Of a DNA stretch of 64,000 nt, positions 1 through 64,000 are shown one piece after another. The stretch covers positions 16,338 through 80,337 of the forward strand of contig JBAZMQ010000004.1 of the NCBI GenBank assembly GCA_041649675.1, written 5' to 3'. Source of the stretch: Patescibacteria group bacterium (GTDB taxonomy: Bacteria > Patescibacteriota > Patescibacteriia > Buchananbacterales > UBA6539). Below the pieces are notes generated by a model that ran no database searches, was not told the DNA's origin, and was given only the letters and a program-made list of their open reading frames with translations. Made by a program: the position numbers and the translations under genes. The number at the start of each line of letters is the position of its first letter. The first letter of the stretch is position 1.

Positions 1-25
1 CAATGGAAAAATAAAAATTCAGATA

Positions 26-3000
26 GTGGCTAGCGGCGATTTAATCAGCGGTACAGCTTGGTTTGATGCTTTTTCCGTTACTAATAGCTGCGTTACTAAT
101 CCAATTACTTTAAATTTAATTGGGACTATAGATCAAGATGAAAGCAAATTACATTTAGATCGTAATGCTCAAAGTTGTCCGGCCCAAGCCGCTGGTTGTT
201 CTGAATTTATCCGAACCAAAAATAATTTAGGCAGCAACATTGTTCCTAATGCTAGTTTTGAAACCTGGTCTAGTGACATTGCCCAAAGAGGTTGGCAGGG
301 AGATTCAATTAGCCAACTGAGCAACGACGCTAATAATACTACCAATGCAATAGTGGGAAATTCCAGTTTGGTTATTAGTCCTCTTGGCAGTGTCCAAACT
401 GATAGTTTGGTAGCAGTTGCTCCGGCCACTAATTACTATGTATCTTTTTGGGCCAAAGCGCCTAATGCGACTGATGGTGTATCGGTCAGCAATTTTGTTA
501 AATTAAAATGGAAGCAAGGTACTGCCAATAAAGAAGCTGACCTTACTTTTTATCAAGATCCGGATGTTAATCTCAATACTAATTGGCGTCGATTTGTTTC
601 TGACGCCACCACCACTTCTGCTGCCGGCACTAGTTTTGCCCTTGCCTTTGATAACTCAACATCAGAAACCATATATTTAGACGGTGTCCAAATGGAGGCA
701 ATTGGTTACCAAGGTGATTATTCGGCTTATAAGGATTATGGCCTTGTTAATTTAACTTACCTGAAAAAACCGCCGGCTTCCTTTGGCTGCAGTGGTGATT
801 ATCAAAATGATCCAGGCTTATGTAATAACTATGCTTTGTATTGCCGAGCCGATGAAGTGGGGTGCGAAAGTTATACACCGCTTGATAAAAGTGGCCCGGC
901 CGTCCCCGGCGTGGCGGCTTTGGATGATTATTGTCCAGCCGAGTGCGTTGGTTACAATGCTTATAAACAATCAACAACATTTTTTGAAAGCCAAGAATCA
1001 ATAGAATATTTTATTCCTAAAACCGCTGCTCAATGTTCAGCCAGTGAAGAAGGTTGTGATGAATTTACCAATCTGGACAAGGTTTCTCAGGGTGGCGAGG
1101 CTAAAGAGTATTATCAGTACTTGCGTTTATGCAAAAAACCGACCGAGCCGGGGGCAATTTGTCAAAATTATTACACTTGGCAAGGTTCAGGTGAAACTGG
1201 TTATCAGTTAAAAGTTTACAATCTTTCCGCGGCCGCCGAGGGACCGCAAGAGGTTATTCCTTATAATGGTCCGGCTGATACTAATTGGCCTGATTATTGG
1301 TGTGATGACAAAACAATGGGCCAGAACAATCGACCAGTTTGTTGCGATGGCCAAGAAGATATAGCTAGCAATCCTTTCTGCAAGCAGCTGTATTCGGCGG
1401 ATGGTAAAATTTATTATCGGCTTTATCCCAACACTATTACTTGCTCTGATAGCTGTTTGGCTTACAGAAAATCTCGTTTAGGTGAATCAGAAGCAGCGGC
1501 AATGGATAATTGTTCTGGCACTCATGGTACTTGGGATCCGGCCAGCACGGCCTGTGTCTATCAGGCAATTCCCCAGGAAGGGATTGCTTGTTCGGCTCAA
1601 GCGGCTGGTTGTCGTCAGTACCGCGGTAATGCTGGCGGTAATGTTTATACGGCCTACTTTAATGATCTTGAAACTGGTACTTCCAGCGGTTGGCGTTATG
1701 GTTCAATTGACACCGAAGCGTTAGTGGTCGGTGGCCATTCTTTAAAGAGTCATTTAATTGCTAGCGATAACAGAACTATTGTAGAAACAACCAGCGGCCA
1801 TTTAAATAATGGTCCTTGTACCGACAATATTATTAAATATCAGGCGTGCGATGCGGCAAATCCAAATGACTATAATTGTTATGATTCGTCAAGCGGTAAA
1901 TGTATTGCTAAAGATTCCCAAACTACAGACACTTGCAAAGTTGAGCCGCTGGCTGAAGATTGCAGTTTGATAAGCAGCCAAATGACCGAGGGTAAAACTT
2001 ATCTGATTTCGTTTTGGGCCAAGAGTGATTCGGCAACCATAATCAGCAACGCCCAGGTTCAGATGGCAACCACCACCGGTACGACGGTTAAAACTACTGT
2101 GATTGGCACTACCAATATTAAACCGGAATGGAATTACTATAGTTTTGGCCCATTTGTTTATACTGGTGGCGACTATCCGGCTCAATTGACTGCCCAATTA
2201 ATTATCACCACTCCAAATGGAATTAGTACCCAATTTTATGTTGATAATATTAGAATTCAGGAAATAAATAGTTACAGCTACGTAATCAAAGGTTCCTGGA
2301 CGACCCCGGCGAGTTGCGATACTAATCCGTTTGTTAGTCCGGCTGTGGCCGCGCCGCAATTTATGCTTGGTTGTAAACAATACACTGATTTTTATAAACG
2401 GGTTCATAATTTGAAATCATTTAATCATTTATGCCGGGAGCAGGCCGCTGGCTGCGAAGCTTTAATTGATACTTATAATTATTCATCGCCTTTTGGCCAA
2501 AGTTTCAATGTCGCTGACCCAATCGCTCAGGTTAGAATCCCATCTGATCAGATTATTTACATGGTTAACCGGCCAACCTATCAGTGTGATGCCCAATATA
2601 AAGGTTGTCAGTCTTTAGGCCAACCGGCTATTAACAATGAAGATGAAATTTCTAGCTACCAGACGGTCTATCGAGTTAATAATCCGGATAACTATAGTTC
2701 AATCCTTTGTACTAGCGAGCAAGTCGGTTGTGACGAATTTCAAACCGGCAATGGTTTTGCCTACTTTAAAAATCCGGGGTCAAAGACTTGCGAATATAAG
2801 CCAATCCCGAATCAAAATACTTATGGTTGGTTTAAAACCAATTCAACAGCCAGCACACCTGATTGTCCGTTGGTTTCCCCGCCATTAGGAGTACCCCATC
2901 CAGGACAGACTTTTGCCGGTACTTGTTCGGATGAGTATAGTACTTGTACCCAATTTATTGATCCGACTACCGAATATGGTAAAAGTATTGTCTCAAACGG

Positions 3001-6000
3001 TGATTTGCAGCGCGATATAGATGATAATAAATTGCCCGATGATTGGAATATTTGTCAGTCGGCGGCCAATCCGAATGCTTTTTGCGCTAACTATCAAAGT
3101 GTATCGCTGAGACATGATAAACTTTATACTTTAACTGTTATTGGTACTGATGCTGCCAATGATAGTGATCGGCTTTGGTATAATACCGGCCAGCCTTTTA
3201 TTGAAATCAGTAATTGTCCGGCCATTACCTCTTTTGATCATTCAATGGTCAGAGTTTGTACCGATGCCGGTGGTTCGTTGGTTTTAAATGCTGGTAATTT
3301 GCCTACAGTCTGTACAGCCAACAGTGATTGTCCTGGTGGTCAAATTTGTAATGGCAATGTTTTAGTATTGCCTTGGGCTAAAGATAGTCGTAGTGCTGAC
3401 AATACGCCGAATTTACCTAATAGCAGGCAGTACTCCGGTCGTTTCTTTGTGCCGGAAAGGGATGAAATTTGTAGATTAGTTGTTCATACCAATTTATCAT
3501 TCCGGATTGATCAAACTGGAGCTTCTAATTACATCAATAAATATGTTAAAGAAATCAGGTTAGTCCCCACCGATGTTAGCTATGTTCTTAGTGACTCTGT
3601 TGATAAATTAAGTTGTAATGCGATTGTTAATCATGAGAATGGTTGTGTTTTGTTCAATGATCGCAGCAGTGTTAATTATAAGATTGGTGAAGATGATACA
3701 AGTTATTTAAATTTTGATGCCAATGTCAGTGGCCCAACCATTAACAACGGTATTGCCGTTAATCAATGTGCCGGCGTTTGCAATTCTAATGTTGTTTTGA
3801 AAGTTACACCTGACCGGATTTGTAATTCTTGGCTTTATTGTAGCAGCTATGCCACTTTTCCCGGCAGCGGCAGCCAGGGTGAGCGCAATGATTGTACCAG
3901 CATTGGTTTGTGCGATTCTTTGGATGACAACGGTAATTGCAGCGACTTTATTGCGCCCAAGAAAGAAGGTGCTCGCCAGGACTATTACCGTTCCCTTGAA
4001 GAGATCAGGGATTTGAGCGGCTACGTTAAGGCTGGATTAGATTTCACTCAACAATTGGCTAATGCCAAAATTCAAACTGATTTGCCAAAAATTATCCAAG
4101 GTGATTATCCTTATTCGGAAATGGTTCAAAAAGGCGGTATTGTATTCTCGCCTGGCACTAATTTTGAAAATGAGTTATCAAATTCGCTTAAGCCGTTTGG
4201 TTGGAATTTGAGATACCCGTTATTAACTGAACCGCCGGCTCAAAGTTTTTCAACTGCCGTTTGGCTCTTGACTTACTCTAAATTAATTGACAGTCCAATT
4301 GCCGCTCAAAAAGAAGGATTGGATTCTTCCGCTCCTGAAGGCTCAAAGTTTCTTAAACTTAGCGGTCCATACGTTGTTAATTCGGAAGAAATTGATGTGT
4401 TTGGTAGTTCCGAATACATTATGTCAGCCTTTATGAATACCAAAAATTTGCTTAAAGGTAGTGCCATAGTGGCCGTTGAACAATTTAATGATGAAGGAGC
4501 ATCATTAGGAATTAACCATGTATTAAACTTAGGGCGTTCAAGCGATTGGGTTTTTAGAGAAAACAGCTTTAGGACTAACTCGGCGACAACAAGAATAAAA
4601 ATTATTTTAAGTAATTGGGGACCAACTAGCCGAAGTGGTCATAATCCTTGGACTGGTGATACGGCCGACGTTATTCATGATGTTGTCGGTAGTTCTTATT
4701 TTGACGACATTAAAATAAAGCCGAATTTGCAGGTTGGCAATAACGCTTATGTTCCGCCAAGTTGCCGGGTTTATCCAGCGGCTGACTCTTTGAGTTGTGA
4801 TTATGTCACTTCGGACAATTTGCGTTTACGTGGCTGGCTTGGTTATTGCATTGAAACTGATCCGGCTAATCCGCAACAATGTTTGAATTGGTGGCCAATA
4901 GAATTAATTAATGGCGGCTTTGTTGATGAGCAGCCATTCATTACCCAAACGCCGCTTTACTATTGTTTAAAGGCTAAAGAAAATTTTTACGGTTTGCAAG
5001 CTTGTTTATTTAGAACAGATAGCACCCGTTGCGCTTCGGTCGGTGCCGGTGCTACGGGCGCCCCATCGCCAAGAATTTTTAATTGGGCAGTACCAACTGC
5101 TTGGCAGCTGGAAAGATGGCAAATTGTTAAATTAAGAATGATTACCTCGACTGCTGGTTGTCAAACCGAAGCTTGCGGCGGCGCCTTTACTCAGGTAAAC
5201 TTTTTACCTGATCCTAAAGGTAAAGACTCTACGCTTTTTATTAATGGTTCTAAGGGTTGGCAAGCCCATCTTAAATTTGGTACTAATAATAGGTTAGAAA
5301 GTATTGATTTCAATATCGGCGGATCAAATTGTATTTGTCCAGATGCTGATATTACAATTGAAGCCAGGAAGGAATGGTGTCAGATTCTGGTTCAAACCGT
5401 TACGCCTTTTGGTCAAAGCCGACCTTGGTGGAGCCGGATTTCCAATAACAGCGGTTCGACTTATACTGTCCCAGGCCTAAACTATCTTTATAATTTTGAT
5501 ATCGCGCCATACGGTGCGGTGGTACCGTCTTTGCCGGTAGAAAATCCAGCCGCCTGGAATTCAAGTTCTTATGCCGGGGTTGGACCACTGTGGGTGGCTT
5601 CGCCTGACCGGATTAATTTTAATACTCCGTTTCAAGCCAGGGCGGGAATTCCTTATTCTTGCGATCAAACTTCTGCCAAATATGGCAGCTTCAATTGTGC
5701 TTATCCGCCTCAGAGCACTGGTATTGCCAATAAAATTAACAATAAATCCGACCAGCTAGTGACCGCCGAGGTTAAAGGTATGGATAATTTAAAGCGGCTT
5801 TTTGTCCGTAATTATGGCAGTTGGCAGTATCAAGGTGACGGAGTTTGCAAAGATGTGGTAACCAATGAAATTGTAACTCAGGACGGTCGGGAAATCAGCT
5901 GTGCTTGTCCGGAAAGTTCCTGCAATGCCGAAACCAATAATTTTAAAATTTGCGGTTATGTTGACGAAGATGCTTTAGACAGAGGTTTTCCGGGTGTTTG

Positions 6001-7915
6001 CGATAATTGTGAGTCGGCCCCGGCCAACTGCGGCTGGTGTTATAGCGACAGTGACTGTCAGCCGAAAAATGGCGTAGCTGGCAAATGTGATTATACCCTT
6101 GGCCTTTGCCAAAAAGCCGACGACAGTTACAATACTCAAAAGAATTGCTCAGTTGAATATGTTTGTCCGCTCGAAGAAGGTGGCTCTTGTGCGGTTGAAA
6201 AATGTTTGATTGATGGTGCTACTTGTCCAAGCGATGGTAAATGTCTTGACGGTGCTAAATGTGACCCATTGCCTAAGTGTAGTAACGCTGGCGGAAGTGA
6301 TTATTGTTATGCCCAACCGGCAGACAATCAGTGCGGTAACAATGAAAAATGTATCTTGCCGGCTAATTCAGATGAAGTTTTATCCGCTATGGGCAGAGAA
6401 GATCCAACCGGGCAATCATGTGAAATTGGATTTTTCGGTTGTGACATTGATTTATTTGACCTTTTCTTTTCTACTGGCGCATCGGTGATGGAAATGTTTG
6501 TCGGTGCAGTCACGCTGCCAATTGCTATCTTAACTGCTGTTTTGAACTTTGCTATTCAAAAAATTACCAGTTGCCGGCCCCAGGGCTGCAGCGGTCAAGG
6601 TGCAAATTGTGGCGGTGCCGGCAATTGTATTACCTATTTGCATTACTTTCTCTATAAAACAACAATCATGTCTAATGATGAATGGAACTGGTTAGACGAT
6701 GTTCTCAGTGTAATACCTGATTCAACATTAGAGAATATGTCCGGTAGCGTTGAAGGATCCTCCGATGGGTCTAACTCAAACGTTATTTCATCTTTGCTTT
6801 CATCGTTAAATATATTTTCCGGCTCCTCCGGCGCCCAAATTGAGGATTTGCTAGAAGGTCTAACCGAACAAATTGGCATCGGTGGTGTCTTGGGTTTATT
6901 TACCCTTTTTAAGCTTAATTTGAATGATACCTATTGTTCCGGTTCGGACAATGCCTGCCAAACTGGCCCGGATGAGGGCCGGAGTTGTTGCCCGTTTTAT
7001 GCGCCAACCTGTGGTGAAAGTACTAGTATTATTGGTCGATGTTCTGATGGTCCAAACAAGGATTTATCTTGTAAACCGGCTCAAGAAGGTGGTGACCGCG
7101 GTGATGAGTGTCCGACTGGTTCTGTTTGTAAAGTGCGGTCTAATAATGAAACCTATCGGTCGGTTGATGCTTACCATTGGGCTGAACCGAGTTCAATCTG
7201 TCTTAATCCGGCAACTCCCGGTACTGACAATAAACGCTTGAATATCTTTAAGTGTGTTGGTGGCGCCAGCAATGGTGAAATTTGTGCTGGACCGGAAAAT
7301 TGTCCAGACGGCTCTTGTATTCAACAAAATGATTCTTACTGTGCAGTGGCACCAGAAGTTTCTTCAATTAAGATTAATAACCAAAATTTGGGTGATGTTA
7401 AAATCTATGGTGGCGATTACGTTAAAATGGTATTTACTACTGATATTGATTCACAGCAATTACCATTAAACGGTTACATCGTTGATTGGGGTGATGGTAA
7501 AAAAGATGCTGTTTCCGGCCAAGCTTTGCGTAGCCATCCGGACAAAACTAATCCGTTTGACGTTAGCCATTTGTATTCTTTCTGGGATTTACAGCAAGCC
7601 GCTCGGGACGGGGTTTTAAAGTGCGTGGGCCATCCGATTACGGCTGGCGGAACTGATTGTTGCAATGAGCAAGAATGTCACGTCGTGCCCAAGATTCAAA
7701 TCCGGGATAATTGGAATTGGTGTAATGGTAACTTAAGATGTGGCGGTGTTTTAGAAGGCACTCCTTGCAATGATGATAATACTTGCGGCAGTAGCCAATG
7801 TTTGCCGGTTGATAATCAATGGGGGTATAAAGGTAATACTTGTGATACTAATAGTAACGCCTGGCAGTATTATAATGGCGTAATTACTGTTTATCCTTAT
7901 TACAGTAAATTTTAA
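26..7915 (+). CDS. Giant cysteine-rich secreted/surface protein (2629 aa in window; probably 5'-truncated by the window edge). It has two CBM4_9-like carbohydrate-binding modules, a repeated C.(A/E)QAAGC motif, a Cys-rich C-terminal region and C-terminal hydrophobic segments.
   Basis: Single uninterrupted 7.9-kb ORF with no in-frame stop back to nt 2. CBM4_9-like motif 'NYYVSFWAKAP...ETIYLDGVQMEAIG' and second copy 'GKTYLISFWAKSD...QFYVDNIRIQE'. 'CPAQAAGC', 'CSAQAAGC' and 'CREQAAGC'. Hydrophobic stretch 'MFVGAVTLPIAILTAVLNFAI' near aa 2150. Confidence 0.7.
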   Translation: MASGDLISGTAWFDAFSVTNSCVTNPITLNLIGTIDQDESKLHLDRNAQSCPAQAAGCSEFIRTKNNLGSNIVPNASFETWSSDIAQRGWQGDSISQLSNDANNTTNAIVGNSSLVISPLGSVQTDSLVAVAPATNYYVSFWAKAPNATDGVSVSNFVKLKWKQGTANKEADLTFYQDPDVNLNTNWRRFVSDATTTSAAGTSFALAFDNSTSETIYLDGVQMEAIGYQGDYSAYKDYGLVNLTYLKKPPASFGCSGDYQNDPGLCNNYALYCRADEVGCESYTPLDKSGPAVPGVAALDDYCPAECVGYNAYKQSTTFFESQESIEYFIPKTAAQCSASEEGCDEFTNLDKVSQGGEAKEYYQYLRLCKKPTEPGAICQNYYTWQGSGETGYQLKVYNLSAAAEGPQEVIPYNGPADTNWPDYWCDDKTMGQNNRPVCCDGQEDIASNPFCKQLYSADGKIYYRLYPNTITCSDSCLAYRKSRLGESEAAAMDNCSGTHGTWDPASTACVYQAIPQEGIACSAQAAGCRQYRGNAGGNVYTAYFNDLETGTSSGWRYGSIDTEALVVGGHSLKSHLIASDNRTIVETTSGHLNNGPCTDNIIKYQACDAANPNDYNCYDSSSGKCIAKDSQTTDTCKVEPLAEDCSLISSQMTEGKTYLISFWAKSDSATIISNAQVQMATTTGTTVKTTVIGTTNIKPEWNYYSFGPFVYTGGDYPAQLTAQLIITTPNGISTQFYVDNIRIQEINSYSYVIKGSWTTPASCDTNPFVSPAVAAPQFMLGCKQYTDFYKRVHNLKSFNHLCREQAAGCEALIDTYNYSSPFGQSFNVADPIAQVRIPSDQIIYMVNRPTYQCDAQYKGCQSLGQPAINNEDEISSYQTVYRVNNPDNYSSILCTSEQVGCDEFQTGNGFAYFKNPGSKTCEYKPIPNQNTYGWFKTNSTASTPDCPLVSPPLGVPHPGQTFAGTCSDEYSTCTQFIDPTTEYGKSIVSNGDLQRDIDDNKLPDDWNICQSAANPNAFCANYQSVSLRHDKLYTLTVIGTDAANDSDRLWYNTGQPFIEISNCPAITSFDHSMVRVCTDAGGSLVLNAGNLPTVCTANSDCPGGQICNGNVLVLPWAKDSRSADNTPNLPNSRQYSGRFFVPERDEICRLVVHTNLSFRIDQTGASNYINKYVKEIRLVPTDVSYVLSDSVDKLSCNAIVNHENGCVLFNDRSSVNYKIGEDDTSYLNFDANVSGPTINNGIAVNQCAGVCNSNVVLKVTPDRICNSWLYCSSYATFPGSGSQGERNDCTSIGLCDSLDDNGNCSDFIAPKKEGARQDYYRSLEEIRDLSGYVKAGLDFTQQLANAKIQTDLPKIIQGDYPYSEMVQKGGIVFSPGTNFENELSNSLKPFGWNLRYPLLTEPPAQSFSTAVWLLTYSKLIDSPIAAQKEGLDSSAPEGSKFLKLSGPYVVNSEEIDVFGSSEYIMSAFMNTKNLLKGSAIVAVEQFNDEGASLGINHVLNLGRSSDWVFRENSFRTNSATTRIKIILSNWGPTSRSGHNPWTGDTADVIHDVVGSSYFDDIKIKPNLQVGNNAYVPPSCRVYPAADSLSCDYVTSDNLRLRGWLGYCIETDPANPQQCLNWWPIELINGGFVDEQPFITQTPLYYCLKAKENFYGLQACLFRTDSTRCASVGAGATGAPSPRIFNWAVPTAWQLERWQIVKLRMITSTAGCQTEACGGAFTQVNFLPDPKGKDSTLFINGSKGWQAHLKFGTNNRLESIDFNIGGSNCICPDADITIEARKEWCQILVQTVTPFGQSRPWWSRISNNSGSTYTVPGLNYLYNFDIAPYGAVVPSLPVENPAAWNSSSYAGVGPLWVASPDRINFNTPFQARAGIPYSCDQTSAKYGSFNCAYPPQSTGIANKINNKSDQLVTAEVKGMDNLKRLFVRNYGSWQYQGDGVCKDVVTNEIVTQDGREISCACPESSCNAETNNFKICGYVDEDALDRGFPGVCDNCESAPANCGWCYSDSDCQPKNGVAGKCDYTLGLCQKADDSYNTQKNCSVEYVCPLEEGGSCAVEKCLIDGATCPSDGKCLDGAKCDPLPKCSNAGGSDYCYAQPADNQCGNNEKCILPANSDEVLSAMGREDPTGQSCEIGFFGCDIDLFDLFFSTGASVMEMFVGAVTLPIAILTAVLNFAIQKITSCRPQGCSGQGANCGGAGNCITYLHYFLYKTTIMSNDEWNWLDDVLSVIPDSTLENMSGSVEGSSDGSNSNVISSLLSSLNIFSGSSGAQIEDLLEGLTEQIGIGGVLGLFTLFKLNLNDTYCSGSDNACQTGPDEGRSCCPFYAPTCGESTSIIGRCSDGPNKDLSCKPAQEGGDRGDECPTGSVCKVRSNNETYRSVDAYHWAEPSSICLNPATPGTDNKRLNIFKCVGGASNGEICAGPENCPDGSCIQQNDSYCAVAPEVSSIKINNQNLGDVKIYGGDYVKMVFTTDIDSQQLPLNGYIVDWGDGKKDAVSGQALRSHPDKTNPFDVSHLYSFWDLQQAARDGVLKCVGHPITAGGTDCCNEQECHVVPKIQIRDNWNWCNGNLRCGGVLEGTPCNDDNTCGSSQCLPVDNQWGYKGNTCDTNSNAWQYYNGVITVYPYYSKF

Positions 7916-7923
7916 AAATTGTA

Positions 7924-10900
7924 ATGAAAACGATTCCGCGACAATTTAAATTCAAAAAAACCGTGGTTTTGGTATTCGCAGCAGTTTTACTGTCTTCTGT
8001 TGCTTTTAGTGTTTTGCCGGGCTTAGCTTTGAATTTTCAAACCGCCGACCCACTTGAAAAGACCTTGGCAGTTTTACAGGTAACCCCGGTCAGCGCCGCT
8101 GGTGAGCAAACCGAGTCCAAGGATAACGATACCGATAGTTTTTTTGTCACCGCTGTTGGCTGGGTGGTTGAAAAGGCAGTTACTTTGGAAGGTTTTGTAA
8201 TCACTACTGAAACTAAAATCTTGATTTTTTTCTTAAAATATAATGGTTTTGTTAAAGCCAAGGCCGTGGTAATCGGTTGGACTTTAGTAAGGGATGTTTC
8301 TAATTTATTTTTTGTTTTGGTTTTATTGGTTATTGCCCTGGCCACAATTTTAAGGATTGAAGCTTACAATTTCAAGCGGTTATTGCCAAAAATTTTGCTG
8401 ATGGCGGTTTTAATTAATTTCAGCCGTTTAATTTGTGGCTTTATCATTGATTTTGCCCAGGTGATAATGATGAGTTTTGTTGCGGCCTTTGTTAAAATTG
8501 GAACCGGTGGTAATTTGTACGCTGTTTTGCATATCAATGACATTCTATATAGTACTTATGATGTCCAGACTAAGGCTAATACTGAGCAGGGAATTAGTCC
8601 TACGGCCATAGTGGTCAGCGGAATTTTGGCAGTTTTCTTGTTACTGGTTGCTTGTATTGTAATTTTTACCATGATGACTGTGATTATCATGAGAATGATT
8701 ATGCTTTGGATGCTGGTGGTGCTTTCACCGTTACCTTATATTCTTTCAGCCATTCCTAAAGCTGAGCGGTATGCTCAGCAATGGTGGCAGGAATTTAGCA
8801 AATATGTCATTGTTGGTCCAATTTTGGCGTTTTTCCTTTGGCTGACTTTTGCGGTTGCTTCCACTGACCGAGAGGGTTCAATTGGCGGTGAACAAATTGG
8901 CTTGGGTGCAACCGGTTTAGATTCACTAAAAACTTCTTTAGAAACAACTGATAAGGATACAAGCGGCCAAACCAATCAGCCAATAACCGAGGAAGATAAT
9001 AACGGAATTTTTACCGGGATTGGCCAAGTGGAAAATATGCTGTCCTTGATTATCGGGATTGGCATGCTAATGGCCGGTTTAATGATTACTCAGCAGCTGG
9101 GCGTGGCTGGCGGCCAAATGGGCGGAGCGGCAATGTCAAAAATGAAAAGCTTAGGCACCTCATCGCTTAGAAGTGTAGGCGGACTTATTGGCACAGGAGC
9201 CAAGACCTTAGGCAAAGCGCCTTTTCAATATATCGGTAGAAAAGTTAATGAAGCAGTTTATGACGATAGGTTACCAGCCTGGGTCAATCCGGCAGCAATG
9301 TATCGGGGTTGGGTGGCTCGACGCGAGGCTTTGTATACCAAGGCTAAAGAAGGTGCCGCTCTAGGTGGCCAAGAAATGTTTGAAAAAGCATTTACCGGCG
9401 TGGCTCAGCCTCGGCGGTTACAGATGAAAATAGCCGATTCACAAAAATACGCTTCGGAATATTTATTTTTACCAAAAGAAAAATTGGCCAACTATGCCGC
9501 TAATTTATACAAGCAATATCAAACCCATAAGACGCCGGAAATGCGAGCTAAGCTAAGAGGGGTGGCTCAAACTGCCTTTAGAAACGGGTTTGAAGATGAT
9601 GTAATGGATCAAGAGATTTTTCGTAATATGGCGCCAATTGATCCCAGAACCAATATGCCTCTCCACTTAGAAAAGGAACATTATGAGAAAGTGTGGCATA
9701 ACATTTTAGGTGATCATGAGGCCGGTGCATATACGGCCGCAACCGGTGACGAAATAGCTCATGCCACTAAACATTTTGGTGTGGCTGGATTAACTCAAGC
9801 TAACAACGTAACAGGTGATATTGCTTGGAATGATTATGATGAAAAAACTGGCAGATTTGAATGGGAAGAAATCGGGCCGGATGGCCGAAGTTATTTAAAA
9901 AAAGACGCCAATAAAGAAATCAAAAGAGCCAAAGAAGGGGGTAGGGTAGAACTAGCTGAAGCAATTAAAGAAGTTGGGCGAAATAGAAGTTCTTTTCATT
10001 ATCAGGGTATAACTGGAGTCCAAGATCGCAAGGATGCTAAGGGTGAAAAAATGAGAATTGCGGCGCCCTTTAGTGAATTAACAATGGATATGTTAAATTT
10101 ACAATTTAAAGGTCAGAGAGAAATTTTTCTTGGCGAACATTTTAATAGTAGAACTGCCATAGCTTTAGCCGGTGGAAAAATTGGTGACAGCACTTGTGAA
10201 TTTGAAGACAATGGCCTTACTCAAGTTTTGGCTGGTGGGGAGTATGCACCTCATCTATTAAGGAATATAGCCCTATTGGATGCTATTGAACCTTGGTTGG
10301 CTGTAGGTATGATTAAAAAAGTTGGCGGCAGCGAGACTGCCAAGCCAGAGAGTATAAAATATCGCACTGGTGATTGGGTTATGCCATTGCTAAGTTTACG
10401 TATAGCTAGGGACAGTGGTTTATTAGAAAAAATTCATAAGGAAACGGATCAAACTAAAAAAGAGCAGATGGAGCAGGATATGTTTAAACAATACGCTACA
10501 TATTCACCTCGGGCAGCTCAAGCCGCTGGTGCTCCTGGGCCGCAACCGTCACCTACTCCTGGCCCAACGCCTGGTGCTCTTGGGCCGCAACCGTCACCTA
10601 CGGCCGGTCCGTCTCCTGTGCCTTATTCAAGAATGGCCCAGGACTTTGATAGAGAAAAATTTGTCCGGACTAATCAAGCAGTTCATAGGTATGACAATGC
10701 CAATGACTTTTATAAATCTGATGAATACAAAAATGATCAGAATAAATATGAATCAGCGGTTGAGTATGCCAGGCACCGCGACGCTTTAAATCAAAAAGAA
10801 TTGGATCGGGTGAGGGGAACCAAAACTGCATCTACCACTAAAGCCGGTGCGCTGCAAGCCGGAGCTGGTATCAATTTCAGCGACCCTGAGTTACAAAAAG

Positions 10901-11781
10901 CTTATGGCGTTAATTCAGCCATGGATGCGGCATATTTTGAAGGAGAAAATAAAGATAAGGTTATTGAAATGCTTGCCGCTCAGTACTCTCATGATTTGGA
11001 AGCCCAAGGAATGGCGGTTGAAAAGATAAATGAACAAGTTGAGAAATTCAAGCAAGGTTTAAGAAATGCTAAAACTTTGCGGCTTCACAATAATGCCAGT
11101 TTAACTAGCCGGCTAGACCAGGCTCTTCATGAAAAAGCTCACGCTCAAACTATGGGTTTGGCTGATGAACAGTTAAATCAATTCTGGCAGTCACTCAGCA
11201 CAGACCAGCAGCAGCAGATTGAAACTGATATTAAATCAAAATATGGTAATAATATTGCTAGTAAACAAATGAAGCAGGAAGCAATCGCGGAAATGGCCGG
11301 GGTTGGCAAAGGAATTTATGCTCCAAGTGATAAGACTAAAGAAGTTCTAACCGGCTTAAACGTCAAAACTAGACCACAAGCCCAAGAAGATATTTCAAAG
11401 TTAGCACCAGTAGCTCAAAAAGATGTAGAAAAGGAAGGTGAAGAGCTCAAAAAAGCGGTTGCTGGATTTGACGACACCGCCATAGTTCAAGCTTTAGCTG
11501 GGATTGAAGGTATATTGGCTAACGTTGCTTCAACTTTGGATAAAATGCCAAAATCACCGGTTGAAAGCGGGGTCAAAGCTGATTTAAATAGATTGCTTGG
11601 TCAAGTTAGGGATCATCAGTCTGGTGCCGGTGGTGTTTTAGATCCTGGTTCAGTCAGCGGCTTACTGGCCAGTATAAATACTAATTTGAAATCTATTAAT
11701 GAACAATCAAAAAAAGAAAAACCATCGGGAACAGGTGAAGGAAAAATTCCGCCGATGCCGCCGAAGTTAAATAGAAAATAA
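7924..11781 (+). CDS. VirB6/TrbL-like polytopic membrane protein with a long hydrophilic C-terminal extension (1285 aa)
   Basis: N-terminal signal-like segment, then 5-7 TM helices (aa ~110-330) in an arrangement typical of VirB6/TrbL. A ~950-aa charged, coiled-coil-like tail carries the Pro-rich tandem repeat 'GPQPSPT(P/A)GP'. It lies immediately upstream of the VirB3/VirB4-like genes. Confidence 0.45.
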   Translation: MKTIPRQFKFKKTVVLVFAAVLLSSVAFSVLPGLALNFQTADPLEKTLAVLQVTPVSAAGEQTESKDNDTDSFFVTAVGWVVEKAVTLEGFVITTETKILIFFLKYNGFVKAKAVVIGWTLVRDVSNLFFVLVLLVIALATILRIEAYNFKRLLPKILLMAVLINFSRLICGFIIDFAQVIMMSFVAAFVKIGTGGNLYAVLHINDILYSTYDVQTKANTEQGISPTAIVVSGILAVFLLLVACIVIFTMMTVIIMRMIMLWMLVVLSPLPYILSAIPKAERYAQQWWQEFSKYVIVGPILAFFLWLTFAVASTDREGSIGGEQIGLGATGLDSLKTSLETTDKDTSGQTNQPITEEDNNGIFTGIGQVENMLSLIIGIGMLMAGLMITQQLGVAGGQMGGAAMSKMKSLGTSSLRSVGGLIGTGAKTLGKAPFQYIGRKVNEAVYDDRLPAWVNPAAMYRGWVARREALYTKAKEGAALGGQEMFEKAFTGVAQPRRLQMKIADSQKYASEYLFLPKEKLANYAANLYKQYQTHKTPEMRAKLRGVAQTAFRNGFEDDVMDQEIFRNMAPIDPRTNMPLHLEKEHYEKVWHNILGDHEAGAYTAATGDEIAHATKHFGVAGLTQANNVTGDIAWNDYDEKTGRFEWEEIGPDGRSYLKKDANKEIKRAKEGGRVELAEAIKEVGRNRSSFHYQGITGVQDRKDAKGEKMRIAAPFSELTMDMLNLQFKGQREIFLGEHFNSRTAIALAGGKIGDSTCEFEDNGLTQVLAGGEYAPHLLRNIALLDAIEPWLAVGMIKKVGGSETAKPESIKYRTGDWVMPLLSLRIARDSGLLEKIHKETDQTKKEQMEQDMFKQYATYSPRAAQAAGAPGPQPSPTPGPTPGALGPQPSPTAGPSPVPYSRMAQDFDREKFVRTNQAVHRYDNANDFYKSDEYKNDQNKYESAVEYARHRDALNQKELDRVRGTKTASTTKAGALQAGAGINFSDPELQKAYGVNSAMDAAYFEGENKDKVIEMLAAQYSHDLEAQGMAVEKINEQVEKFKQGLRNAKTLRLHNNASLTSRLDQALHEKAHAQTMGLADEQLNQFWQSLSTDQQQQIETDIKSKYGNNIASKQMKQEAIAEMAGVGKGIYAPSDKTKEVLTGLNVKTRPQAQEDISKLAPVAQKDVEKEGEELKKAVAGFDDTAIVQALAGIEGILANVASTLDKMPKSPVESGVKADLNRLLGQVRDHQSGAGGVLDPGSVSGLLASINTNLKSINEQSKKEKPSGTGEGKIPPMPPKLNRK
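10533..10599 (+). repeat. In-frame tandem direct repeat (period ~45 nt) that encodes the Pro-rich linker inside the VirB6-like gene
   Basis: 'ctgggccgcaaccgtcacctac' occurs twice (10533-10554 and 10578-10599). It translates to 'PGPQPSPTPGPTPGALGPQPSPTAGP'. Confidence 0.7.
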
Positions 11782-11796
11782 ATATTAAAACTAATC

Positions 11797-13053
11797 ATGT
11801 TTGATCCAAGACTAGAAAAAATTCATACCATTAAAGCTGAAGATTTAGCTAATCTTGATGTTTTCACCCAAATTAATTCAGCGGCCAATGAATATATTAA
11901 TGGTTTTTACGTTGGTGAATCCTTGGAGCTCTGGTTGGTTTTAAGCCAGTTATTAAAAGGCAAGATATTATCAGATATGCCTGTAGAATTGGCTGATAAG
12001 TACAAAAGTATTTTATTGAAACTAGCTTGGACCTGTATTTCCGTTTTACCCCAGGGAGAGGCGGAAGAATTGTTTAAATCCCAGCTCCTTTTGGGGTTAA
12101 GTTTAGAGATTGATTTGATTAATGGTGTGAAAGGATTTACTGAATATCCCTATGGCGAAGAAACCGGCCAAGAGAAGAAAAGAAAACTGGTTTTGGCCTC
12201 ATTAAAAGATAATGAAGAGCAGTTTGGCAATCGCAATTTAAAGATTGAAGGCGTGACGGGTGATTTTAAGCCGTTAATTAAAAATTGGTTAAAAGATTAC
12301 GATCAATCTACGGAAACGGAAAAGCGCAAAGGCAGATTGAGTTTTTTGGAATATATTAATACAAGTAAAAATGTTCGGCAGTTGGATAATTCACAAAAAG
12401 ATATTTTAAAACAGATATTGGAAGTTTATGATTTTTTACGTTTTACTGTCACTGCCCCCGAGGTTCCGTTAACCGGCCATCAGTTACCCAGCCAGCAAAT
12501 CGGAATTTCGTCAGCCACGCCATTCTTGCCAACAGAGTCTTTAGCCTTAGAAAAAGTTGAATCTAGCGCCCAACAGGATATTATAAAGGCTTATCAAGGT
12601 GATCCAAAAGCGCAAAGCGCAATTGCTAAAGCTGAAGAAAAATTAGTCAAATTGGTTAAAGAGGATAAGGGTAGGTTGAGGGCAGAATTTTTTGCCGCAG
12701 TTCAAAAAAAGGATGTCAATATGACGATTGCGGCTTTTAGGCTTTTAGCCCAGAAAGACGATATTAGTAATTTTTTGCAAGAGGACGTCAAACTAAATAA
12801 GTTTTTAACCTCAGTTTGGGTCAAGCAGTATGGCGCTGATTTTGTCAAAGAATTTAATCAAAATCCCGGCGAATTGAAGTTTGTTCGGTTATTTTTAAGG
12901 TATGTTTTGCAAGACAGGCTGGGCCTGGCCCAAAATGACGCGGCCAGAGTTGGTTTACAAATTGGTAATATCCTGGTTAATTTAGGAAAAAAAGGTTATA
13001 ATAAAATGGCATATTTTGACATTAAAAAGAAACAGTTTGAATGGTTGGAATAG
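11797..13053 (+). CDS. Hypothetical protein (418 aa)
   Basis: ORF with coding-like composition in operon context; no recognisable motifs. Confidence 0.55.
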   Translation: MFDPRLEKIHTIKAEDLANLDVFTQINSAANEYINGFYVGESLELWLVLSQLLKGKILSDMPVELADKYKSILLKLAWTCISVLPQGEAEELFKSQLLLGLSLEIDLINGVKGFTEYPYGEETGQEKKRKLVLASLKDNEEQFGNRNLKIEGVTGDFKPLIKNWLKDYDQSTETEKRKGRLSFLEYINTSKNVRQLDNSQKDILKQILEVYDFLRFTVTAPEVPLTGHQLPSQQIGISSATPFLPTESLALEKVESSAQQDIIKAYQGDPKAQSAIAKAEEKLVKLVKEDKGRLRAEFFAAVQKKDVNMTIAAFRLLAQKDDISNFLQEDVKLNKFLTSVWVKQYGADFVKEFNQNPGELKFVRLFLRYVLQDRLGLAQNDAARVGLQIGNILVNLGKKGYNKMAYFDIKKKQFEWLE

Positions 13054-13058
13054 TAAGT

Positions 13059-13170
13059 AGCTGTTAGCTTTTAGCTAGTAGCTTATAGAAGGAGTTGAGC
13101 TATATATTTGTAATCCAATTCACTATAGTAATTATTATTAGAAATAACTAACAGCTAAAAGCTAACAGCT
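13059..13170. repeat. 18-bp perfect inverted repeat (AGCTGTTAGCTTTTAGCT / AGCTAAAAGCTAACAGCT) flanking a 76-nt AT-rich spacer in the intergenic region upstream of metK
   Basis: Arms at 13059-13076 and 13153-13170 are exact reverse complements. Confidence 0.8.
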
Positions 13171-13206
13171 GGCAGCTATCTTGGGGACAAGAAAGGAAAT
13201 ATTAAA

Positions 13207-14379
13207 ATGGCAAAGAGTAATAAAAAGTACACTTTTACTTCAGAGTCGGTAACTGAAGGTCATCCCGATAAAGTCTGCGATCAAATTTCGGATGGTATTT
13301 TGGATGCAGCTTTAACTGATGATCCCAAATCTAGGGTGGCAATTGAAACCCTAGTCACTACCGGGTTAGTTGTTGTGGCCGGAGAAATGACTACCAGTAC
13401 TTATATTGATGTGCCAAAAGTGGTCAGGGGAATTATTAAGGATATTGGTTATACCGATCCGACTATTGGTTTTGATTGGGAAAATTGTGCGGTCGTAACT
13501 TCAATTGATGCACAAAGTCCGGACATCTCGCAAGGCGTTTCGGCTGGGCAAGGCCTTTTTAAAGAGCAAGGCGCTGGTGATCAGGGTATGATGTTTGGTT
13601 ATGCTACCAACGAAACTCCTGAATATCTGCCCTTACCGATAGTTTTGGCTCATAAACTCACCCAAACTTTGGCCGCAGTCAGAAAAAGTGGTCAATTAGC
13701 CTGGTTAAGACCGGATGGCAAATCCCAGGTTAGCGTTGATTATGCCGATGGCCAGCCGCAGCGGGTGGCAACAGTAGTTGTTTCCACTCAACATACCGCC
13801 GAGGTTGAACATGATGAAATTGAAAAAGAAATTATTGAAAAAGTGGTTAAACCGGTTTGCGGCCAATGGCTGGATAAGGATACAAAATATTATATCAATC
13901 CAACTGGAAAATTTATTATTGGTGGGCCTCATGGTGATACCGGCGTAACTGGCCGAAAAATTATTGTTGATACTTATGGCGGTCATGGCAGCCATGGTGG
14001 TGGTGCTTTTTCTGGCAAAGATCCGTCAAAAGTTGACCGGTCAGCTGCTTATATGGCTCGTTACATTGCTAAAAATATTGTTGCTTCCGGAGTGGCGTCA
14101 CAATGCGAAGTTCAGTTGGCATATGCTATCGGCGTGGCTGACCCGATTTCAATTTTAGTCAATACTGAAGGTACAGCTAAAGTTGATGAAGGAAAAATTG
14201 AGCAGGTTGTTAGAGAAGTCTTTCCATTAAAGCCAGCCGGAATAATTGAGCATTTAAAGCTTTTGCGGCCAATCTACCGAAAAACCACTTGTTATGGCCA
14301 TTTTGGCAGAAATGACGCTGATTTTACCTGGGAAAAAACCGATAAGGCTGATGAATTAAAGAAAGCTTTAGGTTTATAA
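13207..14379 (+). CDS. metK: S-adenosylmethionine synthetase
   Basis: Full-length match to MetK hallmarks: '[20 protein letters not shown]', '[30 protein letters not shown]' and 'DTYGG'. Confidence 0.95.
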
Positions 14380-14401
14380 TCAATAAATAATAAATTAAGT
14401 A

Positions 14402-15580
14402 ATGGCAGTTAATGATAATAAAAAAACCGATGATTTTTTTAGTGCCCTCGCTCAAGAGCAGCAAATTGAAAATCCATTTGCCACTGAAGAAATACTTTTT
14501 CGCGATGAAAATGGTGTTTTGAAGATTTTGAAGGGCGGGCAGGTTTTGGATTATACCCAAAATGGCGAGCAAAAAGATCAAACTGCTGCCCCGCTTCAGC
14601 CTGAGCCACTACCAGTTTTGCCAAAGCCAGAAGTCGTACCGTCGCCACCACTCAGTCAGCCAGTTTTGCCACCAATTCCTGTTGTGGAACCCATCCCAGC
14701 CCCAGCGCCGGTTACACCCAGTGAGCCATTAGGTCAGCCGCTGAACTTAGACGAAGAAATAGAGATGGTGATTAAAAAATCAGGCATTCATTTTACTGAT
14801 CAGCAGTTAGCTAAACGTTTCACCAGCATCATTACTTCCAGGCTTAAGCACATTCGCGATCAAGTCCAAACCAAAGAAGCACTTTTGAGTTCGCCCACGG
14901 CGGGTGGAATGGGATTTACTTCGGTCCAGGCCGATCGGATAATGCTTGCGATTAATCAAGTTCTGGATCAATTGAGTAATAAGCTAAGACAAGGAGTAAG
15001 CCAGGAACCATTTTCTGATTTACAACAGGAGGTCCAAAAGCTTTTAGCCCAACAGCCACTGGTTTCATCACCGCCAAAAATTGTTTTCTCCGCCCCAGCT
15101 AAGCCAGTTGAACCGGCAAAAGTTACACCAATTAAACCAGTAGCGGTTGAAAAACCGCAGCCAGTAGCCGCTCCCAAGCCACCTGCGTTACCTCAAATGC
15201 CAGCTGCCAATACTTTTACCAAGCCAAAAATTGAAGATGTTAGGTTTGAGCCAAAATTAACCGGGCCAATTGAAGAAATCCATTCCATGACTTTGATTGA
15301 TTTTCGTCGCTTAGGTTCCACGCCTCAGCAGGCAATTGAAAAGATTATTGAAAAAATTGATTTATTGGAAGAGGAATCATTTACTAAAAAAACCCAGGCA
15401 ATAAAGGCCTGGAAAGAAAATGAAGTTTACCGTCTTTATTTAGCCTTGGGCGATCAAAGCATGGAAGAAAGAAAGCCGATTGCTGAAATAATTGAAGAAA
15501 AACAAAAAGCAAATCAGCCCACCTTGACCTCTCAAGAAGTAGAAGCAATAATTGAATTAAATCAAAAATTAAGATATTAA
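14402..15580 (+). CDS. Proline-rich hypothetical protein (392 aa)
   Basis: ORF with long P/V/E-rich low-complexity tracts ('PLQPEPLPVLPKPEVVPSPPLSQPVLPPIPVVEPIPAPAPV'). No catalytic motifs. Confidence 0.55.
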   Translation: MAVNDNKKTDDFFSALAQEQQIENPFATEEILFRDENGVLKILKGGQVLDYTQNGEQKDQTAAPLQPEPLPVLPKPEVVPSPPLSQPVLPPIPVVEPIPAPAPVTPSEPLGQPLNLDEEIEMVIKKSGIHFTDQQLAKRFTSIITSRLKHIRDQVQTKEALLSSPTAGGMGFTSVQADRIMLAINQVLDQLSNKLRQGVSQEPFSDLQQEVQKLLAQQPLVSSPPKIVFSAPAKPVEPAKVTPIKPVAVEKPQPVAAPKPPALPQMPAANTFTKPKIEDVRFEPKLTGPIEEIHSMTLIDFRRLGSTPQQAIEKIIEKIDLLEEESFTKKTQAIKAWKENEVYRLYLALGDQSMEERKPIAEIIEEKQKANQPTLTSQEVEAIIELNQKLRY

Positions 15581-15625
15581 ATTAGCTTTTGGGAAGTAGT
15601 ATCTCTATAAGCTATAAGCTAGCAT

Positions 15626-16084
15626 ATGCAGCAATTTGTTGTTCCCCAATTTATTGACGTTGAAGACAAAGTCATCGGACCGATAACTGTTCGTCAGTTT
15701 ATTATCCTTTTGGTTGGCGGCGGTTTAATCTTTGTTTCCTATAAATTGGCTGATTTCACCTTGTTTTTACTGGAATTTGTCATCATCGGTTTAGTTACCT
15801 TTGTTGTTGCCTTTATTAAAATTAATGGGCGCCCAATTCATTATTTTTTGCTTAATATTATTCAAACTTTAAAAAGACCCAGAAAACAAGTTTGGCAAAA
15901 ATTATTTTCTAATAGCGAGTTAAAAGGTTATGCTAAAACCAAAACCCCGACTTTACCACCACAGATTAGGACTAAAAATAAGGTTAGAGCTTCAAGATTA
16001 GCCGAACTTGCCTTAGTAGTTGATACTGGCGGGATTTATCAGGGTGAAAAAGAGCCACCAACCAGTTTAAATAATTTAATATGA
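15626..16084 (+). CDS. Small two-TM membrane protein, PrgI/VirB3-like
   Basis: 152 aa with two hydrophobic helices. It sits immediately upstream of the VirB4-like genes with an ATGA overlap, the usual VirB3-VirB4 gene order. Confidence 0.4.
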   Translation: MQQFVVPQFIDVEDKVIGPITVRQFIILLVGGGLIFVSYKLADFTLFLLEFVIIGLVTFVVAFIKINGRPIHYFLLNIIQTLKRPRKQVWQKLFSNSELKGYAKTKTPTLPPQIRTKNKVRASRLAELALVVDTGGIYQGEKEPPTSLNNLI

Positions 16085-16761
16085 AATCAAAAAAATTAGC
16101 CGGAAGTAAACCTAGCGCTGCCACCCAAAAATACTTGGATATTGCTGAAATCCGAGAGGATTGTGTTATTTTAAAGGATGGCACCCTGCGCGCGGTATTA
16201 TTAGTTTCCAGCATTAATTTTTCTCTAAAATCCGAAGACGAACAGAACGCCATAATTTCTGCTTACGTTAGTTTTTTAAATTATTTGGAATTTCCCTTAC
16301 AAATTGTCATTCAGTCACGCAAATTAGATATTGATGGCTACCTTAATCGGCTTAAAAAAATTGAAAAAGAGCAGACCAATGAATTACTGCGGATGCAAAC
16401 TGCTGAATACCGGCAATACATTACCGAGCTGGTTGAATTGGGAGATATAATGACTAAGCGTTTTTATATCATTGTACCGTATAATCCTTTGTCGGATAAA
16501 CAAAAATCGTGGGCTTCAAGATTTTTTAGTCTTTTTTCCGCTGCTTCCGAAGTAAAGCTTAGTCAGGAAGCGTTTATTAAAAGGCGGCGGGATTTAATGC
16601 AGCGAGTTGACAATATTGTCAGTGGTTTGGGTAGTATGAGTTTAAAAACAGTTTTATTGGATACCCAAAGTTTAGTTGAGCTTTACTATAATACTTATAA
16701 TCCGGATGTTTATAATAAAGAAAAAATGGTTGAAGTAAATAAACTACGAGTTGAAGAATAA
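16081..16761 (+). CDS. VirB4/TrbE N-terminal domain encoded as a separate ORF (226 aa)
   Basis: 'YLDIAEIREDCVILKDGTLRAVLLVSSINF...SEDEQNAIISAYVSFLN' resembles the conserved N-terminal region of VirB4/CagE/TrbE. Its stop TAA (16759-16761) lies 1 nt before the ATG of the ATPase ORF, in a different frame. Confidence 0.45.
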   Translation: MKSKKLAGSKPSAATQKYLDIAEIREDCVILKDGTLRAVLLVSSINFSLKSEDEQNAIISAYVSFLNYLEFPLQIVIQSRKLDIDGYLNRLKKIEKEQTNELLRMQTAEYRQYITELVELGDIMTKRFYIIVPYNPLSDKQKSWASRFFSLFSAASEVKLSQEAFIKRRRDLMQRVDNIVSGLGSMSLKTVLLDTQSLVELYYNTYNPDVYNKEKMVEVNKLRVEE

Positions 16762-16762
16762 T

Positions 16763-18685
16763 ATGGCAATAAAACCCCAAGAAATAATTAAAGAGGAGAA
16801 ACTGGCGGCTTTGGCAAACCAACAGCAGGCAGATGAACAGCAGCGGCAAAAAGAAAAACAGGATTTAGAAGAGCAAAAAATTCTTTTGGAAGAAGAACGG
16901 GTTTATCGCGAAGGCTTGGTTTCGATTAAAGATTTGATCGCGCCGGCGGCTTTGGAAGTAACTCCGACCTATATTAAAATTGGTGATCAGTTTGCCAGAA
17001 CCTTGTTTGCTTTTAGCTATCCTCGTTATATCGCTGTTGGCTGGTTTGCGCCGATAATTAATTTAAGCGTGCCCTTGGACATTGCCATGTATTTTTATCC
17101 GGTTAAATCCAACATTATTTTAAAGCAATTAAGAAATAAGGTTGGTGCTTTGGAAGCCCAAATTTTATCCGATCGCGAGAAGGGAGCACCTCGTGACCCG
17201 ATTCGGGAAACCGCTTTGCGCGATATTGAAAAATTAAGAGATGATTTGACTCAGGGGATTGAACATTTTTTTCAATTTGGCCTTTACGTTACAATTTATA
17301 GCGAGACTAAAGAGAAATTGGATAATTTAACTTCTGACGTTGAGGCTTTGTTTGGCTCTCGGCTGGTTTTTTCTAAAAAAGTTTTGTATCAAGCCGAACA
17401 GGGTTTTAATTCAACCTTGCCCTTGGGTAATGACGAATTAATGATTGGTTTTAACATGAATTCTTCGCCAGCGGCTTCCTCTTTCCCTTTTATTTCGTCT
17501 GAATTGAGTTCTGATGAGGGCGTTTTGTATGGTATTAATCGCCATAACAATAGTTTGATATTATTTGATCGTTTTTCTTTACAAAATGCTAATACAGTTG
17601 TCTTTGCTACTTCGGGTGCCGGTAAAAGTTATACTATCAAATTGGAAGTTTTGCGTACCATGATGTTTGGTACGGACGTTATTGTTATTGATCCGGAAAG
17701 AGAATATAAACATCTGTGCGATGCCGTTGGCGGGACTTATGTTAATATTTCCTTGAGCTCGGAAGCAAAAATTAATCCTTTTGATTTGCCGCGGGCAGTT
17801 GGTGATCAGCGTTCGGCCGATGTTATCCGGGGTGCGGTTATTACGTTAAAAGGTTTAGTTCGTTTAATGCTTGGCAAGCTGACTCACCAAGAAGATTCAA
17901 TCATTGATCGGGCCTTATTAGAAACTTACGCTAAAAAAGATATTACCGCCAGTTCTGATCTAAGTAAAATTGAAGCGCCAATCATGCAGGATTTTCAGGA
18001 TATTTTGGAAGGGATGGAAGGTGGTTCGGATTTATCTTTACGTTTAAAAAAATATACCCAAGGGACATTTGCCGGTTTGTTTAATCATCCGACCAACGTT
18101 GATATGAAAAATCAGTTGATTGTTTTTTCCGTTCGGGACTTGGAAGATGAGCTGCGGCCAATGGCAATTTATACGATTGTTAACTATATTTGGAATGTTG
18201 TCCGTTCGCAACTTAAGAAAAGAATTTTAATTATTGATGAAGCCTGGTGGCTGATGCAAAACGAAGATTCAGCTAAATTTATTTTTGCCTTGGTCAAACG
18301 CTGCCGAAAATACTATTTAGGGGTGACTAATATTACTCAAGATGTCAATGACTTTTTGCTTTCGCCTTATGGTCAAGCAATTGTCAACAATTCCGCTTTG
18401 CAATTATTAATGCGCCAATCACCGTCGGGAATTGATTTGGTCCAAAAAACCTTTATGCTAACCGAAGGCGAAAAATATTTGCTTTTGGAATGCGGTGTTG
18501 GTGAAGGAATATTTTTTGCCGGCGATAAACATGCGGCCATTAAAGTCGTTGCCTCTTACACTGAAGATCAGCTAATCACCTCTGATCCCAGGCAAATTTT
18601 GCAAATTGAAGAAGCTAAAAAAGAATTTGATTTGGCTTCACAGAACCAGGAGGTTGAAGAAGTTGAGGAACAAATATCCCAGTAG
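16763..18685 (+). CDS. virB4: VirB4/TrbE/CagE-family type IV secretion ATPase (C-terminal ATPase portion)
   Basis: Walker A 'ATSGAGKSYT', Walker B 'ILIIDEAWWL' and overall VirB4-like architecture. The ATG at 16763 is preferred over the TTG at 16751 used by the ORF track. Confidence 0.75.
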   Translation: MAIKPQEIIKEEKLAALANQQQADEQQRQKEKQDLEEQKILLEEERVYREGLVSIKDLIAPAALEVTPTYIKIGDQFARTLFAFSYPRYIAVGWFAPIINLSVPLDIAMYFYPVKSNIILKQLRNKVGALEAQILSDREKGAPRDPIRETALRDIEKLRDDLTQGIEHFFQFGLYVTIYSETKEKLDNLTSDVEALFGSRLVFSKKVLYQAEQGFNSTLPLGNDELMIGFNMNSSPAASSFPFISSELSSDEGVLYGINRHNNSLILFDRFSLQNANTVVFATSGAGKSYTIKLEVLRTMMFGTDVIVIDPEREYKHLCDAVGGTYVNISLSSEAKINPFDLPRAVGDQRSADVIRGAVITLKGLVRLMLGKLTHQEDSIIDRALLETYAKKDITASSDLSKIEAPIMQDFQDILEGMEGGSDLSLRLKKYTQGTFAGLFNHPTNVDMKNQLIVFSVRDLEDELRPMAIYTIVNYIWNVVRSQLKKRILIIDEAWWLMQNEDSAKFIFALVKRCRKYYLGVTNITQDVNDFLLSPYGQAIVNNSALQLLMRQSPSGIDLVQKTFMLTEGEKYLLLECGVGEGIFFAGDKHAAIKVVASYTEDQLITSDPRQILQIEEAKKEFDLASQNQEVEEVEEQISQ

Positions 18686-18708
18686 GTTAAATATTAATTT
18701 GTCCGTAT

Positions 18709-19308
18709 ATGAGTAAGCGAAATAAAATAATTATTGCCATCATCGCTGTTGTTGTAGTAATATTATTGATAATAATTATTGCCTTGTTTCTAAATCAAAG
18801 AAGATCAGCCCGGTTGGTAAACATTAATACTAATCAAGCCGGACAGCTGCCAGCCAATCAACCGGCCTCAACGGCTGGGTTAAATAAATCCCAAGAGTCA
18901 CCAGTCAAGGAAAAAAAATTAGAGGCCAGCTTGAAGGCGATTGCTTCAACCTTTGCTGAACGTTTTGGTAGTTACTCCAATGAAGGCAATTACTCTAACC
19001 TTGAAGCGCTAAAAGATTTAATGACTGACAGGATGAAAGCTTGGGCTCAAAGCTATCAGGCTTCACAACAAAAACCTAGTACCAATGATTCAATCGTTTA
19101 TTATGGTATCACCACTCAAGCTTTGTCGGTTCAAATTTCAAATTTTGACCAGGCAGTTGGTACGGCTGAAGCTATAGTTGTTACTCAACGGCAAGAAACG
19201 AAAAACAATACTACTAATCCTAAAGTTTATTACCAAAATTTAAAATTACAATTATTAAAAACGGCAGCCGGTTGGAAAGTTGATGCCGCCGAATGGCAGC
19301 AGCCATAG
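18709..19308 (+). CDS. N-terminally membrane-anchored protein, possibly VirB8/TcpC-like
   Basis: Single N-terminal TM ('IIIAIIAVVVVILLIIIIALFL') followed by a ~165-aa domain rich in beta-strand-like sequence. Position directly after virB4. Confidence 0.35.
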   Translation: MSKRNKIIIAIIAVVVVILLIIIIALFLNQRRSARLVNINTNQAGQLPANQPASTAGLNKSQESPVKEKKLEASLKAIASTFAERFGSYSNEGNYSNLEALKDLMTDRMKAWAQSYQASQQKPSTNDSIVYYGITTQALSVQISNFDQAVGTAEAIVVTQRQETKNNTTNPKVYYQNLKLQLLKTAAGWKVDAAEWQQP

Positions 19309-19369
19309 TTTGGTGTAAATTATAAACATAGTCAACATAGCGCAATAATTAATAATTTAGATTAGCGCT

Positions 19370-20029
19370 ATGAATACTATTAAAAAATTAATTTTTGATT
19401 TAATTTTTCCGATTCAATGTTTGGGTTGCAAGAAAGAAGGCGAGTGGCTGTGCCAAGAATGTTTTGACCGCATAGAAATAAATCCAGCCCAGTTAAATCC
19501 AGCCCAAAAAAATCAATTATTTTCAGGAATTTGGGTAGTAACGGTCAAAGATCAGACGTTAGTTAATACAATATTGCATAATTTTAAGTACAATCTAGTC
19601 CTTGATTTGGGTGAAATTTTGGGCAGTTTAGCGATAAAATTTTTAACCAGGCTAATTTTACAGGATAAAAATTTGCATTTTGATTATATTGTGGCTGTAC
19701 CGCTATCTAAAAAAAGAAAGTTGTGGCGCGGGTTTAATCAGTCTGAAGTCATTGCGCAAAAAATCAGCCAGCAGTTTGTTTGGCCCAATAATTTTTCTTT
19801 AATTTATCGGCACTATCATAACCGGCCTCAGGTTGGATTAAATGCTTTGCAGCGGCAGGAAAATGTTAAAGGAATATTTCGGGCGGACAATAATGAATCA
19901 TTGGAAAATAAGAAAATTTTAATAATTGATGATGTTTTAACTACCGGGGCAACTTTAAATGAAAGTGCTAAAGCGCTGAAGGCAGCTGGGGTTAAAGAAA
20001 TTTGGGGTTTGGTGATAATTAGAGGTTGA
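19370..20029 (+). CDS. comF: ComF-family protein (phosphoribosyltransferase-like competence protein)
   Basis: N-terminal C..C...C..C zinc-finger-like cluster ('CLGCKKEGEWLCQEC') and PRTase motif 'ILIIDDVLTTGATL'. Confidence 0.75.
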   Translation: MNTIKKLIFDLIFPIQCLGCKKEGEWLCQECFDRIEINPAQLNPAQKNQLFSGIWVVTVKDQTLVNTILHNFKYNLVLDLGEILGSLAIKFLTRLILQDKNLHFDYIVAVPLSKKRKLWRGFNQSEVIAQKISQQFVWPNNFSLIYRHYHNRPQVGLNALQRQENVKGIFRADNNESLENKKILIIDDVLTTGATLNESAKALKAAGVKEIWGLVIIRG

Positions 20030-20075
20030 TACTCTTTACAGAAAAAAGTTTTAGTGTTACAATATCAGGGTTTTA

Positions 20076-20201
<126 letters not shown>

Positions 20202-20240
20202 CAGACCAGGTTATAGCTATAGTTTTAAAACAAAATATAT

Positions 20241-20753
20241 ATGGCTAAAGAAAATTTTGAAAAAAATGATTCCGAAGCGCCAGATTACGGCCAAATATTT
20301 TTCGCCTGGAAATTTCCGGAATTTCATCCTCACCAACGCGGTCGTGGTTGGTATATTACCGGTGGAATTGTTGCAATACTACTTCTGATTTTTTCTATTT
20401 TTACCGCCGATGTCTTGTTTGGGTTAATTATTATTTTATCAACCCTAATTATTCTCCTTTTTCAGCAAAGTAAAAATGAAGTTGAATTTAAAATTACCGA
20501 AGACGGGATATTGGTAAACAGTAAATTTTATAAGTACAAAGCCATTAAAAATTTCTATATTATTTACGAACCGCCGGAAGTAAAAACTTTATATTTTGAG
20601 CCAAATAACCTTTTTATTCCAAGAATTCCGATATATTTAGATAGCCAAAACCCAGTCAAAATTCGCGAGGTTTTAAAACAGTATTTGGATGAAGATTTAG
20701 AGCGGGAAGAAGAACCGATGTCCGATGCGATGTCGCGGACATTTAAGTTATAA
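20241..20753 (+). CDS. Hypothetical membrane protein (170 aa, two TM helices)
   Basis: ORF with two hydrophobic helices followed by a ~90-aa soluble domain. Confidence 0.55.
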   Translation: MAKENFEKNDSEAPDYGQIFFAWKFPEFHPHQRGRGWYITGGIVAILLLIFSIFTADVLFGLIIILSTLIILLFQQSKNEVEFKITEDGILVNSKFYKYKAIKNFYIIYEPPEVKTLYFEPNNLFIPRIPIYLDSQNPVKIREVLKQYLDEDLEREEEPMSDAMSRTFKL

Positions 20754-20766
20754 TGTCCCAGTAGCT

Positions 20767-20793
20767 CCCGCCTACGCCTGCGGCTTCGGCGGG
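20767..20793 (+). other. GC-rich hairpin (CCCGCC...GGCGGG) downstream of the 20241-20753 CDS; no U-tract
   Basis: Inverted repeat seen in the sequence. Confidence 0.3.
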
Positions 20794-20826
20794 CAAGTAG
20801 CTGGATACCCGACTCGCTTGACTCGT

Positions 20827-20900
20827 GTCCCTATAGCTCAGCTGGATAGAGCGCAAGCTTGCGGAGCTTGAGGCCGTAGGTTCGATTCCTACTGGGGACG
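20827..20900 (+). tRNA. tRNA-Arg with unusual anticodon GCG; CCA not encoded
   Basis: Manual cloverleaf: acceptor GTCCCTA/TGGGGAC, D-stem GCTC/GAGC, anticodon stem CAAGC/GCTTG with loop TTGCGGA, T-arm GTAGG-TTCGATT-CCTAC, discriminator G. Confidence 0.7.
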
Positions 20901-20917
20901 CGAGTCAGGTGGGCGGG

Positions 20918-20969
20918 GAGCGCAAGCTTGCGGAGCTTGAGGCCGTAGGTTCGATTCCTACTGGGGACG
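20918..20969 (+). repeat. Tandem direct duplicate of the 3' 52 nt of the tRNA-Arg gene (20849-20900), 17 bp downstream of the intact tRNA
   Basis: Exact 52-nt identity 'gagcgcaagcttgcggagcttgaggccgtaggttcgattcctactggggacg'. Confidence 0.9.
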
Positions 20970-20995
20970 CCATTGTAAAATTATTTTTAGCCAAG

Positions 20996-23059
20996 ATGAT
21001 GATTGATTTAACAACACCAGTAGCAGCGGTTAGTCGGGTTGGTAAAACTACGGCTAGCCGTTTAAAGAGATTAGGGATTGAGACCGTTTCGGATCTCATT
21101 TTTTATTACCCTTTTCGCTGGCAGGATTTTAGTCAAATTTCCGATATTTCCGAGCTGCAACCAATTGATGCGGCAACGGTTAAAGTAAAAATTCAGATAA
21201 TTAGTAATCGTCGCAGCCCGGCTAAAAGAAAAATGTTAACCGAGGCTTTGGTTGCTGACCAAACGGGGAGTATAAAAGTTATTTGGTTTAATCAGCCGTT
21301 TTTGACCAAGATTTTGCAGCCTGGAGACGAGGTTTACCTGTCGGGCAAAGTTGATTTTGATCGTTATAATTTACAATTAGTCAATCCGGTCTATGAAAAA
21401 GTTTCAGCCGATACTACCCATACGGCTAGGCTGGTACCCGTTTATTCGGTAACCAATAATTTAACCCAAAAGCAAATTCGGTTTTTAGTTAAATCGGTTT
21501 TGCCGCTTGCGACTTTAATCGCTGATTGGTTGCCGCCCGAGATTAGCCAGGAGAATAACTTAGTTAATTTGAACTTAGCTCTAAACCAAATTCATTTTCC
21601 CAAAGATAAAAAGATTTTAGATTTAGCGATAAATCGTTTAAAATTTGATGAGTTATTTTTATTTCAGTTGTCTGTTTTGGCCAGTAAATTAGATATAGCC
21701 TTAAGCCAGTCGGAAGCAATTGATTTTTTTGAGTCTCAAACTAAAAATTTCGTAGCTTCTTTGCCTTTCACTTTGACCAATGATCAAAGAAAAGTTGCTT
21801 GGCAAATAGTTTCTGATTTACAAAAAAATCAGCCAATGAATCGGCTTTTGCAAGGAGATGTTGGTTCGGGCAAAACTGTGGTGGCGGCAATTGCTATGTT
21901 TAATGTCGCTTTGAACAAAAAACAAGCGGTTTTAATGGCCCCAACCGAAATTTTAGCCAGTCAGCACTATCAAAATTTGTTAAACCTGTTTAAGGATAGC
22001 AATCTAAACATTGCTTTATTTACCAGAAGCCAAAGGCAAGTAAACGGACGAGTTGAGACCAAAAAGAAAATATTGTCTGATTTAAGCTCGGGTGATATTC
22101 AATTAGTTATTGGCACCCATGCTTTAATTCAGCAAGATGTTGAGTTTTCTAATCTAGTTTTAGCCATAGTTGATGAGCAGCATCGTTTTGGTGTTAATCA
22201 GAGAAAAATTTTAAGGCAAAATTCGGGCGATAAAAAAATAACTCCTCACTTGCTTTCAATGACCGCCACGCCAATCCCGCGCTCGTTGGCTTTAACTTTG
22301 TATGGTGATTTGGATTTATCTATAATTAGAGAGATGCCCAAATCCCGAAAAAAAATAATTACTAAAGTTGTTGATCCAAAAAATCGTAAGCAAGCCTATG
22401 AATTTGTTCGCAATCAGGTTAAAACCGGCCGGCAAGTTTTTGTTATTTGTCCGCTAATTGATTTGTCCGATAAACTAGGGGTTAAGGCCGTGACTGATGA
22501 ATTTGAAAAATTAAAGAAAGAAATCTTTCCTGACTTAAGAATAGAAATGCTGCATGGAAAATTAAAGCCAGCTGATAAGGAACGGATTATGGCTAATTTT
22601 TTGGCTAAAAAAAGCGATATTTTGGTTGCTACTTCGGTGGTTGAAGTGGGGGTTGATATACCTAACGCTTCAGTCATGGTAATTGAAGGCGCTGAAAGGT
22701 TTGGCTTAGCTCAGCTACACCAATTCCGCGGTCGGGTTGGACGATCAATTTATCAATCATACTGTTTTTTATTTACCGAAAGTCAAACGGAAAAAACCAA
22801 AGCGCGGCTAAATGCCTTGGTTACGGCCAAGGACGGATTTGAACTGGCTGAACTTGATTTGCAGTTTCGTGGACCAGGTGAGATTTATGGCACGATACAA
22901 TCGGGATTTCCCGAATTTAAAATTGCTCAGCTGATTGATTATGATATTATTATTAAAGCCAAATTAGCCGCTGAAAAAGTATTGGCCTTAGGTTTGGATA
23001 AGTATCCATTGTTAAAACAAAAAATGGAGCAGACTAATAAAGCTGTCCATTTGGAGTAG
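20996..23059 (+). CDS. recG: ATP-dependent DNA helicase RecG
   Basis: Wedge-domain region, Walker A 'GDVGSGKTVVA', 'VDEQHRFGV' and helicase C motifs. The start is taken at ATG 20996 (MMIDLTTP...). The track ORF starting at 20909 runs through the tRNA repeat and is rejected. Confidence 0.9.
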   Translation: MMIDLTTPVAAVSRVGKTTASRLKRLGIETVSDLIFYYPFRWQDFSQISDISELQPIDAATVKVKIQIISNRRSPAKRKMLTEALVADQTGSIKVIWFNQPFLTKILQPGDEVYLSGKVDFDRYNLQLVNPVYEKVSADTTHTARLVPVYSVTNNLTQKQIRFLVKSVLPLATLIADWLPPEISQENNLVNLNLALNQIHFPKDKKILDLAINRLKFDELFLFQLSVLASKLDIALSQSEAIDFFESQTKNFVASLPFTLTNDQRKVAWQIVSDLQKNQPMNRLLQGDVGSGKTVVAAIAMFNVALNKKQAVLMAPTEILASQHYQNLLNLFKDSNLNIALFTRSQRQVNGRVETKKKILSDLSSGDIQLVIGTHALIQQDVEFSNLVLAIVDEQHRFGVNQRKILRQNSGDKKITPHLLSMTATPIPRSLALTLYGDLDLSIIREMPKSRKKIITKVVDPKNRKQAYEFVRNQVKTGRQVFVICPLIDLSDKLGVKAVTDEFEKLKKEIFPDLRIEMLHGKLKPADKERIMANFLAKKSDILVATSVVEVGVDIPNASVMVIEGAERFGLAQLHQFRGRVGRSIYQSYCFLFTESQTEKTKARLNALVTAKDGFELAELDLQFRGPGEIYGTIQSGFPEFKIAQLIDYDIIIKAKLAAEKVLALGLDKYPLLKQKMEQTNKAVHLE

Positions 23060-23075
23060 TCTATAACTTATTTAG

Positions 23076-23615
23076 CTATAACGTTATACTGAATCGCCAA
23101 AGTTTATCTTTATACTCGCCGGCATAATCAACGCCAATTCGCGGTGATTTTTTTATTTGGGATGGTTTAATTTTTAGGCCGCGGTCTTCAATCCAGACTC
23201 TGACCTTATTTCCAAAAGCAGCTTGGCCGTTTAAAGTTTTATTAATTTTTAGTGCGCGGCATAATTTGCCCGGCCCGTCAGTTTTTACACCTTGGCGTTC
23301 TGGCAACAAGGTAAGTGCCCGGATCAAAACTGCAGCTGGATAATTTTTGTGTTCAGTCACAATATTAAGGCAATAGTACATGCCATAGATTAAATAAACA
23401 TACCAATAGCCTGCCTCACCAAACATAATCTCGTTTCTCGGTGTTTTGCCGCGGCTGGCATGAGAAGCTTTATCATTTAGGCCAACGTAAGCTTCGGTCT
23501 CGGTGATTATACCTATAATTTTTTTTCCGTTGATTGTGCTAACTATAAACTTACCCAGCAATTGCTGAGCCACTTGGCGGGTAGACTGGTTGTAGAAATT
23601 TTGAGGTAATCTCAT
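23076..23615 (-). CDS. mpg: DNA-3-methyladenine glycosylase (MPG/AAG family)
   Basis: Family-typical N-terminus 'LPQNFY...VAQQLLGK', 'ITETEAY' and 'GLNDKASHASRGKTPRNEIMFGEAGYWYVYLIYGMYYCLNIV'. Confidence 0.8.
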   Translation of the reverse strand: MRLPQNFYNQSTRQVAQQLLGKFIVSTINGKKIIGIITETEAYVGLNDKASHASRGKTPRNEIMFGEAGYWYVYLIYGMYYCLNIVTEHKNYPAAVLIRALTLLPERQGVKTDGPGKLCRALKINKTLNGQAAFGNKVRVWIEDRGLKIKPSQIKKSPRIGVDYAGEYKDKLWRFSITL

Positions 23616-23635
23616 TTCCGGGAATTAGGAATCAA

Positions 23636-23688
23636 GAATTAAGAATTAAGGCAAATAATCCAAATTCATGATTCTTAATTCTTAATTC
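23636..23688. terminator. 15-bp perfect inverted repeat (GAATTAAGAATTAAG...CTTAATTCTTAATTC, 23-nt loop) between the radA stop and the mpg start
   Basis: Arms at 23636-23650 and 23674-23688 are exact reverse complements. Either a terminator/attenuator or an operator; only a weak U-tract follows on the minus strand. Confidence 0.45.
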
Positions 23689-23689
23689 A

Positions 23690-25036
23690 TTATTCTAGAT
23701 ACTTTATCGCTTCGGCCAAAGTTTTAACCTGATAAATTTTTGCTTTGGTCGTTATCTTTTCTTTAGTGTAGGGGATAATCAAAGTTTTAAATCCCAGCTT
23801 TTCGGCTTCAGCAATTCTTTTGGCCATTTGATTTACCATTCTAACTTCGCCACCTAAACCCACTTCGCCAAAAGCAATGGTGTCAGGTGAGATTAATTTA
23901 TTTTTGGCCGCTGAAATTATTGCCAAACAAACGGCCAAGTCAATCGCTGGTTCGCTGACTTTTAAGCCGCCAACTAAATTTAAATAAATATCCTGATTAG
24001 CCAGTTTTAGGCCTAGTCGGCGAGATAAAGTTGCTGCTAAAAGTTGCAGCCGGTTTAAGTCAAAACCTTGGCTTTTCCTTTGGGGATAGCCAAAACTAGT
24101 AATATTAACCAAGGCTTGAACCTCCAATAAAAAGACGCGCGAACCTTCAAGAGCAGCAGTAATTATAGTACCAGCCGCCGGATTTTTATCGGTTAAAAAA
24201 ATTGCCGCGGGGTCAGTCACTTCAATCAAACCAACTCCTTGCATTTCAAAAATACCAACTTCAAAAGTTGACCCGAAACGGTTTTTAACGCTTCGTAAAA
24301 TTCTAAAAGAATGATATTGGTCACCCTCTAAATATAAAACCACATCAACTAAATGCTCCAAGGTTTTTGGTCCGGCCACTTCGCCAAATTTTGTTACGTG
24401 GCCAATTATTATAATCGTGATATTATTTTTTTTAGCAACCTCAAGGAGTTTAGTGGTGCAGATTCTGACCTGATTGATGCTGCCACCACTGCCCGGTGAT
24501 TCGTTTGAGTAGATTGTTTGGATTGAATCAATGATAGCCAGCGTTGGTTTTTGCTCTAAGATTGTGGCCACAATTGTTTCAACATTAGTTTCGCCTAAAA
24601 AGCCTAAATGGTTGGTTTTAACTTTAAGCCGGTCAATTCTAGTCTTGATTTGTTCAGCTGATTCTTCGCCGGAAACATACAAAATTTGACTGTTAATGTT
24701 TTGCAAAATTTGTAAAACCAAAGTTGATTTTCCAATTCCCGGTTCGCCGCCAAGCAAAATTAAAGAACCACTGACCATGCCACCACCCAAAACTCGGTCA
24801 AATTCGGAAATGCCGGTTTGGAGCCGTTTAAAGTTGGTAATTTTTATATTATCAAAAGAAATTATCTTTGCACCTGGCATTGTTAGCGGCGATTTTACGT
24901 TTTTGTTGGTGCTATTAGAAACCTGTGATTTTTCTAATGTTCCCCATTTGCCGCATTCAGGGCACCGACCCTGCCATTTTGGCAACTGAGCATCACAATT
25001 GGAACAAATATAGATTTCTGAAATTCCTTTAGCCAT
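23690..25036 (-). CDS. radA: DNA repair protein RadA/Sms
   Basis: N-terminal zinc finger 'CSNCDAQLPKWQGRCPECGKWG', RecA-like Walker A 'GGEPGIGKSTL' and a C-terminal Lon-protease-like domain. Confidence 0.9.
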   Translation of the reverse strand: MAKGISEIYICSNCDAQLPKWQGRCPECGKWGTLEKSQVSNSTNKNVKSPLTMPGAKIISFDNIKITNFKRLQTGISEFDRVLGGGMVSGSLILLGGEPGIGKSTLVLQILQNINSQILYVSGEESAEQIKTRIDRLKVKTNHLGFLGETNVETIVATILEQKPTLAIIDSIQTIYSNESPGSGGSINQVRICTTKLLEVAKKNNITIIIIGHVTKFGEVAGPKTLEHLVDVVLYLEGDQYHSFRILRSVKNRFGSTFEVGIFEMQGVGLIEVTDPAAIFLTDKNPAAGTIITAALEGSRVFLLEVQALVNITSFGYPQRKSQGFDLNRLQLLAATLSRRLGLKLANQDIYLNLVGGLKVSEPAIDLAVCLAIISAAKNKLISPDTIAFGEVGLGGEVRMVNQMAKRIAEAEKLGFKTLIIPYTKEKITTKAKIYQVKTLAEAIKYLE

Positions 25037-25042
25037 TACCTT

Positions 25043-26317
25043 TTATTTAAGATTAATTTTGTATAAAAGTCCATTATCTTTGTTTGTAAAGTACAGATAG
25101 CGTTCGTCTTGCGAAACAACGACACTACTGATATTTTGGCTGGTTTCCGGGATGGCAATTTTTGATTTAGACCCAGTGCGTAAATCAATTTTGTAAATAT
25201 CACAAGGTGAATTATCCAATTCAGTTCTAAAAATTCCTGCGCCTTCATTCAATTGTCGCGGGACAGCGCAATAAATTGAAGTATCATTGGCAAAACTGCA
25301 TTTATCAGCCCAAGTTTGTAGCTGTAAACTTTGTCGGTTATTGCCAATATCTTCGCCTTGAGCCGTCACAATCCAAAGACTAGGTTTGTAGTCATTCTTG
25401 CTAGAATAAACACTGTAAAGTATTTGTGAACCGCTTGGTGACCACTGGCCGATAAAACCCCGACCGTCCAAAACGGTTGATTTAAAGTTTTCATTGTTTT
25501 GGCCCAGAAAGAAAAGATTTTGCTGATCATAGCTTTTGTCTTCACGATACATTGCTACGATTTGACCATTTGGTGACCAAAGGGTGTCAACGGTTTTATC
25601 TTCATTGCCTAGATGTTCAACTTTGGTTGCTTGTGATCCGTCAATATTAGCAATGGCAATCCAGCGGTTTTCCTCATCATTACCCATGCTTTTGAAAATG
25701 AGCCGATCACTGGTAGGAGAAAAACTAAAATCTTTCCAATGCTGAGGCAGGGTAACTATTTGTTTATTGGTGGCAAAATCATAAACAATTTTGTTGCCAT
25801 CAGGATATTCTAAAATTGCTTTTTGCTTGTCCGGTGACCAAGTAATTTTTTCAACATCATAAAAAATTTGGTTGCTCAAAGGTGTGGATTTTCCATCAGC
25901 CGTTATCCGGTAGAATAAACCGGTAGTTTTATTGTAATAAATAATATCATCGCTTCTGGCTGCTAGTATTGGTTCGTAAGCTGCAGAATCGGTCAGGGCT
26001 GAAATTTTAGTCATCCCGCCATTGGCTACTTCCGAAGCCGTAGCCTTTTGAGCAATTTCTTCTGGGGGTACTGCCATCTGGTTGACGTTGGTTGTCCCGG
26101 CTTGCCCAGGCAGCGCGCCATTGGTATTGGTTTTGGTTGGAATATTAACATTGGTACCAGCCCCCGGTAGTAATCCGCCGTTAGTATTGCCGTTAGTTAC
26201 CCCGGTTTGCGAGGGGATTGTTGGCTTTAAGAAAAAATAATACAGCAGATAGCCAATTAGGAAAATGGAAGCAATAAAACCAATTAGAAGTAAGATTCTT
26301 TTCCAATTTATAGACAT
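25043..26317 (-). CDS. Membrane-anchored PD40/TolB-like beta-propeller repeat protein
   Basis: N-terminal TM, then repeated 'WSPDG/WSPNG/WSPSG' PD40-type repeats ('ITWSPDKQKAILEY', 'LWSPNGQIVAMY', 'GQWSPSGSQILYS'). Confidence 0.6.
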   Translation of the reverse strand: MSINWKRILLLIGFIASIFLIGYLLYYFFLKPTIPSQTGVTNGNTNGGLLPGAGTNVNIPTKTNTNGALPGQAGTTNVNQMAVPPEEIAQKATASEVANGGMTKISALTDSAAYEPILAARSDDIIYYNKTTGLFYRITADGKSTPLSNQIFYDVEKITWSPDKQKAILEYPDGNKIVYDFATNKQIVTLPQHWKDFSFSPTSDRLIFKSMGNDEENRWIAIANIDGSQATKVEHLGNEDKTVDTLWSPNGQIVAMYREDKSYDQQNLFFLGQNNENFKSTVLDGRGFIGQWSPSGSQILYSVYSSKNDYKPSLWIVTAQGEDIGNNRQSLQLQTWADKCSFANDTSIYCAVPRQLNEGAGIFRTELDNSPCDIYKIDLRTGSKSKIAIPETSQNISSVVVSQDERYLYFTNKDNGLLYKINLK

Positions 26318-26365
26318 AAGAGTACTATTATTTTATTTATATATAAATGCTAATTGAACGTTATT

Positions 26366-27556
26366 TTATACGCCAATGGCTTTTCCGCCAACAAATTTGA
26401 TGGCTTGCCATGAGGCGGCTGGCATATTCCAAAATATTTTTCCTAAACTGGAAACCGGATTGGCTAAAACAATTGCAATGAAACCGATTATAGCAAATAA
26501 GGCAAAAAATAATAAGAAAAGAATTATTCCGATTCCAAGACAAGCTAATATTTCAACTATTTCGGCGGCTTTTTTCGCGGTCTCTTCTGCTTTTTTCATT
26601 TGGGCATTGGCCGGCCCTTTGGCCTTAGGTAAGAATTCCTCACCAAATTTGCAAAAGAAGTTTCCCCAGGGAGTAAAATAACGGTTAATAAAATGAATGG
26701 GTAGATACCAATATGTGCCGCCAAAATAAATTATTGTTCCAATCAAATATTTCCAGGCAGCTTTTAATATTGAGCCAGTGCCTTTTTGGGAAGCACCTTC
26801 TATAATTTTATTTAGTTTCTCGGCCGGATTTCCTTTGTCGTTTGTTTTTTTGTCCTTTTCTCTTTTAGCTTTTTCTCTTTCTGGTTTTTGACTTTTTGTT
26901 AATGCTCGCTTATTTTCCTGTTCACTCTCTGATTTTTTTTCTTGATTTGGGGTTTGTTTTTCTGCCTGATTTTTTTGTTCGTTTTTTGGTGAAGTTTGTT
27001 TGTCAGAAATTTTGTCATTTTCCTGATCATTTTCTTTTTTGTCAGAGTTTTTTTCTCCTTCATTTCCGGTATTTTCGTTTGGTGCTGCTTCGGGCTTAGC
27101 TTGATTTTGATTTGATTTTTTTTCTGGCTCTTGATTTGGACTGTCGTTTTTGTTGCTACCACCAGCAATAGTTGTACCTTCTTGTCCGCCCTCTTGCTCG
27201 GCTCCGGCTTTGTGCCCTTGAGCAATATCTTCTTCTGATGGCTGGTTAATTTCTTTAGTTAAAGTAGGATTATCATCGTTTATTTTTTCATCATTTGACG
27301 GTTGTTCAGTGTTTTGTCGCTGTACCCAGGTAGGAATTCTTTGTTGCTCACTTGGTTCAGTCTCAGCTGGTTGCTGGGTGCGCTGGGCATTGATTAGTTC
27401 TCTTTTTTGCTGTTTTTCTCTTCTTAATTTTGCCTGTTCAAAATTAATAATATTGTCAGCTTGACCACGGTTAGGTCTTTGTCTGATAATTCTAATTTGA
27501 TTACCCTGAGAATTAGGGGGGAGTTTTTTGGCAGGTTCGGCCATTATTTTAATCAA
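26366..27556 (-). CDS. K/E/Q/N-rich low-complexity protein with C-terminal TM helices
   Basis: 396-aa ORF whose start overlaps the clpC-like stop (ATGA). Very long charged low-complexity region ('KKSESEQENKRALTKSQKPEREKAKREKDKK') and two C-terminal hydrophobic helices. Confidence 0.5.
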   Translation of the reverse strand: MIKIMAEPAKKLPPNSQGNQIRIIRQRPNRGQADNIINFEQAKLRREKQQKRELINAQRTQQPAETEPSEQQRIPTWVQRQNTEQPSNDEKINDDNPTLTKEINQPSEEDIAQGHKAGAEQEGGQEGTTIAGGSNKNDSPNQEPEKKSNQNQAKPEAAPNENTGNEGEKNSDKKENDQENDKISDKQTSPKNEQKNQAEKQTPNQEKKSESEQENKRALTKSQKPEREKAKREKDKKTNDKGNPAEKLNKIIEGASQKGTGSILKAAWKYLIGTIIYFGGTYWYLPIHFINRYFTPWGNFFCKFGEEFLPKAKGPANAQMKKAEETAKKAAEIVEILACLGIGIILFLLFFALFAIIGFIAIVLANPVSSLGKIFWNMPAASWQAIKFVGGKAIGV

Positions 27557-30048
27557 ATAATAATTTTGTTATCTTTAACTTTAACAACAATTTTTTGTCC
27601 TTTATAATCTTTTTTGGTTAAAATTTTATTGGCCAGTTTGCTTTCAATCAGCTCCTGAATATTTTTTCTAATTGCCCGCGCGCCATTTTCCGGACTGTAA
27701 CTGATTTTAGCAATTAATTTAGCCACCGTTGGGTCAAAATTTATTTTTAAACCTTGTTTAGCTAGTCTGTTTTTGAGTTCGGCCAATTGGATTTTGGCAA
27801 TTTTAATAACGCTGCTTGGCTCAAGTGGTTGAAAAACAATAGTTTTGTCCACCCGAGACAAAAATTCTGGCGGAAATTTATCCTTTAATTTTTTAATCAC
27901 TTCTCTTTGAATTTCTTCAAAACCTTTTTCTAATTCTGCCTTGCTTTTACCTTTTTTGGTTTGAAAGCCTAAGGCTGCCTGCTTATTAAAATTATTGGAA
28001 CCAAGATTAGAGGTCATAATGATAATAGTGTTTCTAAAATTGATTGTCTTGCCAGTACCATCAGTTAAACAGCCATCCTCTAGAACTTGCAGCAAGAGAC
28101 TAAAAATTTGGTGATGGGCCTTTTCGATTTCGTCAAACAAAACTACCGAGTAGGGCCGATGTTTGACCGCATCGGTTAGTTTAGTTCCATCTTTGTAGCC
28201 AATATAACCAGCCGGCGCCCCAATTAGTTTTGAAATATTAAAACTTTCGGCAAATTCAGACATGTCAATCTTGATTAACGCTTGATTGCTGCCAAAAATT
28301 GTTTGGGCTAAAACTTTAGCTAGTTCAGTTTTTCCAACTCCGGAAGGGCCTAAGAAAATGAATGAACCAATTGGCCGGTTAGTATCGGAAATCCCGGTTC
28401 TTGATCGACGAATAAATTCCGCAATTGATTTTAAGGCTTGGTTTTGGCCAACTATATTTTTTACCAAAGTTTTTTCTAACTGTAAAAGTTGTTTTTTTTC
28501 GGCCATTAATAAATCGGCCAAAGGAATCCCAGTTATTTTGGAAACAATTTGGGCGATTTCTTTTTGGGTAATTTCGGCCAGTTTGGTTTCATTCTTTGGC
28601 AATTGCTGATTTTTTAAATTTTGCAGCCGGACTAAAATTTCACGCTCTTTCTGCCGATATTTTAAAGCTAGACTAAATTTTTCTTCAGTCACTAAACCTT
28701 TCTTTTTTTCGGTAAGATTCTGCAGCTCGTTTTCTAATTGATTAATTTCTTTTACAGCCGAGCTGACTAAGTATTTTATTTTTACTCCCGAAGCAGCTTC
28801 ATCAATCAAATCAATTGCTTTGTCTGGCAAAAATCGATCAGCAATATAACGTTCAGAAAGTTGAGCCGCGGCAATTATGGCTTGTTCGTTTATTTTAACT
28901 TGATGAAAATTTTCGTAATTTTCTTTAATACCCTGTAAAATTTCAATTGTTTTTTGGACACTTGGTTGACTGACAATAATTGGCTGAAACCGGCGATCCA
29001 AAGCCACGTCGCTTTCAATAAATTTTTTATAATCTTGCATGGTAGTGGCGCCAATGCAGCGAATTTCCCCCCGGGCCAATGCCGGTTTTAGAATATTTGC
29101 TGCATCCATTGAGCCGCTGGCCGAACCAACGCCGATGAGATTATGAATCTCGTCAATAAATAAAATAATGTTAGGATTTTTTTTAACTTCAACCAAAATT
29201 TGTTTCAATCGGTTTTCAAATTCACCGCGGAAGCTGGTACCGGCAACGACTAAGCTTAAATCAAGGGCGTAGATTTTTTTGCCGCGCAGAACTTCTGGTA
29301 CGTTACTTTGGACAATTTTTTTTGCCAAACCTTCAACAATCGCGGTTTTACCAACGCCCGGATCGCCTAAAAGTAGGGGATTATTTTTATTTCGGCGGCA
29401 AAGAATTTGGATTAAGCGGTCAATTTCTTCTTGCCGACCAATAACGGGGTCAATTTTTTTCTGAATTGACAGGTCGGTTAAATTGGTGGCAAACACTTCA
29501 AGAATTGATTGTTGCTTAGTGTCAGTTTGGCTTGAGCCGTAGCCGTATTCATTATTTTTGTCTTCAGATTTGAAATAATCAATGCCACTGGTTAAATCAG
29601 GAAATTTTGAGGTGCTATTCAAAATAGTGTCAATTTGATTTTTAATTCCTGTCAGATTGATTTTTTCTTTTTGGAAAAAATCAATAATTTCTTGATCCCC
29701 AAGGCTCAAAATTGAAGCCAATAAATGTTCGGTGCCAATGTATTTGTGCTGGTTTTGGCTGGAGATTAGAAATGATTTTTCCAGAATTTTTTTACTGGTT
29801 GAAGTTAGTTCTAAATGAGTGATGGTTTTTTGGCCGGACTTTTTTTCAGTTAAAATATTTTTTAATTCAAAGCTATTGACTTTAGCCTTGATTAAAATTT
29901 GGGCCGCGATGCTGCCTTTCTCTAAGCTCAAACCGTAAAGAATGTGCTGGGGAGTAATCAAATGTTGGCCTGAGCTTAAAGCCAAACTGAATGCATTTTT
30001 TAGAGCATTTCTGGAATGAGTTGTAAATTTTTGAAATATTGAAATCAT
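27553..30048 (-). CDS. clpC: Clp/Hsp100 AAA+ chaperone ATPase (ClpC-like; two AAA modules, N-terminal Clp repeat domain)
   Basis: AAA-1 '[17 protein letters not shown]...DEIH', AAA-2 '[14 protein letters not shown]...ARGAR' and a short middle domain, hence ClpC-like rather than ClpB. Confidence 0.8.
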
Positions 30049-30051
30049 TGT

Positions 30052-30495
30052 TTATAGCTTTGATTGAGTATTATTTTGTCTTATTTCTTTAATGATATTT
30101 TTAATGTTAGGCCCATAAGTGGCTTTGGCGTAATCAGGGATACCATCAGCTGTGTTGCCAGTCGGGTCTAAGCTGGGAGTAGTACTGGCAGTTTGTTCTA
30201 ATTGATTTCTTAATTGGGCACTATCTTTAATGCCGTTGTTGTCAGTATCGGGATCATTTTGATCGGTACCATAAAGTCTTTCTGCATAATCAGATAAACC
30301 ATCATTGTCACTGTCTTTGTTAATTTCAGCGAACTGATTAGTCGTTTTTGCCGAATATTTAAAAGAAAAAAGTAAGATGCTCATTAAGCTAATGGTGACT
30401 AAACAAATAATTGAAATTACAATTGATACCATTAGAAATTTTGGTTGGGCCAAGTTTTGTTTTTTAGCTTGGTTTAAATTTATTTTTTGTACCAT
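30052..30495 (-). CDS. Membrane-anchored protein with Asp-rich calcium-binding-like (thrombospondin type 3-like) repeats
   Basis: N-terminal TM, then 'DSDNDGLSDYAE', 'DQNDPDTDNNGIKD' and 'TADGIPDY' D.D.DG-type motifs. Confidence 0.45.
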   Translation of the reverse strand: MVQKINLNQAKKQNLAQPKFLMVSIVISIICLVTISLMSILLFSFKYSAKTTNQFAEINKDSDNDGLSDYAERLYGTDQNDPDTDNNGIKDSAQLRNQLEQTASTTPSLDPTGNTADGIPDYAKATYGPNIKNIIKEIRQNNTQSKL

Positions 30496-30522
30496 ACCAA
30501 TTTTAATTTAAAAAGATTTAAA

Positions 30523-31419
30523 TTATATCATTTTTTTTAAGGCAACGATGCGTTCAGCAATTGGCGGATGAGTGGCAAAAAGACTAGCCATGAAATGTTT
30601 GCCTCGGCCAAAGGGATTGGCAATATAAAGATGAGCTGTAGCATTATTTGCCTGTTTCATTGGCATGTTTTCGGCCGCAATTTTTTCTAAGGCATTGGCT
30701 AGGCCTTGCGGATAACGTGTCAGTAAGGCGCCGGAGGCATCGGCTAAAAATTCCCGTTTGCGCGAAATTGCCAGTTGGATTAATTGGCCGATAATCGGAG
30801 AGAGAATCAATAAAATTATGCCAGCAATCATGAAAATTGCTTTCAATTTATTATCGCCATCATTGTTGTCATTTCGGCTGCCACCCCAAAACCGAATTCG
30901 GATAAACCAATCAGACAATAAAGCCATTAAGCCAACTAAAACAATGACAACGGTCATTAATAAAATGTCATAATTTTTAACGTGGGATAGTTCATGAGCA
31001 ATCACGCCTTCAAGTTCATTGTTGGCTAATTTATCAATTGCGCCAGTGGTTATTGCAATTGAGGCGTTTTGGGGATTACGACCGGTAGCAAAGGCATTGA
31101 TTGCCTGGTCTTTAATCAAATAAACTTTCGGCATTGGTAAACCGGCGGTAATGGCTAGATTTTCAACCAACCGATAAACGTAAGGACTAGTATTTTTATC
31201 AATCGGACCTTTAGCGCCGGCTTGCCATAAAGCGACTTTATCGCCGTGGAAATAACTGCCCCCAGTCATTACCAGGGAAATAATTAGGGCAATAATTAGT
31301 CCATTGTAGCCAAAATTGCTTAATTGGGAGAATGCCCAGCCAACCAAAAGTACAATAATAACAAAAATTATCATTATTAAAATTGTTTTTCTTTTATTGC
31401 TGTCAATTTGTTTATACAT
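30523..31419 (-). CDS. htpX: Zinc metalloprotease HtpX (M48 family)
   Basis: 'HELSHVKNYD' HExxH motif, multiple TM helices and family-typical length. Confidence 0.85.
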   Translation of the reverse strand: MYKQIDSNKRKTILIMIIFVIIVLLVGWAFSQLSNFGYNGLIIALIISLVMTGGSYFHGDKVALWQAGAKGPIDKNTSPYVYRLVENLAITAGLPMPKVYLIKDQAINAFATGRNPQNASIAITTGAIDKLANNELEGVIAHELSHVKNYDILLMTVVIVLVGLMALLSDWFIRIRFWGGSRNDNNDGDNKLKAIFMIAGIILLILSPIIGQLIQLAISRKREFLADASGALLTRYPQGLANALEKIAAENMPMKQANNATAHLYIANPFGRGKHFMASLFATHPPIAERIVALKKMI

Positions 31420-31530
31420 TTTTTAGCGAGATAAGTTGCTAGTAGCACTTGCCTATCGGCGGGTAGGTAAGTGAGATAAGTTTAAAGTAAAACTTATCTT
31501 TAAAGGCCTGGCAACCTAAAATTCTACAAT

Positions 31531-32085
31531 TTAGAATTTGACCGAAACGTTTTCTCGTTCAGTTTCGTCAGCCTGGAAGAAGTCAAATTTTTTGAAACCT
31601 AACATGCCAACCAATAAGTTGTTTGGAAAAACTTCAATTTGGATATTAAAGTCTCTGACATTACCATTGTAGAACCGGCGAGCAGCTTGAATTTTATTTT
31701 CCGTATCGGATAATTCTTGTTGGAGCTGCAAGAAATTTTGGGAGGCTTTTAAATCAGGATAATTTTCCGCTACAGCAAAAACTGATTTTAAAGCTTGGGA
31801 CAACATGTTTTCGGTTTGGCCCTTTTCTTCAATTCCTTGAGCATTGATGGCGGCAGTTCTGGCAGCAGTGACTTTTTCAAAAACTTCTTTTTCGTGTTGG
31901 GCATAACCTTTGACAGTTTCAATTAAATTTGGGATTAAATCATGCCGGCGCTTGAGTTGGACATCAATGTCGGCAAAAGCTTCTTGCGTCCGATTTTTTA
32001 GCCTAATTAGGCTATTAAAGACATAAATTAGCCATACCACAATAATGGCTATTACGGCTACAATTGTTAACCAAAGATTCTTCAT
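31531..32085 (-). CDS. lemA: LemA family protein
   Basis: N-terminal TM plus a conserved LemA region ('FNSLIRLKNRTQEAFADIDVQLKRRHDLIPNLIETVKGYAQHEKEVF'). Confidence 0.8.
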   Translation of the reverse strand: MKNLWLTIVAVIAIIVVWLIYVFNSLIRLKNRTQEAFADIDVQLKRRHDLIPNLIETVKGYAQHEKEVFEKVTAARTAAINAQGIEEKGQTENMLSQALKSVFAVAENYPDLKASQNFLQLQQELSDTENKIQAARRFYNGNVRDFNIQIEVFPNNLLVGMLGFKKFDFFQADETERENVSVKF

Positions 32086-32257
32086 AATGGTTTTTCTCCT
32101 TGTAATTTACAACCAGGCAAGAAATTATTGCCTAGAATTAATTTTTATGTTAAAATATAGTTAGGAAATTGTTTTGGATAATATAAATTATATAATAAAG
32201 GTGAGGTTTAGTCAAAAAACAAAAGCTTAGTTTAAATATTTTCAAATTAACCCCCGA

Positions 32258-34573
32258 ATGCATCTTGGGGAAAAAGTTAAAAATATGAAAAACTTGGGAA
32301 AATTAGCAAAAATTATTAGTTTTACCCTTTGTCTGGTGACGGTTATTTCTGTCACTTTTTTTGTTAATGGGTTGGTAGTTTTAGTCCAGGCCGCTGATAG
32401 TAATTGGCAGGAGCCTAATCAACCGCCACCGTTAGGCAATAAACCAGGTTTTATTTATAACAGTAAAGATAGTGTCCAAACGGCTGATATTAATATTAGT
32501 GGTCAGGCAACAGTAAATAAATTAATTTCAACCTGGCTTTGTTTTCCGCCGGGCAATACCACTGACTGTAAAAAAAGTTGGAATGATATTGGCGGAGCAT
32601 TTTGGGGCTCAAGTGGTGCTAATATTTATAATACTAACGGTGGTAATGTTGGAATTAATTCTAATCTACCCCAAGCCAAATTCCAAGTAACTAGCGCTGA
32701 CCCGACAATTGCTATTTTTGCCGGGAGTACAACTGGTAATCAAGCAGTTCAGATTGGTAATAGCACTGGATTCATGAATATTGGTGTTGGCGTGACTACC
32801 AAAAATCCGTATCTTTGGTCTAATAACGGTAATTTATTTATTGGTGATGATGCTAATCCGACTTTATTTATTCAAGGAATGAACAATGGTAAAGTTGCCA
32901 TTGGCACCACTCAATTAACCGGTCTTTATAAATTTATAGTAATGTCTGGTACTACTCAGGGAGCCTATGTCCAAAACAGCCAGGGCACGCAAGGCTATTT
33001 AGCCGAAGGCAAGAGAGGAATAAGAGGTCAGTCTTTGGGCGCGGACGGTATTGGTGTTGAAGGTTTTACTGACAATGGTAAGGCAGTTATTGGTACTGTT
33101 TCTGGTACTGGTTGGTCCGGCTATTTTGACGGTGGCCAGGGAGTTTATGTTAATAAAAGAATTACTTTTCCCAGATATGCTGCCACTGGTTATGACGGCC
33201 AAAATTTAATTGAAACACTCAATGATCCTTCGGGTTATAATGTTAATAATTTGGATTTAGCGATTGCGGCCCAAAGGAATTTATATCTTTTGATGAATGA
33301 ACAGCCTTATAATTTGATGGCCGGAGTGGGTGATTTAGTTATCTCTAGAGACTCGGCTGGTTGGGCCGAATCCAATCCTTATTTAGTGGTAAAAAATGGT
33401 GGTAATGTTGGTATTGGCGTAAGAAATCCAAGCGTTAATCTTGAAGTCAAAGGAAAAGTTCAAATTGATGGATCTGGCGGTGTGACTTCCTTAACTTCAA
33501 CCGGTGGCCATAGTTGGTTTGGTGGCACAATGGATGTAGGCAATGTTCCTATTTGGTTAAGGGGTAGTGATCAAAATGGCGGCACTATTGCTTTGATTAT
33601 TCGGAATAATAACTCGGATAAAGTTGCTGGTACTACTGCTAATGCTTCTAAAAATGGTGATTTGATGTTTTCACCAAAAAATAACAGCAATGATATGTGG
33701 GGTTTTAGAACAGTAGAAGATGGTAATAATAAGGTTACCTTTCAGCTTGGATCAAATTTTTCTGGTCTCTCATTTCTTCCTGTGTTGACTGTTGGTAATG
33801 ATATAATTAATAGTATAGCTTACGGATCGTTAGGCTTAAATACTACTAGCTTTGATTATAGAAATGCTATGAATGTTGTTGGGCGTAATAGTGCAATTGA
33901 AGCCTCGGTCAGTGCCGGTAGCTATAGCAGCACTTTTGTTTTGGACCCTAATAATTGGAATCGGGCGGGTCATTTTAAAATCACCAACACTTCTTATCCA
34001 GCCGAGGTCTATCTGGCTACTTCGCCCTATAGTTCAAGTTATAATTATGGTGTTTGGGCTTCCGGCACAGCGGCTGGTTTATATGGTCAGGGACCGATTT
34101 ATGGTGTAGTTGGCCAATCTTATTATGGCGGTGTTGGTGTCAAAGGATTAAGCAATTGTGACACTGCTGGCTCAGAAGATAGTTGTAATAATGCTACAGC
34201 AATTTCCGCCGAGGGTACGGGTTATGCCGATGCTTTAAATGCTACGGTTAAAGCCTATTATAATTATGACGGAGAAGGCGGGCCAGTTAACTATGCCTTC
34301 CAACCAAATTCATATACGGCCGAAACTGCTGCAGTTAGGGTAACCAATGAATGGTCAAATGGCTGGGGAGTTTATTCTAATGGTAATAAAAATTTATTTG
34401 GTGGAATTACTTTAAATAAGGCCAACGCTACAATCAGCGCCAATACTAATTGTGCTGACTATGGCGCCGGAACGATGTTATATTCACTTAATACTGCCGG
34501 GACTATTGGCCATTTTTACGGCTGTGTCCAAACCGCTGCTAATACTTTTCGCTGGAAGCAGTTAGATAATTAG
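32258..34573 (+). CDS. Large secreted Gly/Asn/Ser/Thr-rich surface protein (771 aa)
   Basis: N-terminal hydrophobic signal/anchor ('IISFTLCLVTVISVTFFVNGLVVLVQA'), then long low-complexity G/N/T-rich sequence predicted to be beta-rich. The alternative start at 32285 (MKNLGKL) is equally plausible. Confidence 0.55.
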   Translation: MHLGEKVKNMKNLGKLAKIISFTLCLVTVISVTFFVNGLVVLVQAADSNWQEPNQPPPLGNKPGFIYNSKDSVQTADINISGQATVNKLISTWLCFPPGNTTDCKKSWNDIGGAFWGSSGANIYNTNGGNVGINSNLPQAKFQVTSADPTIAIFAGSTTGNQAVQIGNSTGFMNIGVGVTTKNPYLWSNNGNLFIGDDANPTLFIQGMNNGKVAIGTTQLTGLYKFIVMSGTTQGAYVQNSQGTQGYLAEGKRGIRGQSLGADGIGVEGFTDNGKAVIGTVSGTGWSGYFDGGQGVYVNKRITFPRYAATGYDGQNLIETLNDPSGYNVNNLDLAIAAQRNLYLLMNEQPYNLMAGVGDLVISRDSAGWAESNPYLVVKNGGNVGIGVRNPSVNLEVKGKVQIDGSGGVTSLTSTGGHSWFGGTMDVGNVPIWLRGSDQNGGTIALIIRNNNSDKVAGTTANASKNGDLMFSPKNNSNDMWGFRTVEDGNNKVTFQLGSNFSGLSFLPVLTVGNDIINSIAYGSLGLNTTSFDYRNAMNVVGRNSAIEASVSAGSYSSTFVLDPNNWNRAGHFKITNTSYPAEVYLATSPYSSSYNYGVWASGTAAGLYGQGPIYGVVGQSYYGGVGVKGLSNCDTAGSEDSCNNATAISAEGTGYADALNATVKAYYNYDGEGGPVNYAFQPNSYTAETAAVRVTNEWSNGWGVYSNGNKNLFGGITLNKANATISANTNCADYGAGTMLYSLNTAGTIGHFYGCVQTAANTFRWKQLDN

Positions 34574-34585
34574 GTTATTTCCAAT

Positions 34586-36259
34586 ATGACCAAAAGGGTT
34601 AGTTTAATTACTTTTTTTCTGTTGGTTCTTGGTTTAAGTACCCTGGTTTGGTATCAGGCTCAAGCGGCTAATCCGCCTAAAACATTTTGCGGCGATGGTA
34701 AAATTCAATCACCAAACAGCGATGGTTTGTATGAAAAATGTGATGACCAGGGTGATAGTTCTAAATGTACAGCCAGTTGCGGCCAAAAAATGTTGGGTTG
34801 GGCTTGGTCATATAATTTTGGCTGGTTGTCATTAAACAATAAGTCCTGTGATTTCTTAGATCCGATTGTCCCAGCTGGCATTTGTGGTCAGTCTGATATT
34901 ACTTACTATGTTCAAATTGATGCTTCTAACCAGGTAAAAGGTTTTGCTTGGTCTAATAATTTAGGTTGGATTTGTTTTGGTGCAACTTGTAATTCTGACA
35001 CCAATCAGACAGATAATATTTGCCAATTTGCTTCTAGCCAGGGTTTGCCTTGTAATGCCAATGATTACGGTATTCAAACGCCACCGGGCGGGGCTTGGCA
35101 GGCCTATATTCAAAATGCTTTGACTGATAATCCGCCAGTCTTGGGCTGGGCCAAAATTATTAGCTTGGGTGATGATGGTATAATTTCTTTAAGTTGCTCA
35201 ACTTGTACTTATAATTATCAAACGAATTTAATCTTAAAAGATTTTAAAAGCGGGTCAAGCGTTGAGCAGCGTTTAACTCTCAAGGGCTGGGCTTGGAATG
35301 ATAATTCGCAAGGAAACGGTTTGGGTTGGATTGAGTTTAATCCAGAAATTTTAGCCGCTTCGCCCTGGCTTCAGACTAAATACGGCGATGTTTATTCTCG
35401 AGGTGGTTTACAAGCCATTCAAGAGGCGCCTGATTATAATGCGACTTATCAAATTTTAGCCGGTGGCGACATTGTTAATTTCCGATCAGCTCGTTTATTG
35501 GTTGATCCTTACTCCGGTTTTATCAATTTTCCTACTGCTGCTACCCGTTATTCAAATGTCTTGGGTAAATTGGACGTTGGCAGTTTGCTTTGCAGTATTC
35601 CCAGCGGTAATACTTCTTGCATTAATCAGTACGGCAATACAGTCGTCAAATTAAATCCGTTGTCACAGTTGCCACCAGAGATTTTGGCCGGAAAAATTTA
35701 TTACTATGACGGTTCAGTTGATATTTCACAACTTTTAGCATTCAAGAATGGCACTAATTTTGTTAACGGTTCGGGAACAATTATTGTCAATGGCAATTTA
35801 ACAATTAATAATAACATTGTTTATTTCTGTGATGAAGCGGGCAATACCAATGATCCAGTTTGTACTTCTAATAAGTTTAGGAACTTAGCTTCAATCGCTT
35901 GGATTGTTAAAGGAGATTTATTGGTTGGTCCAAACGTTGATAAATTGGCCGGTAACTTCGTTATTATTGGTGATGGTAAAGATTGCAATGCTGACCAGAA
36001 TGTTAAAGTTAATTATTGCGGCCAAATTTACAGCTGCTATAACGGAGCGGATTGCAGCAAGCGCTTAACAGTTTCTGGGCTAATGATGGCCAAGAAATTT
36101 TATTTCAGCCGTACCTATGTTTCGCCGCCCCAGGAAATTCCGGCCCAAGGTTCAGAAGTTATTAATTATGATGGTCGTTTATTGGCCAATACTCCGCCCG
36201 GTTTAGGTAATTTCGTTCAAGCTTTGCCAATTTGGCGGACTGGTACGCTTAGTCAGTAA
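34586..36259 (+). CDS. Secreted cysteine-rich repeat protein (557 aa) with three 'G(W/F)AW(S/N).N.GWI.F' repeats
   Basis: Signal peptide 'LITFFLLVLGLSTLVWYQAQA'. Repeats 'GWAWSYNFGWLSLNN', 'GFAWSNNLGWICFG' and 'GWAWNDNSQGNGLGWIEFN'. Many Cys residues. Confidence 0.55.
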   Translation: MTKRVSLITFFLLVLGLSTLVWYQAQAANPPKTFCGDGKIQSPNSDGLYEKCDDQGDSSKCTASCGQKMLGWAWSYNFGWLSLNNKSCDFLDPIVPAGICGQSDITYYVQIDASNQVKGFAWSNNLGWICFGATCNSDTNQTDNICQFASSQGLPCNANDYGIQTPPGGAWQAYIQNALTDNPPVLGWAKIISLGDDGIISLSCSTCTYNYQTNLILKDFKSGSSVEQRLTLKGWAWNDNSQGNGLGWIEFNPEILAASPWLQTKYGDVYSRGGLQAIQEAPDYNATYQILAGGDIVNFRSARLLVDPYSGFINFPTAATRYSNVLGKLDVGSLLCSIPSGNTSCINQYGNTVVKLNPLSQLPPEILAGKIYYYDGSVDISQLLAFKNGTNFVNGSGTIIVNGNLTINNNIVYFCDEAGNTNDPVCTSNKFRNLASIAWIVKGDLLVGPNVDKLAGNFVIIGDGKDCNADQNVKVNYCGQIYSCYNGADCSKRLTVSGLMMAKKFYFSRTYVSPPQEIPAQGSEVINYDGRLLANTPPGLGNFVQALPIWRTGTLSQ

Positions 36260-36360
36260 TTGAAAAAATCAAGGTGAGTCATTTGTATGTTATACTTAAG
36301 AAAGAAGGACAAGACTTTTAAGGTCAGTCTTTGGACTAAAAGTCCAATTAATTAAAGATT

Positions 36361-37503
36361 ATGCCTTTATTCTCTTCGCCCCAAAGCTATTTAGGTGTTG
36401 ATTTTGACTCTAATAGCATTAAAATAGTTGAATTAAAAAATGAAGGCGGGCGCCCACGATTGGTGACCTATGGTTATCTTGATAAAGAGATAGATAAAAC
36501 CATTAGCGAAAACGGTAAAGATGTTTCGGCCGAAACCGCTAAATTAATTAAAGAAATCTGTCACCAAGCCAAAACCACGACTACTAAAGTAATTACTGCC
36601 TTGCCTGCTTTTTCAGTTTTTAGTTCAATTTTGAATTTGCCGATAATGTCAAAGAAAGATTTGGCCACCGCGGTTAAATGGGAAGCAAAAAAAGTTATCC
36701 CTTTGCCATTGGAAGAAATGATTTTAGATTGGAAATTATTGGAAGATTTGCCAGTTAACCAAATCGCTGACACCAGTAAAGGCCAAGAAAATGGTCAAGA
36801 AAATGGCGATGCAGAATTAAAAAAAGGCGGATTTTTAAAAATATCTGGCCAAACTAAAAGTAAATATTTGAAGGTTTTGCTGACTGCCGCCCCTAAAGAT
36901 TTAGTTAAACGTTATATTGATATTTTTAAAGCGGCTGGGTTAAATTTGTTAAGCCTAGACACGGAATCATTTGCTTTAATCCGTTCGTTGGTTGGTAACG
37001 ATAAATCAGCTTTAATGATTGTTGATGTTGGTTCGGTGGTAACTAATATTTCGGTTGTGGTCAACAGTATTCCGATTTTGAATCGCAGCATTGACGTTGG
37101 TGGTCTAACTATCACTAAGGCGATTGCCAACAGCCTGAATGTTAATTTAGCCAGAGCGGAACAGTTTAAGTATGATATTGGCATGAGCCCGGATCGGGTG
37201 GGCCAGGGCAGCGTACCTAAAACTATTGAAAATACCTTAACACCGATTGTGGATGAAATACGTTATAGTTTAAATCTTTATCGGAATCAGGGCCAAAAGA
37301 GTATTGAAAAAATAATTTTAACCGGCGGATCTTCCTTATTGCTTAATTTACCGGTTTATTTATCTAATTTATTAGGCTTAAGAGTATTTTTAGGTGATCC
37401 TTGGGCTAGAGTAATGTACCCCGAGGAGTTAAAGCCAGTCTTGGATGAAATTGGTCCGCGTTATTCAGTCACAATCGGACTGGCGATGAGAGATATTGAA
37501 TAA
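36361..37503 (+). CDS. pilM: Type IV pilus assembly protein PilM (actin-like ATPase fold)
   Basis: N-terminal 'LGVDFDSNSIKIVEL' motif, length, and position at the head of the pilMNO-pilB operon. Confidence 0.8.
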   Translation: MPLFSSPQSYLGVDFDSNSIKIVELKNEGGRPRLVTYGYLDKEIDKTISENGKDVSAETAKLIKEICHQAKTTTTKVITALPAFSVFSSILNLPIMSKKDLATAVKWEAKKVIPLPLEEMILDWKLLEDLPVNQIADTSKGQENGQENGDAELKKGGFLKISGQTKSKYLKVLLTAAPKDLVKRYIDIFKAAGLNLLSLDTESFALIRSLVGNDKSALMIVDVGSVVTNISVVVNSIPILNRSIDVGGLTITKAIANSLNVNLARAEQFKYDIGMSPDRVGQGSVPKTIENTLTPIVDEIRYSLNLYRNQGQKSIEKIILTGGSSLLLNLPVYLSNLLGLRVFLGDPWARVMYPEELKPVLDEIGPRYSVTIGLAMRDIE

Positions 37504-37511
37504 TAATTATT

Positions 37512-38708
37512 ATGGCAGAGATAAATCTTTTACCAAGTGATTTGAGAGAAAAGGAACAAAAAGAATTGGAAACGGCTAGAAAAAAGTCGAGGCCGGTTAA
37601 TATTGAATTAACTAATCCAAAAATTGAAAAGCTGAAAGAACCGGCTTATGCCGCACCCAGGCAGTCTATTCTAAGCCGTCTTTTTGCTAAAAAAATTGAG
37701 ACACCAAAATCATTATCATCTTTCCCTAATCAAGAACGCCAAAAACCGATTGAAAAAATGCCTAAAGTGGCGGAGAAAAATTTTCATATCCCAAGTTTAC
37801 CAATTGAGAAATCAAAAGTGAGAATTGATTTATCGGGTAATGAAGATGCCACTGCTCAGAAAGAAACGTTTGAGACTGATTACAAATTATTTAATGATGA
37901 ATCCGGCAAAGATAAAGTCAACGAGAAAAAAGAAGATCAGGTAAAGATTGAGTTGAATAAATTGCCACCAAAGAAGAAATCATTCAGTTTTAGTGGTTTA
38001 TTTTTTGGTAAAAAGATTAAGTCTGAAGATGACAGATCAAAACCAGTCGGTAATTTTGTCGCCAGAGAGAAGAAGGCTGGGAAAGTAAAAAATAAAAGTA
38101 GGGGTTTTAAAAGGGAAAAGACGGATATTTTGGACGTAAATTTAATTCCAGCCGAATTAGGCAAACGGCCCGAGTTGGAATTAGGCAAAAGACTATTTGC
38201 TTCCGGTGCTGTTATTCTTGGGTTTATTTTGTTAATTGCTGCAGGGTATTTGGGAATCACTTGGTACCAGGTTAAAGTTACTCAAGACATTAGCGGCGTT
38301 GAATCTAGAATTGAGACATTAGATCAAGAAATTGTTCAATATGAAAAAGATAAACAGGTTGCTTTAGACATGCAGCAAAGTCTAGAATCAGTCCGGCAAC
38401 TTTTGAATCAGCATGTCTATTGGACTAATTTTTTCAATTTGTTGGAAAAAAATACTATTGGTGAAGTGAAATATGTCAATTTTTCTATGGCCGGCCAGAA
38501 TAAATTAGTTATTTCGGCCTTTGGCAAAGATTATCATTCAGTCGCTAAACAATTGATTGCTTTTCAAAAAGCCACTGATTTTGTTAAAAACGTAAAAATT
38601 GACGCGGCTTCAGCCGAAATTGATCCTGAAACTGGCAATTATACCGGTGTTAATTTTAATATTGATTTAGAGTTTCAGCCTAATGTATTTTTAAAGCCGA
38701 TTGAATAG
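37512..38708 (+). CDS. pilN: PilN-like pilus assembly protein with a ~200-aa charged insertion
   Basis: Starts with the conserved 'EINLLPSDL' motif. A K/E-rich region and a single TM ('AVILGFILLIAAGYLGITWY') precede a PilN-like periplasmic domain. Confidence 0.55.
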   Translation: MAEINLLPSDLREKEQKELETARKKSRPVNIELTNPKIEKLKEPAYAAPRQSILSRLFAKKIETPKSLSSFPNQERQKPIEKMPKVAEKNFHIPSLPIEKSKVRIDLSGNEDATAQKETFETDYKLFNDESGKDKVNEKKEDQVKIELNKLPPKKKSFSFSGLFFGKKIKSEDDRSKPVGNFVAREKKAGKVKNKSRGFKREKTDILDVNLIPAELGKRPELELGKRLFASGAVILGFILLIAAGYLGITWYQVKVTQDISGVESRIETLDQEIVQYEKDKQVALDMQQSLESVRQLLNQHVYWTNFFNLLEKNTIGEVKYVNFSMAGQNKLVISAFGKDYHSVAKQLIAFQKATDFVKNVKIDAASAEIDPETGNYTGVNFNIDLEFQPNVFLKPIE

Positions 38709-38725
38709 CATTAATAATAAATATC

Positions 38726-39334
38726 ATGGCCGAAGTTAAAGATGAAAAAAATAAAAAAGATCTGCAGCTGAAATTAGCGGTTTTGCGGTACTATAAATTG
38801 GTTACAGTTCTTTTGCTTATTGTCATTGGTACTTTAAGCTACTATTTTATTTTAGAACCAAAATATCAGGCCGTTGGTATTGGTGGCAAATATAATTTGG
38901 ACACTCTGAATCAAGATTTGAACAAAAGGCAGAATTATTTAAGCAATTTACAGAAATTGATAGCTAATTATCAAAAAATTAGTCAGGAACAGGTAGCCAA
39001 GCTTAGTGAAATTTTGCCACCGAAAGAGGATATTCCGGATCTTTTTATCCAATTGCAGAATTTAGCCCAAGAACAAAATCTTTTATTATCAAGTATTAGC
39101 ATCAATGAAGTGCCAGACACGGCCCAAGCCAAAAATGCCAACAGCCAAATTAAAAAATTAAGTATTAGTTTGAACCTAATTGGTGGTAAGGGTGATAGCT
39201 ATAGTGAGATCAAACAATTTCTAGCGGCTTTGGAATATAATTTGCGCTTGTTTGATGTTAACTCTGTTTATTTTAGCCCTGATTCCCCAAGCTATACTAT
39301 CAACATCTTTACTTATTATTACAAGAAAGGCTAG
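38726..39334 (+). CDS. pilO: PilO-like pilus assembly protein
   Basis: N-terminal TM plus a coiled-coil and periplasmic domain, in operon position after pilN. Confidence 0.45.
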   Translation: MAEVKDEKNKKDLQLKLAVLRYYKLVTVLLLIVIGTLSYYFILEPKYQAVGIGGKYNLDTLNQDLNKRQNYLSNLQKLIANYQKISQEQVAKLSEILPPKEDIPDLFIQLQNLAQEQNLLLSSISINEVPDTAQAKNANSQIKKLSISLNLIGGKGDSYSEIKQFLAALEYNLRLFDVNSVYFSPDSPSYTINIFTYYYKKG

Positions 39335-39342
39335 ATTAGCAT

Positions 39343-39627
39343 ATGCTTGTCCCTAAAAAAATGACGAGAATAAAAAAAGCAATACTAGTTTTGGTTAGTA
39401 TTGGGCTTTTGGCAGTCATTGGTTATTTAGTCTATGACAATTTTATTGCTAATCCAAAAATAATCAGTACCAATATTAGCGGCAAGCGAATTCAGGTAAT
39501 CAATATTACCACTATTCAGCCTAATTTTTCCGATGATTTTTTACTTAAGTCGCCCTATACCAATCTCCAATCCCATTCACAGCCAATAATGATTGATAAT
39601 CTTGGTCGGGCAAATCCATTCCAATAA
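39343..39627 (+). CDS. Small membrane-anchored protein (94 aa), possibly PilP-like
   Basis: Single N-terminal TM; position inside the pilus operon. Confidence 0.35.
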   Translation: MLVPKKMTRIKKAILVLVSIGLLAVIGYLVYDNFIANPKIISTNISGKRIQVINITTIQPNFSDDFLLKSPYTNLQSHSQPIMIDNLGRANPFQ

Positions 39628-39666
39628 TATTGGTGCCTAAAAATCTTTTAACCCAATCAATAATTA

Positions 39667-41400
39667 ATGTATCAAGATCAAAACCAATTAGTCCAAGCTT
39701 TAGTTGCCGCCAACTTATTAACGAAAGAGACGGCAACTGATTTGCAAAATAAAGCGATTGCAGCTCAAAAAGCCGTTGAAGATTTGATTGTGGCCGAAAA
39801 TTTAGTCTCGGAAGATAAATTAATTGAAACCAAATCAAAATTATTAAATATTCCAATTACTGATTTGCAAGGCAGACAAATTCCTAAAAAGGTTTTGAAT
39901 TTAATACCGCAAGAAGTAGCTGAAAATTACAAGATGATTCCTTTTGAGCAGGTTGAAAATGAGCTCCATGTCGGCCTGATTAACCCGCAGAATTTTAAAG
40001 CGATTGAAGCAGTTGAGTTTTTAGCCCAGAAGGCTAATTTAAAAGTTCGTTATTTTATAATTTCTAATATTAGTTTTAGAGCGGCTTTTCGTCAGTACCA
40101 AATTCTAGGCGAAGAAGTTAAGGAAGCATTGGCTGATATTACTAATCAACCATCAGTCGGTCAAGAAGTTATGCCTCAAGATGCAAAGGAGATGGAAGAA
40201 GTAATAAAGAGCGCGCCGATTTCAAAAATGGTTTTGGTAATAATCCGTCATGCAATTGATGGCCGAGCCTCAGATATTCATATTGAACCAACAATGAAAG
40301 ATGTTAAAGTTCGTTATCGGATTGATGGTATTTTAAGGACTTCTTTAGTTTTGCCAAGGTATGTTCATTCGGCCATTGTTGCCCGGATAAAAGTTTTAGC
40401 CAATTTAAAGTTAGATGAAACCCGCAAACCACAGGATGGTCGGATTAGATTGACGATTGAAGGCCGCGATATTGATTTCCGTGTTTCTACTTTACCGTTA
40501 TTTGAAGGAGAAAAAGTAGTTTTAAGAATTTTAGACACCCAAGCCCAGGTGCCGGCCTTAGACCAGCTAGGTTTTAATAAAATTCATATTGATTTAATCA
40601 ATGAAGCAATTAAAAAACCTCACGGCTTGACTTTGTTGACTGGTCCGGTCGGTTCGGGTAAAACCACGACTTTGTATACTATTCTGACAATGTTAAATCG
40701 TGACGGTATGAATATTGTTACCCTTGAAGATCCGATTGAATATTATATTTTAGGCGTTAATCAATCTCAAATTAATCCGGACGTCGGTTTTACTTTTGCT
40801 TCTGGGTTAAGGGCAATTTTGCGTCAGGATCCAAATATTGTCATGCTTGGTGAAATTCGTGACAAAGAAACCACTGAATTAGTCGTTCATGCTAGTTTGA
40901 CTGGTCACATGATTCTTTCCACTTTGCATACCAGTAGTGCCATTGGCGCTATTCCTCGGTTAGTTGATTTGGGAGCTGAACCATTTTTACTTTCTTCAAT
41001 TATTAATTTAATTATTGGCCAACGTTTAGCCAGAAAGGTCTGTCCGGATTGTCGGATTGAAGCTGAAGTTCCTGAACCAATAATGAAAAGAATTAAGGAA
41101 CAAATTGCTGGTATTCCGGCTAAATATTTAGTTGGAGTTGACGCTAGTAAGCTAGTATTTTATAGAGGTCAAGGTTGTTCTCACTGCGGAAATTTAGGCT
41201 ATCAGGGCCGGGTGGCGGTGGCGGAAGTAATTAATATTAATAATGAAATTCGCGAGCTTATTAGCGAAGGTGGTAATGTAACGGCAATTAAAAAAGTTTT
41301 AGAAAAACAGGACTTTATTACTCTAACCCAAGATTGTTTGATTAAAGCCTTGCAGGGCATCACTACAGTTGAAGAAGTAATGAGGGTATCTCAGCTCTAA
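39667..41400 (+). CDS. pilB: Type IV pilus assembly ATPase PilB (GspE family)
   Basis: Walker A 'LLTGPVGSGKTTTLY', Asp box, His box and a C-terminal tetracysteine ('CPDC...CSHC'). Confidence 0.9.
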   Translation: MYQDQNQLVQALVAANLLTKETATDLQNKAIAAQKAVEDLIVAENLVSEDKLIETKSKLLNIPITDLQGRQIPKKVLNLIPQEVAENYKMIPFEQVENELHVGLINPQNFKAIEAVEFLAQKANLKVRYFIISNISFRAAFRQYQILGEEVKEALADITNQPSVGQEVMPQDAKEMEEVIKSAPISKMVLVIIRHAIDGRASDIHIEPTMKDVKVRYRIDGILRTSLVLPRYVHSAIVARIKVLANLKLDETRKPQDGRIRLTIEGRDIDFRVSTLPLFEGEKVVLRILDTQAQVPALDQLGFNKIHIDLINEAIKKPHGLTLLTGPVGSGKTTTLYTILTMLNRDGMNIVTLEDPIEYYILGVNQSQINPDVGFTFASGLRAILRQDPNIVMLGEIRDKETTELVVHASLTGHMILSTLHTSSAIGAIPRLVDLGAEPFLLSSIINLIIGQRLARKVCPDCRIEAEVPEPIMKRIKEQIAGIPAKYLVGVDASKLVFYRGQGCSHCGNLGYQGRVAVAEVININNEIRELISEGGNVTAIKKVLEKQDFITLTQDCLIKALQGITTVEEVMRVSQL

Positions 41401-41435
41401 TTATTATTTATAGATTAAATTAAAATTTTAAATTT

Positions 41436-41813
41436 ATGTCTAAGAAAAAATCCATTCTTTTAGTTGAAGATGATGAGTTTTTGGCCGAACTTTATGCGAC
41501 CAAGCTCAATTTGGAGGGGTATGAAGTTTCTTTAGCGGTCAGCGGTGATAAAGGCTTAAAATTAATCAGAGAGAAAAAACCGGATTTGGTTTTGCTGGAT
41601 ATAATTTTACCGAAAATGGACGGGTTTGAGATTCTCAAGGCAGTTAAAGAAGATAAAGCCCTAAAAGACATTCCGATTATTCTTTTAACCAATTTAAGCC
41701 AAAAAGATGAAGTTAAGAAAGGTTTAGAACTGGGAGCGGTTGACTATTTGATTAAGGCCCATTTTATGCCTTCTGAAGTAGTCAAAAAGATAAAACAAGT
41801 GATGGGTGATTAA
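41436..41813 (+). CDS. Stand-alone response-regulator receiver domain protein (CheY/PilH-like)
   Basis: 'ILLVEDDEF...PDLVLLDIILPKMDGFEIL...KDIPIILLTNL' with receiver Asp residues. Confidence 0.8.
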   Translation: MSKKKSILLVEDDEFLAELYATKLNLEGYEVSLAVSGDKGLKLIREKKPDLVLLDIILPKMDGFEILKAVKEDKALKDIPIILLTNLSQKDEVKKGLELGAVDYLIKAHFMPSEVVKKIKQVMGD

Positions 41814-41830
41814 ATTTAAATTATAATTTT

Positions 41831-42904
41831 ATGGAAGCTTCCTCTAACATTATTATCAATAAAATTTTAACGGCGGCGGCTAAACAGCGTGCTTCTAATG
41901 TTCATCTGACCGTTGGCGCCTATCCAACCTTAAGAATTGACGAGGAGTTGTTTGAGCTTAAAGATGAACAAATTATTACCAATGATTTTGTTATTAAGCT
42001 GGCTGATGGTTGGTTGGAAACTGATCAAAAGAAAATATTAGATGAAAAAAGGGAAGTTGTTTTTGTTAAAGAAATTGCTAAACAATTTAGGGTAAAAGTC
42101 GCTTTTTTCTTTCAGAAGAATTTTTTATCCGCTTCTTTAAGGTTAATCCCGGCCCAAATTCCACCATTGATTAATTTAGGTTTGCCTAAGTCAGTTTATA
42201 GTCTGAGTGATAAAAAAGCCGGTTTGATTATTGTTACTGGTCCTTATGGTTCTGGTCGAACAACTACAGTCGCTTCCATCGTTGAGGAAATCAACAAGAG
42301 CCGGAAAGAAAATATTATTACCATTGAACAACCAATTGAATATTTGTTTACTAATAAAGAGAGTTTAATTGAACAAAGGGAGGTTGGCCGAGATGTTAAT
42401 TCCTTTACCGATGCTTTGCAATCTTGTCAGCAGGCCGATGTTGACGTGGTGGCTTTAGCGGTAACCGCTGAGGCTGGAGCAATACCTTTAGCTTTGGAAT
42501 TTGCTAATTCAGGAAGGTTGGCCATTATGACGATGGAAACAGTTTCGGCAATTCAAACCATTGAAGAAATTTTTGCTGCTTTTCCCAAAGAAGAGCAACA
42601 ACGGGCACCACTTTTATTATCTGAAGGTCTGCTGGCAATTATTGCTCAGCGGGTGGTGCCAAAAGTCGGTGGTGGGTTAGTTCTAGCGGCCGAAGTTCTG
42701 ATTGCGACTGAAGCGGTTAAATCATTAATTCGTGAAGGCAGAATTAAACAAATTAATACCATATTGCAAAGCTCACGCGCCGAAGGAATGCTAAGTTTGG
42801 ATCAATCATTGGCTGAGTTGGTCAAATCAGGCGAAGTTTTAATTGATCAAGCAATTGAATATGCCAATGACCCGGGGAGTTTTCGAGCGATGGCCAAAGG
42901 TTAA
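41831..42904 (+). CDS. pilT: Twitching-motility / pilus retraction ATPase PilT
   Basis: Walker A 'IIVTGPYGSGRTTT' and PilT-like length and motifs. Confidence 0.8.
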   Translation: MEASSNIIINKILTAAAKQRASNVHLTVGAYPTLRIDEELFELKDEQIITNDFVIKLADGWLETDQKKILDEKREVVFVKEIAKQFRVKVAFFFQKNFLSASLRLIPAQIPPLINLGLPKSVYSLSDKKAGLIIVTGPYGSGRTTTVASIVEEINKSRKENIITIEQPIEYLFTNKESLIEQREVGRDVNSFTDALQSCQQADVDVVALAVTAEAGAIPLALEFANSGRLAIMTMETVSAIQTIEEIFAAFPKEEQQRAPLLLSEGLLAIIAQRVVPKVGGGLVLAAEVLIATEAVKSLIREGRIKQINTILQSSRAEGMLSLDQSLAELVKSGEVLIDQAIEYANDPGSFRAMAKG

Positions 42905-42939
42905 AATTCTTATTTCCTAGAAAATGAAAATTTTATTTT

Positions 42940-44145
42940 ATGCCTTATTTTCGTTACAAAGCCCAAGATGAAGAAGGGGAAACAATTGAAGGAATGATTC
43001 AAGCTGCTTCTCAGGACGTAGCGGCAGACACTTTGGCTGACCAAAATTTAACTATTTTATTTTTAAGTGAAGAAAAAGTTAGCTTTTTTGAACGGTCATT
43101 AAAATCTTTAAATCGGGTCAAGATTAAAGATCTAGTTATTTTTTCTCGGCAATTATCAGTCATTGTCTCGGCAACAATTCCTTTAGTTCAAGGTTTAAAG
43201 ATTTTAATTAATCAAACCGAAAGTCCGGTTTTAAAAACCGTAATTTCTGAGGTGGCTGATGATGTTGAAGGCGGGGCAAAACTTTCGGCGGCCCTGAGTC
43301 GCCACCGCGAGATATTTAATGATTTTTTTATTAATATTATTAGGTCCGGAGAAACCTCTGGTAAACTGGATGAAGTTTTAAATTATTTGGCTGATCAGCA
43401 GGAAAAAGATTATGATTTGGTTTCTAAAATTCGCGGGGCAATGATTTATCCGGCTTTTATCGTCTCTGGTCTTTTAATCGTTGGTACGGTAATGATGATT
43501 TTTGTCATTCCGCAGTTAACGTCAGTTTTAACCGAGACTGGTGCCGAGCTGCCACTTTCAACTAAGCTTTTAATTGGGGCTAGTAATTTTTTAACCCATT
43601 ATTGGTGGATTTTACTGATTGGTATTTCAGCAGTTATTCTTGGCTTAAGATTTTTTATCAAAACTAAATCGGGCCGGTATTATTGGGATAGTTTGAAATT
43701 GAAGCTTCCGATTTTTGGCAAGTTGTTTCAAAAGATAATTTTAGTTCGGTTTACTCGTAGTCTTTTTACCTTGACCACTGGTGGCGTATCTCTGACCAAA
43801 AGTTTGGATATTGTTTCTGATGTAGTTGGCAATCAGGTATATAAACAGTTGATTCAGGAAACCAAACGGGAGGTTGAAGACGGTAATTCAATTGCCACAG
43901 TTTTTATGCGCAGCAAGCAGGTGCCGGTTATGGTCTCACAAATGCTGAGTTTGGGCGAAAAGACTGGTCGAATTGATGATATTTTAAATCGTCTAGCTAA
44001 TTTTTATGGCCGGGAAGTTGATAATATTGTTACTAATTTAGTTAGTTTGTTAGAGCCATTAATTATGGTTTTGATGGCGGTAGCAGTTGGTGTCCTGGTT
44101 TCAGCAATAATTTTACCGATGTATAGCTTGGCTTCTAGTTTATAG
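42940..44145 (+). CDS. pilC: Type IV pilus inner-membrane platform protein PilC (GspF family)
   Basis: Two T2SS-F repeats and three TM helices, length 401 aa. Confidence 0.85.
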   Translation: MPYFRYKAQDEEGETIEGMIQAASQDVAADTLADQNLTILFLSEEKVSFFERSLKSLNRVKIKDLVIFSRQLSVIVSATIPLVQGLKILINQTESPVLKTVISEVADDVEGGAKLSAALSRHREIFNDFFINIIRSGETSGKLDEVLNYLADQQEKDYDLVSKIRGAMIYPAFIVSGLLIVGTVMMIFVIPQLTSVLTETGAELPLSTKLLIGASNFLTHYWWILLIGISAVILGLRFFIKTKSGRYYWDSLKLKLPIFGKLFQKIILVRFTRSLFTLTTGGVSLTKSLDIVSDVVGNQVYKQLIQETKREVEDGNSIATVFMRSKQVPVMVSQMLSLGEKTGRIDDILNRLANFYGREVDNIVTNLVSLLEPLIMVLMAVAVGVLVSAIILPMYSLASSL

Positions 44146-44249
44146 TTTTTAGCGTTTGTTGATTTGCTAATTTTTTGTTATAATATAAATAATTGTTAAT
44201 AACTAAAAAATAAAAGTTCGCAACAAATGCGACCCAAAACAAGGAAAGG

Positions 44250-44437
44250 GGGTGAAAAAATGAGAAAGAAACAAGGTTTTACTCTTATTGAGTTGCTGGT
44301 AGTTATCGCTATTATTGGACTTTTGTCCACTTTGGCAGTTGTGGCTTTAAATTCCGCTCGTCAGAAGGCCAGGGATGCCAAGCGGGTGGCTGATATTAAA
44401 CAAATTCAGACCGCTTTAGAGCTTTATTTCAACGATA
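44250..44437 (+). repeat. Dispersed direct repeat copy A (~190 bp, ~93% identity overall, including an 89-nt 100%-identical core at 44347-44435) shared with the second pilin gene
   Basis: Direct comparison of the RBS and first ~180 nt of pilin 1 with pilin 2. Confidence 0.85.
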
Positions 44438-44721
44438 ACACAACTTATCCGGCAGCCACTGGTGATCTAGGTTCAACTAATTTTGCCTGTTTAGGTGGTG
44501 GTGGTTTCGGGACAGCCGGCGCTACGGCTTGTACCGGCACTACTTATATGGGGTTGATCCCATCCAATCCAGCCCCGACTGCTGCTTCAACTGGTGTTTA
44601 TTATTATGTTAGCGCTGGCGGAGATAGTTATAATATAATCTTTGCCCTTGAAGGAACTACTGGTGGATTGAACAAGGGAGCCAATGGGCTTTATACTGCC
44701 TCCCAAGACGGAATTAAGTAA
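44260..44721 (+). CDS. pilA: Type IV major pilin, paralog 1 (prepilin with class III signal peptide)
   Basis: 'MRKKQG|FTLIELLVVIAIIGLLSTLAV' prepilin cleavage/methylation motif. The start at ATG 44260 (RBS AGGAAAGGGGG) is preferred over the track start at 44227. Confidence 0.85.
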   Translation: MRKKQGFTLIELLVVIAIIGLLSTLAVVALNSARQKARDAKRVADIKQIQTALELYFNDNTTYPAATGDLGSTNFACLGGGGFGTAGATACTGTTYMGLIPSNPAPTAASTGVYYYVSAGGDSYNIIFALEGTTGGLNKGANGLYTASQDGIK

Positions 44722-44747
44722 TTTTCATATAATCTGGAGCTCCAAAA

Positions 44748-44782
44748 CAAACCCTCCATTACCTGGAGGGTTTGTTATTAAT
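44748..44782 (+). terminator. Intrinsic terminator after pilin 1 (12-bp stem AACAAACCCTCC/GGAGGGTTTGTT, loop ATTACCT, then T-rich)
   Basis: Perfect stem-loop followed by 'ttattaattt'. Confidence 0.75.
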
Positions 44783-44811
44783 TTCAGACCAAAAAATGGT
44801 ATAATAGAATC

Positions 44812-47076
44812 ATGAAATCATTAAAGAAAAATTTTTTGGTAATTGGCGGCTTTTTAGCTTTGGTGGTTTTATTTTTTTCACCTTATCTATTATCAGGAAA
44901 AATTCCTTATGTCGGAGATTTCACCGGCAGTGATTTAACCGAACTCAATCTACCTTTACGATTTTTAGCCAGCCAATCATGGCAATCTGGCCAGGTGCCG
45001 CTTTGGACTAATCTTCTAGCCAATGGTTTTGCCATCGTGGCTGAAGGCCAGGCGGGAGTTTTTTATCCTTTTAATTTAATCCTTTTCCCTTTTCTGCCCT
45101 TTGGTTTAGCCGTTAATCTGAGCCTGGTGATTAATTTCTTCCTGGCCGGTTTATTTATATACATTTACTGCCGATTTTTAAAAATTAGTCGCTTTGGTTC
45201 AATTTTTGCCGCAGTTGCTTTTAGTTTCAGTGGCTTTTTTGTTTTTCGGTTAAAGCATTTAAATTTGGTTAATGCCGCAATTTGGTTGCCATTAATATTC
45301 TATTTGATTGAAAAATATTTTGTTAGCAAAAGAAAATCATTAATTTTAATTGCTTTAAGTTTTGTTTTTACCATTCAATTTTTTGCCGGTCATCCGCAAA
45401 TTTTGTATATTTCTTTAATTTCAGCGGTTTTCTATTTTTACTTGAAAGCAATTTTTGTTTTCAATTTCAAAATTAATTATTTAATTACTAAATTAATCTG
45501 GCCTTGGATAATTATTGGCTTGATCTTGTTTGGTTTGGCCGCGATTCAGCTCTTACCAACCCTTTTTTATTCAGCTTCTTCCGGCCGAAGCTTAGCCATG
45601 TCTTATACTGATATCACCGGTTTTCCTTTTTTACCAGCCAATATTTTGTATTTTGTTGCGCCCTATTTTTTGGGCAATCCGGCTTTTGGGACTTATCCAT
45701 TTGATACTCATATTTTTGGTATCTTTTGGGAAAATAATATTTATTTTGGTTTAAGTGCCTTGCTTTTGGCTTTGGTGGCCATTTTTTCTTTAGTGGCCAA
45801 AAAGAAGGAAGTTAGATTTTTAGTAATTTTATTTTTGTTTTCCGGTTTATTTATCCTTGGCGATTCCAATCCAATATTTATTATTCTTTGGCAATTATTA
45901 CCGGGCTTGCAAATGTTTCGTTTTCCTCAACGCTTTTTTCTTTTGGCTTTATTTTGTCTAACGGTTTTGGCCGGATTTGGTTTTGATTTTATTTTTGAAA
46001 AAATAAATCAATGGTTTTTAAAAACCGGACGGATAATAAAATCAAAAATTTTGTTTAATACTTTATTACCGCTGACACTAATTTTAATTTTAGCTGTTGA
46101 TTTATTTGTAGTAAGCTTCAATTATTTGGGAGCGTTGGATTATGGGAAATATTTTTCTCCCTCGCAAAGTGCGCAATTTTTGCAACAAGACCCAGATAAA
46201 TTCAGAATTTATAGTTTTGACTGGCCAAACACTTGGAGTTCTATTTATCAAGTGTCTGGCGGTTGGCAAAATAATCTTTCACTTTTTAATTCCGGCCGCG
46301 AACTAATTCCGCCAAATTTGAATGTATTTTGGAATTTAGCTTCGGCTCAGGACAGAGCTTCTTTGGAAGGCGGCATGTTACCGAAAGCTGCCCAGCAGTT
46401 AGGCAACCGTTTAATGTTAGAGACTTGGTTGGGCAAAAATAATAATGGTAATAAAATTATTGTTTCCGATCAAGCCTTAAAAATTTTTGGCTTAGAAAAT
46501 GTTAAATATTTTTTATCATTCAAGGAGCTTGATAATCAGAATTTAATTTTAGCTAAGGAGATAAAAAATGATTTTTTGCCACCGCTAAAAATTTATCAAA
46601 ACAAATATTTTTTACCTTTCGCCTTTGGTGTGTTTAAAACGAAGTCAATATTGGCCGATGATCAGGCGATGAATTATCTTTTTGATCCGAATTTTGATCC
46701 GGCTCAAGAAATAGTTTTGGCTGCCGCTAAGGCTGATTTACCATCAACGGTTGAAAAACCGCAAGGGCAAGTCAAAATAATAAAGCAGCTTGGCAACCAA
46801 ATAGTTTTTCAAGTTAATTTTTCTCAGCCTGGCTATTTATTTGTTAGTCAAAATTTTGTGCCTGGTTGGCAAGCCAAAATTGATAATCAACCAACTAAAA
46901 TTATCAGAGCTAACCAAGTTTTCTCGGCAGTTTTAGTCCCAGCCGGTAATTACCAAATTACTTTTGCTTTTGAACCAATTGCTTATCTAATTGGTAAGTG
47001 GCTAACATTAATTACTTTGGCCAGTATATTTGTTTTTGGACTTTATGCTTTCTTTCGTAAAAAGTCAGTAATTTAA
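44812..47076 (+). CDS. Large polytopic membrane protein, YfhO-like putative GT-C glycosyltransferase (754 aa)
   Basis: About 12 N-terminal TM helices, a ~330-aa extracytoplasmic domain and a terminal TM ('WLTLITLASIFVFGLYAFF'). Own extended -10 'TGGTATAAT' at 44786-44794. Confidence 0.4.
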   Translation: MKSLKKNFLVIGGFLALVVLFFSPYLLSGKIPYVGDFTGSDLTELNLPLRFLASQSWQSGQVPLWTNLLANGFAIVAEGQAGVFYPFNLILFPFLPFGLAVNLSLVINFFLAGLFIYIYCRFLKISRFGSIFAAVAFSFSGFFVFRLKHLNLVNAAIWLPLIFYLIEKYFVSKRKSLILIALSFVFTIQFFAGHPQILYISLISAVFYFYLKAIFVFNFKINYLITKLIWPWIIIGLILFGLAAIQLLPTLFYSASSGRSLAMSYTDITGFPFLPANILYFVAPYFLGNPAFGTYPFDTHIFGIFWENNIYFGLSALLLALVAIFSLVAKKKEVRFLVILFLFSGLFILGDSNPIFIILWQLLPGLQMFRFPQRFFLLALFCLTVLAGFGFDFIFEKINQWFLKTGRIIKSKILFNTLLPLTLILILAVDLFVVSFNYLGALDYGKYFSPSQSAQFLQQDPDKFRIYSFDWPNTWSSIYQVSGGWQNNLSLFNSGRELIPPNLNVFWNLASAQDRASLEGGMLPKAAQQLGNRLMLETWLGKNNNGNKIIVSDQALKIFGLENVKYFLSFKELDNQNLILAKEIKNDFLPPLKIYQNKYFLPFAFGVFKTKSILADDQAMNYLFDPNFDPAQEIVLAAAKADLPSTVEKPQGQVKIIKQLGNQIVFQVNFSQPGYLFVSQNFVPGWQAKIDNQPTKIIRANQVFSAVLVPAGNYQITFAFEPIAYLIGKWLTLITLASIFVFGLYAFFRKKSVI

Positions 47077-47093
47077 TATTATATAATAATTTT

Positions 47094-48491
47094 ATGGCCA
47101 TTACTTTGGGCAATAAACAGTTAAGCAATTTATTTTATTTTGTTGTTGCTTATATTTTAATTTTGATTGGTTACGCTGCCAACCGCGGCTTATTTTTTAG
47201 CCAAACACAAGTCTGGTTTTTAATTTTAGCCTGGTTATTTTTAGTTTTGCCGTTTTTCAAAAAACAATTGTTGACTTTCAGGCTCAATCTTGATTTGCTA
47301 AACCTTCTTTTGTTAGTAGTTGGTTTTACCTTTTGTTTATCTTTGTTTTTTGACGAAGCAATGTATTTTTCCTCAAGGCAAGCTTTCTCAAATGTTTTTT
47401 TGTTAAAATCCCTGGCTTTGATTTTATTTCTTTTTTATTTTATTGATTTTAAATTTTTGTCTAAGAATTTTTTTAGTCTTGTCCTTTTGCATCTTTGGAA
47501 GAATAAGTTTATCTATTTATTAATTATTGCTTTTTTGCTTCGTTTATTAATAATTTTTTACTCACCCGCACCGCAAATTGATGTTTTTTGGTTTTTAGAC
47601 GGTGGCGCTAAGGCTTTAGTGGCCGGTCATAATCCTTATTCGGAAGTATTTTTTAATCCTTATACTGCTGATCAAGGAAAACAACTTTATGGTGATGCTA
47701 ATTTTCAAAATGATAATTACTCCTATTTACCAACAACTATTTTTTTGACTACTATCTCTAAATTATTTTTTGGCGACGTTCGCTTTATTTATTTGTTTGC
47801 GGTTTTTGGTACCGCAGCAATCATTTATTTTTTAGTTAGAAGAAAATTCGGCCAGCCAGCGGAAATTGCCGAGTTATTATCTTTGCTAATTCTTTATGCG
47901 CCGCTATCGCTTTTTGTTTTAGAGCAGGCCTGGAGCGAGCCGCTATCAATCTTTTTGTTGGCTTTATTTGTTTTGGCTGTAAGTCTTAATTGGCGTTATC
48001 TGCCGTATTTAATTTTTGGTTCTTTTCTGGGAGTCAAGCAGGTCTCTTTGGTATTTTTGGCTTTTTTATGTCGTTTTGAGTTTATTAATCCAAAGAAGTA
48101 TTTGTTGTCCATCGTGACAATGTTAGCAATTATTCTTCCTTTTTTAGCTTGGGACTGCCGTAATTTTATTAATGACACTATTGTTCATCACGTTTTATTT
48201 CAGCCGCCGCTTCATTCATTGACTTTGAATACTCTAAGCAGAATCTTATTTTATCAAGATATCCCAGCAGTAATTTATTTGCCTTTATTATTAGGCTTAT
48301 TCTTATTTTTATTTTTTAAAACTAAAAGAGATTTATCGGGCATTATTCACTCCTCGTTAGTTTTTCTTTTTGCCTTATTTTTAATAAAACAAGGTTTTGC
48401 TAATTACTATTATAGTATTATTGGTGGCCTAATAATTCTAATGGCTTTGGAATTAGGCCAACCCGACTTAAATTATGAAAATCAAAAATAA
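47094..48491 (+). CDS. Polytopic membrane protein (465 aa), putative GT-C-type glycosyl/mannosyltransferase
   Basis: More than 10 predicted TM helices with short loops. No soluble domain. Confidence 0.4.
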   Translation: MAITLGNKQLSNLFYFVVAYILILIGYAANRGLFFSQTQVWFLILAWLFLVLPFFKKQLLTFRLNLDLLNLLLLVVGFTFCLSLFFDEAMYFSSRQAFSNVFLLKSLALILFLFYFIDFKFLSKNFFSLVLLHLWKNKFIYLLIIAFLLRLLIIFYSPAPQIDVFWFLDGGAKALVAGHNPYSEVFFNPYTADQGKQLYGDANFQNDNYSYLPTTIFLTTISKLFFGDVRFIYLFAVFGTAAIIYFLVRRKFGQPAEIAELLSLLILYAPLSLFVLEQAWSEPLSIFLLALFVLAVSLNWRYLPYLIFGSFLGVKQVSLVFLAFLCRFEFINPKKYLLSIVTMLAIILPFLAWDCRNFINDTIVHHVLFQPPLHSLTLNTLSRILFYQDIPAVIYLPLLLGLFLFLFFKTKRDLSGIIHSSLVFLFALFLIKQGFANYYYSIIGGLIILMALELGQPDLNYENQK

Positions 48492-50346
48492 ATTGGATAA
48501 ATTATACAAAGCATTGATTAGCCAGTACCAAAAATTAATAATAGATAGAAATTTTATTCTAGCGGCTGTAATTTTTACCGTCGCCATTGCCGTCTATCTT
48601 TTTACTTTGGCCCCGTCAGTTACCATGGAAGATAGTGCTGAATTGATTACCACCGCTTACACTTTAGGCATTGCCCACCCTTCCGGTTATCCGTTATATG
48701 TTTTATTGGGTCACCTTTTTACCTGTATTCCTTGGGCAACGATTGCTTGGCGGGTTAATTTGTTGTCAGCCGTTTTTGGCGCTTTAACAATTGCTTTGTT
48801 CTATTTGATTTTAGTTAAAATAAATATTAAAAAGCCAATTGCCTTTTGTTGTGGCTTGGTTGCCGCTTTTGGCCCGATATTTTGGTCACAAAGCGTAGTA
48901 GCCAAATTTTATACCCTCAATACCTTCTTTGTTTGTTTATTAATTTTAATTCTTTTAATTTGGTCACAAAAAAAAGAAAACAAATACTTGCTTTGGTTTT
49001 CTTTGCTGTATGGAGTTAGCTTGACTAACCACACGATGATTATTCTCTTAGCGCCGGCTTTTGCCGTCTATATAGTTTTTACCGAGCGTAAAATTATTTT
49101 GAATTGGCCTTTGATTTTAAAAATGTTTATCCTTTTTTTGTTAGGCCTGCTTGTTTATTTATATATCCCGATTCGGGCCTGGCAAAAGCCGGTTTTTAAC
49201 TGGGGAATTATTAGTACCTGGCATGATGTTTGGGTTCATATTGGTAGGCGACAGTATAATGATTTTTCACCTTTGCTCAATTCTTACGGCAAAGTTGGCA
49301 TTTTTGTTTCTTTTATTTTTGAAATTTATCGTCAATTTTTTTGGCCGGCTTTACTGCTAGCATTTTTAGGCGTGGTCTATCTTTGGCAAAAGAGTAAGGC
49401 CTTAACGCTTTTAACGGTCGGTGTTTTTTTAGGCAATAGCCTGGGAATAATTTTTTTGCGTAAATTTGGTTGGGGATTAGGAATTGATTATACTTACCGA
49501 GTTTATTATTTGCCAGCTTTTTTAATGGTTATCGTTTGGGTTGCATTTATTATTAATTATCTTTATAATTTTTTGATTCAAGCGCTTGCTGGCAAACCAA
49601 AATTATTTTTGCGGTTGAGCCAAACAATATTTTTTGTACTTTTGTTTTCTTTACCGCCAAGCTTCTTGATTAATAATTATAAACTCTGCGATTTCAGTCA
49701 TTTCTGGTTTAATTATGATTACACTAAAAATCTTTTGGCCAGCCTTGAACCAAATAGCATTTATTATTTTGCCTACGATGGCAGTTTGCAAGGTGATACT
49801 GAGCTTTTTACTCTAGCTTATTTTAAAATGGTCCAAAATTTTCGGCCTGATGTCAGCGTAATTTCTGAGCAAAATCTTTTTTACAAGGATGTTTTGATCA
49901 CCTTACCTAAGGAGTATTACAAATTAGACTTTGAAAATCGCCGAAAAGAGATTTTTAAATTGTTACAAGAAATAAAGGGTCGGCCGATTTACTCTAATTT
50001 TGCTCCAACCAATGATGATCTAACCGCTGGAGTTTTTGCTTTGTCAAATGGTTATGCCTATCGGTTTTATTCAAACATTAAATTAGCAGCTCAGGTAAAA
50101 CCGACATTATATTTAGCGGCAATTAGGGGCCTGAGCGAAGTAGATGAACTTGATGATTATCCAACTGCCGGGCTAGCGGCCCATTATTATTATAATTTAG
50201 CTTCCTTTTATTTGACGGCCGGGCAAAAGAATAAATCGCAATATTATTTAATCAAGGCTTTTAATTTAGACACCGCACCGCAGAATCATGAATATCGTCG
50301 ATTTATGGTTTACCGTTCCCAGTGGTTAAAACAAGGTAAAAATTAA
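48475..50346 (+). CDS. DUF2723/TMEM260-like polytopic membrane protein with C-terminal soluble repeat domain (putative O-glycosyltransferase)
   Basis: N-terminal 'MEDSAELITTAYTLGIAHPSGYPLY' matches the conserved DUF2723 acidic/HPPGYP-type motif. About 11 TM helices plus a ~270-aa C-terminal domain. Confidence 0.45.
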   Translation: MKIKNKLDKLYKALISQYQKLIIDRNFILAAVIFTVAIAVYLFTLAPSVTMEDSAELITTAYTLGIAHPSGYPLYVLLGHLFTCIPWATIAWRVNLLSAVFGALTIALFYLILVKINIKKPIAFCCGLVAAFGPIFWSQSVVAKFYTLNTFFVCLLILILLIWSQKKENKYLLWFSLLYGVSLTNHTMIILLAPAFAVYIVFTERKIILNWPLILKMFILFLLGLLVYLYIPIRAWQKPVFNWGIISTWHDVWVHIGRRQYNDFSPLLNSYGKVGIFVSFIFEIYRQFFWPALLLAFLGVVYLWQKSKALTLLTVGVFLGNSLGIIFLRKFGWGLGIDYTYRVYYLPAFLMVIVWVAFIINYLYNFLIQALAGKPKLFLRLSQTIFFVLLFSLPPSFLINNYKLCDFSHFWFNYDYTKNLLASLEPNSIYYFAYDGSLQGDTELFTLAYFKMVQNFRPDVSVISEQNLFYKDVLITLPKEYYKLDFENRRKEIFKLLQEIKGRPIYSNFAPTNDDLTAGVFALSNGYAYRFYSNIKLAAQVKPTLYLAAIRGLSEVDELDDYPTAGLAAHYYYNLASFYLTAGQKNKSQYYLIKAFNLDTAPQNHEYRRFMVYRSQWLKQGKN

Positions 50347-50456
50347 TAAATTGGTTGTCAGTTGTATTTACTAAAAACATAAATTCTGGTATAATCTAGA
50401 GTAGAGGATTTAATCTCAATTTAAATACTAAAAAAACAAAGAAAAAACAAAGAAAG

Positions 50457-50644
50457 GGGGTGGAAAATGAGAAAGAAACAAGGTTTTACTCTTATTGAGT
50501 TGTTGGTAGTTATTGCCATTATTGGGCTTTTGTCCACTTTGGCAGTAGTTTCATTAAATTCCGCTCGTCAGAAGGCCAGGGATGCCAAGCGGGTGGCTGA
50601 TATTAAACAAATTCAGACCGCTTTAGAGCTTTATTTCAACGACA
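50457..50644 (+). repeat. Dispersed direct repeat copy B (partner of 44250-44437)
   Basis: See copy A. The 89-nt identical core is at 50554-50642. Confidence 0.85.
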
Positions 50645-50949
50645 ATAATAGTTATCCTAACGACGTTGGTGCTGATGTGACTTTGGGTGGATCGGCTAGT
50701 AATAATTGTTTGGGTAATGACGGTTTCAATACCGCTGGTAGCACTTGTTCAGCGCCAGTTTATATGGGCTTAATTCCTTCTAATCCAACACCCGGTGGAA
50801 CAGCCTATATTTATCAAGGGGTAGGCGAAACCGGTGGTTATTGCCAAACTGGCATTTGTCCTAAATATCAAATTACATTTAGTTTAGAAGGCAAGACCGG
50901 TGGTTTAGAATCAGGTCTCCATACTGCTTATCAAGACGGAATGAAATAA
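50467..50949 (+). CDS. pilA: Type IV major pilin, paralog 2
   Basis: 'MRKKQG|FTLIELLVVIAIIGLLSTLAV'. The first 60 aa are near-identical to paralog 1 and the C-terminal half diverges (more Cys residues). Confidence 0.85.
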   Translation: MRKKQGFTLIELLVVIAIIGLLSTLAVVSLNSARQKARDAKRVADIKQIQTALELYFNDNNSYPNDVGADVTLGGSASNNCLGNDGFNTAGSTCSAPVYMGLIPSNPTPGGTAYIYQGVGETGGYCQTGICPKYQITFSLEGKTGGLESGLHTAYQDGMK

Positions 50950-50965
50950 TTTCTAAATATAGATC

Positions 50966-51006
50966 AAAACAAGGCTTTGCTCTTCGGTGAGGCCTTGTTT
51001 TTTGCC
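50966..51006 (+). terminator. Intrinsic terminator after pilin 2 (10-bp stem CAAAACAAGGC/GCCTTGTTTT, 16-nt loop, T-run)
   Basis: Inverted repeat followed by 'ttttttgcc'. Confidence 0.7.
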
Positions 51007-51102
51007 AGTTTTATGGTTTGTCTTATTTGTTTTTGTAAGGTAAAATTAAGATATAACCGCTTAATTAATTAAGGTAAGTTTTGGTTACTTTATTAATGTT
51101 TT

Positions 51103-51849
51103 ATGTATAGTTTTTTCATCTTTATCCTAGGACTGATAGTTGGTAGTTTTTTAAATGTGGTTATTCTGCGGCTAGGGACTAAAAAGTCGTTTTTCACCGG
51201 CCGGTCCCAATGCCCTTGTTGCGGCAAAAAAATTGCGGCTTACGACAATATTCCTCTAGTCAGTTTTATTCTTCTGCGCGGTCATTGTCGTAATTGTAAG
51301 AAAAATATTTCTTGGCAGTATCCTTTAATTGAATTACTCACTGCTTTTATTTTTGTTTGGTTCTCTCTGCGTTTTGGTTTAACGGCGCAGTTTTTAATTT
51401 ACTCAATTTTTAGTAGTTTTTTAATAGTCATTTTTGTCTATGATCTTAAAAACTATTTGATCCTGGATCAAATTACAATCCCAGCAATGGTCATTGCTTT
51501 TTTTTCCAGTCTATACTTGGGCCTCGGTCTAGGGAATATAATTTTAGCCGCTATTATTGGCAGCGGCTTTTTTGCCCTTCAGTACTTTATTTCAAAAGGT
51601 AAATGGGTTGGTGATGGTGATATTCGCCTAGGGGCTTTAATGGGTTTAATGCTGGGTTGGAAATTTTTGTTAGTCGCTTTATTTTTGGCCTATATTATTG
51701 GTAGCATCTTTGGTCTCACTTTAATTTTGGTGGGCAAAAAAAAGATGTCTTCGGCCGTACCTTTTGGTCCGTTTTTAACTCTTGGTACCTTCATTGCTTT
51801 GATTTACGGGCAATCAATTTTAAATTGGTATTTTAATTTACTTTATTGA
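51103..51849 (+). CDS. pilD: Prepilin peptidase PilD (A24 family)
   Basis: N-terminal tetracysteine 'CPCCGKK...CRNC', multiple TM helices and conserved Asp residues. Confidence 0.85.
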   Translation: MYSFFIFILGLIVGSFLNVVILRLGTKKSFFTGRSQCPCCGKKIAAYDNIPLVSFILLRGHCRNCKKNISWQYPLIELLTAFIFVWFSLRFGLTAQFLIYSIFSSFLIVIFVYDLKNYLILDQITIPAMVIAFFSSLYLGLGLGNIILAAIIGSGFFALQYFISKGKWVGDGDIRLGALMGLMLGWKFLLVALFLAYIIGSIFGLTLILVGKKKMSSAVPFGPFLTLGTFIALIYGQSILNWYFNLLY

Positions 51850-52502
51850 TGAACAGATTTTTAGTTAAAAAATCATCACGACGTTTCCCCTCAGCCGGTT
51901 TTACCGTAATTGATCTTTTGGTTTCAGTAGCGATACTGGGAATAATGCTTACTTTTGTTTTAGCTAACTTTCGGGCCGCTAAAACTAGCGGTGATTTAGA
52001 TGTTGTTATTAAAAGAATTGTTGACGGGATTACTACGGTTAGAAATATGAGTTTAGGCGGTCAACTGACCAACAGTTCTTTCCCCGAAGGTGGTTATGGC
52101 ATCCATTTTGATTTTGATAATCCCAACCGTTATATTTTGTTTTTAGCGGCTGTAGCTGGTAATAGCTATATTCCTAATGTTAACGGATTAAGTAATGGTA
52201 TTGTTGAATTTGACGGCATTAAATTAACAGAAGTTTGTGGCCATAAAGAGTTACAATTAAATGAAACTTTGGGTTTACCTTGTACCGACAGTTGGCAAAG
52301 AATTAATTGGCAAACAGCTGGCGATTTTATGGAAATTAAATTCTTAGCTTACAATGAAATGGCCATTAATTATTCTAACTATCAATTAAGTGATGACTTT
52401 AAATATATTGGCGGGGTTGTTAGCCAGGAAAAAACTGGTCAAACCGGCTATTTCTATGTTTCCTTAGTTTCCGGCTTAATTTCTGGTGATTTAAAAAGAT
52501 GA
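51846..52502 (+). CDS. Minor pilin / pseudopilin
   Basis: Prepilin motif 'SAGFTVIDLLVSVAILGIM'. Confidence 0.6.
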   Translation: MMNRFLVKKSSRRFPSAGFTVIDLLVSVAILGIMLTFVLANFRAAKTSGDLDVVIKRIVDGITTVRNMSLGGQLTNSSFPEGGYGIHFDFDNPNRYILFLAAVAGNSYIPNVNGLSNGIVEFDGIKLTEVCGHKELQLNETLGLPCTDSWQRINWQTAGDFMEIKFLAYNEMAINYSNYQLSDDFKYIGGVVSQEKTGQTGYFYVSLVSGLISGDLKR

Positions 52503-53104
52503 AAAATAAGAAAAAATTACAATTTGGCCAAAGCTTATTAGAAACAATTTTTGCAATCGGCATTCTATTGATTGTGTTAGCAGCAATTCTGGCTTTGGTT
52601 ACCTCCTCGGTGATTGGTCAAAAAGAAAGTGAATCGCAAATTATTGCTAATAATTTGGGCCGGGAAGCAATTGAAGCGGTTAGAAATATCCGTGATTCAA
52701 ATTGGCTAGGCAATCAGCAATGGGATTTGGGTTTGGTTGACCCGGTAACTGCCTCTGGCTATACTGCTGCCCGAGCCGATATTTCTGATACTGGCAGTTG
52801 GCAACTGAGTTTTTTTTCCGATCAGGAAATCAATAATAAAGATTTACTTTACGTTTCGCCTCTGGGCATTTATAGCCATAATCCGATTGGCAGCGAGCAA
52901 TCACTTTTTTCTCGTCATTTAACCTTGGAAAGTATTTGTCAGGGAAAAGATTTGGCTGGCAATTATCTAGCTGAGGTAATTAAAAGGACTTGCGATCAAA
53001 CTGAATTGAAAGTCGGTATTAAAGTTAAAGCAATAGTTCAATGGCAAGAACGCGGCCGACTTCGGCAAGTAGTTTTAGATGATTTAATTTATGAATGGAA
53101 ATAA
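52499..53104 (+). CDS. Minor pilin / pseudopilin
   Basis: Prepilin-like N-terminus 'GQSLLETIFAIGILLIVL'. Confidence 0.55.
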   Translation: MKNKKKLQFGQSLLETIFAIGILLIVLAAILALVTSSVIGQKESESQIIANNLGREAIEAVRNIRDSNWLGNQQWDLGLVDPVTASGYTAARADISDTGSWQLSFFSDQEINNKDLLYVSPLGIYSHNPIGSEQSLFSRHLTLESICQGKDLAGNYLAEVIKRTCDQTELKVGIKVKAIVQWQERGRLRQVVLDDLIYEWK

Positions 53105-53885
53105 TTACAAAAAAATAAAATCCGGATTTACCTTAATTGAAATTTTAGTGGTTTTAGGGATATTTTCGCTTTTAGTGGTTGTTATTATTAATGTTTTTTT
53201 ATTAGCTTTGCAGTCTCAGCGGCAGACTTCCAGTCGTCAAAAATCCTTATCAAATCTTCGCTATGTGACCGAAACCATTGCCCAACGTATCCGAACTTCA
53301 GAGATTAATTATTCAGGTTATGACAACAATATTATTACCAATCCAAACGACAAATTGGCTTTAATTGATCAAGCCGGTAACAAGTTAAATTATTTTAAAG
53401 AGGGGGACAGTATTAAATTTGAAAACGAATCAAGCGGCGAGCAGGCCTTAATTACCGATCTGAGCCAAGTTAAGGTAGTTAATTTATCTTTTTATATTAA
53501 TCCAGTAACCGATCCTTTTACCGAAGATCGCTGCAATGAAGACGCCGATTGCAAAAATTCGTTAATCTCCCTTGGCGGCGGCTGCAGTTTGTTAGGTAAA
53601 ATCTGCAAGGCCGGATCGAATAAAGGCAAACCTTGTTCTTCAGTTAATGATTGTGCTGGTAATGAATGTTATTCCCCGGAATTTAAAGTTGGATTTTGCC
53701 AATGCAGCCAAAATGCCGATTGTAAAACAAATTATTGTCAGCCAAGCGAACATCTGTGCGTGCCGCTTGACCGTCAGCCGCTGGTAACAATGGTTTTGGG
53801 TTTTCAGTCAGTGGGGACAAAAGTTGAGCAGCAAAAAACAATTTATTTACAAACTACTATTTCCAGCCGGATTTATAAGCGTTAA
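53091..53885 (+). CDS. Minor pilin / pseudopilin, Cys-rich C-terminal domain
   Basis: 'KSGFTLIEILVVLGIFSLLVV' class III signal. Confidence 0.6.
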   Translation: MNGNNYKKIKSGFTLIEILVVLGIFSLLVVVIINVFLLALQSQRQTSSRQKSLSNLRYVTETIAQRIRTSEINYSGYDNNIITNPNDKLALIDQAGNKLNYFKEGDSIKFENESSGEQALITDLSQVKVVNLSFYINPVTDPFTEDRCNEDADCKNSLISLGGGCSLLGKICKAGSNKGKPCSSVNDCAGNECYSPEFKVGFCQCSQNADCKTNYCQPSEHLCVPLDRQPLVTMVLGFQSVGTKVEQQKTIYLQTTISSRIYKR

Positions 53886-53887
53886 TT

Positions 53888-54760
53888 ATGACAAGGATTT
53901 TTAAAAAACAATCAGGCATGGTCTTAATTCTGGTAATTTTAATTATTACTGCAGTTTTGGGTACGGCCGCAATTTTTAGTACTTTAATTGTCCGTGATAT
54001 CCAGCAGTCCCGTTTAATTGACCAATCAATCCAAGCCTATTATTTAGCTGAAAGCGGAGCGGAACGGTCTTTGTACCAGGTCCGACGGCGAGAGGCAATA
54101 ACTGATTGTGAAAAAGTGACACTGTCTGGTGTTTGTGATGATAACGGTTATTGTGTTGCTAATTCAACGATCCCTTGCGTTAACCAGGCCGGTGGCTTTG
54201 ATTGGAGTATTCGCGGCGGTTGGCAGATAAAAGCCAGTAACGAAACCGAAACATCATTTTCCTTCAGTCCCGGACAGTCTTTTCAAATTGATCTATTTAA
54301 TCCTTATCAATCAGGTGGTTCCAATATTCGGTCAGTTGGTGTTGATTGCAATATACCCAACCTTACTTTAAACGCAGAGTTTACTAATTTGTCTAATATT
54401 TTAAAAATCAGTAATTCTAATTGTTTAAACCAGCCGCCAGTATTTAAACAGGCAATTGATTCTTACCCTAATTCCATTGCGACTTTGGATGGCCGAGATA
54501 TCTTTACTGATTGTGCTTATAGTTTTCGTTTAACTTATCCGGTTGTTAGCGCCAACGATTCCAATGTCGCTACGGTGGTTACTTTAAAAGTTTATGATTC
54601 AGTTGGCAGTCAAATTGATATTCCCAGTCGTTTAATTATTGATTCCCAAGCGACCTTTGGTAATTCTTTTCAAAAGATTCGGGTTAGAACGCCAATGCGT
54701 CCGCCGTTATCCGGTCTTTATGATTTTGTTTTATTTTCCGAACAACCAATAATTAAGTAA
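53888..54760 (+). CDS. PilX-like minor pilin
   Basis: N-terminal 'KQSGMVLILVILIITAVLGTAAIFS' hydrophobic prepilin-like segment. Confidence 0.5.
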   Translation: MTRIFKKQSGMVLILVILIITAVLGTAAIFSTLIVRDIQQSRLIDQSIQAYYLAESGAERSLYQVRRREAITDCEKVTLSGVCDDNGYCVANSTIPCVNQAGGFDWSIRGGWQIKASNETETSFSFSPGQSFQIDLFNPYQSGGSNIRSVGVDCNIPNLTLNAEFTNLSNILKISNSNCLNQPPVFKQAIDSYPNSIATLDGRDIFTDCAYSFRLTYPVVSANDSNVATVVTLKVYDSVGSQIDIPSRLIIDSQATFGNSFQKIRVRTPMRPPLSGLYDFVLFSEQPIIK

Positions 54761-54769
54761 GTAAGATAA

Positions 54770-56833
<2,064 letters not shown>

Positions 56834-56850
56834 AAAATTTTAGTCTAACG

Positions 56851-57386
56851 AAAAGCACCCCCTTATGATAGTACTTTTTTCTGTCATTGTCTGTCTGTGT
56901 TTGAGGCAGGGCCAAGCATGCTAAAAGGGGGTGCAAAAATTGGTGTTTGGGTTGCCGAGGAAGGGTTTGAACCTTCAGGGCTTCAAAATTAATTGTGCAG
57001 CTACCCGGCAACACTGACGGAAAGAGTTTGTCGTTGCCCGGCGGCAACGATGCTTTTCGGTTCAGTCTTTTTAGGGTGAAGTAAAGAAAGATTGAAATGT
57101 TGGAAATCATTCGAACCGTACAGATAGTTCGCCCGAAAAGCATGGTTTTAGCAACCCGGGGAGAGTTGCTGGGAAAAGTTTACCATATCAGTTTGCAAAC
57201 CTCTTGGACAAGTGGTCACAAAACTAAGAAACAATGGTAAGCTTTACCAGCTGAAATTTCTGCTGCCTGATATTTCAGGCAAGGTAGGGGCCTGTCGGTT
57301 GCGACGGGGTAATCGCTTTGGGGCAGGGGGGATCCTCCTAACAGACAATTTCAGTGTTTTCTCTCGCAGGAGAAAATTTTTTTAGC
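56851..57386 (+). ncRNA. Candidate structured non-coding RNA locus (identity unresolved: tmRNA-like, RNase P-like or tRNA-like elements) ending in an intrinsic terminator
   Basis: - 690-bp ORF-free region.
- 8-bp long-range complement GCACCCCC (56855-56862) / GGGGGTGC (56927-56934).
- 'GGGGCCTGTCGGTTGCGACGGGG' (57287-57309) resembles the tmRNA 5' consensus GGGG-N6-GGAUUCGAC(A/G)GGG.
- On the minus strand, a canonical T-arm GAAGG-TTCAAAC-CCTTC (plus 56960-56976) with a 7-bp acceptor-like pairing TGCCGGG/CTCGGCA.
- Several further hairpins. Confidence 0.3.
57357..57383 (+). terminator. Intrinsic terminator (stem TTTTCTCT/GGAGAAAA, loop CGCA, T7) closing the candidate ncRNA and preceding gatC
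   Basis: Hairpin followed directly by 'ttttttt'. Confidence 0.65.
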
Positions 57387-57547
57387 TACTGATAACTTAC
57401 AGTATAATCTTTTTCTTTGACTTGTCAAACCAAAATAATCCTTATATACTGTAATAGTAAATTCTAAGCCCAAAATATCAAATTTAGAATTTGAGATTTG
57501 TTTGGAAATTGGAATTTTGAATTTTGTATTTATCTTTAACTACAACT

Positions 57548-57838
57548 ATGGCTTTATCAAAAAAAGACGTTGAACATATTGCTTTGTTAGCCCGGCTTGG
57601 GTTAACTGAGGCTGAAAAGGAGAAATTTGCCAGTCAACTTTCTTCAATTTTAGATTACTTTGAGCAGCTTAAGGAAGTTAATACAAACGGGGTTGAGCCA
57701 ACCGCCCAAGTGACTGGTTTGGAAAACGTATTAAGAGATGATGTTGTTGAAAGTTATGATGCTGAAACAATGAAAAAATTGGTTGATTTAGCACCGGAGC
57801 ATGAAGATAATTTGGTCAAGACTAAATCGGTTTTTTAA
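57548..57838 (+). CDS. gatC: Glu/Asp-tRNA(Gln/Asn) amidotransferase subunit C
   Basis: 'LSKKDVEHIALLARLGLTEAEKEKFASQL...FEQL' is a typical GatC. ATG 57548 is preferred over the TTG at 57524. Confidence 0.85.
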   Translation: MALSKKDVEHIALLARLGLTEAEKEKFASQLSSILDYFEQLKEVNTNGVEPTAQVTGLENVLRDDVVESYDAETMKKLVDLAPEHEDNLVKTKSVF

Positions 57839-57908
57839 TAAGCAATTTAACAATGTAACAATTTAGCAATTGAGCCTTTAGGTTGAATTGTTAAATTGTT
57901 AAATTGTT

Positions 57909-59378
57909 ATGAACTTAAACGAACTGACAATTAAAGAAGCCAATGAAGGCTTGAAGAAAAAAGATTTTTCCAGCTTGGAACTGACCAAGGCTTGCTTGGC
58001 TCAAATCAAAAAAACCGATGATAAGATAAAATCTTTTATTACCGTGACTTCAGATTTGGCTTTGCAGCAGGCCAAGGCTTCAGACAAGGTTGGTGATTTT
58101 TCTGACCCCTTAACCGGTATTCCTTTGGCGGTTAAAGATTGTTTTTGTACCAAAGATGTTAAAACTACCGGTGGCTCAAAAATTTTGCAAAATTATATTC
58201 CGCCATACTCAGCTACGACCATTGAAAAACTGGAAGCTAAGAAATCAGTTATGCTAGGCAAGGTCAATTTGGACGAATTTACTATGGGTTCGTCAACTGA
58301 AAACTCTGGTTTTTTCCCAACCCATAATCCCTGGGATTTAAGCAGGGTACCGGGCGGGAGTTCTGGCGGTTCAGCTTCGGCGGTTTGCGCCAATCAAACC
58401 TTATTCGCTTTAGGCACTGATACTGGCGGTTCAATTCGTGAACCAGCTTCCTTTTGTGGTATTACCGGTTTGAAAGTTACTTATGGCCGAGTGTCGCGTT
58501 ACGGTGTAATGTCTTACGCTTCATCTTTTGATACCATTGGTCCGTTAACTAAAACCGTAGAGGATGCCGCCATGGTTTTAAATGCTTTAGCCGGGGCTGA
58601 TGCCAAAGACTCAACCACACCGCCAGTTGCCGTACCGGATTATACTGCCAATTTATCCAAAGACATTAAAGGTATGAAAATTGGCGTGCCGAAAGAATAT
58701 TTTGTCGCTGGTATGGATCCGCAAGTTGAAAAAACCATCAAGCAAGCGATTGCCAAGTTTGAAGATTTGGGCGCTAAAGTTTCTGAAGTCAGCCTGCCTT
58801 TAACCAAATATGCCATTGCCACTTATTATATTCTAGTTAAATCCGAAGCCAGTGCTAACTTAGCCCGTTATGATGGTGTCCGTTATGGTTATTCAGCCAA
58901 GGCTGAAACTTTGTTGGATAATTATTTGCAAAGCCGCGCTCAAGGTTTTGGCCCGGAAGTCAAGCGCAGCATTATGATGGGTACTTATACTTTGTCAGCT
59001 GGTTACTATGACGCTTACTACTTAAAAGCGGCTAAGGTTCGGACTTTAATTAAGCAGGATTTTGAAAAAGTATTATCTCAAGTTGATTGCTTAATGACGC
59101 CGGTAGCGCCAACTGTGGCTTTTAAATTGGGTGAAAAAGTTGACGATCCTTTGACCATGTATTTAGCCGACATTTTTACTATTTCAATGAATATTGCTGG
59201 TGTACCCGCCTTGTCTATCCCTTGTGGCTTTGTGAAACCCAAAGACGGTAAAACTGAAATGCCGGTTGGTTTGCAAATAATTGGTAAGCAGTTTGCCGAA
59301 GGAACAATTTTGCAAATTGGCCACAATTTTCAAAAAGCTTCTGATTGGCACAAAAGACAGCCGATTATAGAAGAATAG
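57909..59378 (+). CDS. gatA: Glu/Asp-tRNA amidotransferase subunit A (amidase signature family)
   Basis: Amidase signature 'GGSSGGSASAV', 'GTDTGGSIREPA' and Ser-cisSer-Lys triad context. Confidence 0.9.
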   Translation: MNLNELTIKEANEGLKKKDFSSLELTKACLAQIKKTDDKIKSFITVTSDLALQQAKASDKVGDFSDPLTGIPLAVKDCFCTKDVKTTGGSKILQNYIPPYSATTIEKLEAKKSVMLGKVNLDEFTMGSSTENSGFFPTHNPWDLSRVPGGSSGGSASAVCANQTLFALGTDTGGSIREPASFCGITGLKVTYGRVSRYGVMSYASSFDTIGPLTKTVEDAAMVLNALAGADAKDSTTPPVAVPDYTANLSKDIKGMKIGVPKEYFVAGMDPQVEKTIKQAIAKFEDLGAKVSEVSLPLTKYAIATYYILVKSEASANLARYDGVRYGYSAKAETLLDNYLQSRAQGFGPEVKRSIMMGTYTLSAGYYDAYYLKAAKVRTLIKQDFEKVLSQVDCLMTPVAPTVAFKLGEKVDDPLTMYLADIFTISMNIAGVPALSIPCGFVKPKDGKTEMPVGLQIIGKQFAEGTILQIGHNFQKASDWHKRQPIIEE

Positions 59379-59573
59379 CCAGGTCGTTAAATTTCAAATA
59401 AATCACAAATATCAAATCCAAAATTTTTATAACTCGTTTTGGGTTTTAAATATTGTAATTTATAATTTGTTTGGAATTTAGAATTTATTATTTGGTGCTT
59501 TTGTGCTCTTGCTTAAAGAGTCCATTAATGATAAAATATTAAATATTATTAATTATTATTAACAAGTTAAATT

Positions 59574-60326
59574 ATGGCAGAAAAAAAATTCTTTGACATG
59601 TCGCCAACCCAAAGCTTGGTTTTTGGCTTAATTTCTGGCGTTGCTGTCATTAGTTTGATTGGTTTTTTGTTTCTTTTGGTCGGTGGCCAAGTTAGTTTTG
59701 GAGCAAAAAGCGATAAATCAGACAAGGTAGTGAATGTTAACGCTAATGTTAACACTAATGTTAATCCGACTCCAACCCAGGCCGAGCCGGAAGCGGCTAG
59801 TGATGTTACTAAACTTTCACCAGTTACCAGCGCTGACCATATTCGTGGCAATGCCAATGCCAAAGTTACTTTAATTGTGATTTCTGATTTCCAGTGCCCT
59901 TACTGCCAGCGACATGAGCCAACTATGCAGCAAGTCTTAAAAAATTATGGTGATAAAGTAAGAATTGTTTGGCGCAATTTTCCATTAACCAGTATTCATC
60001 CTTACGCTGAAAAAGCAGCGGAAGCGGCTGAATGTGCCGGTGAGCAGGACAAATTTTGGGAGATGCATGATAAGCTATTTGAAAACCAAAGTGCTTTGAC
60101 TAATGATGACTTAAAGTCTTATGCTAAAGCTTTGGGTTTAAATACATCTAAATTTAATGATTGTTTGGATTCAAGCAAAATGGCTGCCAAAATTGCCAAA
60201 CAGTCCGAAGAATCTCAAGCCGCTGGCGTCTCTGGTACTCCAGGTACATTTGTTAATGATCAGTTAGTCAAAGGTGCTTATCCGTACGATACCTTCAAGA
60301 CCATGATTGATGCTTTGCTAAAGTAA
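59574..60326 (+). CDS. DsbA-like thioredoxin-fold thiol:disulfide oxidoreductase, membrane-anchored
   Basis: N-terminal TM, 'CPYC' active site at 'DFQCPYCQRHEP', and a DsbA-like C-terminal region. Confidence 0.75.
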   Translation: MAEKKFFDMSPTQSLVFGLISGVAVISLIGFLFLLVGGQVSFGAKSDKSDKVVNVNANVNTNVNPTPTQAEPEAASDVTKLSPVTSADHIRGNANAKVTLIVISDFQCPYCQRHEPTMQQVLKNYGDKVRIVWRNFPLTSIHPYAEKAAEAAECAGEQDKFWEMHDKLFENQSALTNDDLKSYAKALGLNTSKFNDCLDSSKMAAKIAKQSEESQAAGVSGTPGTFVNDQLVKGAYPYDTFKTMIDALLK

Positions 60327-60351
60327 AAAATCTAGCTACTCAAATAAAAAT

Positions 60352-60380
60352 GGCCGAGGCTTAATGCCTCGGTCGTTTTG
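60352..60380 (+). terminator. Intrinsic terminator after the dsbA-like gene (GGCCGAGGC-TTAAT-GCCTCGGTC + GTTTT)
   Basis: 9-bp GC-rich stem with one G-U pair, followed by a U-tract. Confidence 0.8.
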
Positions 60381-60402
60381 GATTGGTAAAATCATTGAAT
60401 AT

Positions 60403-60431
60403 TTGACAAAAATCAATAAATATGTTAATAT
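60403..60431 (+). promoter_or_regulatory. Near-consensus sigma70 promoter: TTGACA - 17 bp - TAATAT with extended -10 TG
   Basis: TTGACA at 60403-60408, a 17-nt spacer ending 'TGT', TAATAT at 60426-60431. Lies ~130 nt upstream of the cassette start codon. Confidence 0.7.
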
Positions 60432-60560
60432 CTAGGGTTCAAATTGCGCCGCTGACCTGTTGTTAGCTAAGCAATTTTGAGCTCTTTGAAAATGGCTGAA
60501 ATTTAGTGTGGATTTCAGTTTTGAAAAATGAAACACAACAAGGAAAGGAGACGTCAAGTT

Positions 60561-60857
60561 ATGAGTACCATTAGAACCTCAGGACACGATGTCAACCAAG
60601 TACCAGGTTATGCCGAATGGGCAAACTGGTGGCGAGCCCAAATGGTTCAAAACCGAACATTGGATGCGTTTACGGTTGTTAATGCCGCAGCCGGTGCTAG
60701 CTCTCGCACTGATGCTTACAGGCGGGGCTGTCGTTTCGGTTTAGGTGATCACAGTGCGAGAAGGGCAGGCAATTTATGGAAGTTCCTTCATGATTCAGGG
60801 ATTAAGGAGGAGATGTTGAAGGTATTTGTCGTGAATAACAAGGGAGGTGAGTCATGA
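60561..60857 (+). CDS. Small soluble hypothetical protein (98 aa), first gene of a compositionally distinct cassette
   Basis: RBS AAGGAAAGGAG 10 nt upstream of ATG 60561 (the track start 60528 is less likely). Trp/Arg-rich ('WANWWRAQMVQNR'). The stop overlaps the next start (ATGA). GC and codon usage (CTG, GCG, CGC) are atypical for the window. Confidence 0.55.
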   Translation: MSTIRTSGHDVNQVPGYAEWANWWRAQMVQNRTLDAFTVVNAAAGASSRTDAYRRGCRFGLGDHSARRAGNLWKFLHDSGIKEEMLKVFVVNNKGGES

Positions 60858-61957
60858 AAACGCTGCAAACGTACTGGGCGAAAGTCTCAAGCAACAAGGC
60901 TTGGCAAGGGCGCTTGTTGATCCTTGCGCTTTTTTTTGCATTAGTAGTGCTTGATGCTTTAGCAACGGGCATTATCACTCTTGCGAAGCTGAGTGCCATC
61001 TTCCTGAAACTGACCAATAGCTGGCAGGAAATTCTGACTGTGACAGCAAGTCTTTGGATCCTCTGGTTGCAGATTCTGGGCAGTTGTTTTATCGTTTGGC
61101 GCCAGAAGCAGAGCCAACGTGATAAGACCGGAGTGTCAGTTTTTGCCTTGAGGACTTGGCGCAGTTGGTGGCAAGACGCGTGGGGAGCGAATGCAATTCA
61201 AGGCCAGATTATCACTGCCTGCCTTGGGATGTCTCTAGTAATTGTTGATGCGGAAATCGGTAACACGATTAATTTTGACCAGTACAAAACTTTCTCCCAA
61301 GTTCTGGTCATATTGCCCCTGTTGCTACCGGCAGCGGGACTCTGTACCAACAGTGAGGGTTTTGGTAAGTTCGTGCTGACATTTGGCACAAGCTTAATCT
61401 TTGGGGGATATCCCGGGTTTATGATTAAGGGGCTTATTGGCTTGGGCCATGATGCCAATAACATTTCGTCTTTTTCGGTTGCTGCGGCGGCCGTGACGAT
61501 GATCGCGATGTACTGGTGCTTCTTTCAGATAGGGCACCTATCGAGATTCTTTCTCTATATGTGTACCAACATATTTCGTCCGTCTGACTTCCCGAAGTCC
61601 GCGTCCAAGGTTATCTGGATGCTAATCTTCGTCTTTCAAGGGAGCCTGGCGAGATCGGTCCTGAGCACTTACCCCGTTAGTAATTGGGAGTTGCTATTTG
61701 GGCCGCAATGGTACACCGGCGATGTTGACAAGGAGTCTCTATGGCGAAAAGTCGAAGTTGCCCTGCTTGATTTCACCGCCGACTGGAGCGAGGAACGCCG
61801 GATTTTATGGCGAACTGATCTGGATACGGCGCATCGGGACATATTGGAGTATGCGAAAGTAAACCTTCAGCAAGCTGTAAGGATTGGTGAAAGCTCTCGC
61901 CTCTATGAACAGCTCGGTGCCCTGCAGGCATTCCTTGCACCTCCCGCATCTGCGTAA
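60854..61957 (+). CDS. Polytopic membrane protein (367 aa, ~7 TM) with a ~100-aa C-terminal cytoplasmic domain, second gene of the cassette
   Basis: Strong SD AGGGAGGTG before ATG 60854. Multiple hydrophobic helices. No recognisable family motif. GC ~50%, above the window's ~40%. Confidence 0.6.
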   Translation: MKTLQTYWAKVSSNKAWQGRLLILALFFALVVLDALATGIITLAKLSAIFLKLTNSWQEILTVTASLWILWLQILGSCFIVWRQKQSQRDKTGVSVFALRTWRSWWQDAWGANAIQGQIITACLGMSLVIVDAEIGNTINFDQYKTFSQVLVILPLLLPAAGLCTNSEGFGKFVLTFGTSLIFGGYPGFMIKGLIGLGHDANNISSFSVAAAAVTMIAMYWCFFQIGHLSRFFLYMCTNIFRPSDFPKSASKVIWMLIFVFQGSLARSVLSTYPVSNWELLFGPQWYTGDVDKESLWRKVEVALLDFTADWSEERRILWRTDLDTAHRDILEYAKVNLQQAVRIGESSRLYEQLGALQAFLAPPASA

Positions 61958-61969
61958 GTAAATTTTCGT

Positions 61970-62042
61970 GCCGCACAAACTTAAGTGTCCAAATCCAAGT
62001 GATTGGAAGAGGACCAAATAAGTTTGTGCGGCTTTTCTTTTT
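61970..62042 (+). terminator. Long terminator-like hairpin: 13-bp perfect stem GCCGCACAAACTT / AAGTTTGTGCGGC, 37-nt loop with a nested hairpin, then TTTTCTTTTT
   Basis: Arms at 61970-61982 and 62020-62032 are exact reverse complements, followed by a U-tract. Confidence 0.7.
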
Positions 62043-62079
62043 GCTTGCAAAAATACCTTATTTATGCTATAAAACCATT

Positions 62080-63216
62080 ATGGAAAAAGCAAAAATCACT
62101 AAAGAAAAGATTTATAATTTTTTTGAACAACCGGAAAGCTTTTTAGCTAAGCTGGTGCAGCTTTTTATTTTTGCCCTGATTATATTGTCGATAGTTTTGA
62201 TTGTTGTTGAATTTTTTTACGTCCAGACTTTTGAAAAGTATAAAACTTTGATTTATATTGCGGATTATTTTATTTTAGCGGTTTTTACCGTTGAGTATGT
62301 TTTAAGAATTATCACGTCACCAAAAAAGGTAAAGTTTTTCTTTAAGCCGTTTAACCTGATTGATTTTTTGGCAGTTTTTCCAAATTATTTAGAATTGTTT
62401 TTACACCAATTCATTCCGACCAATGCCATTAGAATTTTGCGGTTAGTCAGAATATTTCGGGGCGTTAAGATGCTCAAATATGGTAGTCTTTTTAAAAAAG
62501 TTTTTCGTTATAAAAATACCATTTTGCAGTCCATCACCGGCGTTATTGTTTTCTTTATAGCCTTCAAGGGTGTAATTTGGATTTTAGAATCATACGGCTT
62601 TTGGATTTCCAATGCGGATTTGGGCGAGTTGTTCGCGATTATCGGTTTTGCCTTAGGCATTATTCTTTCCCAAAAAATCGGAGTTAGTTATGATAAGTTT
62701 ATTCAAGTGGAAGAGTCAGCCGTCAGGCTTTATGGCACTTTACAATCATTAACTTTAATTTTAAATAAAATTGAACCTGGTTTAGGTACCAGGTCATGCC
62801 AGAAATGGGCCAAGGAATTTTTAGAAATTTTGGAAGATCCGCGAGCTGATAATTATAAAATTTTTAAAGTTAATGACGAATTGCATCAAGTTATTGCTAA
62901 AATTGAAAATGTGCCCGCTGACTTAGCCGCCTTTCATGGCGATATTTGTCGCGATGCCGCTTTCTGCTTAAGTAAAAAGGTTCGTCTGACACCCAAAGCT
63001 TATGACACTTTGCTGCATCAGTCGGTTATGCTTTATCTGGCTTTAACCGCCGTATTTATTCCCGGTATTACCGGTATGATTTCGGTCATTGTCGCCACCT
63101 ATGTTTTGTACGGAATGTATAACTTAACTCAGGATTTTGATTCAATCATTGGCGGGGAATTTAATTTAATTAGTATTAACATTTCCGAACTTAAGTACTT
63201 GGCTAATAATAAATAA
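62080..63216 (+). CDS. Voltage-sensor-domain ion-channel-like membrane protein (6 TM; S4 with periodic Arg) plus C-terminal cytoplasmic domain
   Basis: S4 'AIRILRLVRIFRGVKMLK', S2/S3 acidic residues, and a very short S5-S6 connector ('ESYGFWISNADLGE') lacking a canonical K+ filter. ATG 62080 is preferred (candidate promoter TTGCAA-17-TATAAA at 62045-62073). Confidence 0.55.
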   Translation: MEKAKITKEKIYNFFEQPESFLAKLVQLFIFALIILSIVLIVVEFFYVQTFEKYKTLIYIADYFILAVFTVEYVLRIITSPKKVKFFFKPFNLIDFLAVFPNYLELFLHQFIPTNAIRILRLVRIFRGVKMLKYGSLFKKVFRYKNTILQSITGVIVFFIAFKGVIWILESYGFWISNADLGELFAIIGFALGIILSQKIGVSYDKFIQVEESAVRLYGTLQSLTLILNKIEPGLGTRSCQKWAKEFLEILEDPRADNYKIFKVNDELHQVIAKIENVPADLAAFHGDICRDAAFCLSKKVRLTPKAYDTLLHQSVMLYLALTAVFIPGITGMISVIVATYVLYGMYNLTQDFDSIIGGEFNLISINISELKYLANNK

Positions 63217-63221
63217 AAATT

Positions 63222-64000
63222 ATGAAAAAAAAGGTCTTAATTATATTTTGTGGCGGTACGATTATCATGCAGGAAGCCAAGGACGGAGCGCTGGTGGTTG
63301 ATGAAAAAGAGAAAGCGATCAAGTCCTTGATAAACTTGGAGCCAAAATTAAAAGAAATTGTCCAACTTGAAGTTCATTATCTTGACAACATTGATAGCAC
63401 TAATATGAAGCCCGAGCACTGGGATAAAATGACGGCTGTAATCGCGGAAAATTATGATAAATATGATGGCTTTGTTATTACTCATGGCACCGATACAATG
63501 GCGTATACGGCTAGTGCCCTTTCTTTTTCTCTGCAAGAAATCGGTAAGCCAGTGGTTCTAACCGGTTCACAAATTCCCGGTAGCAAAATTGAAACTGACG
63601 GTCGACGGAATTTTGTTAACGCTGTTAGCGTTGCTACTATGGATATTGCCGGGGTAATGCTTGTCTTTGATGAAGAGATTATTTTGGGTGCGCGTGCTTC
63701 TAAAGTTTCCGAATCAAAACTTGATGCATTTGAAACAATCAACTGGGATTTACTTGGTGAAATTAGAATTGATATTCGCCTAAGTGATGAGCATAAGCCC
63801 CGTCATAACCGGCCTTTAAACATAAGGAATGGTTTTGAACCGAATGTAATTGTTATTAGCATGACGCCAGGTGTCTCGGTAAAAACTCTAATGACTATTT
63901 TAGATAGTGGCATGAAAGGAATTATTCTTTCCGGTTACGGCTCGGGCAACATTGCCTATGAATATTTGGAAGTTATTGAAAAAGCGGGAGAGAAAAAAAT
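63222..64000 (+). CDS. ansA: L-asparaginase (type I-like), 3'-truncated by the window end
   Basis: 'VLIIFCGGTI', 'ITHGTDTMAYTASALSF' and 'VVLTGSQIP' asparaginase motifs. The ORF is open to the window end. Confidence 0.85.
   Translation, partial: MKKKVLIIFCGGTIIMQEAKDGALVVDEKEKAIKSLINLEPKLKEIVQLEVHYLDNIDSTNMKPEHWDKMTAVIAENYDKYDGFVITHGTDTMAYTASALSFSLQEIGKPVVLTGSQIPGSKIETDGRRNFVNAVSVATMDIAGVMLVFDEEIILGARASKVSESKLDAFETINWDLLGEIRIDIRLSDEHKPRHNRPLNIRNGFEPNVIVISMTPGVSVKTLMTILDSGMKGIILSGYGSGNIAYEYLEVIEKAGEKK

What the first reader, a model, noticed from the sequence alone, without database searches (positions are those of the whole stretch)
26..7915. Giant (>2600 aa) cysteine-rich surface protein with CBM4_9-like carbohydrate-binding modules and a repeated C.QAAGC motif, directly upstream of a T4SS-like operon
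- **What the sequence shows.** A single 7.9-kb ORF, open to the window start, so the true protein is larger.
- **CBM4_9-like modules.** Two segments match the CBM4_9 / galactose-binding-like jelly-roll pattern G.TY.(V/I)S.W.K ... (I/F)Y(L/V)D(G/N)(V/I). They are 'NYYVSFWAKAP...ETIYLDGVQMEAIG' and 'GKTYLISFWAKSD...QFYVDNIRIQE'.
- **Repeated motif.** C(P/S/R)(A/E)QAAGC occurs three times (~aa 50, 520 and 800), which suggests ancient internal duplication.
- **C-terminal region.** The last ~600 aa are extremely Cys-rich (EGF/laminin-like spacing) and contain two hydrophobic segments.
- **Interpretation.** Giant carbohydrate-binding proteins adjacent to secretion machinery are candidate host-attachment or secreted-effector proteins in episymbiotic small-genome bacteria (inference).
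Basis: partly seen in the sequence, partly recalled or inferred. Interest (0 to 1): 0.6.

Follow-up and report, generated by a model that had tools for sequence, protein, structure and literature searches.

The report
Giant lectin-like protein heading CPR T4SS
The ORF is the last 2,637 residues of a 3,580-residue exported protein with five carbohydrate-binding-like modules, from a large family confined to one branch of ultrasmall (CPR/Patescibacteria) bacteria and almost always encoded directly in front of their type IV secretion genes, which makes it a candidate host-attachment part of that machine.

Summary
The ORF (2..7915, +) is open at the window start. It is 100% identical to the C-terminal 2,637 aa of a 3,580-aa NCBI MAG protein from a Patescibacterium.

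- **Jelly-roll modules.** Both 'FWAK' segments are CBM4/9/22-like jelly rolls. One passes Pfam CBM_4_9. The other is supported only by profile and predicted-fold evidence. There are five such modules in all, alternating with conserved disulfide-rich linkers.
- **Repeated motif.** CxxQAAGC occurs three times. It is a subset of about ten C-x6-C-x2-aromatic/Leu loops.
- **Cys-rich tail.** The 'EGF/laminin-like' label is not supported. That tail is a lineage-specific insert.
- **T4SS link.** The next gene, 8 nt downstream, is VirB6/TrbL-like, and PrgI-TrsD-VirB4 follow.
  - A VirB6-like homolog lies directly downstream in 61 of 63 related species loci.
  - PrgI/TrsD/VirB4 lie within 10 kb in 36 of 48 loci.
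- **Family size.** The N-terminal domain profile finds 1,156 clusters (50% identity) at E ≤ 1e-30.

Best reading (inferred, ~0.5): a Sec-exported surface protein that binds host envelope glycans and works with the Patescibacterial T4SS. I found no published description of this family. Function is untested.

The parts
2..7915 (+). C-terminal 2,637 codons plus stop of a 3,580-aa giant protein. The gene starts upstream of the window.
   Evidence: No stop codon before base 26. 100% identical to P0001, 'hypothetical protein WC508_02205 [Patescibacteria group bacterium]'.
2..127 (+). End of jelly-roll module M0 (P0001 aa 805-985), cut by the window start.
   Evidence: hhalign M0 vs M1 98.6% probability and M0 vs M4 98.5%. 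Weak CBM_4_9_1 hit, E = 0.068.
176..199 (+). CPAQAAGC loop, motif copy 1 (window aa 59-66), just before module M1.
200..742 (+). Module M1, the first 'FWAK' segment (NYYVSFWAKAP...IYLDGVQME): a CBM4/9/22-like beta jelly roll.
   Evidence: Pfam CBM_4_9 only 15 bits, E = 0.033. hhalign to M2 99.1%, E = 2e-18. Family profile vs PDB: CBM22 4xup E = 1.6e-6. AF2 pLDDT 70-92 and Foldseek CBM22/CBM4/CBM16 hits.
740..1612 (+). Linker domain L1: conserved and disulfide-rich, with 15 invariant Cys, containing several C-x6-C loops.
   Evidence: Found in 119 of 119 homologs. Invariant Cys listed in alignment A2. 53-75% identity to close relatives against 27-52% for M1. The AF2 model is poor here.
1589..1612 (+). 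CSAQAAGC loop, motif copy 2 (aa 530-537), just before module M2. The two Cys and one Ala are invariant in the family alignment.
1610..2272 (+). Module M2, the second 'FWAK' segment. It contains a large Cys-containing insertion and matches Pfam CBM_4_9.
   Evidence: PF02018 at 32.2 bits against a gathering score of 25.9, aa 620-723. AF2 pLDDT 75-93 and Foldseek CBM22 match.
2270..3052 (+). Linker domain L2: conserved, with four C-x6-C loops including CREQAAGC (motif copy 3 at 2432-2455).
   Evidence: Found in 119 of 119 homologs. hhalign L1 vs L2 80% probability, E = 1.4e-5. Loop positions.
3035..3577 (+). Module M3: the most variable jelly-roll-like module.
   Evidence: hhalign M1 vs M3 95.3% over 72 columns. 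20-50% identity to close relatives.
3560..4177 (+). Linker domain L3, conserved.
   Evidence: Found in 119 of 119 homologs.
4160..4852 (+). Module M4, jelly-roll-like (…SSYFDDIKIKP).
   Evidence: hhalign M0 vs M4 98.5% and M1 vs M4 97.5%. Found in 117 of 119 homologs.
4850..5872 (+). Region C1: partly conserved, fold unknown.
   Evidence: No Pfam hit.
5870..7222 (+). Lineage-specific Cys-rich insert with hydrophobic segments at 6476-6562 (strong) and about 6869-6922 (weak).
   Evidence: Covered by 11 or fewer of 119 homologs. 6-17% identity to relatives. No EGF/laminin or other Pfam hit at E ≤ 10. Hydropathy.
7220..7912 (+). Conserved C-terminal module (…LPL.GY.VDWGDG…NPF…H.Y…DNWNWCN…).
   Evidence: Alignment A1. 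It retrieved 143 species loci. No PKD or other Pfam or PDB sequence match.
7924..11781 (+). VirB6/TrbL-like polytopic membrane protein (1,285 aa), 8 nt after the giant gene.
   Evidence: Signal/TM segment plus 5-6 TM segments at aa 125-390. 14 of 60 family members hit Pfam TrbL/VirB6, best E = 4.5e-7; the window copy itself does not. Directly downstream of the giant gene in 61 of 63 loci.
11797..13053 (+). Conserved 418-aa cluster protein, no family match.
14402..15580 (+). Conserved 392-aa protein that immediately precedes PrgI in most loci.
15626..16084 (+). PrgI (VirB3-like) membrane protein.
   Evidence: PF12666 at 37.9 bits against a gathering score of 27.
16081..16761 (+). TrsD / VirB4-N-terminal-like protein.
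   Evidence: NCBIfam TrsD E = 2.4e-8 and VirB4_plasma E = 8.9e-12, both below their cut-offs. Annotated PF26593 TraC-like in homologous loci.
16751..18685 (+). VirB4-like T4SS ATPase.
   Evidence: NCBIfam conju_CD1110 at 359.8 bits against a cut-off of 325. Pfam P-loop_TraG E = 1.7e-30.
18709..19308 (+). TM-anchored 199-aa protein conserved after VirB4. It may be VirB8-like, but this was not tested.

Best explanation
**What it is (shown).** The ORF encodes most of a 3,580-aa exported protein of an ABY1-type (Buchananbacteria-related) Patescibacterium. In order, the protein has:
- a Sec-type signal or anchor;
- a highly conserved, mostly helical N-domain of about 570 aa with unknown fold;
- five CBM4/9/22-like beta-jelly-roll modules, alternating with conserved disulfide-rich linker domains that carry repeated C-x6-C-x2-aromatic loops;
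- a lineage-specific Cys-rich insert;
- a conserved C-terminal module.

Its gene sits at the head of the conserved Patescibacterial (Gram-positive-like) T4SS cluster. The VirB6-like channel gene follows immediately, then PrgI/VirB3, TrsD and VirB4.

**How it most likely works (inferred).**
- The protein is exported by Sec and folded with disulfides outside the cell.
- It is held at the T4SS site, possibly through the conserved N-domain.
- It extends as a long, stiff multi-lectin fibre.
- Its fast-evolving jelly-roll modules bind glycans of the host cell envelope. That would give host recognition and adhesion for the T4SS.

This would fill the adhesin role for which the published survey of Patescibacterial T4SSs reported no detected homologue (no PrgB-type adhesin).
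For: - **Real gene and large family.** The window ORF is 100% identical to a 3,580-aa NCBI protein. More than 200 homologs of 2,000-3,900 aa were found, and every named one is Patescibacterial. The N-domain profile finds 1,156 clusters at 50% identity with E ≤ 1e-30, always near the N-terminus of giant proteins. The C-terminal module was found in 143 GTDB species, with titles naming Buchanan-, Falkow-, Uhr-, Jackson-, Kerfeld- and Magasanikbacteria.
- **Export.** A hydrophobic N-terminal segment is present in 109 of 120 homologs. The N-termini look like Sec signals with AxA-type ends. Cys content is 4.3%, and the invariant alignment columns in L1 are mostly Cys.
- **Lectin-like modules.** Pfam CBM_4_9 is above threshold for M2. 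hhalign M1-M2 gives 99.1%, M0-M1 98.6% and M0-M4 98.5%. The profile matches solved CBM22, CBM4-2 and CBM16 chains. The AF2 model matches tandem CBM22 4xup at E = 1e-8, and CBM16 and CBM22 single domains at TM 0.73.
- **Variable modules on a conserved scaffold.** Linkers are 53-75% identical to close relatives and modules only 20-52%. Some homologs carry Laminin_G_3, Sialidase or Toxin_R_bind_N hits instead.
- **T4SS linkage.**
  - The gap to the next gene is 8 nt, and all genes are co-directional with short gaps or overlaps.
  - The downstream gene is VirB6/TrbL-like.
  - It lies directly downstream in 61 of 63 loci, and PrgI/TrsD/VirB4 lie within 10 kb on the same strand in 36 of 48 loci. Five of seven metagenome loci show the same order.
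  - VirB4 passes the NCBIfam conju_CD1110 cut-off.
- **Literature.** The Patescibacterial T4SS is Gram-positive-like, essential in a Saccharibacterium, of unknown function, and 'no adhesins, such as PrgB, were detected' (PMC12102498; PMC10633639).
Against: - No experiment or direct computation shows surface location, carbohydrate binding or contact with the T4SS.
- Gene order upstream (ksgA, Sua5, leuS, uvrA) is also conserved in these genomes. Part of the synteny may therefore reflect general collinearity rather than function.
- metK sits inside the cluster in this lineage.
- In 12 of 48 loci no PrgI/TrsD/VirB4 was found within 10 kb, and one locus (L006) has no T4SS genes nearby.
- The window's own VirB6-like protein does not reach any Pfam threshold. 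Only 14 of 60 relatives match.
- The N-domain could be an unrecognised enzyme. Its AF2 model was unusable, with pLDDT 42.
- No LPxTG or other known wall anchor is present, so how the protein is retained on the cell is unknown.
- The experimentally studied Saccharibacterial T4SS cluster has no such giant gene.
Confidence: 0.5

Rival explanations
1. It is a general envelope or surface-layer scaffold protein, or an adhesin that works independently of the T4SS. On this view it sits beside the T4SS genes only because gene order is broadly conserved in these small genomes.
For: Housekeeping genes upstream (ksgA, Sua5, leuS, uvrA) are syntenic too. metK is embedded in the cluster. Locus L006 has the giant gene without nearby T4SS genes. 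Giant surface proteins not linked to a T4SS are reported in other CPR bacteria (PMC8080830).
Against: Adjacency to the VirB6-like gene holds in 61 of 63 loci across lineages only 25-45% identical, while the intervening and flanking genes vary. The gap to that gene is 8 nt.
Confidence: 0.22
2. It is a targeted envelope-degrading enzyme. The conserved N-domain would be an unrecognised hydrolase, for example a functional stand-in for VirB1 or a host-wall lysin, and the CBM-like modules would direct it to polysaccharide. This is how CBM4/9/22 modules are used in glycoside hydrolases.
For: CBM4/9/22 modules are typically appended to glycoside hydrolases, as in the top structural matches (xylanases, laminarinase, hyaluronate lyase). 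VirB1 homologues are mostly not associated with virB4 in Patescibacteria, and other glycosidases may substitute (PMC12102498). The N-domain is the most conserved part of the protein and has invariant D/E residues.
Against: No catalytic family was detected by Pfam, NCBIfam or PDB sequence-profile searches. The N-domain model is mostly helical with low confidence. Five binding modules and long disulfide-rich linkers fit an adhesin fibre better than an enzyme.
Confidence: 0.15
3. It is a toxin or effector protein translocated into the host by the neighbouring T4SS.
For: Proximity to T4SS genes. Foldseek also lists jelly-roll domains of Cry, Vip3 and binary toxins among weaker matches.
Against: It carries an N-terminal Sec-type signal and many conserved cysteines, which point to Sec export and extracellular disulfide folding. 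The toxin matches involve only their receptor-binding jelly rolls.
Confidence: 0.03
4. It is an assembly artefact or pseudogene, that is, fused ORFs.
For: None beyond its unusual length. Raw reads were not available.
Against: The frame is open for 7.9 kb. Domain order is collinear in 120 homologs of 2,000-3,900 aa from independent assemblies. 143 species carry the C-terminal module.
Confidence: 0.01

Closest known systems
CBM22 / CBM4 / CBM16 carbohydrate-binding modules of glycoside hydrolases (e.g. Paenibacillus barcinonensis Xyn10C tandem CBM22, PDB 4XUP; Rhodothermus marinus CBM4-2, 1K42 and 4BJ0; CBM16, 2ZEY)
   Same: The modules share the beta-jelly-roll fold and sequence-profile similarity (Pfam CBM_4_9 for M2; profile E = 1.6e-6 and Foldseek E = 1e-8). 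The tandem arrangement is also shared.
   Different: No catalytic domain is attached. The modules are interleaved with conserved Cys-rich linkers in a 3,580-aa protein. Ligand binding is untested. Sequence identity to the solved structures is only 7-21%.
Surface adhesins of Gram-positive conjugative T4SSs (e.g. PrgB of pCF10)
   Same: It is proposed to work in the same way: a large, Sec-exported surface protein encoded with an MPF-FATA-type T4SS that mediates cell-cell contact. This is an inference.
   Different: No sequence homology was found. There is no LPxTG anchor in any of 120 homologs. The domain content differs. The published survey found no PrgB homologues in Patescibacteria (PMC12102498).
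Patescibacterial T4SS gene cluster (Quinonero-Coronel et al. 2025, PMC12102498; S. epibionticum SEML1_0006-0019, PMC10633639)
   Same: The window has the same core: PrgI/VirB3, TrsD, VirB4 and a VirB6-like gene, with no relaxase nearby.
   Different: Neither paper's searched text or supplementary tables describe the giant CBM-like gene. The Saccharibacterial cluster has pilin arrays and no protein longer than about 1,100 aa.
Giant surface proteins of episymbiotic or predatory ultrasmall bacteria (Vampirococcus lugosii, PMC8080830; Omnitrophota giant genes next to T2SS/T4P-like systems, bioRxiv 10.1101/2023.11.21.568195)
   Same: These are also very large, membrane- or surface-predicted proteins with binding domains, some CBM-like, encoded near secretion or pilus systems and proposed to mediate host or prey contact.
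   Different: This is a different protein family and phylum-level lineage. The associated machine differs (VirB4/VirB6 T4SS rather than T2SS/T4P-like). The size is 2-4 kaa, whereas the Omnitrophota giant proteins studied in that preprint are far larger.

Membership tests
Pfam CBM_4_9 (PF02018) | HMM score at or above the gathering threshold (25.9 bits) | tested here: met
   M2 (window aa 620-723) scores 32.2 bits, E = 1.6e-7. It scores 29.4 bits when scanned as an isolated segment.
Pfam CBM_4_9 (PF02018) | The same threshold applied to the first 'FWAK' segment (M1) | tested here: not met
   15.0 bits, E = 0.033. Homology is still supported indirectly: hhalign M1-M2 99.1%, E = 2e-18, and profile vs solved CBM22/CBM4/CBM16 chains E = 1.6e-6 to 5e-4.
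CBM4/9/22-type beta jelly roll (galactose-binding-like fold) | Beta-sandwich jelly-roll fold that superposes on solved CBMs | tested here: met
   In the AF2 model, M1 and M2 have pLDDT 70-93. Foldseek gives 4xup E = 1.2e-8, and single-domain TM-scores of 0.64-0.73 for 4xup_C/E, 2zey and 4bj0. This rests on a predicted, not solved, structure.
CBM4/9/22-type beta jelly roll (galactose-binding-like fold) | Demonstrable carbohydrate binding | not testable with these tools
   Needs glycan arrays or ITC with recombinant modules.
   Zero Pfam families at E ≤ 10 for the two tail segments (proteins 8 and 9). Only one C-x-C spacing is present; the dominant gaps are 4-6 and 9 residues.
PKD domain (my own first impression of the C-terminal WGDG module) | Match to PKD HMMs or to solved PKD sequences | tested here: not met
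   One of 22 members hit PKD_4, at E = 0.042. There were no PDB sequence-profile hits at E ≤ 5.
Patescibacterial MPF-FATA-like T4SS gene cluster | VirB4 ATPase present | tested here: met
   16751-18685: NCBIfam conju_CD1110 at 359.8 bits against a cut-off of 325.
Patescibacterial MPF-FATA-like T4SS gene cluster | VirB3/PrgI, TrsD and VirB6-like partners close to virB4 | tested here: met
   PrgI PF12666 at 37.9 bits against a gathering score of 27. TrsD and VirB4-N hits are below their cut-offs. VirB6/TrbL is supported at family level (14 of 60 members, best E = 4.5e-7) plus 5-6 TM segments.
Patescibacterial MPF-FATA-like T4SS gene cluster | The giant gene is a conserved, co-directional member of the cluster | tested here: met
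   8-nt gap to the VirB6-like gene. Adjacent in 61 of 63 loci, and PrgI/TrsD/VirB4 within 10 kb in 36 of 48 loci. Caveat: flanking housekeeping genes are also syntenic.
Patescibacterial MPF-FATA-like T4SS gene cluster | Physical or functional participation in the secretion machine | not testable with these tools
   Needs co-purification, cryo-ET or genetics.
PrgB-type / sortase-anchored Gram-positive adhesins | C-terminal LPxTG sorting signal and homologous adhesin domains | tested here: not met
   No LPxTG in the last 60 aa of any of 120 homologs. No adhesin-family Pfam or NCBIfam hits.

The most novel reading that the evidence does not exclude
The giant protein is not just an accessory adhesin but an integral extracellular structural part of the ABY1 T4SS. 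On this reading it is a disulfide-stiffened protein bridge or conduit. Its conserved N-domain docks on the VirB6-like channel. In some lineages, including this one, its distal end carries hydrophobic segments that insert into the host membrane. It would thereby replace the pilin arrays used by Saccharibacteria and Microgenomatia.
Probability: 0.1. Interest if true: 0.85.

Novelty: new variant of a known kind. Interest (0 to 1): 0.58.

Why it matters
The T4SS is widespread in Patescibacteria and essential in the one species tested. Its function and the way it contacts the host are unknown, and no adhesin component has been reported (PMC12102498, PMC10633639, PMC11665869).

This family offers a concrete candidate. 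It is large, restricted to this lineage, exported and lectin-like. In most loci examined it is encoded directly in front of the VirB6-like gene at the head of the T4SS cluster. That makes it a testable candidate for the host-recognition element in the ABY1 branch.

Its variable jelly-roll modules could act as markers of host range. The same variability gives a handle for predicting or fishing for hosts of uncultured CPR bacteria.

Tried and rejected
- **N-domain structure.** AlphaFold of the conserved N-domain with a 12-sequence alignment gave mean pLDDT 42. It was unusable, so I ran no fold search on it.
- **N-domain sequence searches.** phmmer and profile searches of the full protein and the N-domain against PDB sequences gave nothing.
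- **C-terminal module.** I first took it for a PKD domain because of its WGDG motif. HMM and PDB profile tests did not support that.
- **Tail label.** The EGF/laminin label for the tail failed.
- **Exact-sequence lookup.** P0001 returned no contig, so the upstream neighbours of this particular gene were inferred from homologous loci.
- **Window VirB6-like protein.** Pfam on it alone gave no TrbL hit. Only the family-wide scan did.
- **Promoters and terminators.** The scan of 7-21 kb found no more sites than shuffled sequence, so it says nothing about operon structure.
- **Literature.** Searches for a prior description of this family in CPR, Buchananbacteria or Falkowbacteria papers found none. 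One of these searches used poorly chosen terms.
- **Linker L1.** It was poorly modelled, with pLDDT 23-70, so the structural role of the C-x6-C loops is unresolved.
Full report
**1. The observation**

Frame 2 of the + strand is open from base 2 to the stop at 7913-7915. The database search returned a 100%-identical, 3,580-aa protein, P0001: 'MAG: hypothetical protein WC508_02205 [Patescibacteria group bacterium]', on an 89-kb contig. The window therefore holds its last 2,637 residues, and window aa = P0001 aa - 943.

- **Motif.** C..QAAGC is present three times, at window aa 59, 530 and 811. No copy appeared in any of 2,000 shuffles.
- **Cysteine content.** Cys makes up 4.3% of the protein. 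It peaks at 11-13% in window aa ~1958-2157, and 53 Cys lie in the last 680 aa.
- **Hydrophobic segments.** One strong segment lies at aa ~2159-2187. A weaker one lies at ~2290-2307.

**2. The two 'FWAK' segments**

Pfam finds CBM_4_9 above its gathering score only for the second segment (aa 620-723; 32.2 bits against 25.9). The first reaches 15 bits, E = 0.033, when scanned alone.

Family-level evidence rescues it.
- I used the conserved linkers as anchors to cut out the inter-linker segments of 110-120 homologs. I compared their profiles with hhalign:

| Pair | Probability | E-value |
|---|---|---|
| M1 vs M2 | 99.1% | 2e-18 (159 columns) |
| M0 vs M1 | 98.6% | 1.3e-15 |
| M0 vs M4 | 98.5% | 2.4e-15 |
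| M1 vs M4 | 97.5% | 7e-12 |
| M1 vs M3 | 95.3% | 2.1e-8 (72 columns) |

- A 17-sequence profile of M1-L1-M2 matched solved CBMs through its M1 part. Hits were CBM22 4xup at E = 1.6e-6, CBM4-2 3jxs and 1k42, and CBM16 2zey and 2zew.
- An AlphaFold2 model of window aa 47-772 gave confident all-beta domains for M1 and M2 (pLDDT 70-93). The linker between them was poorly modelled.
- Foldseek against the PDB matched the tandem CBM22-1-CBM22-2 of Xyn10C at E = 1.2e-8. It also matched single CBM22, CBM16, CBM4-2 and CBM61 domains at TM 0.58-0.73.

So there are five jelly-roll modules, M0 to M4, not two. The window start cuts through M0.

**3. The motif and internal duplication**

The QAAGC triplet belongs to a larger set of ten C-x6-C-x2-[F/Y/W/L] loops in P0001, eight of them inside the window.
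- C-x6-C occurs 16 times, against 4.5 expected by shuffling.
- The loops sit in the N-domain tail and in linkers L1 and L2. Two of the QAAGC copies lie immediately before jelly-roll modules.
- The Cys of these loops are invariant in the family alignment.
- L1 and L2 show modest profile similarity: 80% probability, E = 1.4e-5.

Together with the five homologous modules, this supports ancient internal duplication of a linker-plus-module unit.

**4. The Cys-rich tail**

No EGF, laminin or other Pfam family matches the last ~700 aa even at E ≤ 10. The Cys spacing lacks the C-x-C of EGF repeats.

This region (P0001 2900-3350) is covered by 11 or fewer of 119 homologs and is 6-17% identical to relatives. 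It is a lineage-specific insert. By a crude hydropathy criterion, 20 of 120 homologs have a hydrophobic segment somewhere between M4 and the C-terminal module. I cannot explain these segments.

The last ~230 aa form a conserved module (…DWGDG…DNWGWC…). I first took it for a PKD domain, but neither Pfam nor PDB profile searches support that.

**5. The family**

- More than 200 proteins of 2,000-3,900 aa match. Every named one comes from Patescibacteria (Buchananbacteria, Falkowbacteria and 'Patescibacteria group').
- Domain order is collinear across 120 of them: N-domain, variable modules, L1, M2, L2, M3, L3, M4, a variable region, then the C-terminal module.
- The most conserved parts are the N-domain (P0001 aa 130-700, outside the window) and the linkers. 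The jelly rolls are markedly more divergent: 20-52% identity against 53-75% among close relatives.
- Some homologs carry Laminin_G_3, Sialidase or Toxin_R_bind_N hits, which suggests module swapping.
- An exhaustive HMMER search with the N-domain profile found 1,156 clusters at 50% identity with E ≤ 1e-30. The domain was always near the N-terminus of giant proteins or fragments of them.
- A scan of one genome per GTDB species with the C-terminal module found 143 loci. The titles name Buchanan-, Falkow-, Uhr-, Jackson-, Kerfeld- and Magasanikbacteria and Parcubacteria. As far as I know (not checked here), these correspond to GTDB class ABY1.
- N-termini look like Sec signals, and no LPxTG anchor is present.
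- This breadth and collinearity rule out an assembly artefact for practical purposes.

**6. Genomic context**

All genes from the giant ORF to 20,029 are on the + strand, with short gaps or overlaps:

| Gene | Coordinates | Spacing before it | Evidence |
|---|---|---|---|
| Giant protein | 2-7915 | – | see above |
| 1,285-aa VirB6-like protein | 7924-11781 | 8 nt | see below |
| 418-aa protein | 11797-13053 | 15 nt | no family match |
| metK | 13207-14379 | 153 nt | Pfam |
| 392-aa protein | 14402-15580 | 22 nt | no family match |
| PrgI / VirB3 | 15626-16084 | 45 nt | PF12666 above threshold |
| TrsD-like | 16081-16761 | overlap | below cut-offs |
| VirB4 | 16751-18685 | overlap | NCBIfam conju_CD1110, 360 bits vs 325 |
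| TM-anchored 199-aa protein | 18709-19308 | 23 nt | |
| ComF-like PRTase | 19370-20029 | 61 nt | |

The 1,285-aa protein has a signal/TM segment plus 5-6 TM segments in aa 125-390. It has no Pfam hit of its own, but 14 of 60 relatives hit TrbL/VirB6 (PF04610, best E = 4.5e-7). The giant gene is therefore immediately adjacent to a T4SS channel-type gene.

Synteny is conserved.
- In five of seven metagenome loci of homologs 27-42% identical, the order is: ksgA, a small TSP3-repeat protein, the giant gene, an 880-1,450-aa protein, a 430-510-aa protein, (metK), PrgI, TraC-like, VirB4.
- Among the 80 species loci, a homolog of the VirB6-like gene lies directly downstream on the same strand in 61 of the 63 loci with at least 2.5 kb of downstream sequence.
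- PrgI/TrsD/VirB4 lie within 10 kb in 36 of the 48 loci with at least 9.5 kb downstream. In several of the remaining 12, the cluster appears to run off the fetched flank.

One caveat applies. Upstream housekeeping genes are also syntenic, so some of this reflects general collinearity. The giant/VirB6-like pair, however, stays together where other neighbours change.

**7. Literature**

- A 2025 survey describes the Patescibacterial T4SS as a distinct lineage related to the Gram-positive MPF-FATA class. Its components are VirB4, TrsD, PrgI/VirB3, VirB6 and often VirB2-like pilins, and it usually lacks a relaxase. The survey states that no adhesins such as PrgB were detected. It does not mention a giant or carbohydrate-binding protein (PMC12102498).
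- In S. epibionticum the T4SS is essential and of unknown function (PMC10633639 and PMC11665869). Its cluster, SEML1_0006-0019, contains pilin arrays and no protein longer than about 1,100 aa.
- Giant surface proteins proposed to mediate host contact are known in other CPR bacteria and in Omnitrophota. In Omnitrophota they lie beside T2SS/T4P-like systems and some contain CBM35-like repeats.
- I found no description of this ABY1 family.

**8. Interpretation**

*Shown:*
- the domain architecture;
- the homology and predicted fold of the modules;
- the size and taxonomic range of the family;
- the genomic linkage to VirB6-like, PrgI and VirB4 genes.

*Inferred:*
- Sec export and extracellular disulfide folding;
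- glycan binding by the modules;
- a role as the host-recognition or adhesion element of the T4SS.

I put about 0.5 on that mechanism. The main rivals are a T4SS-independent surface protein (0.22) and a CBM-targeted enzyme whose catalytic part is the uncharacterised N-domain (0.15). The N-domain could not be modelled (pLDDT 42) and has no detectable relatives of known function. It is the biggest gap in this analysis.

**9. Verdict**

This is a real and partly mis-described feature. The kind is known (a giant lectin-like surface protein beside a secretion system), but the form is new. It defines a large family, apparently restricted to Patescibacteria, that heads the T4SS cluster in most ABY1-type genomes examined. 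It is moderately interesting as a concrete, testable candidate for the missing host-contact component of the Patescibacterial T4SS.

Noticed in passing
window 19370-20029 (+): A ComF-like gene (phosphoribosyltransferase plus double zinc ribbon) closes the T4SS cluster here. It is also found after VirB4 in L003, L004, L007, L040, L053 and L076. ComF proteins act in DNA uptake, so this may bear on whether the Patescibacterial T4SS imports nucleic acid.
   Followed up: partly
window 13207-14379 (+): metK (SAM synthetase) is embedded inside the T4SS cluster, between the 418-aa and 392-aa conserved proteins. This occurs in Buchananbacteria-like loci only. Falkowbacteria-like loci lack it.
   Followed up: partly
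window 18709-19308 (+): A 199-aa protein with one N-terminal TM helix is conserved directly after VirB4 in at least 14 loci. Its size and topology resemble VirB8/PrgL-type proteins, but no HMM supports this.
   Followed up: partly
L003 9108-9995, L004 9044-9979, L005 8848-9561, L006 9174-9983, L007 9285-9992 (upstream of the giant gene, outside the window): A small protein of 235-311 aa with bacterial TSP3 (thrombospondin type 3, Ca-binding) repeats lies immediately upstream of the giant gene in homologous loci. The window also holds a separate TSP3_bac ORF at 30052-30495 (-).
   Followed up: no
window 39667-41400 (+) and neighbours, about 36-44 kb: A PilB-like T2SSE ATPase (E = 2e-122) indicates a type IV pilus or T2SS-like cluster about 20 kb from the T4SS cluster.
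   Followed up: no
window 44812-50346 (+): A region of low GC (0.33-0.36) and strongly negative AT skew (-0.19 to -0.24) coincides with polytopic membrane glycosyltransferase-like genes (YfhO and TMEM260/PMT_2-like).
   Followed up: no
window 32258-36259 (+): Two adjacent large ORFs (771 and 557 aa) have no Pfam match at E ≤ 0.001.
   Followed up: no
L047 10998-12017: The VirB6-like homolog in this Parcubacteria MAG contains an in-frame stop within the conserved TM region. This may be a pseudogene or a sequencing error.
   Followed up: no
L011, L012, L016, L019-L022 and others: Many MAG records that encode this Patescibacteria-specific family and T4SS cluster are titled 'uncultured Gammaproteobacteria bacterium' (binchicken co-assemblies). 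This is almost certainly a placeholder or a mislabel.
   Followed up: no
P0065 and P0109 (homologs): Some family members carry Laminin_G_3, Sialidase or Toxin_R_bind_N Pfam hits in addition to, or instead of, CBM_4_9. This suggests exchange of lectin-type modules on the conserved scaffold.
   Followed up: no
window 6476-6562 and about 6869-6922 (within the giant ORF): TM-like hydrophobic segments lie inside a region that is otherwise Cys-rich and presumably extracellular. Similar segments occur between M4 and the C-terminal module in 20 of 120 homologs. Their topology and role are unexplained.
   Followed up: partly

Follow-up and report, generated by a model that had tools for sequence, protein, structure and literature searches.

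The gene cluster at positions 7924–20029 of the window, that is, the whole 64,000-nucleotide stretch of Patescibacteria DNA analysed here, is very probably a chromosomal, vertically inherited Patescibacteria-type T4SS, arranged as is typical of the class ABY1 and derived from the conjugation machinery of monoderms (MPF_FATA). It belongs to an already known kind of system, the chromosomal relaxase-less Patescibacteria T4SS, and adds no new system type: Quinonero-Coronel et al. 2025 and Wang et al. 2023 have described it, including TrsD as a separate ORF, the absence of a relaxase and, for ABY1, the neighbourhood of comF, recG and radA. An earlier, sequence-only reading of this DNA as a T4SS-like operon was essentially right, and its assignment of a VirB4, a separate VirB4 N-terminal domain, a PrgI/VirB3-like and a VirB8-like protein is supported by the searches reported below. 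Each of the ORFs it named was found where it had placed it, on the + strand and separated by very short gaps. The features of the locus are the following:

2..7915, +, giant cysteine-rich surface-type protein (C-terminal 2637 residues; start upstream of the window)
7924..11781, +, extended VirB6/TrbL-like polytopic protein, 1285 aa (assigned by hydropathy and through homologues)
11797..13053, +, 418-aa soluble protein without TM segments, candidate accessory component
13207..14379, +, S-adenosylmethionine synthetase MetK (TIGR01034, 593 bits)
14402..15580, +, 392-aa soluble protein, conserved core member of the cluster (74/80 loci)
15626..16084, +, PrgI/VirB3-like protein with two TM segments (PF12666)
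16081..16761, +, TrsD-like protein, the VirB4 N-terminal domain as its own ORF (NF045975, NF041427, PF26593)
16763..18685, +, VirB4-family ATPase of MPF_FATA/CD1110 type, without the N-terminal domain (NF045971, P-loop_TraG, 4AG5)
18709..19308, +, VirB8-like bitopic protein, 199 aa, predicted with an N-terminal TM helix, a disordered linker and an NTF2-like domain (AF2 and Foldseek)
19370..20029, +, ComFC-like protein with Zn-ribbon and PRTase domains (TIGR00201, Pribosyltran, DZR_2)
20076..20165, +, tRNA-Ser(GCT) (ARAGORN and Rfam), end of the co-directional block of protein genes
26366..27556, -, 396-aa protein with a disordered N-terminal part and two C-terminal TM helices (listed for the positions of its homologues)

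The span 7924–20029 carries nine protein genes, rather than the twelve co-directional genes counted previously. All nine ORFs are undamaged and densely packed. The gap between the giant protein gene and the VirB6-like gene is 8 nt, followed by gaps of 15 nt between the VirB6-like and 418-aa protein genes, 22 nt between metK and the 392-aa protein gene, 45 nt from there to prgI, 1 nt between trsD and virB4, 23 nt from virB4 to the gene of the 199-aa protein and 61 nt from the latter to comF; the PrgI and TrsD ORFs overlap by 4 nt. The co-directional run is broken by the genes for tRNA-Ser and tRNA-Arg (20827–20901), both detected with ARAGORN and Rfam, and these two tRNA genes close the block. 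GC content is even over the region, and no integrase, repeat boundary or GC shift was seen at the locus. Its flanks are of a housekeeping nature (MetK, RecG, MPG, RadA, ClpC-like and HtpX), and the upstream genes in a 66%-identical relative encode LeuRS, FemAB, Sua5 and KsgA.

The lineage context given by the sequence-only reading, Saccharibacteria, had to be revised. The nearest genomes are those of Buchanan-, Falkow-, Magasanik- and Kerfeldbacteria, groups belonging to the GTDB class ABY1, and the organism is a Buchananbacteria-like member of that class. Eighty loci from such ABY1-type genomes served as the comparison set. VirB4 was present in all 80, TrsD in 79, PrgI in 78, the VirB8-like protein in 75, the 392-aa protein in 74 and the VirB6-like protein in 52, and gene order was conserved among the related loci in the synteny comparison. 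The locus shows the ABY1 arrangement, with TrsD and VirB3 encoded beside virB4, neither relaxase nor T4CP nearby, and comF, recG and radA in the neighbourhood.

The central component is the VirB4 ATPase, which scores 359.8 bits against the conju_CD1110 model NF045971, whose curated cut-off is 325, covers model positions 171–730 of 752 (E 3e-107 for the CD1110 family) and matches P-loop_TraG (PF19044) with 106.5 bits. The Walker motifs noted previously are both intact (Walker A ATSGAGKS, Walker B ILIIDEAW). Its best solved relative in the PDB is the C-terminal domain of the Thermoanaerobacter VirB4 (4AG5, E 7e-48); TrwK was matched with an E value of 2e-10, and the archaeal DNA-import ATPase CedB weakly, with an E value of 5e-11. 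Over the 80 ABY1 loci, the median identity to the window protein is 75% for VirB4, compared to 53% for RecG and 52% for RadA. Since VirB4 is 71–85% identical across these 80 genomes, which come from several candidate phyla, whereas its nearest relatives outside CPR, found on Bacillota/Actinomycetota replicons, are only 29–35% identical, the protein very likely falls within the monophyletic VirB4 clade of Patescibacteria, described as lying near MPF_FATA (PMC12102498).

The proposed split of VirB4 held when both halves were aligned to one model, the 226-aa ORF matching positions 93–238 of NF045975 (E 9e-12) and the ATPase ORF positions 260–892. The smaller ORF also aligned with positions 2–119 of NF045971 and with the TrsD/TraD model NF041427 (E 2.4e-8), and PF26593 (TraC-like) is precomputed for a gene identical to it. 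In 78 out of 78 related loci, TrsD and VirB4 have an ORF each, which excludes a frameshift artefact as the source of the split. TrsD adjoining virB4 is the published arrangement in Patescibacteria (PMC12102498).

Upstream of this pair, the PrgI/VirB3 assignment was borne out by a PF12666 score of 37.9 bits, compared to a gathering cut-off of 27, and by two TM segments, the hydrophobic stretches lying within residues 16–71; a weak TcpE match was also obtained with Pfam. Downstream, the 199-aa protein, previously proposed as an N-anchored VirB8/TcpC-like candidate, was followed up with AlphaFold and Foldseek. It had no Pfam or NCBIfam match, and a profile of 46 sequences retrieved no VirB8-type chain among the PDB sequences. 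Its AF2 model (pLDDT 87.3) predicts a helix at residues 3–32 and disorder at 33–68, followed by three helices and a four-stranded sheet, in keeping with an N-terminal anchor and an NTF2-like fold. Foldseek matched this model to PrgL (7AED, 2.7e-4), TraE (5WIP), CagV (6IQT, TM 0.69), VirB8/TrwG of R388 (8RTD), TcpC (3UB1) and VirB8 (2CC3/5JBS), the matches to VirB8-type structures ranging from E 3e-4 to 3e-3 with TM values of at most 0.69, and unrelated NTF2-like folds (ARC6/PARC6, the CaMKII hub and Tim44) scored about equally. Because NTF2-like folds are common, the VirB8 label draws further on the topology in the membrane and on the position of the gene, which lies directly 3' of virB4 in 75 out of 80 loci. 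In the published survey, VirB8 was found rarely, with matches almost only in ABY1 (PMC12102498); what is added here is that a gene with a predicted VirB8-like product is nearly universal in ABY1 loci.

The VirB6/TrbL label of the 1285-aa protein stood through its homologues and not through a direct match. Hydropathy points to some 7–8 TM segments in residues 10–394, followed by a hydrophilic, poorly conserved C-terminal part of about 890 aa. Neither PF04610 nor PF19590 matched the full length, the first 500 residues or residues 60–439, even at E <= 1; no NCBIfam model matched, and a profile of the protein gave only low-complexity noise against PDB sequences. Homologues were encoded upstream of virB4 in 52 out of 80 loci, only residues ~70–430 being conserved, and 20 out of 55 homologues matched TrbL (PF04610) at E < 0.01. 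Four of them exceeded the TrbL gathering cut-off, namely P0202, P0205, P0206 and P0177, the last being 39% identical to the window protein (E 8e-51) and scoring 37.2 bits (cut-off 25.9). The protein can thus be called VirB6/TrbL-like transitively, through its homologues.

The cluster also encodes two soluble proteins. The 418-aa protein lacks both TM segments and Pfam or NCBIfam matches, and its N-terminal domain (residues ~46–223) is fused to a homologue of the 392-aa protein in three loci (L023, L036 and L039). Long ORFs retrieved with an iterated profile in three more (L020, L035 and L058) probably have the same fusion architecture. The 392-aa protein consists of a small beta module and two helical domains with Pro-rich linkers, matches no known fold and belongs to an extensive soluble family, as yet unannotated, whose genes always lie immediately 5' of prgI. 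At the other end of the cluster, the giant ORF extends beyond the 5' end of the window, with no in-frame stop before position 26. Its window part contains 126 cysteines, one hydrophobic stretch (~2159–2188) and one CBM_4_9 domain; in relatives, the protein is 3246–3312 aa long, and 20–22 ABY1 loci have a large cysteine-rich ORF immediately 5' of the VirB6-like gene. The 392-aa, 418-aa and giant upstream proteins were not met in the consulted portions of PMC12102498 or PMC10633639. The sequence-only reading took an association of this gene set with giant proteins as established in CPR/Saccharibacteria genomes, but PMC12102498 contains no mention of giant or large proteins.

Several partners of a conjugative system are missing. 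A Pfam search (E <= 1e-3) of all ORFs of 100 aa or more confirmed that the window encodes no T4CP, relaxase, VirB11 or VirB1; none was detected within the 64 kb seen of the 89-kb contig, and in the 66%-identical relative, the 10 kb preceding the giant gene yielded no relaxase or T4CP. The two T2SSE-family ATPases of the window, PilB and PilT, belong to a type IV pilus cluster. Neither a cell-wall hydrolase nor a VirB2-like pilin was detected in the cluster: there is no small two-TM ORF in its genes or gaps and no Pfam TrbC/VirB2 match. The view that this is not a classical conjugative element, as already held by the sequence-only reading, agrees with the literature (PMC12102498, PMC10633639). 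In Patescibacteria, relaxases are reported as rare, T4CP genes as rarely near virB4, with many VirD4-like genes lying far from it, and VirB2-like pilin genes near virB4 as frequent, though not universal, in the phylum (PMC12102498).

ComF had been listed in the claimed operon, and metK lies within its span; neither MetK nor ComF is a T4SS part. A metK gene occupies the position between the two soluble proteins in only 6 out of 80 related loci and is a lineage-specific insertion with a housekeeping function. The ComFC-like protein, scoring 103.6 bits against TIGR00201, below its cut-off, is a conserved neighbour; in 29 loci, its gene comes next after that of the VirB8-like protein with the same orientation, in 27 of them with a gap of less than 100 nt and often an overlap.

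The closest named system is the T4SS of the Patescibacteria clade (PMC12102498), exemplified by SEML1_0006-0019 of Southlakia epibionticum (PMC10633639). Both are chromosomal, with a VirB4 of MPF_FATA affinity, and share TrsD beside virB4, PrgI/VirB3, a VirB6-like protein and the lack of a nearby relaxase or T4CP; the published ABY1 neighbours comF, recG and radA are the same as here (PMC12102498). The Southlakia system differs in having an array of VirB2-like pilins and peptidase/lysozyme genes, both absent beside virB4 at our locus. Southlakia cannot grow epibiotically without its T4SS genes, VirB2-like pilins and the cell-wall hydrolase included, whereas comEC is dispensable; essentiality and host dependence have been shown in a Saccharibacterium only (PMC10633639). 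Because neither pilin nor hydrolase was found in the cluster while both are essential in Southlakia, the ABY1 machine may work differently.

Among the MPF_FATA systems of monoderms, pGO1/pSK41 (TrsC-TrsD-TrsE), CTn2 of C. difficile (CD1110) and pCF10 (PrgH-PrgI-PrgJ-PrgL) share with the locus the order PrgI/TrsC-like, TrsD-like, VirB4, a VirB8-fold protein (cf. PrgL and TcpC) and the lack of outer-membrane core proteins, and the pGO1 subclass also has the VirB4 N-terminal domain as a separate protein. Those systems reside on plasmids or ICEs and carry relaxase, T4CP, hydrolase and adhesin for DNA transfer, whereas these partner genes are absent near the locus, which has housekeeping surroundings, and plasmid VirB4 proteins reach only the 29–35% identity noted above. 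A megaplasmid of Pontibacillus sp. ALD_SL1 (NZ_CP062975.1, L097), typed as a non-mobilizable replicon, encodes a VirB4 of the CD1110 family and an Mbov_0395-family pilin-like protein. As at our locus, its short VirB4 follows an overlapping TrsD-like ORF, a PrgI-like ORF of 116 aa and a polytopic protein of 779 aa. Matches to the window proteins come in the same order (VirB4, E 1.5e-120; TrsD, 2.5e-27; PrgI, 2e-5), and the VirB6-domain profile gave E 0.012. It differs in encoding a pilin-like protein and a peptidoglycan endopeptidase of 1050 aa and in lacking counterparts of the VirB8-like, 392-aa and 418-aa proteins.

By analogy with solved T4SS structures, the motor would be a cytoplasmic VirB4 hexamer built from two polypeptides, TrsD supplying the N-terminal domain and the second ORF the ATPase. 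The two-TM PrgI/VirB3 protein would tether this motor to the membrane, the extended VirB6/TrbL-like polytopic protein would form the channel, and the bitopic VirB8-like protein could serve as a scaffold across the membrane and the wall zone. The 418-aa and 392-aa proteins, fused in some relatives, may be cytoplasmic accessory or receptor components. The giant cysteine-rich protein could be a surface adhesin of the apparatus or else a cargo that it displays. Since a relaxase and a nearby T4CP are missing, the surroundings are housekeeping genes and the ATPase is more conserved than RecG and RadA, the system most likely serves, rather than plasmid conjugation, an exchange with a host cell that depends on contact and is essential to the lifestyle, as genetic work has shown for its homologue in Saccharibacteria.

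A different role, which we consider unlikely, would be that of a DNA-handling machine: a T4SS-derived channel for DNA uptake or exchange, functionally like the ComB system of H. pylori or the archaeal Ced system, from which the incoming single strand would be passed to ComFC, RadA and RecG, with a type IV pilus aiding contact. ComB and Ced are likewise VirB4-dependent, relaxase-less and used for something other than conjugation, and Ced needs a type IV pilus, which the window also carries as a complete cluster 16 kb downstream. The tight position of comFC 3' of the VirB8-like gene fits such a role, as do the weak CedB match of the VirB4 and the presence of radA as the next gene in 11 loci and of RecG and RadA within 10 kb in 43 and 38 out of 80 loci, respectively; the co-localisation of comF, recG and radA in ABY1 has been noted, and a functional coordination suggested (PMC12102498). 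However, RecG and RadA are often encoded on the other strand and their order varies, so an inherited neighbourhood fits better than an operon, and ComF, RecG and RadA are housekeeping genes of most bacteria. ComEC, ComEA and DprA are not encoded in the window, and transformation in Southlakia is ComEC-dependent and dispensable, while the T4SS is essential (PMC10633639). ComB is, moreover, a diderm VirB2-B10 set and Ced consists of CedA/CedB, of which the locus gives only the weak CedB match, far weaker than its matches to conjugative VirB4 proteins.

A further reading, in which the ABY1 T4SS has been remodelled to pass nucleic acids to or from the host cell upon contact, also seems improbable to us. 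It draws on the lack of pilins and hydrolase, the operonic tie to ComFC and the adjacent RadA and RecG; the fused-or-split 418/392-aa pair would act as a receptor replacing the coupling protein, and the giant protein, ~3,500 aa and cysteine-rich, would be the host-binding tip.

That the cluster is a decayed or domesticated remnant of a conjugative element integrated from a Gram-positive donor, with no working machine, is highly implausible: the closest non-CPR VirB4, TrsD and PrgI are encoded on Bacillota/Actinomycetota plasmids, the curated family matched best is that of a conjugal-transfer ATPase, and relaxase, T4CP and hydrolase are missing, but the undamaged, densely packed ORFs, the intact Walker motifs, a VirB4 more conserved than RecG and RadA, the conserved gene order, the lack of integrase, repeat boundary or GC shift and the essentiality of the homologous Southlakia system (PMC10633639) all argue against decay.

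As a clean ABY1 example of a T4SS most likely devoted to exchange with a host, the locus provides three leads on cargo and transport direction. These are the VirB8-like protein found in almost every ABY1 locus, the large soluble family upstream of PrgI, with fusions linking the 392-aa family to a second soluble protein, and the giant cysteine-rich protein recurring beside the VirB6-like gene. Patescibacteria account for much of the diversity of uncultured bacteria, and theirs is, to our knowledge, the first T4SS shown to be one without which its owner does not survive.

A further protein of the window may be connected with the cluster. The 396-aa protein encoded at 26366–27556 matches no family, and in eight loci (L008, L014, L015, L028, L037, L051, L068 and L070) a homologue is encoded between the giant and VirB6-like genes, which makes the protein a possible relocated member of the cluster.

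The segment from 7924 to 20029 encodes nine proteins, all on the forward strand and separated by very short spacers, where the sequence-only reading had claimed twelve co-directional genes. The ORF of PrgI runs 4 nt into that of TrsD, which a single nucleotide separates from VirB4.

Features of the window
7924-11781, +, 1285-aa polytopic protein (VirB6-like)
11797-13053, +, 418-aa soluble protein
13207-14379, +, MetK
14402-15580, +, 392-aa soluble protein
15626-16084, +, 152-aa two-TM protein (PrgI)
16081-16761, +, 226-aa protein (TrsD-like)
16763-18685, +, 640-aa P-loop ATPase (VirB4)
18709-19308, +, 199-aa N-anchored protein (candidate VirB8-like)
19370-20029, +, ComF-like protein
25043-26317, -, 424-aa TolB-like beta-propeller protein, N-anchored
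26366-27556, -, 396-aa protein, N-part disordered, two TM helices at the C-terminus
36361-54760, complete type IV pilus cluster, 16 kb downstream of the T4SS genes

The co-directional block is broken by tRNA-Ser (20076-20165) and tRNA-Arg (20827-20901), the only Rfam matches in the whole window, with no riboswitch ahead of metK. Operon limits could not be set from a promoter and terminator scan of 7000-21500, because the sites were no commoner than in shuffled sequence. An ORF at 20098-20388 overlies tRNA-Ser and was discarded as spurious. Between the two tRNAs, 20241-20753 encodes a DUF5673 protein that has a PH-like domain and two TM segments; as a neighbour of the cluster, this gene is conserved, in either orientation, in 33 of 80 related virB4 loci from ABY1-type genomes. 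The listed GTG start of RecG (20909-23059) lies 8 nt past tRNA-Arg, and the first residues look like a translated tRNA flank; RecG probably starts further downstream.

Assignment of the 640-aa ATPase to VirB4 by profile HMM, which had been set as a test of the sequence-only reading, was confirmed. The protein scored 359.8 bits against the curated cut-off of 325 for the CD1110 VirB4 family, carries a TraG-type P-loop domain and has intact Walker A and Walker B motifs. Among solved structures, it is closest to the Gram-positive-type VirB4 C-domain 4AG5 (E 7e-48), with R388 TrwK next (E 2e-10). The 226-aa and ATPase ORFs fit one full-length VirB4 model in succession, at positions 93-238 and 260-892, respectively; the former also matches the TrsD/TraD family, while TrsD alone found no match among PDB sequences. 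In 78 of 78 related loci, TrsD and VirB4 have an ORF each; the split of VirB4 proposed earlier is therefore real and ancestral, not a sequencing error. The PrgI/VirB3-like label of the 152-aa protein also holds (37.9 bits; cut-off 27).

The 1285-aa protein itself matches no TrbL or VirB6 family in Pfam or NCBIfam. However, Pfam TrbL was matched by 20 of its 55 homologues, four of them above the gathering score, including one 39% identical to it (P0177; 37.2 bits against 25.9). It has about 7-8 hydrophobic segments in its first 394 residues and then a long hydrophilic tail, the layout of an extended VirB6. These observations support the VirB6/TrbL-like label first given to this protein, albeit transitively, through its homologues. 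Against PDB sequences, the family profile matched nothing beyond low-complexity coiled-coil noise, which came from the C-terminal part.

The 199-aa protein, previously put forward as a VirB8/TcpC-like candidate, has no sequence-level family in Pfam, NCBIfam or profile searches of PDB sequences. A confident model built from a 46-sequence alignment (pLDDT 87.3) predicts a TM helix at the N-terminus, joined by a disordered linker to an NTF2-like domain. Foldseek matched this model to PrgL, TraE, R388 VirB8, CagV, TcpC, IcmL-like proteins and Agrobacterium and Brucella VirB8 (E 3e-4 to 3e-3, TM up to 0.69), as well as to other NTF2-like folds, such as ARC6. The predicted fold, the topology and the position directly after virB4 together support a VirB8-like role. 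The VirB8-like and 392-aa family profiles found nothing significant among PDB sequences; a GpsB match (E 0.02-0.05) was judged to be due to chance.

The window corresponds to part of a public MAG contig of 89 kb (locus tags WC508_022xx). The nearest VirB4 proteins, at 85% identity, belong to Candidatus Buchananbacteria and a Patescibacterium, and the next 78, at 71-78%, to Falkow-, Magasanik-, Kerfeld- and 'Parcubacteria' MAGs. We take these genomes to fall in GTDB class ABY1, not in Saccharibacteria. Across the 80 related loci, the core genes recur in the order (giant), VirB6-like, (418-aa), 392-aa, PrgI, TrsD, VirB4, VirB8-like and (ComF or RadA). Homologues of VirB4 were present in 80/80 loci, of TrsD in 79/80, PrgI in 78/80, the VirB8-like protein in 75/80, the 392-aa protein in 74/80 and the VirB6-like protein in 52/80, followed by RecG (43/80), RadA (38/80), ComF (34/80) and MetK (6/80). 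In this synteny comparison, which the sequence-only reading had suggested, ComF is a conserved neighbour, and the presence of MetK in only six loci marks it as a gene inserted recently in the lineage of the window. The median identity to the window is 75% for VirB4, 53% for RecG and 52% for RadA, and this higher conservation of VirB4 points to vertical inheritance under strong purifying selection.

The 418-aa protein is poorly conserved. Its N-domain (residues ~46-223) is fused to the 392-aa homologue in single ORFs of 630-690 aa at three loci (L023:1575-3470, L036:6004-8073 and L039:5290-7287), and these real fusion proteins explain why the iterated 418-aa profile gathered 392-aa homologues. 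Longer ORFs found by the same profile in L020, L035 and L058 (about 740-980 aa) are probable further cases. The fusions tie the two proteins functionally; in the window they are encoded by two genes with metK between them. Neither has a TM segment, from which we infer that both act in the cytoplasm. The C-terminal domain of the 392-aa protein represents a family of 2,457 clusters.

No in-frame stop precedes position 26 in the giant ORF (2-7915), which thus extends past the window; judged by its relatives (3246-3312 aa), the full-length protein is probably ~3,500 aa. The part within the window contains 126 Cys, recurrent motifs of the C-x4-5-GC-[DE]-x-[FY] type, a CBM_4_9 domain and, ~450 residues before the C-terminal end, a single hydrophobic stretch. 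In 20-22 loci, the ORF immediately preceding the VirB6-like gene is large and Cys-rich. In eight loci, a homologue of the 396-aa protein is encoded after the giant gene and directly before the VirB6-like gene, and at least 25 loci have the 424-aa propeller gene no more than 10 kb from virB4. An iterated HMM seeded with the 424-aa protein pulled in the VirB8-like proteins of nearly all 80 loci, probably by drift through the common N-terminal TM helix and low-complexity linker, and these matches were set aside.

A Pfam search of all ORFs of at least 100 aa in the 64-kb window detected no coupling protein, relaxase, VirB11 or lytic transglycosylase, so the absence of these partners reported earlier (VirB1 for the transglycosylase) holds within the window. 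The cluster contains no small two-TM pilin-like ORF. Quinonero-Coronel et al. 2025 (PMC12102498) describe a monophyletic Patescibacteria VirB4 clade beside MPF_FATA. In their account, virB4 is most often accompanied by TrsD, homologues of PrgI/VirB3 and VirB6 occur, relaxases are very scarce and T4CP genes are seldom near virB4; VirB8 matches are nearly confined to ABY1, whose T4SS loci contain comF, recG and radA. The closest non-CPR VirB4 proteins (29-35% identity) are found on Bacillota and Actinomycetota replicons. One, on an 898-kb Pontibacillus replicon typed as non-mobilizable (NZ_CP062975.1, 351801-361354), belongs to a compact cluster encoding an Mbov_0395-family pilin-like protein, a 779-aa polytopic protein, PrgI-like and TrsD-like proteins, a short VirB4 and a 1050-aa peptidoglycan endopeptidase. 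It shares the order PrgI-TrsD-VirB4 with the window but differs in having the pilin-like gene and the large endopeptidase; it adjoins flagellar genes and has no annotated relaxase or T4CP within 12 kb.

The best-supported reading is that the locus is a working, chromosomally fixed, monoderm-type T4SS. The VirB4 motor would consist of two polypeptides, anchored to the membrane by PrgI, and would feed a VirB6-like channel, with the VirB8-like protein as scaffold; the system would serve host interaction rather than plasmid transfer. In the Tn-seq study of Wang et al. 2023 (PMC10633639), epibiotic growth of Southlakia required the homologous cluster, while comEC was dispensable; a 2025 review restates this (PMC12857230). 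A role of the apparatus in DNA handling is a minority alternative, favoured by a tight, often overlapping ComFC link in 27-29 loci and by the proximity of RadA and RecG. Conservation and the integrity of the genes make a decayed ICE very unlikely. The T4SS-like interpretation of the sequence-only reading is supported, with corrections to its gene count, taxon, MetK, ComF and the directness of the VirB6 call. This T4SS type has been published before, ABY1 arrangement included, so the analysis adds only modestly to it: a VirB8-like gene in nearly all ABY1 loci, the pair of soluble proteins of 392 and 418 aa, and a giant neighbour that recurs.

The pilus cluster encodes PilM, a PilN-like 398-aa protein, PilO, PilB, a response regulator, PilT, PilC, several N-methyl pilins and PilD, together with YfhO-like and PMT/TMEM260-like glycosyltransferases and minor-pilin-like ORFs. 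Its PilB and PilT are the two T2SSE-family ATPases of the window; PilT (41831-42904) was ruled out as a VirB11 (TIGR01420 319.5 bits versus VirB11 22.8 bits). Housekeeping genes flank the T4SS genes (RecG, MPG, RadA with 540.7 bits, a ClpC-like ATPase, HtpX and LemA), and in a 66%-identical relative, LeuRS, FemAB, Sua5/YrdC and KsgA are encoded upstream of the giant gene. In the 690 nt between ligA and gatC (56834-57523), no ORF is convincing and Rfam at its gathering thresholds gives no match. GC content is even over the region of the T4SS genes; at 60001-62000 it rises locally to 0.46, versus ~0.37 nearby, over two ORFs without a family match (60528-60857 and 60854-61957), the second of which encodes a polytopic membrane protein.

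Follow-up and report, generated by a model that had tools for sequence, protein, structure and literature searches.

The VirB4 ATPase of the window (the whole 64,000-nucleotide stretch that was analysed) is encoded in two adjacent genes, and we consider it very probable that these represent an intact, ancient two-gene VirB4, part of a prgI(virB3)-trsD-virB4 operon on the chromosome of a Buchananbacteria-like Patescibacteria genome. The sequence-only reading had listed a genuine two-polypeptide VirB4 as one of four options without choosing among them; it is this option that is strongly favored by the profile complementarity of the two products, by thousands of homologues and by 77/77 related loci. 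The features discussed below are as follows.

15626..16084, + strand: prgI / virB3-like gene, 152 aa (PF12666 PrgI 2.6e-9, TcpE 4e-4)
16081..16761, + strand: trsD-like gene (ORF1), 226 aa, a stand-alone homologue of the VirB4 N-terminal module
16759..16765, + strand: stop-start junction TAA-T-ATG, 1-nt spacer, +1 frame
16763..18685, + strand: virB4, short form (ORF2), 640 aa, with NF045971, P-loop_TraG and 4AG5 matches
17606..17629, + strand: Walker A / P-loop ATSGAGKS, ORF2 residues 282-289, read from translation and alignment
18224..18241, + strand: Walker B-like ILIIDE, ORF2 residues 488-493, from a motif scan

The PrgI protein has a hydrophobic N-terminal part, with segments at residues 16-71, and the prgI stop shares 4 nt (ATGA) with the start of ORF1. 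Of 80 related loci, 79 also have a same-strand PrgI homologue, whatever its position relative to trsD. The neighboring genes are of housekeeping type (SAM synthetase, ComF, RecG, RadA-like protein, ClpB-like protein and LigA), and neither a relaxase nor a coupling protein was found among the neighbors scanned. The locus is chromosomal and apparently not conjugative, and it combines elements of the Patescibacteria type IV secretion system (T4SS), namely a chromosomal virB4 with PrgI/VirB3 and TrsD in a Patescibacteria genome.

ORF1 starts with ATG and ends with TAA at 16759-16761, which is followed by a single T (16762) and by ATG at 16763-16765 (...gttgaagaaTAAtATGgcaata...), placing ORF2 in the +1 frame relative to ORF1 [(16763-16081) mod 3 = 1]. 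The two ORFs, the 1-nt gap and the frame change first seen in the sequence alone were thereby reproduced at exactly the same coordinates. The ORF2 frame is open upstream as far as 16739, with a TAA at 16736-16738, so that ORF2 would comprise 644 aa if begun at TTG (16751..18685) and 640 aa if begun at ATG 16763. Because the deposited protein (P0121) also has 640 aa and matches ORF2 with 100% identity and coverage, and because virB4 in the relatives opens with ATG GCx (Met-Ala) immediately behind the stop of the trsD-like gene, ATG 16763, previously named as a possible start, is better than TTG. The TAA-T-ATG junction is likely a site of translational coupling.

ORF1 encodes a protein of the TrsD/"TraC-like" kind that folds like the N-terminal region of VirB4. 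Its residues 21-133 align with positions 21-143 of the 201 in the NCBIfam TrsD/TraD model (NF041427; 2.4e-8), although the 34.1 bits obtained are far below the curated cut-off of 200 bits, placing ORF1 outside the curated subfamily as a homologue; judged by these scores, it is only a remote relative of the staphylococcal TrsD prototype. It also matches NCBIfam VirB4_plasma (positions 93-238/894, 8.9e-12), and PF26593 TraC-like is the precomputed assignment of an identical protein (P0001). A PDB sequence search with ORF1, as a single sequence or as a 60-sequence profile, returned nothing meaningful, and only the fold comparison worked: the AF2 model of ORF1 (pLDDT 85.9) retrieved TrwK/VirB4 chains exclusively at E<0.01 in Foldseek PDB, and the top 14 matches were all such chains (prob 1.0, query-normalised TM 0.36-0.51). 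The match is placed on the N-terminal part of TrwK by the sequence-profile coordinates, as the Foldseek output carries no target coordinates. These results bear out the earlier description of the 226-aa ORF as VirB4-N-terminal-like, and by both defining features ORF1 belongs to the class of stand-alone VirB4 N-terminal modules (~200-250 aa). Compared with L003/L004, ORF1 shows pN of 0.13-0.15 and pS of ~0.8, values given instead of dN/dS on account of the saturated synonymous sites, and it is apparently under purifying selection. MAFFT twice placed TrsD homologues on the N-terminal part of ORF2; when a TrsD profile was compared with the first 270 aa of VirB4 homologues, hhalign gave a probability of 0.2% and an E of 0.34, and the idea that TrsD is a paralogue of the ORF2 N-domain arising by internal duplication was rejected as an alignment artefact.

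ORF2 begins with a charged, poorly conserved N-tail (about residues 1-46); the second half of the VirB4 N-domain follows, and then a C-terminal ATPase domain. It scores 359.8 bits (E 3e-107) against NF045971, the CD1110-family VirB4 model, passing the curated cut-off of 325, and it also matches P-loop_TraG (1.7e-30), the VirB4 C-terminal domain of PDB 4AG5 (7e-48 across residues 248-606) and TrwK (2e-10). The consensus of the VirB4 rows keeps SGxGKSY for Walker A and IDEAWW for Walker B. The N-terminal region is not complete on one polypeptide as it is in NF045971, since the ORF2 match starts at position 171 and ORF1 supplies positions 2-119. ORF2 is a CD1110-family VirB4 ATPase without the N-terminal region that ORF1 matches.

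The comparison with full-length VirB4 that had been proposed for the two ORFs, made here with profiles, places ORF1 on the N-terminal positions and ORF2 on the remainder. On the 752 positions of the CD1110 model (NCBIfam), ORF1 occupies 2-119 and ORF2 171-730; on the 894 positions of the mycoplasma VirB4 model NF045975, they occupy 93-238 and 260-892, respectively. By these coordinates, ORF1 and ORF2 together form a colinear cover of full-length VirB4. Matches to the 375 positions of Pfam TraC_F_IV, both weak and below the Pfam cut-off, assign 15-176 to ORF1 and 275-373 to ORF2. On these positions the break lies inside the classical N-terminal domain of VirB4 and does not coincide with the border of the N-domain and the ATPase domain. 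A rare natural fusion of 898 aa (P0382), present in identical form on 5 contigs that come from at least 3 samples and found in the same PrgI context, joins an ORF1-like part (residues 2-223) through a P/A-rich linker (224-321) to an ORF2-like part (322-892, corresponding to ORF2 residues 47-615). The split point thus lies in a roughly 100-aa proline/alanine-rich linker that is disordered and length-variable in fused relatives, and with the gene boundary in such a linker, no folded residues are lost. The AF2 model of concatenated ORF1+ORF2, built on an unpaired 28-row alignment, was too poor for an interface to be read from it (pLDDT 55.3, pTM 0.36).

The split is shared widely. There are 6,179 ORF1 homologues, of which the best 120 have 207-251 aa and mostly exactly 226, while ORF2 homologues mostly have ~606-678 aa, with none reaching the fused length; the closest of them are all Patescibacteria MAG proteins. 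Among the best 150 representatives at 50% identity, a single fusion occurs. In all 77 GTDB species loci with both genes, the trsD stop lies where the ORF1 alignment ends (query residues 222-226), and no fused orthologue was found among them; this search was run with the closer alignment A2, the diverse alignment A1 having no stretch conserved enough. The virB4 gene follows the trsD-like gene at -8 to +509 nt in these loci, with junctions of 20 nt or less in 47/76 and overlaps in 5, and the 1-nt stop-N-ATG arrangement is found again in 10 further species-level loci. Many TrsD homologues bear long disordered tails, P/Q-rich and 100-200 aa in length.

Seen only locally, two neighboring ORFs that differ in frame and are separated by 1 nt could suggest a recent frameshift in a once-fused virB4, now a pseudogene or decaying, and an artificial split of one gene by a sequencing or assembly indel could draw only on the same 1-nt spacing and on the A/T-rich sequence of the junction. 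However, either explanation predicts fused relatives and 0/77 were fused, by which both are refuted. The related loci, whose inspection had been suggested, all show the two-gene form with the stop at the homologous position, and the length of ORF1 homologues is near constant across 65-100% identity. Together with the low non-synonymous divergence against saturated synonymous sites, an intact Walker A and B and an ORF2 score above the curated VirB4 cut-off, this leaves next to no probability for pseudogenisation. An error at a homopolymer, which had also been raised, is credible to an equally negligible degree: three assemblies agree on the junction letter for letter, namely the window/NCBI MAG, one from ENA (k141_765930) and the Logan assembly of SRR8542065, which may have reads in common; an in-frame TAA persists after deletion of the T or of any single base; and in dozens of independent metagenomes, relatives are split in the same way but with spacers that differ.

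The last of the four options, programmed +1 frameshifting or stop-codon bypass that would yield a fused full-length VirB4 besides the short products, fits the 23 nt over which the ORF2 frame is open upstream of the junction (16739-16761), where a +1 shift would produce the fusion, and P0382 indicates that a fused protein is viable in nature. But such a mechanism, as in genes of the prfB / dnaX type, requires a conserved frame relation and a conserved slippery or stimulatory site at the overlap, and across the 77 loci the virB4 frame relative to the trsD-like gene is 0, +1 or +2 in 26, 30 and 21 cases, with spacing equally unconserved, which refutes it. In addition, the virB4 frame is closed across the trsD-like stop in 29/77 loci (opening more than 3 nt beyond the start of that stop codon), the printed junction sequences are dissimilar and have no common slippery motif, and a conserved ATG GCx start belongs to ORF2 itself. 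We regard recoding as extremely improbable.

It is also conceivable that the TrsD-like protein and the VirB4 N-terminus have a common origin, but that the former now works on its own as an accessory factor (assembly chaperone, regulator or adaptor) and is no stoichiometric part of the ATPase. PMC12102498 assigns no function to TrsD and reports that in Gracilibacteria its gene does not adjoin virB4, and the tails of 100-200 aa on many homologues suggest extra roles. Against this, the two genes are tightly linked, and in most loci their junction is short or an overlap, the profile positions missing from ORF2 are exactly those that ORF1 supplies, and P0382 is a natural fusion in the same gene context; we therefore hold an accessory role to be unlikely.

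Returning to the two-gene VirB4, several known systems can be compared with it. The MPF-FATA prototype, TrsD-TrsE of staphylococcal pGO1/pSK41, likewise has a small (~200 aa) VirB4 N-terminus homologue, but its plasmid is conjugative and carries a relaxase and a coupling protein; the present locus is chromosomal and apparently not conjugative. In pGO1/pSK41, trsE, the VirB4-like ATPase gene, is presumably directly downstream of trsD. Plasmids of Firmicutes (Pontibacillus NZ_CP062975, Sulfobacillus pY0017 and B. cereus p30090_2) carry VirB4 split in the same manner: an ORF1 homologue of 227-274 aa is immediately upstream of, or overlaps, a VirB4-like ATPase of ~600-620 aa; the pairs are 274 aa + 621 aa ("VirB4-like, CD1110 family") in Pontibacillus and 231 aa + 606 aa in Sulfobacillus. 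The small proteins share 24-30% identity with ORF1 and are annotated only as hypothetical, and genes for VirD4, TrbL and a transglycosylase accompany them on the plasmid. Full-length VirB4 proteins (TrwK of R388, PDB 7O41/8RTB; the CD1110 family; mycoplasma ICE NF045975) are single polypeptides, unlike the pair described here; the fold of TrwK is matched by the ORF1 model, and 4AG5 and TrwK are matched by the C-terminal domain of ORF2.

In Patescibacteria, the trsD-virB4 pair was reported by Quinonero-Coronel et al. 2025 (PMC12102498), with the same chromosomal PrgI/VirB3, TrsD homologue and VirB4 of the monoderm MPF-FATA lineage; the present locus is one more instance with no substantive difference. 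The same paper finds TrsD to be remotely homologous to the N-terminus of VirB4 and more abundant than any other T4SS component of Patescibacteria, with 1,664/2,272 of its copies adjoining virB4. It lists as essential a TrsD homologue adjoining virB4 in Ca. Southlakia epibionticum, a cultivated Patescibacterium for whose epibiotic growth T4SS genes of this kind are reported to be essential (also Wang et al. 2023, PMC10633639). A two-gene VirB4 composed of a TrsD-like protein and an ATPase is thus already described in Patescibacteria and in some Gram-positive plasmids. In the portion of PMC12102498 covered, neither the gene boundary nor frame statistics nor fused forms come up; the pIP501 papers checked make no mention of TraD being a piece of VirB4, and TrsD is not named in the main text of Guglielmini 2014. 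One small point goes beyond the literature covered: the split point could be mapped to a disordered linker, through the natural fusion and the frame and spacing statistics.

We propose that ORF1 carries the first module of the VirB4 N-domain, and ORF2 the rest of the N-domain with the Walker A/B ATPase domain. The two products would be made separately, probably with translational coupling at the TAA-T-ATG junction, and may re-associate non-covalently. In the VirB4 assembly that powers the T4SS, the TrsD-like piece would then provide the part that lies next to the membrane and faces VirB3/PrgI. Fission at the disordered linker might also be adaptive and not neutral, allowing the stoichiometry of the TrsD-like N-module to be set independently of the ATPase, but we find this adaptive version unlikely. 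If it held, the N-module might cap only the membrane-proximal VirB4 subunits (compare how central and outer VirB4 differ in the R388 machine), the P/Q-rich TrsD tails might bring a lineage-specific function, and the re-fusion in P0382 and the plasmid cases would represent repeated switching between two working designs.

The concern that the split might signal a non-functional apparatus is not supported, as the two-gene form is conserved with Walker A and B intact, and the VirB4 apparatus at this locus looks intact from its sequence. Since the VirB4 motor is not broken, the T4SS-like apparatus here should be scored as intact. Where a ~640-aa "DUF87/ATP-binding protein" of Patescibacteria or Firmicutes is directly preceded by a ~226-aa "hypothetical protein" (PF26593), the latter should be annotated as the VirB4 N-terminal piece and not as a frameshift.

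The VirB4 homologue and the small gene preceding it are arranged in the window as follows.

15626-16084, + strand: PrgI/VirB3-like gene
16081-16761, + strand: ORF1, a trsD-like gene for a stand-alone VirB4 N-terminal module
16763-18685, + strand: ORF2, virB4

The sequence-only reading had described two ORFs separated by a 1-nt gap and a frame change, and this description holds: TAA at 16759-16761 is followed by T at 16762 and ATG at 16763-16765 (...GTT GAA GAA TAA t ATG GCA ATA...). In the ORF list the pair appears as 16081..16761 (226 aa) and 16751..18685 (644 aa counted from TTG), and the ORF2 product from ATG 16763 has 640 aa. The ORF2 frame is +1 relative to ORF1 and opens upstream only from 16739. 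Because P0121, a deposited protein with the same sequence as ORF2, has 640 aa, ATG 16763 is the annotated start too, and ATG GCx directly after the upstream stop is likewise the virB4 start in relatives. The identical junction is present in two more assemblies of the same organism.

ORF2 passed the curated cut-off (325) of the NCBIfam "VirB4-like conjugal transfer ATPase, CD1110 family" with 359.8 bits, and it also matches P-loop_TraG, the VirB4 C-terminal domain crystal structure 4AG5 (7e-48) and TrwK, the full-length VirB4 of R388. The P-loop ATSGAGKS (ORF2 residues 282-289) and the Walker B motif ILIIDE (488-493) are both kept.

Positions of VirB4-related profile models matched by the two products
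CD1110 VirB4 (NF045971), length 752: ORF1, 2-119; ORF2, only 171-730
Mycoplasma ICE VirB4 (NF045975), length 894: ORF1, 93-238; ORF2, 260-892
Pfam TraC_F_IV, length 375: ORF1, 15-176; ORF2, 275-373 (both weak, below cut-off)

In the TrsD/TraD model (201 positions), ORF1 matched positions 21-143. Modelled from 60 diverse homologues, the ORF1 structure reaches a confident pLDDT of 85.9, falling below 50 only at residues 219-226. TrwK/VirB4 chains of the R388 T4SS account for all 14 of its top PDB matches (E 2.6e-4 to 5e-3, probability 1.0, query-normalised TM 0.36-0.51, about 190-205 aligned columns), the first match after them having an E of 0.17. The proposed resemblance of ORF1 to the VirB4 N-domain is thus borne out by both profiles and fold. 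Since ORF1 matches the front of the VirB4 models that is absent from ORF2 and shares the fold, the two products are complementary pieces of one VirB4, and the break falls within the classical N-terminal domain rather than where that domain meets the ATPase domain.

A word-indexed search returned 6,179 ORF1 homologues, of which the best 120 (65-100% identity) have 207-251 aa, mostly exactly 226, and all carry PF26593 "TraC-like"; most of the best 120 ORF2 homologues have 606-678 aa, and one partial sequence among them has 555. Comparison of ORF1 with the two closest loci gave a pN of 0.13-0.15 and a pS of about 0.8, synonymous sites being saturated. We then analyzed junctions by script in 80 loci from different GTDB species, 3 of which lie on contigs that stop before virB4. 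All 77 remaining loci, those carrying both genes, have the two-gene form, with the trsD-like stop codon where the ORF1 alignment ends (query residues 222-226) and virB4 next on the same strand. A PrgI homologue, counted regardless of its position relative to trsD, occurs on that strand in 79 of the 80 loci. The two genes are spaced by -8 to +509 nt (at most 20 nt in 47 of the 76 junctions with an identifiable start, overlapping in 5), virB4 lies in relative frame 0, +1 or +2 in 26, 30 and 21 loci, respectively, and the 1-nt "stop-N-ATG" recurs in 10 further species.

These patterns decide among the four explanations that had been offered. A recent frameshift or pseudogene would predict fused relatives, and 0 of 77 are fused; a sequencing or assembly error does not fit the same architecture recurring with different spacers in dozens of independent metagenomes; and programmed frameshifting is contradicted by a frame, spacing and junction motif that are all unconserved. 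Moreover, 29 of the 77 loci have a virB4 frame that is closed across the trsD-like stop, since it becomes open only more than 3 nt beyond the first base of that codon. The conserved split with varied spacing and frame therefore excludes all three. In three in-frame loci (L011, L052 and L069), TGA is the sole stop between trsD and virB4. Genetic code 25 reads TGA as Gly, as in Gracilibacteria, and if an organism of this type used it, trsD and virB4 would be read as a single gene; the titles of the records point to no such lineage, and close relatives of these loci have a TAA stop and other frames.

An exhaustive search of 50%-identity representatives found 2,554 matches to ORF1, with a single fusion-length protein (898 aa) among the 150 best. 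This rare natural TrsD-VirB4 fusion, P0382 (L087 3001-5697, also L088 and L089), is encoded without change on five contigs, which come from at least three sequencing runs, and has the same context, the stop of an upstream PrgI-like gene overlapping its start, which marks it as a genuine gene. Its residues 2-223 align to ORF1 (37% identity) and residues 322-892 to ORF2 residues 47-615 (51% identity), and the linker between them comprises about 100 low-complexity, proline/alanine-rich residues. The first 46 or so residues of ORF2 are charged, K/E/Q-rich and poorly conserved, and tblastn alignments of relatives start anywhere from ORF2 residue 1 to 53. On the TrsD side, several homologues of 417-443 aa (P0254, P0258, P0292) bear long, apparently disordered P/Q/A/T-rich C-terminal tails that resemble the linker. 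The fusion linker, the low-confidence end of the ORF1 model and the variable ORF2 start together place the boundary within a connector that is disordered and variable in length, and the junction has lost no folded residues.

The split extends beyond Patescibacteria. In plasmids, tblastn with ORF1 hit 75 records, chiefly from Bacillus and Clostridium but also some from haloarchaea. On a Pontibacillus plasmid, the gene for a 274-aa hypothetical protein shares 11 nt with that for a 621-aa "VirB4-like conjugal transfer ATPase, CD1110 family," and Sulfobacillus pY0017 encodes a 231-aa protein followed after 2 nt by a 606-aa VirB4-like protein, within a conjugative cluster that also has genes for VirD4, a transglycosylase and a TrbL-family protein. 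In Bacillus cereus plasmid p30090_2 (L085 3468-7396), the gene for a 227-aa ORF1 homologue ends 3 nt before a hypothetical ORF of 864 nt (287 aa), and about 700 nt beyond that comes a gene for a group II intron reverse transcriptase/maturase; from its position, the 287-aa ORF may represent the beginning of a virB4 cut by the intron. A Rubrobacter plasmid carries the ORF1-like region within a 1,344-aa ATP-binding protein, so both split and fused forms are found across the monoderm (MPF-FATA) T4SS lineage. With complementary homology, the conserved split and these Firmicutes plasmids, the first alternative, a genuine two-polypeptide VirB4 as in some Gram-positive systems, is right and the three others are refuted.

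The window is chromosomal, and its neighboring genes include those for SAM synthetase, ComF, RecG, RadA-like and ClpB-like proteins, LigA and a PilB-type ATPase.

26-7915, + strand: very large ORF, at least 2,629 aa; CBM_4_9 carbohydrate-binding match only
7924-11781, + strand: very large ORF, 1,285 aa; several hydrophobic segments in the first ~400 residues; no family found
13207-14379: SAM synthetase gene
14402-15580, + strand: proline-rich protein, 392 aa, immediately upstream of prgI; no family match
18709-19308, + strand: protein of 199 aa, encoded immediately after virB4; single hydrophobic segment at the N terminus (residues 1-34); no family in Pfam or NCBIfam
19370-20029: ComF-family protein
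20909-23059: RecG
23690-25036, - strand: RadA-like protein with zinc ribbon, KaiC-like and ChlI domains
39667-41400: PilB-type T2SSE ATPase

By position and topology, the 199-aa protein could be a VirB8-like bitopic component; VirB8 homologues occur almost only in class ABY1 (PMC12102498). The two large upstream ORFs may be surface or VirB6-like T4SS partners, and the SAM synthetase gene is wedged between them and the gene for the 392-aa protein. DNA-uptake and recombination genes (ComF-family, RecG and RadA-like) and a pilus gene (PilB-type) are all found near the T4SS core.

Both products would come from one operon, probably coupled by termination-reinitiation at TAA-T-ATG, because short or overlapping junctions dominate. 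The TrsD-like piece and ORF2 would then assemble noncovalently into a VirB4-like unit, the former probably membrane-proximal and VirB3-facing like the TrwK N terminus in the R388 structures. What is established is that each gene has its own stop and start, that the homologies of the two products are complementary, that ORF1 has the VirB4 N-domain fold and ORF2 intact ATPase motifs, that the arrangement is strongly conserved and that a natural fusion exists. A model of concatenated ORF1 and ORF2 from an unpaired alignment gave pLDDT 55 and pTM 0.36, too low to inform on an interaction. The main surviving rival, that TrsD is now an independent accessory factor, seems to us quite improbable.

According to Quinonero-Coronel et al. 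2025 (PMC12102498), TrsD, a remote homologue of the VirB4 N terminus, outnumbers every other T4SS component in Patescibacteria, with 2,272 homologues, 1,664 of them virB4 associated and typically accompanied by PrgI/VirB3, and they list the virB4-adjacent homologue of "Ca. Southlakia epibionticum" as essential. The T4SS cluster of that organism is essential and Gram-positive-like, without recognisable relaxase or coupling protein (Wang et al. 2023, PMC10633639). Our modest additions are the statistics on frame and spacing, the use of the natural fusion to place the split in a disordered linker, and the examples from Firmicutes plasmids. The two-gene VirB4 is real, correctly observed, biologically intact and already described, and prgI-trsD-virB4 in this Buchananbacteria-like MAG is one more instance of the published Patescibacteria pattern (PMC12102498).

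Follow-up and report, generated by a model that had tools for sequence, protein, structure and literature searches.

A split tRNA-Arg(GCG) gene nested around an intact one in a Patescibacteria genome: probable trace of tRNA replacement

The exact 53-nt direct repeat found beside a tRNA-Arg(GCG) gene in the 64-kb stretch of DNA analysed here (hereafter the window) is probably the displaced 3' portion of an older tRNA-Arg(GCG) gene, split by a segment that carried a replacement tRNA. The locus consists of a split outer tRNA-Arg gene arranged around an intact inner one; the breakpoints of the outer pieces are contiguous at tRNA positions 22/23, and the outer and inner genes represent distinct allele classes. 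An integrase scar, a tandem duplication, a functional RNA and an assembly artefact were considered as other explanations, and all of them are rated below the nested replacement. The coordinates of the features are given in Table 1.

Table 1. Features of the tRNA-Arg locus and its surroundings (positions within the window)
Feature	Position	Strand	Remarks
tRNA-Ser(GCU) and hairpin	20076..20202	+	tRNA at 20076-20165; hairpin GCCAGAC-TACGC-...-GCTTC-GTCTGGC at about 20162-20202
Outer tRNA-Arg, 5' fragment part a, GTCCCAGTAGCTC	20755..20767	+	tRNA positions 1-13
GC-rich hairpin module, 31 nt, CCGCC-TACGC-CTGCG-GCTTC-GGCGGG-CAAGT	20768..20798	+	inside the D loop of the putative old 5' fragment
Outer tRNA-Arg, 5' fragment part b, AGCTGGATA	20799..20807	+	tRNA positions 14-22
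Leader of the inner gene, 19 nt, CCCGACTCGCTTGACTCGT	20808..20826	+	complementary to the trailer; left flank of the putative inserted segment
Inner intact tRNA-Arg(GCG)	20827..20901	+	acceptor GTCCCTA/TGGGGAC; without encoded CCA
Spacer/trailer, 16 nt, GAGTCAGGTGGGCGGG	20902..20917	+	pairs with the leader; right flank of the putative inserted segment
Outer (putative old) tRNA-Arg, displaced 3' part	20918..20972	+	tRNA positions 23-76, including encoded CCA
recG	20996..23059	+	conserved downstream neighbour; start 23 nt past the CCA of the displaced fragment

The intact tRNA-Arg gene and the duplicate of its 3' portion

A tRNA-Arg with the anticodon gcg was called by ARAGORN at 20827-20901, and the sequence 20827-20900 scored 68 bits against the Rfam tRNA model RF00005, whose gathering threshold is 29. 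Both results bear out the original prediction of a canonical tRNA fold with a GCG anticodon, and the inner gene is presumably functional. No known RNA families other than tRNA were recognized at the locus, even at relaxed Rfam thresholds, and promoter and terminator scans were uninformative.

The GCG anticodon had initially been regarded as unusual. In most bacteria, tRNA-Arg ACG is converted to ICG via TadA. The A34 anticodon ACG, typical of bacterial CGN decoding, was found neither here nor in 62 related Patescibacteria loci, all of which carry tRNA-Arg(GCG), as a rule immediately upstream of recG. In this lineage GCG thus represents the norm and cannot be called unusual. A precedent for a G34 tRNA-Arg(GCG) is provided by Mollicutes that lost TadA (PMC3711424).

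A repeat search of the window showed that 20849-20901, corresponding to positions 23-75 of the intact tRNA-Arg, is repeated exactly at 20918-20970, with a start-to-start distance of 69 nt. This duplicate had been described as 52 nt long and separated by a 17-bp spacer; the exactness of the repeat stands, and the sizes are corrected to 53 and 16 nt, respectively, which is a trivial difference. A 30-mer derived from the repeat occurs 2 times in the window, versus 0.00 expected in shuffled sequences. In the Rfam search, the second copy was recognized as a partial tRNA (26.4 bits, which is less than the gathering score; model positions 9-63), and since its score is under the threshold and it has no 5' half, it does not constitute a tRNA. 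It ends with an encoded CCA (20970-20972), which is missing from the intact gene: the 3' end of the inner gene reads ...GGGGACGCGA, without CCA, whereas the outer 3' piece, which directly adjoins the recG leader, has ...GGGGACGCCA, including CCA.

The same arrangement is present in an independent MEGAHIT contig (L081, ENA ERZ27247363), in which tRNA, spacer and 44 nt belonging to the second copy have the same sequence as in the window; thus the duplication is not an artefact of one assembly. An artefact of this kind would mean that the tandem copy or the recG junction arose from reads mis-joined across the tRNA repeat. It would be in line with the fact that the window allele was not recovered from an independent record (716-aa GTG-start RecG query), and that the only other assembly of the strain breaks at this point. 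However, besides L081, which is a k=141 contig, similar structures occur in many unrelated assemblies, and the overlap of the window-specific junction GGGGACGCCATTG with either of the alternative paths is only ~4-6 nt, which would be too short for a k-mer mis-join. We therefore regard an artefact as extremely unlikely.

A split outer gene around the intact one

A 5' tRNA-Arg fragment of another allele, located at 20755-20807, had been overlooked in the original prediction. The acceptor strand of its part a, GTCCCAG, is that of the allele intact in relatives L004 and L013, while part b ends at a D-loop breakpoint that recurs in relatives. With the hairpin left out, the outer 5' piece (13 + 9 nt) is identical to positions 1-22 of the intact tRNA-Arg(GCG) of L004 (22/22). 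This piece ends at tRNA position 22 and the downstream 3' copy begins at position 23; joined in silico, the outer 5' and outer 3' pieces are called as a tRNA-Arg(gcg) by ARAGORN.

The break between the two outer pieces is filled by a segment of ~110 nt (20808-20917), composed of the leader, the complete tRNA-Arg and the trailer. The 110-nt unit folds into a cloverleaf atop a long stem formed by leader and trailer (DNA fold z = -4.2; none of 200 shuffles folded equally well), and its terminal inverted repeats are short (CCCG/CGGG and GACTCG/CGAGTC). The whole region is strongly structured (z = -6.0).

A sister allele in the same strain

Contigs L081 and L082, which originate from one sample, have 0 mismatches to the window over 5,721 nt upstream and 10,091 nt downstream, and the one place at which they differ from it is where the second copy ends. 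The window allele reads ...CCTAC TGGGGAC GCCATTG, whereas the sister allele reads ...CCTAC CTGGGCC GCCA CCTACATTTT..., then continues into DNA of at least 1 kb (referred to as X), and then into ...CTGTCAC GCCATTG. The polymorphism at the fragment end is very recent, and the extra DNA, which in the same strain starts exactly at the end of the second copy, supports the view that this site is an active insertion hot spot.

The right end of X contains a PEP-utilizer-domain gene, the best homologue of whose protein is only 52% identical, and the ORF at the left end of X had no relative among the related loci compared. At both ends, X is similar to the spacer between tRNA and recG in relative L002 (21/21 and 37/42 matches), and its junctions have only CGCCA in common. 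As they lack a shared core, a single conservative att x att crossover linking the two alleles was rejected, and the relation of the alleles cannot be reduced to one simple event. When JGI metagenomes were scanned with a 26-mer of the tRNA 3' end, the hits were all unrelated tRNAs that have the T arm and acceptor in common with it; neither contigs of the same strain nor empty sites were among them.

The outer 3' acceptor strand of L081, CTGGGCC, pairs with the outer 5' piece at A6-T67 and G7-C66, with 1 mismatch in all, versus 3 mismatches with the inner 5' half. This covariation indicates that the outer pieces are the halves of one former gene of the CTGGGAC class. Intact genes of the CTGGGAC class are present in L004, L013 and L042, and the TGGGGAC class is intact in L001; by its acceptor sequence, the inner gene falls into the latter class. 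Inner and outer 3' acceptors do not differ in the window allele, hence the covariation argument depends on the sister allele L081.

These data also bear on a local tandem duplication by replication slippage or unequal crossing-over without any contribution of foreign DNA, in which case the 5' fragment would represent an unrelated older duplication. It is true that the copies are 100% identical and just 69 nt apart, and that arrays of fragment units vary between samples (one unit in L095 and two in L096; arrays in L014 and L029). However, a 69-nt tandem copy should repeat the spacer as well, whereas the identity stops at 53 nt, at the discriminator/CCA, and the start of the repeat coincides with the end of the 5' fragment. 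Furthermore, the 5' fragment and the L081 3' fragment represent a different, mutually compensating acceptor allele that is intact in other species, and the inner gene has a leader that pairs with its trailer. For these reasons a local duplication seems quite unlikely to us.

Genomic context

The closest relatives of the RecG protein are found in Candidatus Buchananbacteria and other Patescibacteria MAGs. Genes located upstream of the locus encode MetK, a PrgI/TraC-like/VirB4-like cluster, a ComF-like protein, tRNA-Ser(GCU) and a DUF5673 protein, and those located downstream encode RecG, MPG, RadA and a ClpB-like protein, with type IV pilus genes, LigA and GatC/A farther downstream in the window. 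A GTG start at 20909 extends the recG ORF into the tRNA fragment.

The order PrgI, TraC-like, VirB4-like, ORF199, ComF, DUF5673, tRNA-Arg, RecG is collinear in relatives down to ~54% RecG identity, and the block was seen in L001, L004, L005, L007, L008, L014, L017, L018 and L042. The VirB4-like protein is 74-91% identical in relatives, which exceeds the conservation of RecG, and the composition of the upstream block is unremarkable. Neither presence/absence polymorphism nor broken synteny of the upstream block was found among the relatives. Judging from its sequence and gene order, this T4SS-like block is part of the core genome and not an island anchored at tRNA-Arg; the suggestion that tRNA-Arg served as the integration anchor of the upstream 20 kb fails because the block is collinear and conserved in relatives.

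Two other elements expected of an integration event, namely a nearby tyrosine integrase and a distal third copy of the repeat, were likewise not found. No integrase, transposase or recombinase is encoded in the 64 kb (Pfam, 57 ORFs, which cover nearly every ORF of at least 150 aa), no third copy of the repeat or distal att core is present in the window, and the repeat core was not found in viral contigs. These results weigh on the explanation that a tyrosine-integrase element duplicated a 53-bp core in the 3' half of tRNA-Arg and was subsequently lost, so that attL and attR remained at a distance of 16 nt. The arrangement of an intact gene on the left and a directly repeated tRNA 3' segment is that of textbook attL/attR sites, the same-strain insertion polymorphism sits at the second copy, and tRNA-gene fragments derived from integrated elements are well documented in prokaryotes (PMC9897764). 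On the other hand, the copies are separated by only 16 nt and no element DNA, although excision would restore a single core, and the supposed element, i.e. the upstream block, is conserved, collinear core genome. Moreover, the 3' copy starts precisely where a complementary upstream 5' fragment, of a different allele, ends, which speaks against an att scar, since att duplication does not produce such a fragment: a one-sided duplication is expected, and both 5' and 3' fragments are found. Overall, we consider this explanation unlikely. The earlier reading of the duplicate as an integration scar can be upheld insofar as the locus bears a recombination or mobile-DNA scar at a tRNA gene, but not as a classical integrase attL/attR pair, given the lack of an integrase, the 5' fragment, the 16-nt gap and X junctions that share CGCCA only.

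tRNA fragments, hairpins and GIY-YIG genes in related loci

Exact self-fragments of at least 11 nt were detected in the flanks of 10 of the 62 tRNA-Arg(GCG) loci, and several tRNA-Ser, Asn and Glu genes are likewise flanked by fragments of themselves. The 5' fragments end in the D loop at ...GGATA (L005, L007, L014, L023, L029 and L037, as well as WWE3 L095-L097), are broken after position 12/13 by ~30-nt hairpins, and are frequently arranged in tandem (L014, L029, L037, L007). The 3' fragments start at the T loop, with the organization GGTTC-(double hairpin)-AATCC...CCA, and are present in L005, L006, L009, L037 and L071, with an array of at least 4 units in L029. L005 contains three nested acceptor pairs, each fitting its own partner (7/7, 7/7 and 6/7). 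At the tRNA-Arg(GCG) of WWE3, a distant phylum, a 95-nt fragment unit occurs once in L095 and L097 and twice in L096, a change of copy number which is explained by unequal crossing-over. Fragments may also mislead gene callers, as ARAGORN mis-calls the L081 fragment at 5662-5732 as a tRNA.

The 31-nt insert of the window belongs to a family of covarying hairpins that elsewhere directly follow the ...GCCA ends of tRNA genes and lead GIY-YIG cassettes; the tRNA-Ser(GCU) of the window is also followed by a hairpin of this family. Across the family, 98% of cells are paired and 4 of the 6 pairs are compensatory (0/500 shuffles as good), while the fold of the 31-nt hairpin alone is not significantly better than that of shuffles (z = -1.2). 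Strict double hairpins were found 20 times in 0.9 Mb, ~17 of them inside tRNA-derived loop contexts, and one hairpin copy constitutes a clean in-frame insertion of 10 aa in the RecG of L020. A search of the window for the CCGCC...GGCGG motif returned the insert at 20768 and one unrelated site only, and the family has two copies in the 64 kb, both at tRNAs.

Other origins of the interruptions were considered and rejected: target-site duplication for the hairpin, because the hairpin is located inside the duplicated copy and not between the copies; integron-like insertion at secondary GTT sites, because some sites are without GTT; and archaeal-type introns, because an intact gene is always present.

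Of the 12 GIY-YIG ORFs present in the related loci, 9 are located at most ~150 nt from a tRNA, and 5 are bracketed by direct repeats with tRNA ends, 14-75 nt long. Such genes lie at tRNA genes in L001, L002 (Pfam E = 1e-16; directly after the tRNA 3' end), L004, L012, L071 and others. L071 contains an intact tRNA-Glu without CCA, a GIY-YIG ORF, a double hairpin and a displaced 3' end with CCA, and L070 is the empty site to it; the CCA polarity in L071 is the same as in the window, where the intact gene also lacks the CCA and the displaced 3' end carries it. The spot after tRNA-Ser is occupied by a GIY-YIG gene in L004, L012, WWE3 and Uhrbacteria, and in Uhrbacteria, WWE3 and others the gene lies 90-130 nt past tRNA-Ser, behind the same hairpin leader. 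No GIY-YIG gene is present at this spot, or anywhere else in the 64-kb window, and therefore the link between the window locus and the GIY-YIG cassettes is drawn from relatives only.

Proteins of this GIY-YIG family have 78-82 aa and share 65-80% identity between CPR phyla. Among the solved structures in the PDB, they come closest to UPF0213 proteins and SLX1, the latter being a structure-specific endonuclease. There is no NCBIfam equivalog for the 80-aa family, and no viral relatives of it were found. As these proteins are bare catalytic domains, with no DNA-binding domain, site-specific cutting of tRNA genes by them is not evident. Purely by analogy, it may be hypothesized that the nuclease or the hairpin/GIY-YIG cassettes cause the breaks in tRNA loops, or serve to repair them.

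The conserved and covarying hairpin modules at tRNA ends, together with the strong structure of the whole region and the position of the fragment in the recG 5' leader, on the same strand and 23 nt before the start codon, could also point to a functional RNA. The 3' half would then be kept in a tRNA-recG co-transcript as a processing signal, as a decoy for RNase P/Z or the CCA-adding enzyme, or as an alternative 3' half. However, the fragment is not conserved: no fragment accompanies tRNA-Arg and recG in L001 and L004, which are the closest relatives, and in the sister allele the acceptor strand is altered and extra DNA parts the fragment from recG. The fragment also lacks the 5' half and scores below the Rfam threshold, and the repetition of tRNA parts by itself accounts for the high structure score. 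A role of this kind is thus very improbable.

Proposed history of the locus and its significance

We infer that the inner gene arrived by an in-place, one-step replacement, that the window allele was later homogenised, and that the locus is part of a process acting throughout Patescibacteria. According to this scenario, an older tRNA-Arg gene was broken in the D loop, between positions 22 and 23, and a ~110-nt segment with a complete tRNA-Arg(GCG) of a different allele would have entered the break. Break and replacement would have taken place in one step, as both acceptor strands differ, in a compensating manner, between the inner and outer genes, which argues for the arrival of the inner gene as a whole. 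The old 5' portion (positions 1-22) would have stayed upstream and itself gained the 31-nt hairpin module. In the resulting gene-inside-gene arrangement, the inner copy would sustain the essential tRNA, and the outer halves would be dead remnants. In the window strain, the outer 3' acceptor would have been homogenised later to the inner one by conversion or recombination.

The more general process would consist of hits to tRNA genes at the D loop (~12/13 and 21/22) or the T loop (56/57), followed by regeneration of the gene. Nested or tandem fragments with GC-rich hairpins would be left behind, often near an 80-aa SLX1/UPF0213-like GIY-YIG gene.

A more far-reaching reading, which we put forward tentatively and consider doubtful, is that of an undescribed tRNA-gene-targeting mini-element of Patescibacteria. 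It would consist of hairpins with or without the 80-aa GIY-YIG gene and would break tRNA genes at fixed D- and T-loop positions, with survival only where an intact tRNA is regenerated, sometimes as a whole foreign allele. The window locus might then be an ORF-less and still-polymorphic case. If such an element exists, nested and tandem fossil fragments should build up at tRNA loci, along with a horizontal turnover of tRNA alleles.

Should the nested replacement be true, it would mean that hits to essential tRNA genes are tolerated and repaired by gene replacement in place, and that the old halves are datable fossils, which constitute a direct record of horizontal turnover of tRNA alleles. Patescibacteria have very small genomes, in which tRNA genes are presumably single-copy. 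The very conserved 80-aa GIY-YIG protein, together with the covarying hairpins, is a candidate mobile or recombination system. There is also a practical consequence: half-tRNA copies near tRNA genes of candidate phyla should not be taken as integrase att sites or island boundaries, and they can be mis-called as extra tRNAs or absorbed into extended ORFs.

No description of hairpin-interrupted tRNA fragments or of GIY-YIG/tRNA cassettes in CPR was found in the searchable literature. Nor did the literature searched describe the nested replacement of a whole gene, fragments interrupted by hairpins at fixed loop positions, or a link of either to the 80-aa GIY-YIG proteins across Patescibacteria.

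Comparison with known systems

Fragments of tRNA genes left by inserted DNA are of a known kind (PMC9897764). The window locus resembles the integrase attL/attR fragments reported there in that a partial copy lies beside an intact, regenerated gene, the site is a hot spot for insertion of foreign DNA, and the fragment can be mis-called as a tRNA. In contrast to them, it has no integrase and no element between the copies, its 5' and 3' fragments are contiguous at 22/23, forming a nested gene, and the fragments, which contain hairpins, stem from another allele of that tRNA.

The hairpins themselves are reminiscent of REP, BIME and Rickettsia palindromic elements, as they are ~30-nt, GC-rich and covarying modules in an AT-rich genome. 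Rickettsia palindromic elements insert in frame into genes, and one of the hairpins described here is likewise in frame, in the RecG of L020. Unlike these elements, the hairpins are, in the 0.9 Mb searched, nearly confined to the D- and T-loop positions of tRNA fragments and to tRNA 3' ends.

Some likeness may also be seen to the split and intron-containing tRNA genes of archaea, which are interrupted at non-canonical positions, including the D and T loops, and have GC-rich complementary flanks. However, the locus described here belongs to a bacterium, an uninterrupted gene always lies beside the fragments, and the fragments occur without the rest of the tRNA.

SegB of phage T4 is a free-standing GIY-YIG homing endonuclease encoded in a tRNA gene cluster (PMC2330249), and it also promotes segmental amplification of tRNA loci (PMC13096335). 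The CPR proteins differ from Seg proteins and I-TevI, which are long and have a DNA-binding domain, in being 78-82 aa in length and consisting of the catalytic domain only; unlike segB, their genes are chromosomal, with no viral relatives found and none present in the window. Nevertheless, T4 SegB may be regarded as the nearest functional analogue of the 80-aa GIY-YIG proteins of CPR. In both cases, a GIY-YIG gene lies beside tRNA genes and is tied to conversion or duplication of the tRNA region, and the 3-nt acceptor difference linked to insertion X resembles the co-conversion of markers in homing.

The displaced 3' part of tRNA-Arg and gene annotation

The displaced 3' part of the tRNA-Arg gene is an annotation hazard in two respects, namely the tRNA call in L081 (an independent contig of the same strain) and the start of recG in the window. 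For L081, ARAGORN reports a 71-nt tRNA-Arg that in fact consists of the spacer and this second copy. The recG ORF of the window is longest when read from the GTG at 20909 (716 aa) and then passes through the tRNA fragment; the start codon that is conserved lies at 20996 (ATG).

Further upstream, two very large ORFs lie 5' of the conserved PrgI/VirB4-like cluster. CBM_4_9 was the single match of the 2,629-aa ORF, and a Pfam search with the 1,285-aa ORF gave no match.

Coordinates of the features discussed
Sequence	Position	Feature	Remark
Window	26-11781	Two very large ORFs	
Window	20076-20165	tRNA-Ser(GCU)	
Window	20162-20202	Hairpin GCCAGAC...GTCTGGC	TACGC...GCTTC family; directly 3' of tRNA-Ser(GCU)
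Window	20909-23059	Longest recG ORF	
L081	5662-5732	Mis-called tRNA-Arg	
L083	~4350-4400	tRNA-Arg(GCG)	CPR
L004	4340-5270	GIY-YIG genes	
L093	2650-3243	Y1 transposase gene	IS200/IS605-type; Berkelbacteria contig
L029	5-232, 1422-1451	66-nt units	
L095-L097	~2310-2500	95-nt unit	WWE3
L020	7702-7731	Double hairpin	Within recG

A possible donor of the inner tRNA-Arg gene

The tRNA-Arg(GCG) of L083 shares its T arm and acceptor with the intact inner gene of the window. Its leader carries repeated AAGTCAGACTC motifs similar to the leader/trailer of the window (GACTCG / CGAGTCAG), a sequence resemblance which hints that L083 may represent the donor lineage of the inner gene.

Hairpins at tRNA ends and in tRNA fragments

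The own CCA of tRNA-Ser(GCU) forms part of the 5' arm of the hairpin that follows it, a member of the family to which the hairpin in the old tRNA-Arg 5' fragment also belongs. Downstream of this hairpin, relatives carry a gene for a small GIY-YIG nuclease, whereas in the window DUF5673 follows directly.

Three GIY-YIG copies, some of them truncated, stand in tandem 3' of tRNA-Ser(GCU) in L004, and the direct repeats between them (75 nt and 123 nt) contain the 3' end of this tRNA together with the hairpin. In L093, a GIY-YIG cassette is followed after approx. 0.9 kb by the Y1 transposase gene, and the hairpin modules may have a link to single-strand transposition.

Tandem units made of tRNA fragments were also observed. 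L029 contains at least four identical 66-nt units, with a fifth copy 1.2 kb away, each consisting of GGTTC, a double hairpin and GAATCCTGCTCCCACCGCCA, i.e. a tRNA 3' end with a T-loop hairpin. A 95-nt unit, comprising a 5' piece of tRNA-Arg whose D loop holds a hairpin, plus a leader, is polymorphic in copy number between different samples of one WWE3 species (one copy in L095 and L097, two in L096).

Hairpin insertion within RecG

In L020, a 30-nt double hairpin (CCAGCCAGAGGCTGGTCCGCCTCTGGCGGA) constitutes a clean in-frame insertion of 10 aa in RecG, and the same protein bears further in-frame repeat-like insertions, e.g. NPPSPPLIKRGNIKNPPFIKGGGGGF. In its manner, the double-hairpin insertion is like the Rickettsia palindromic elements.
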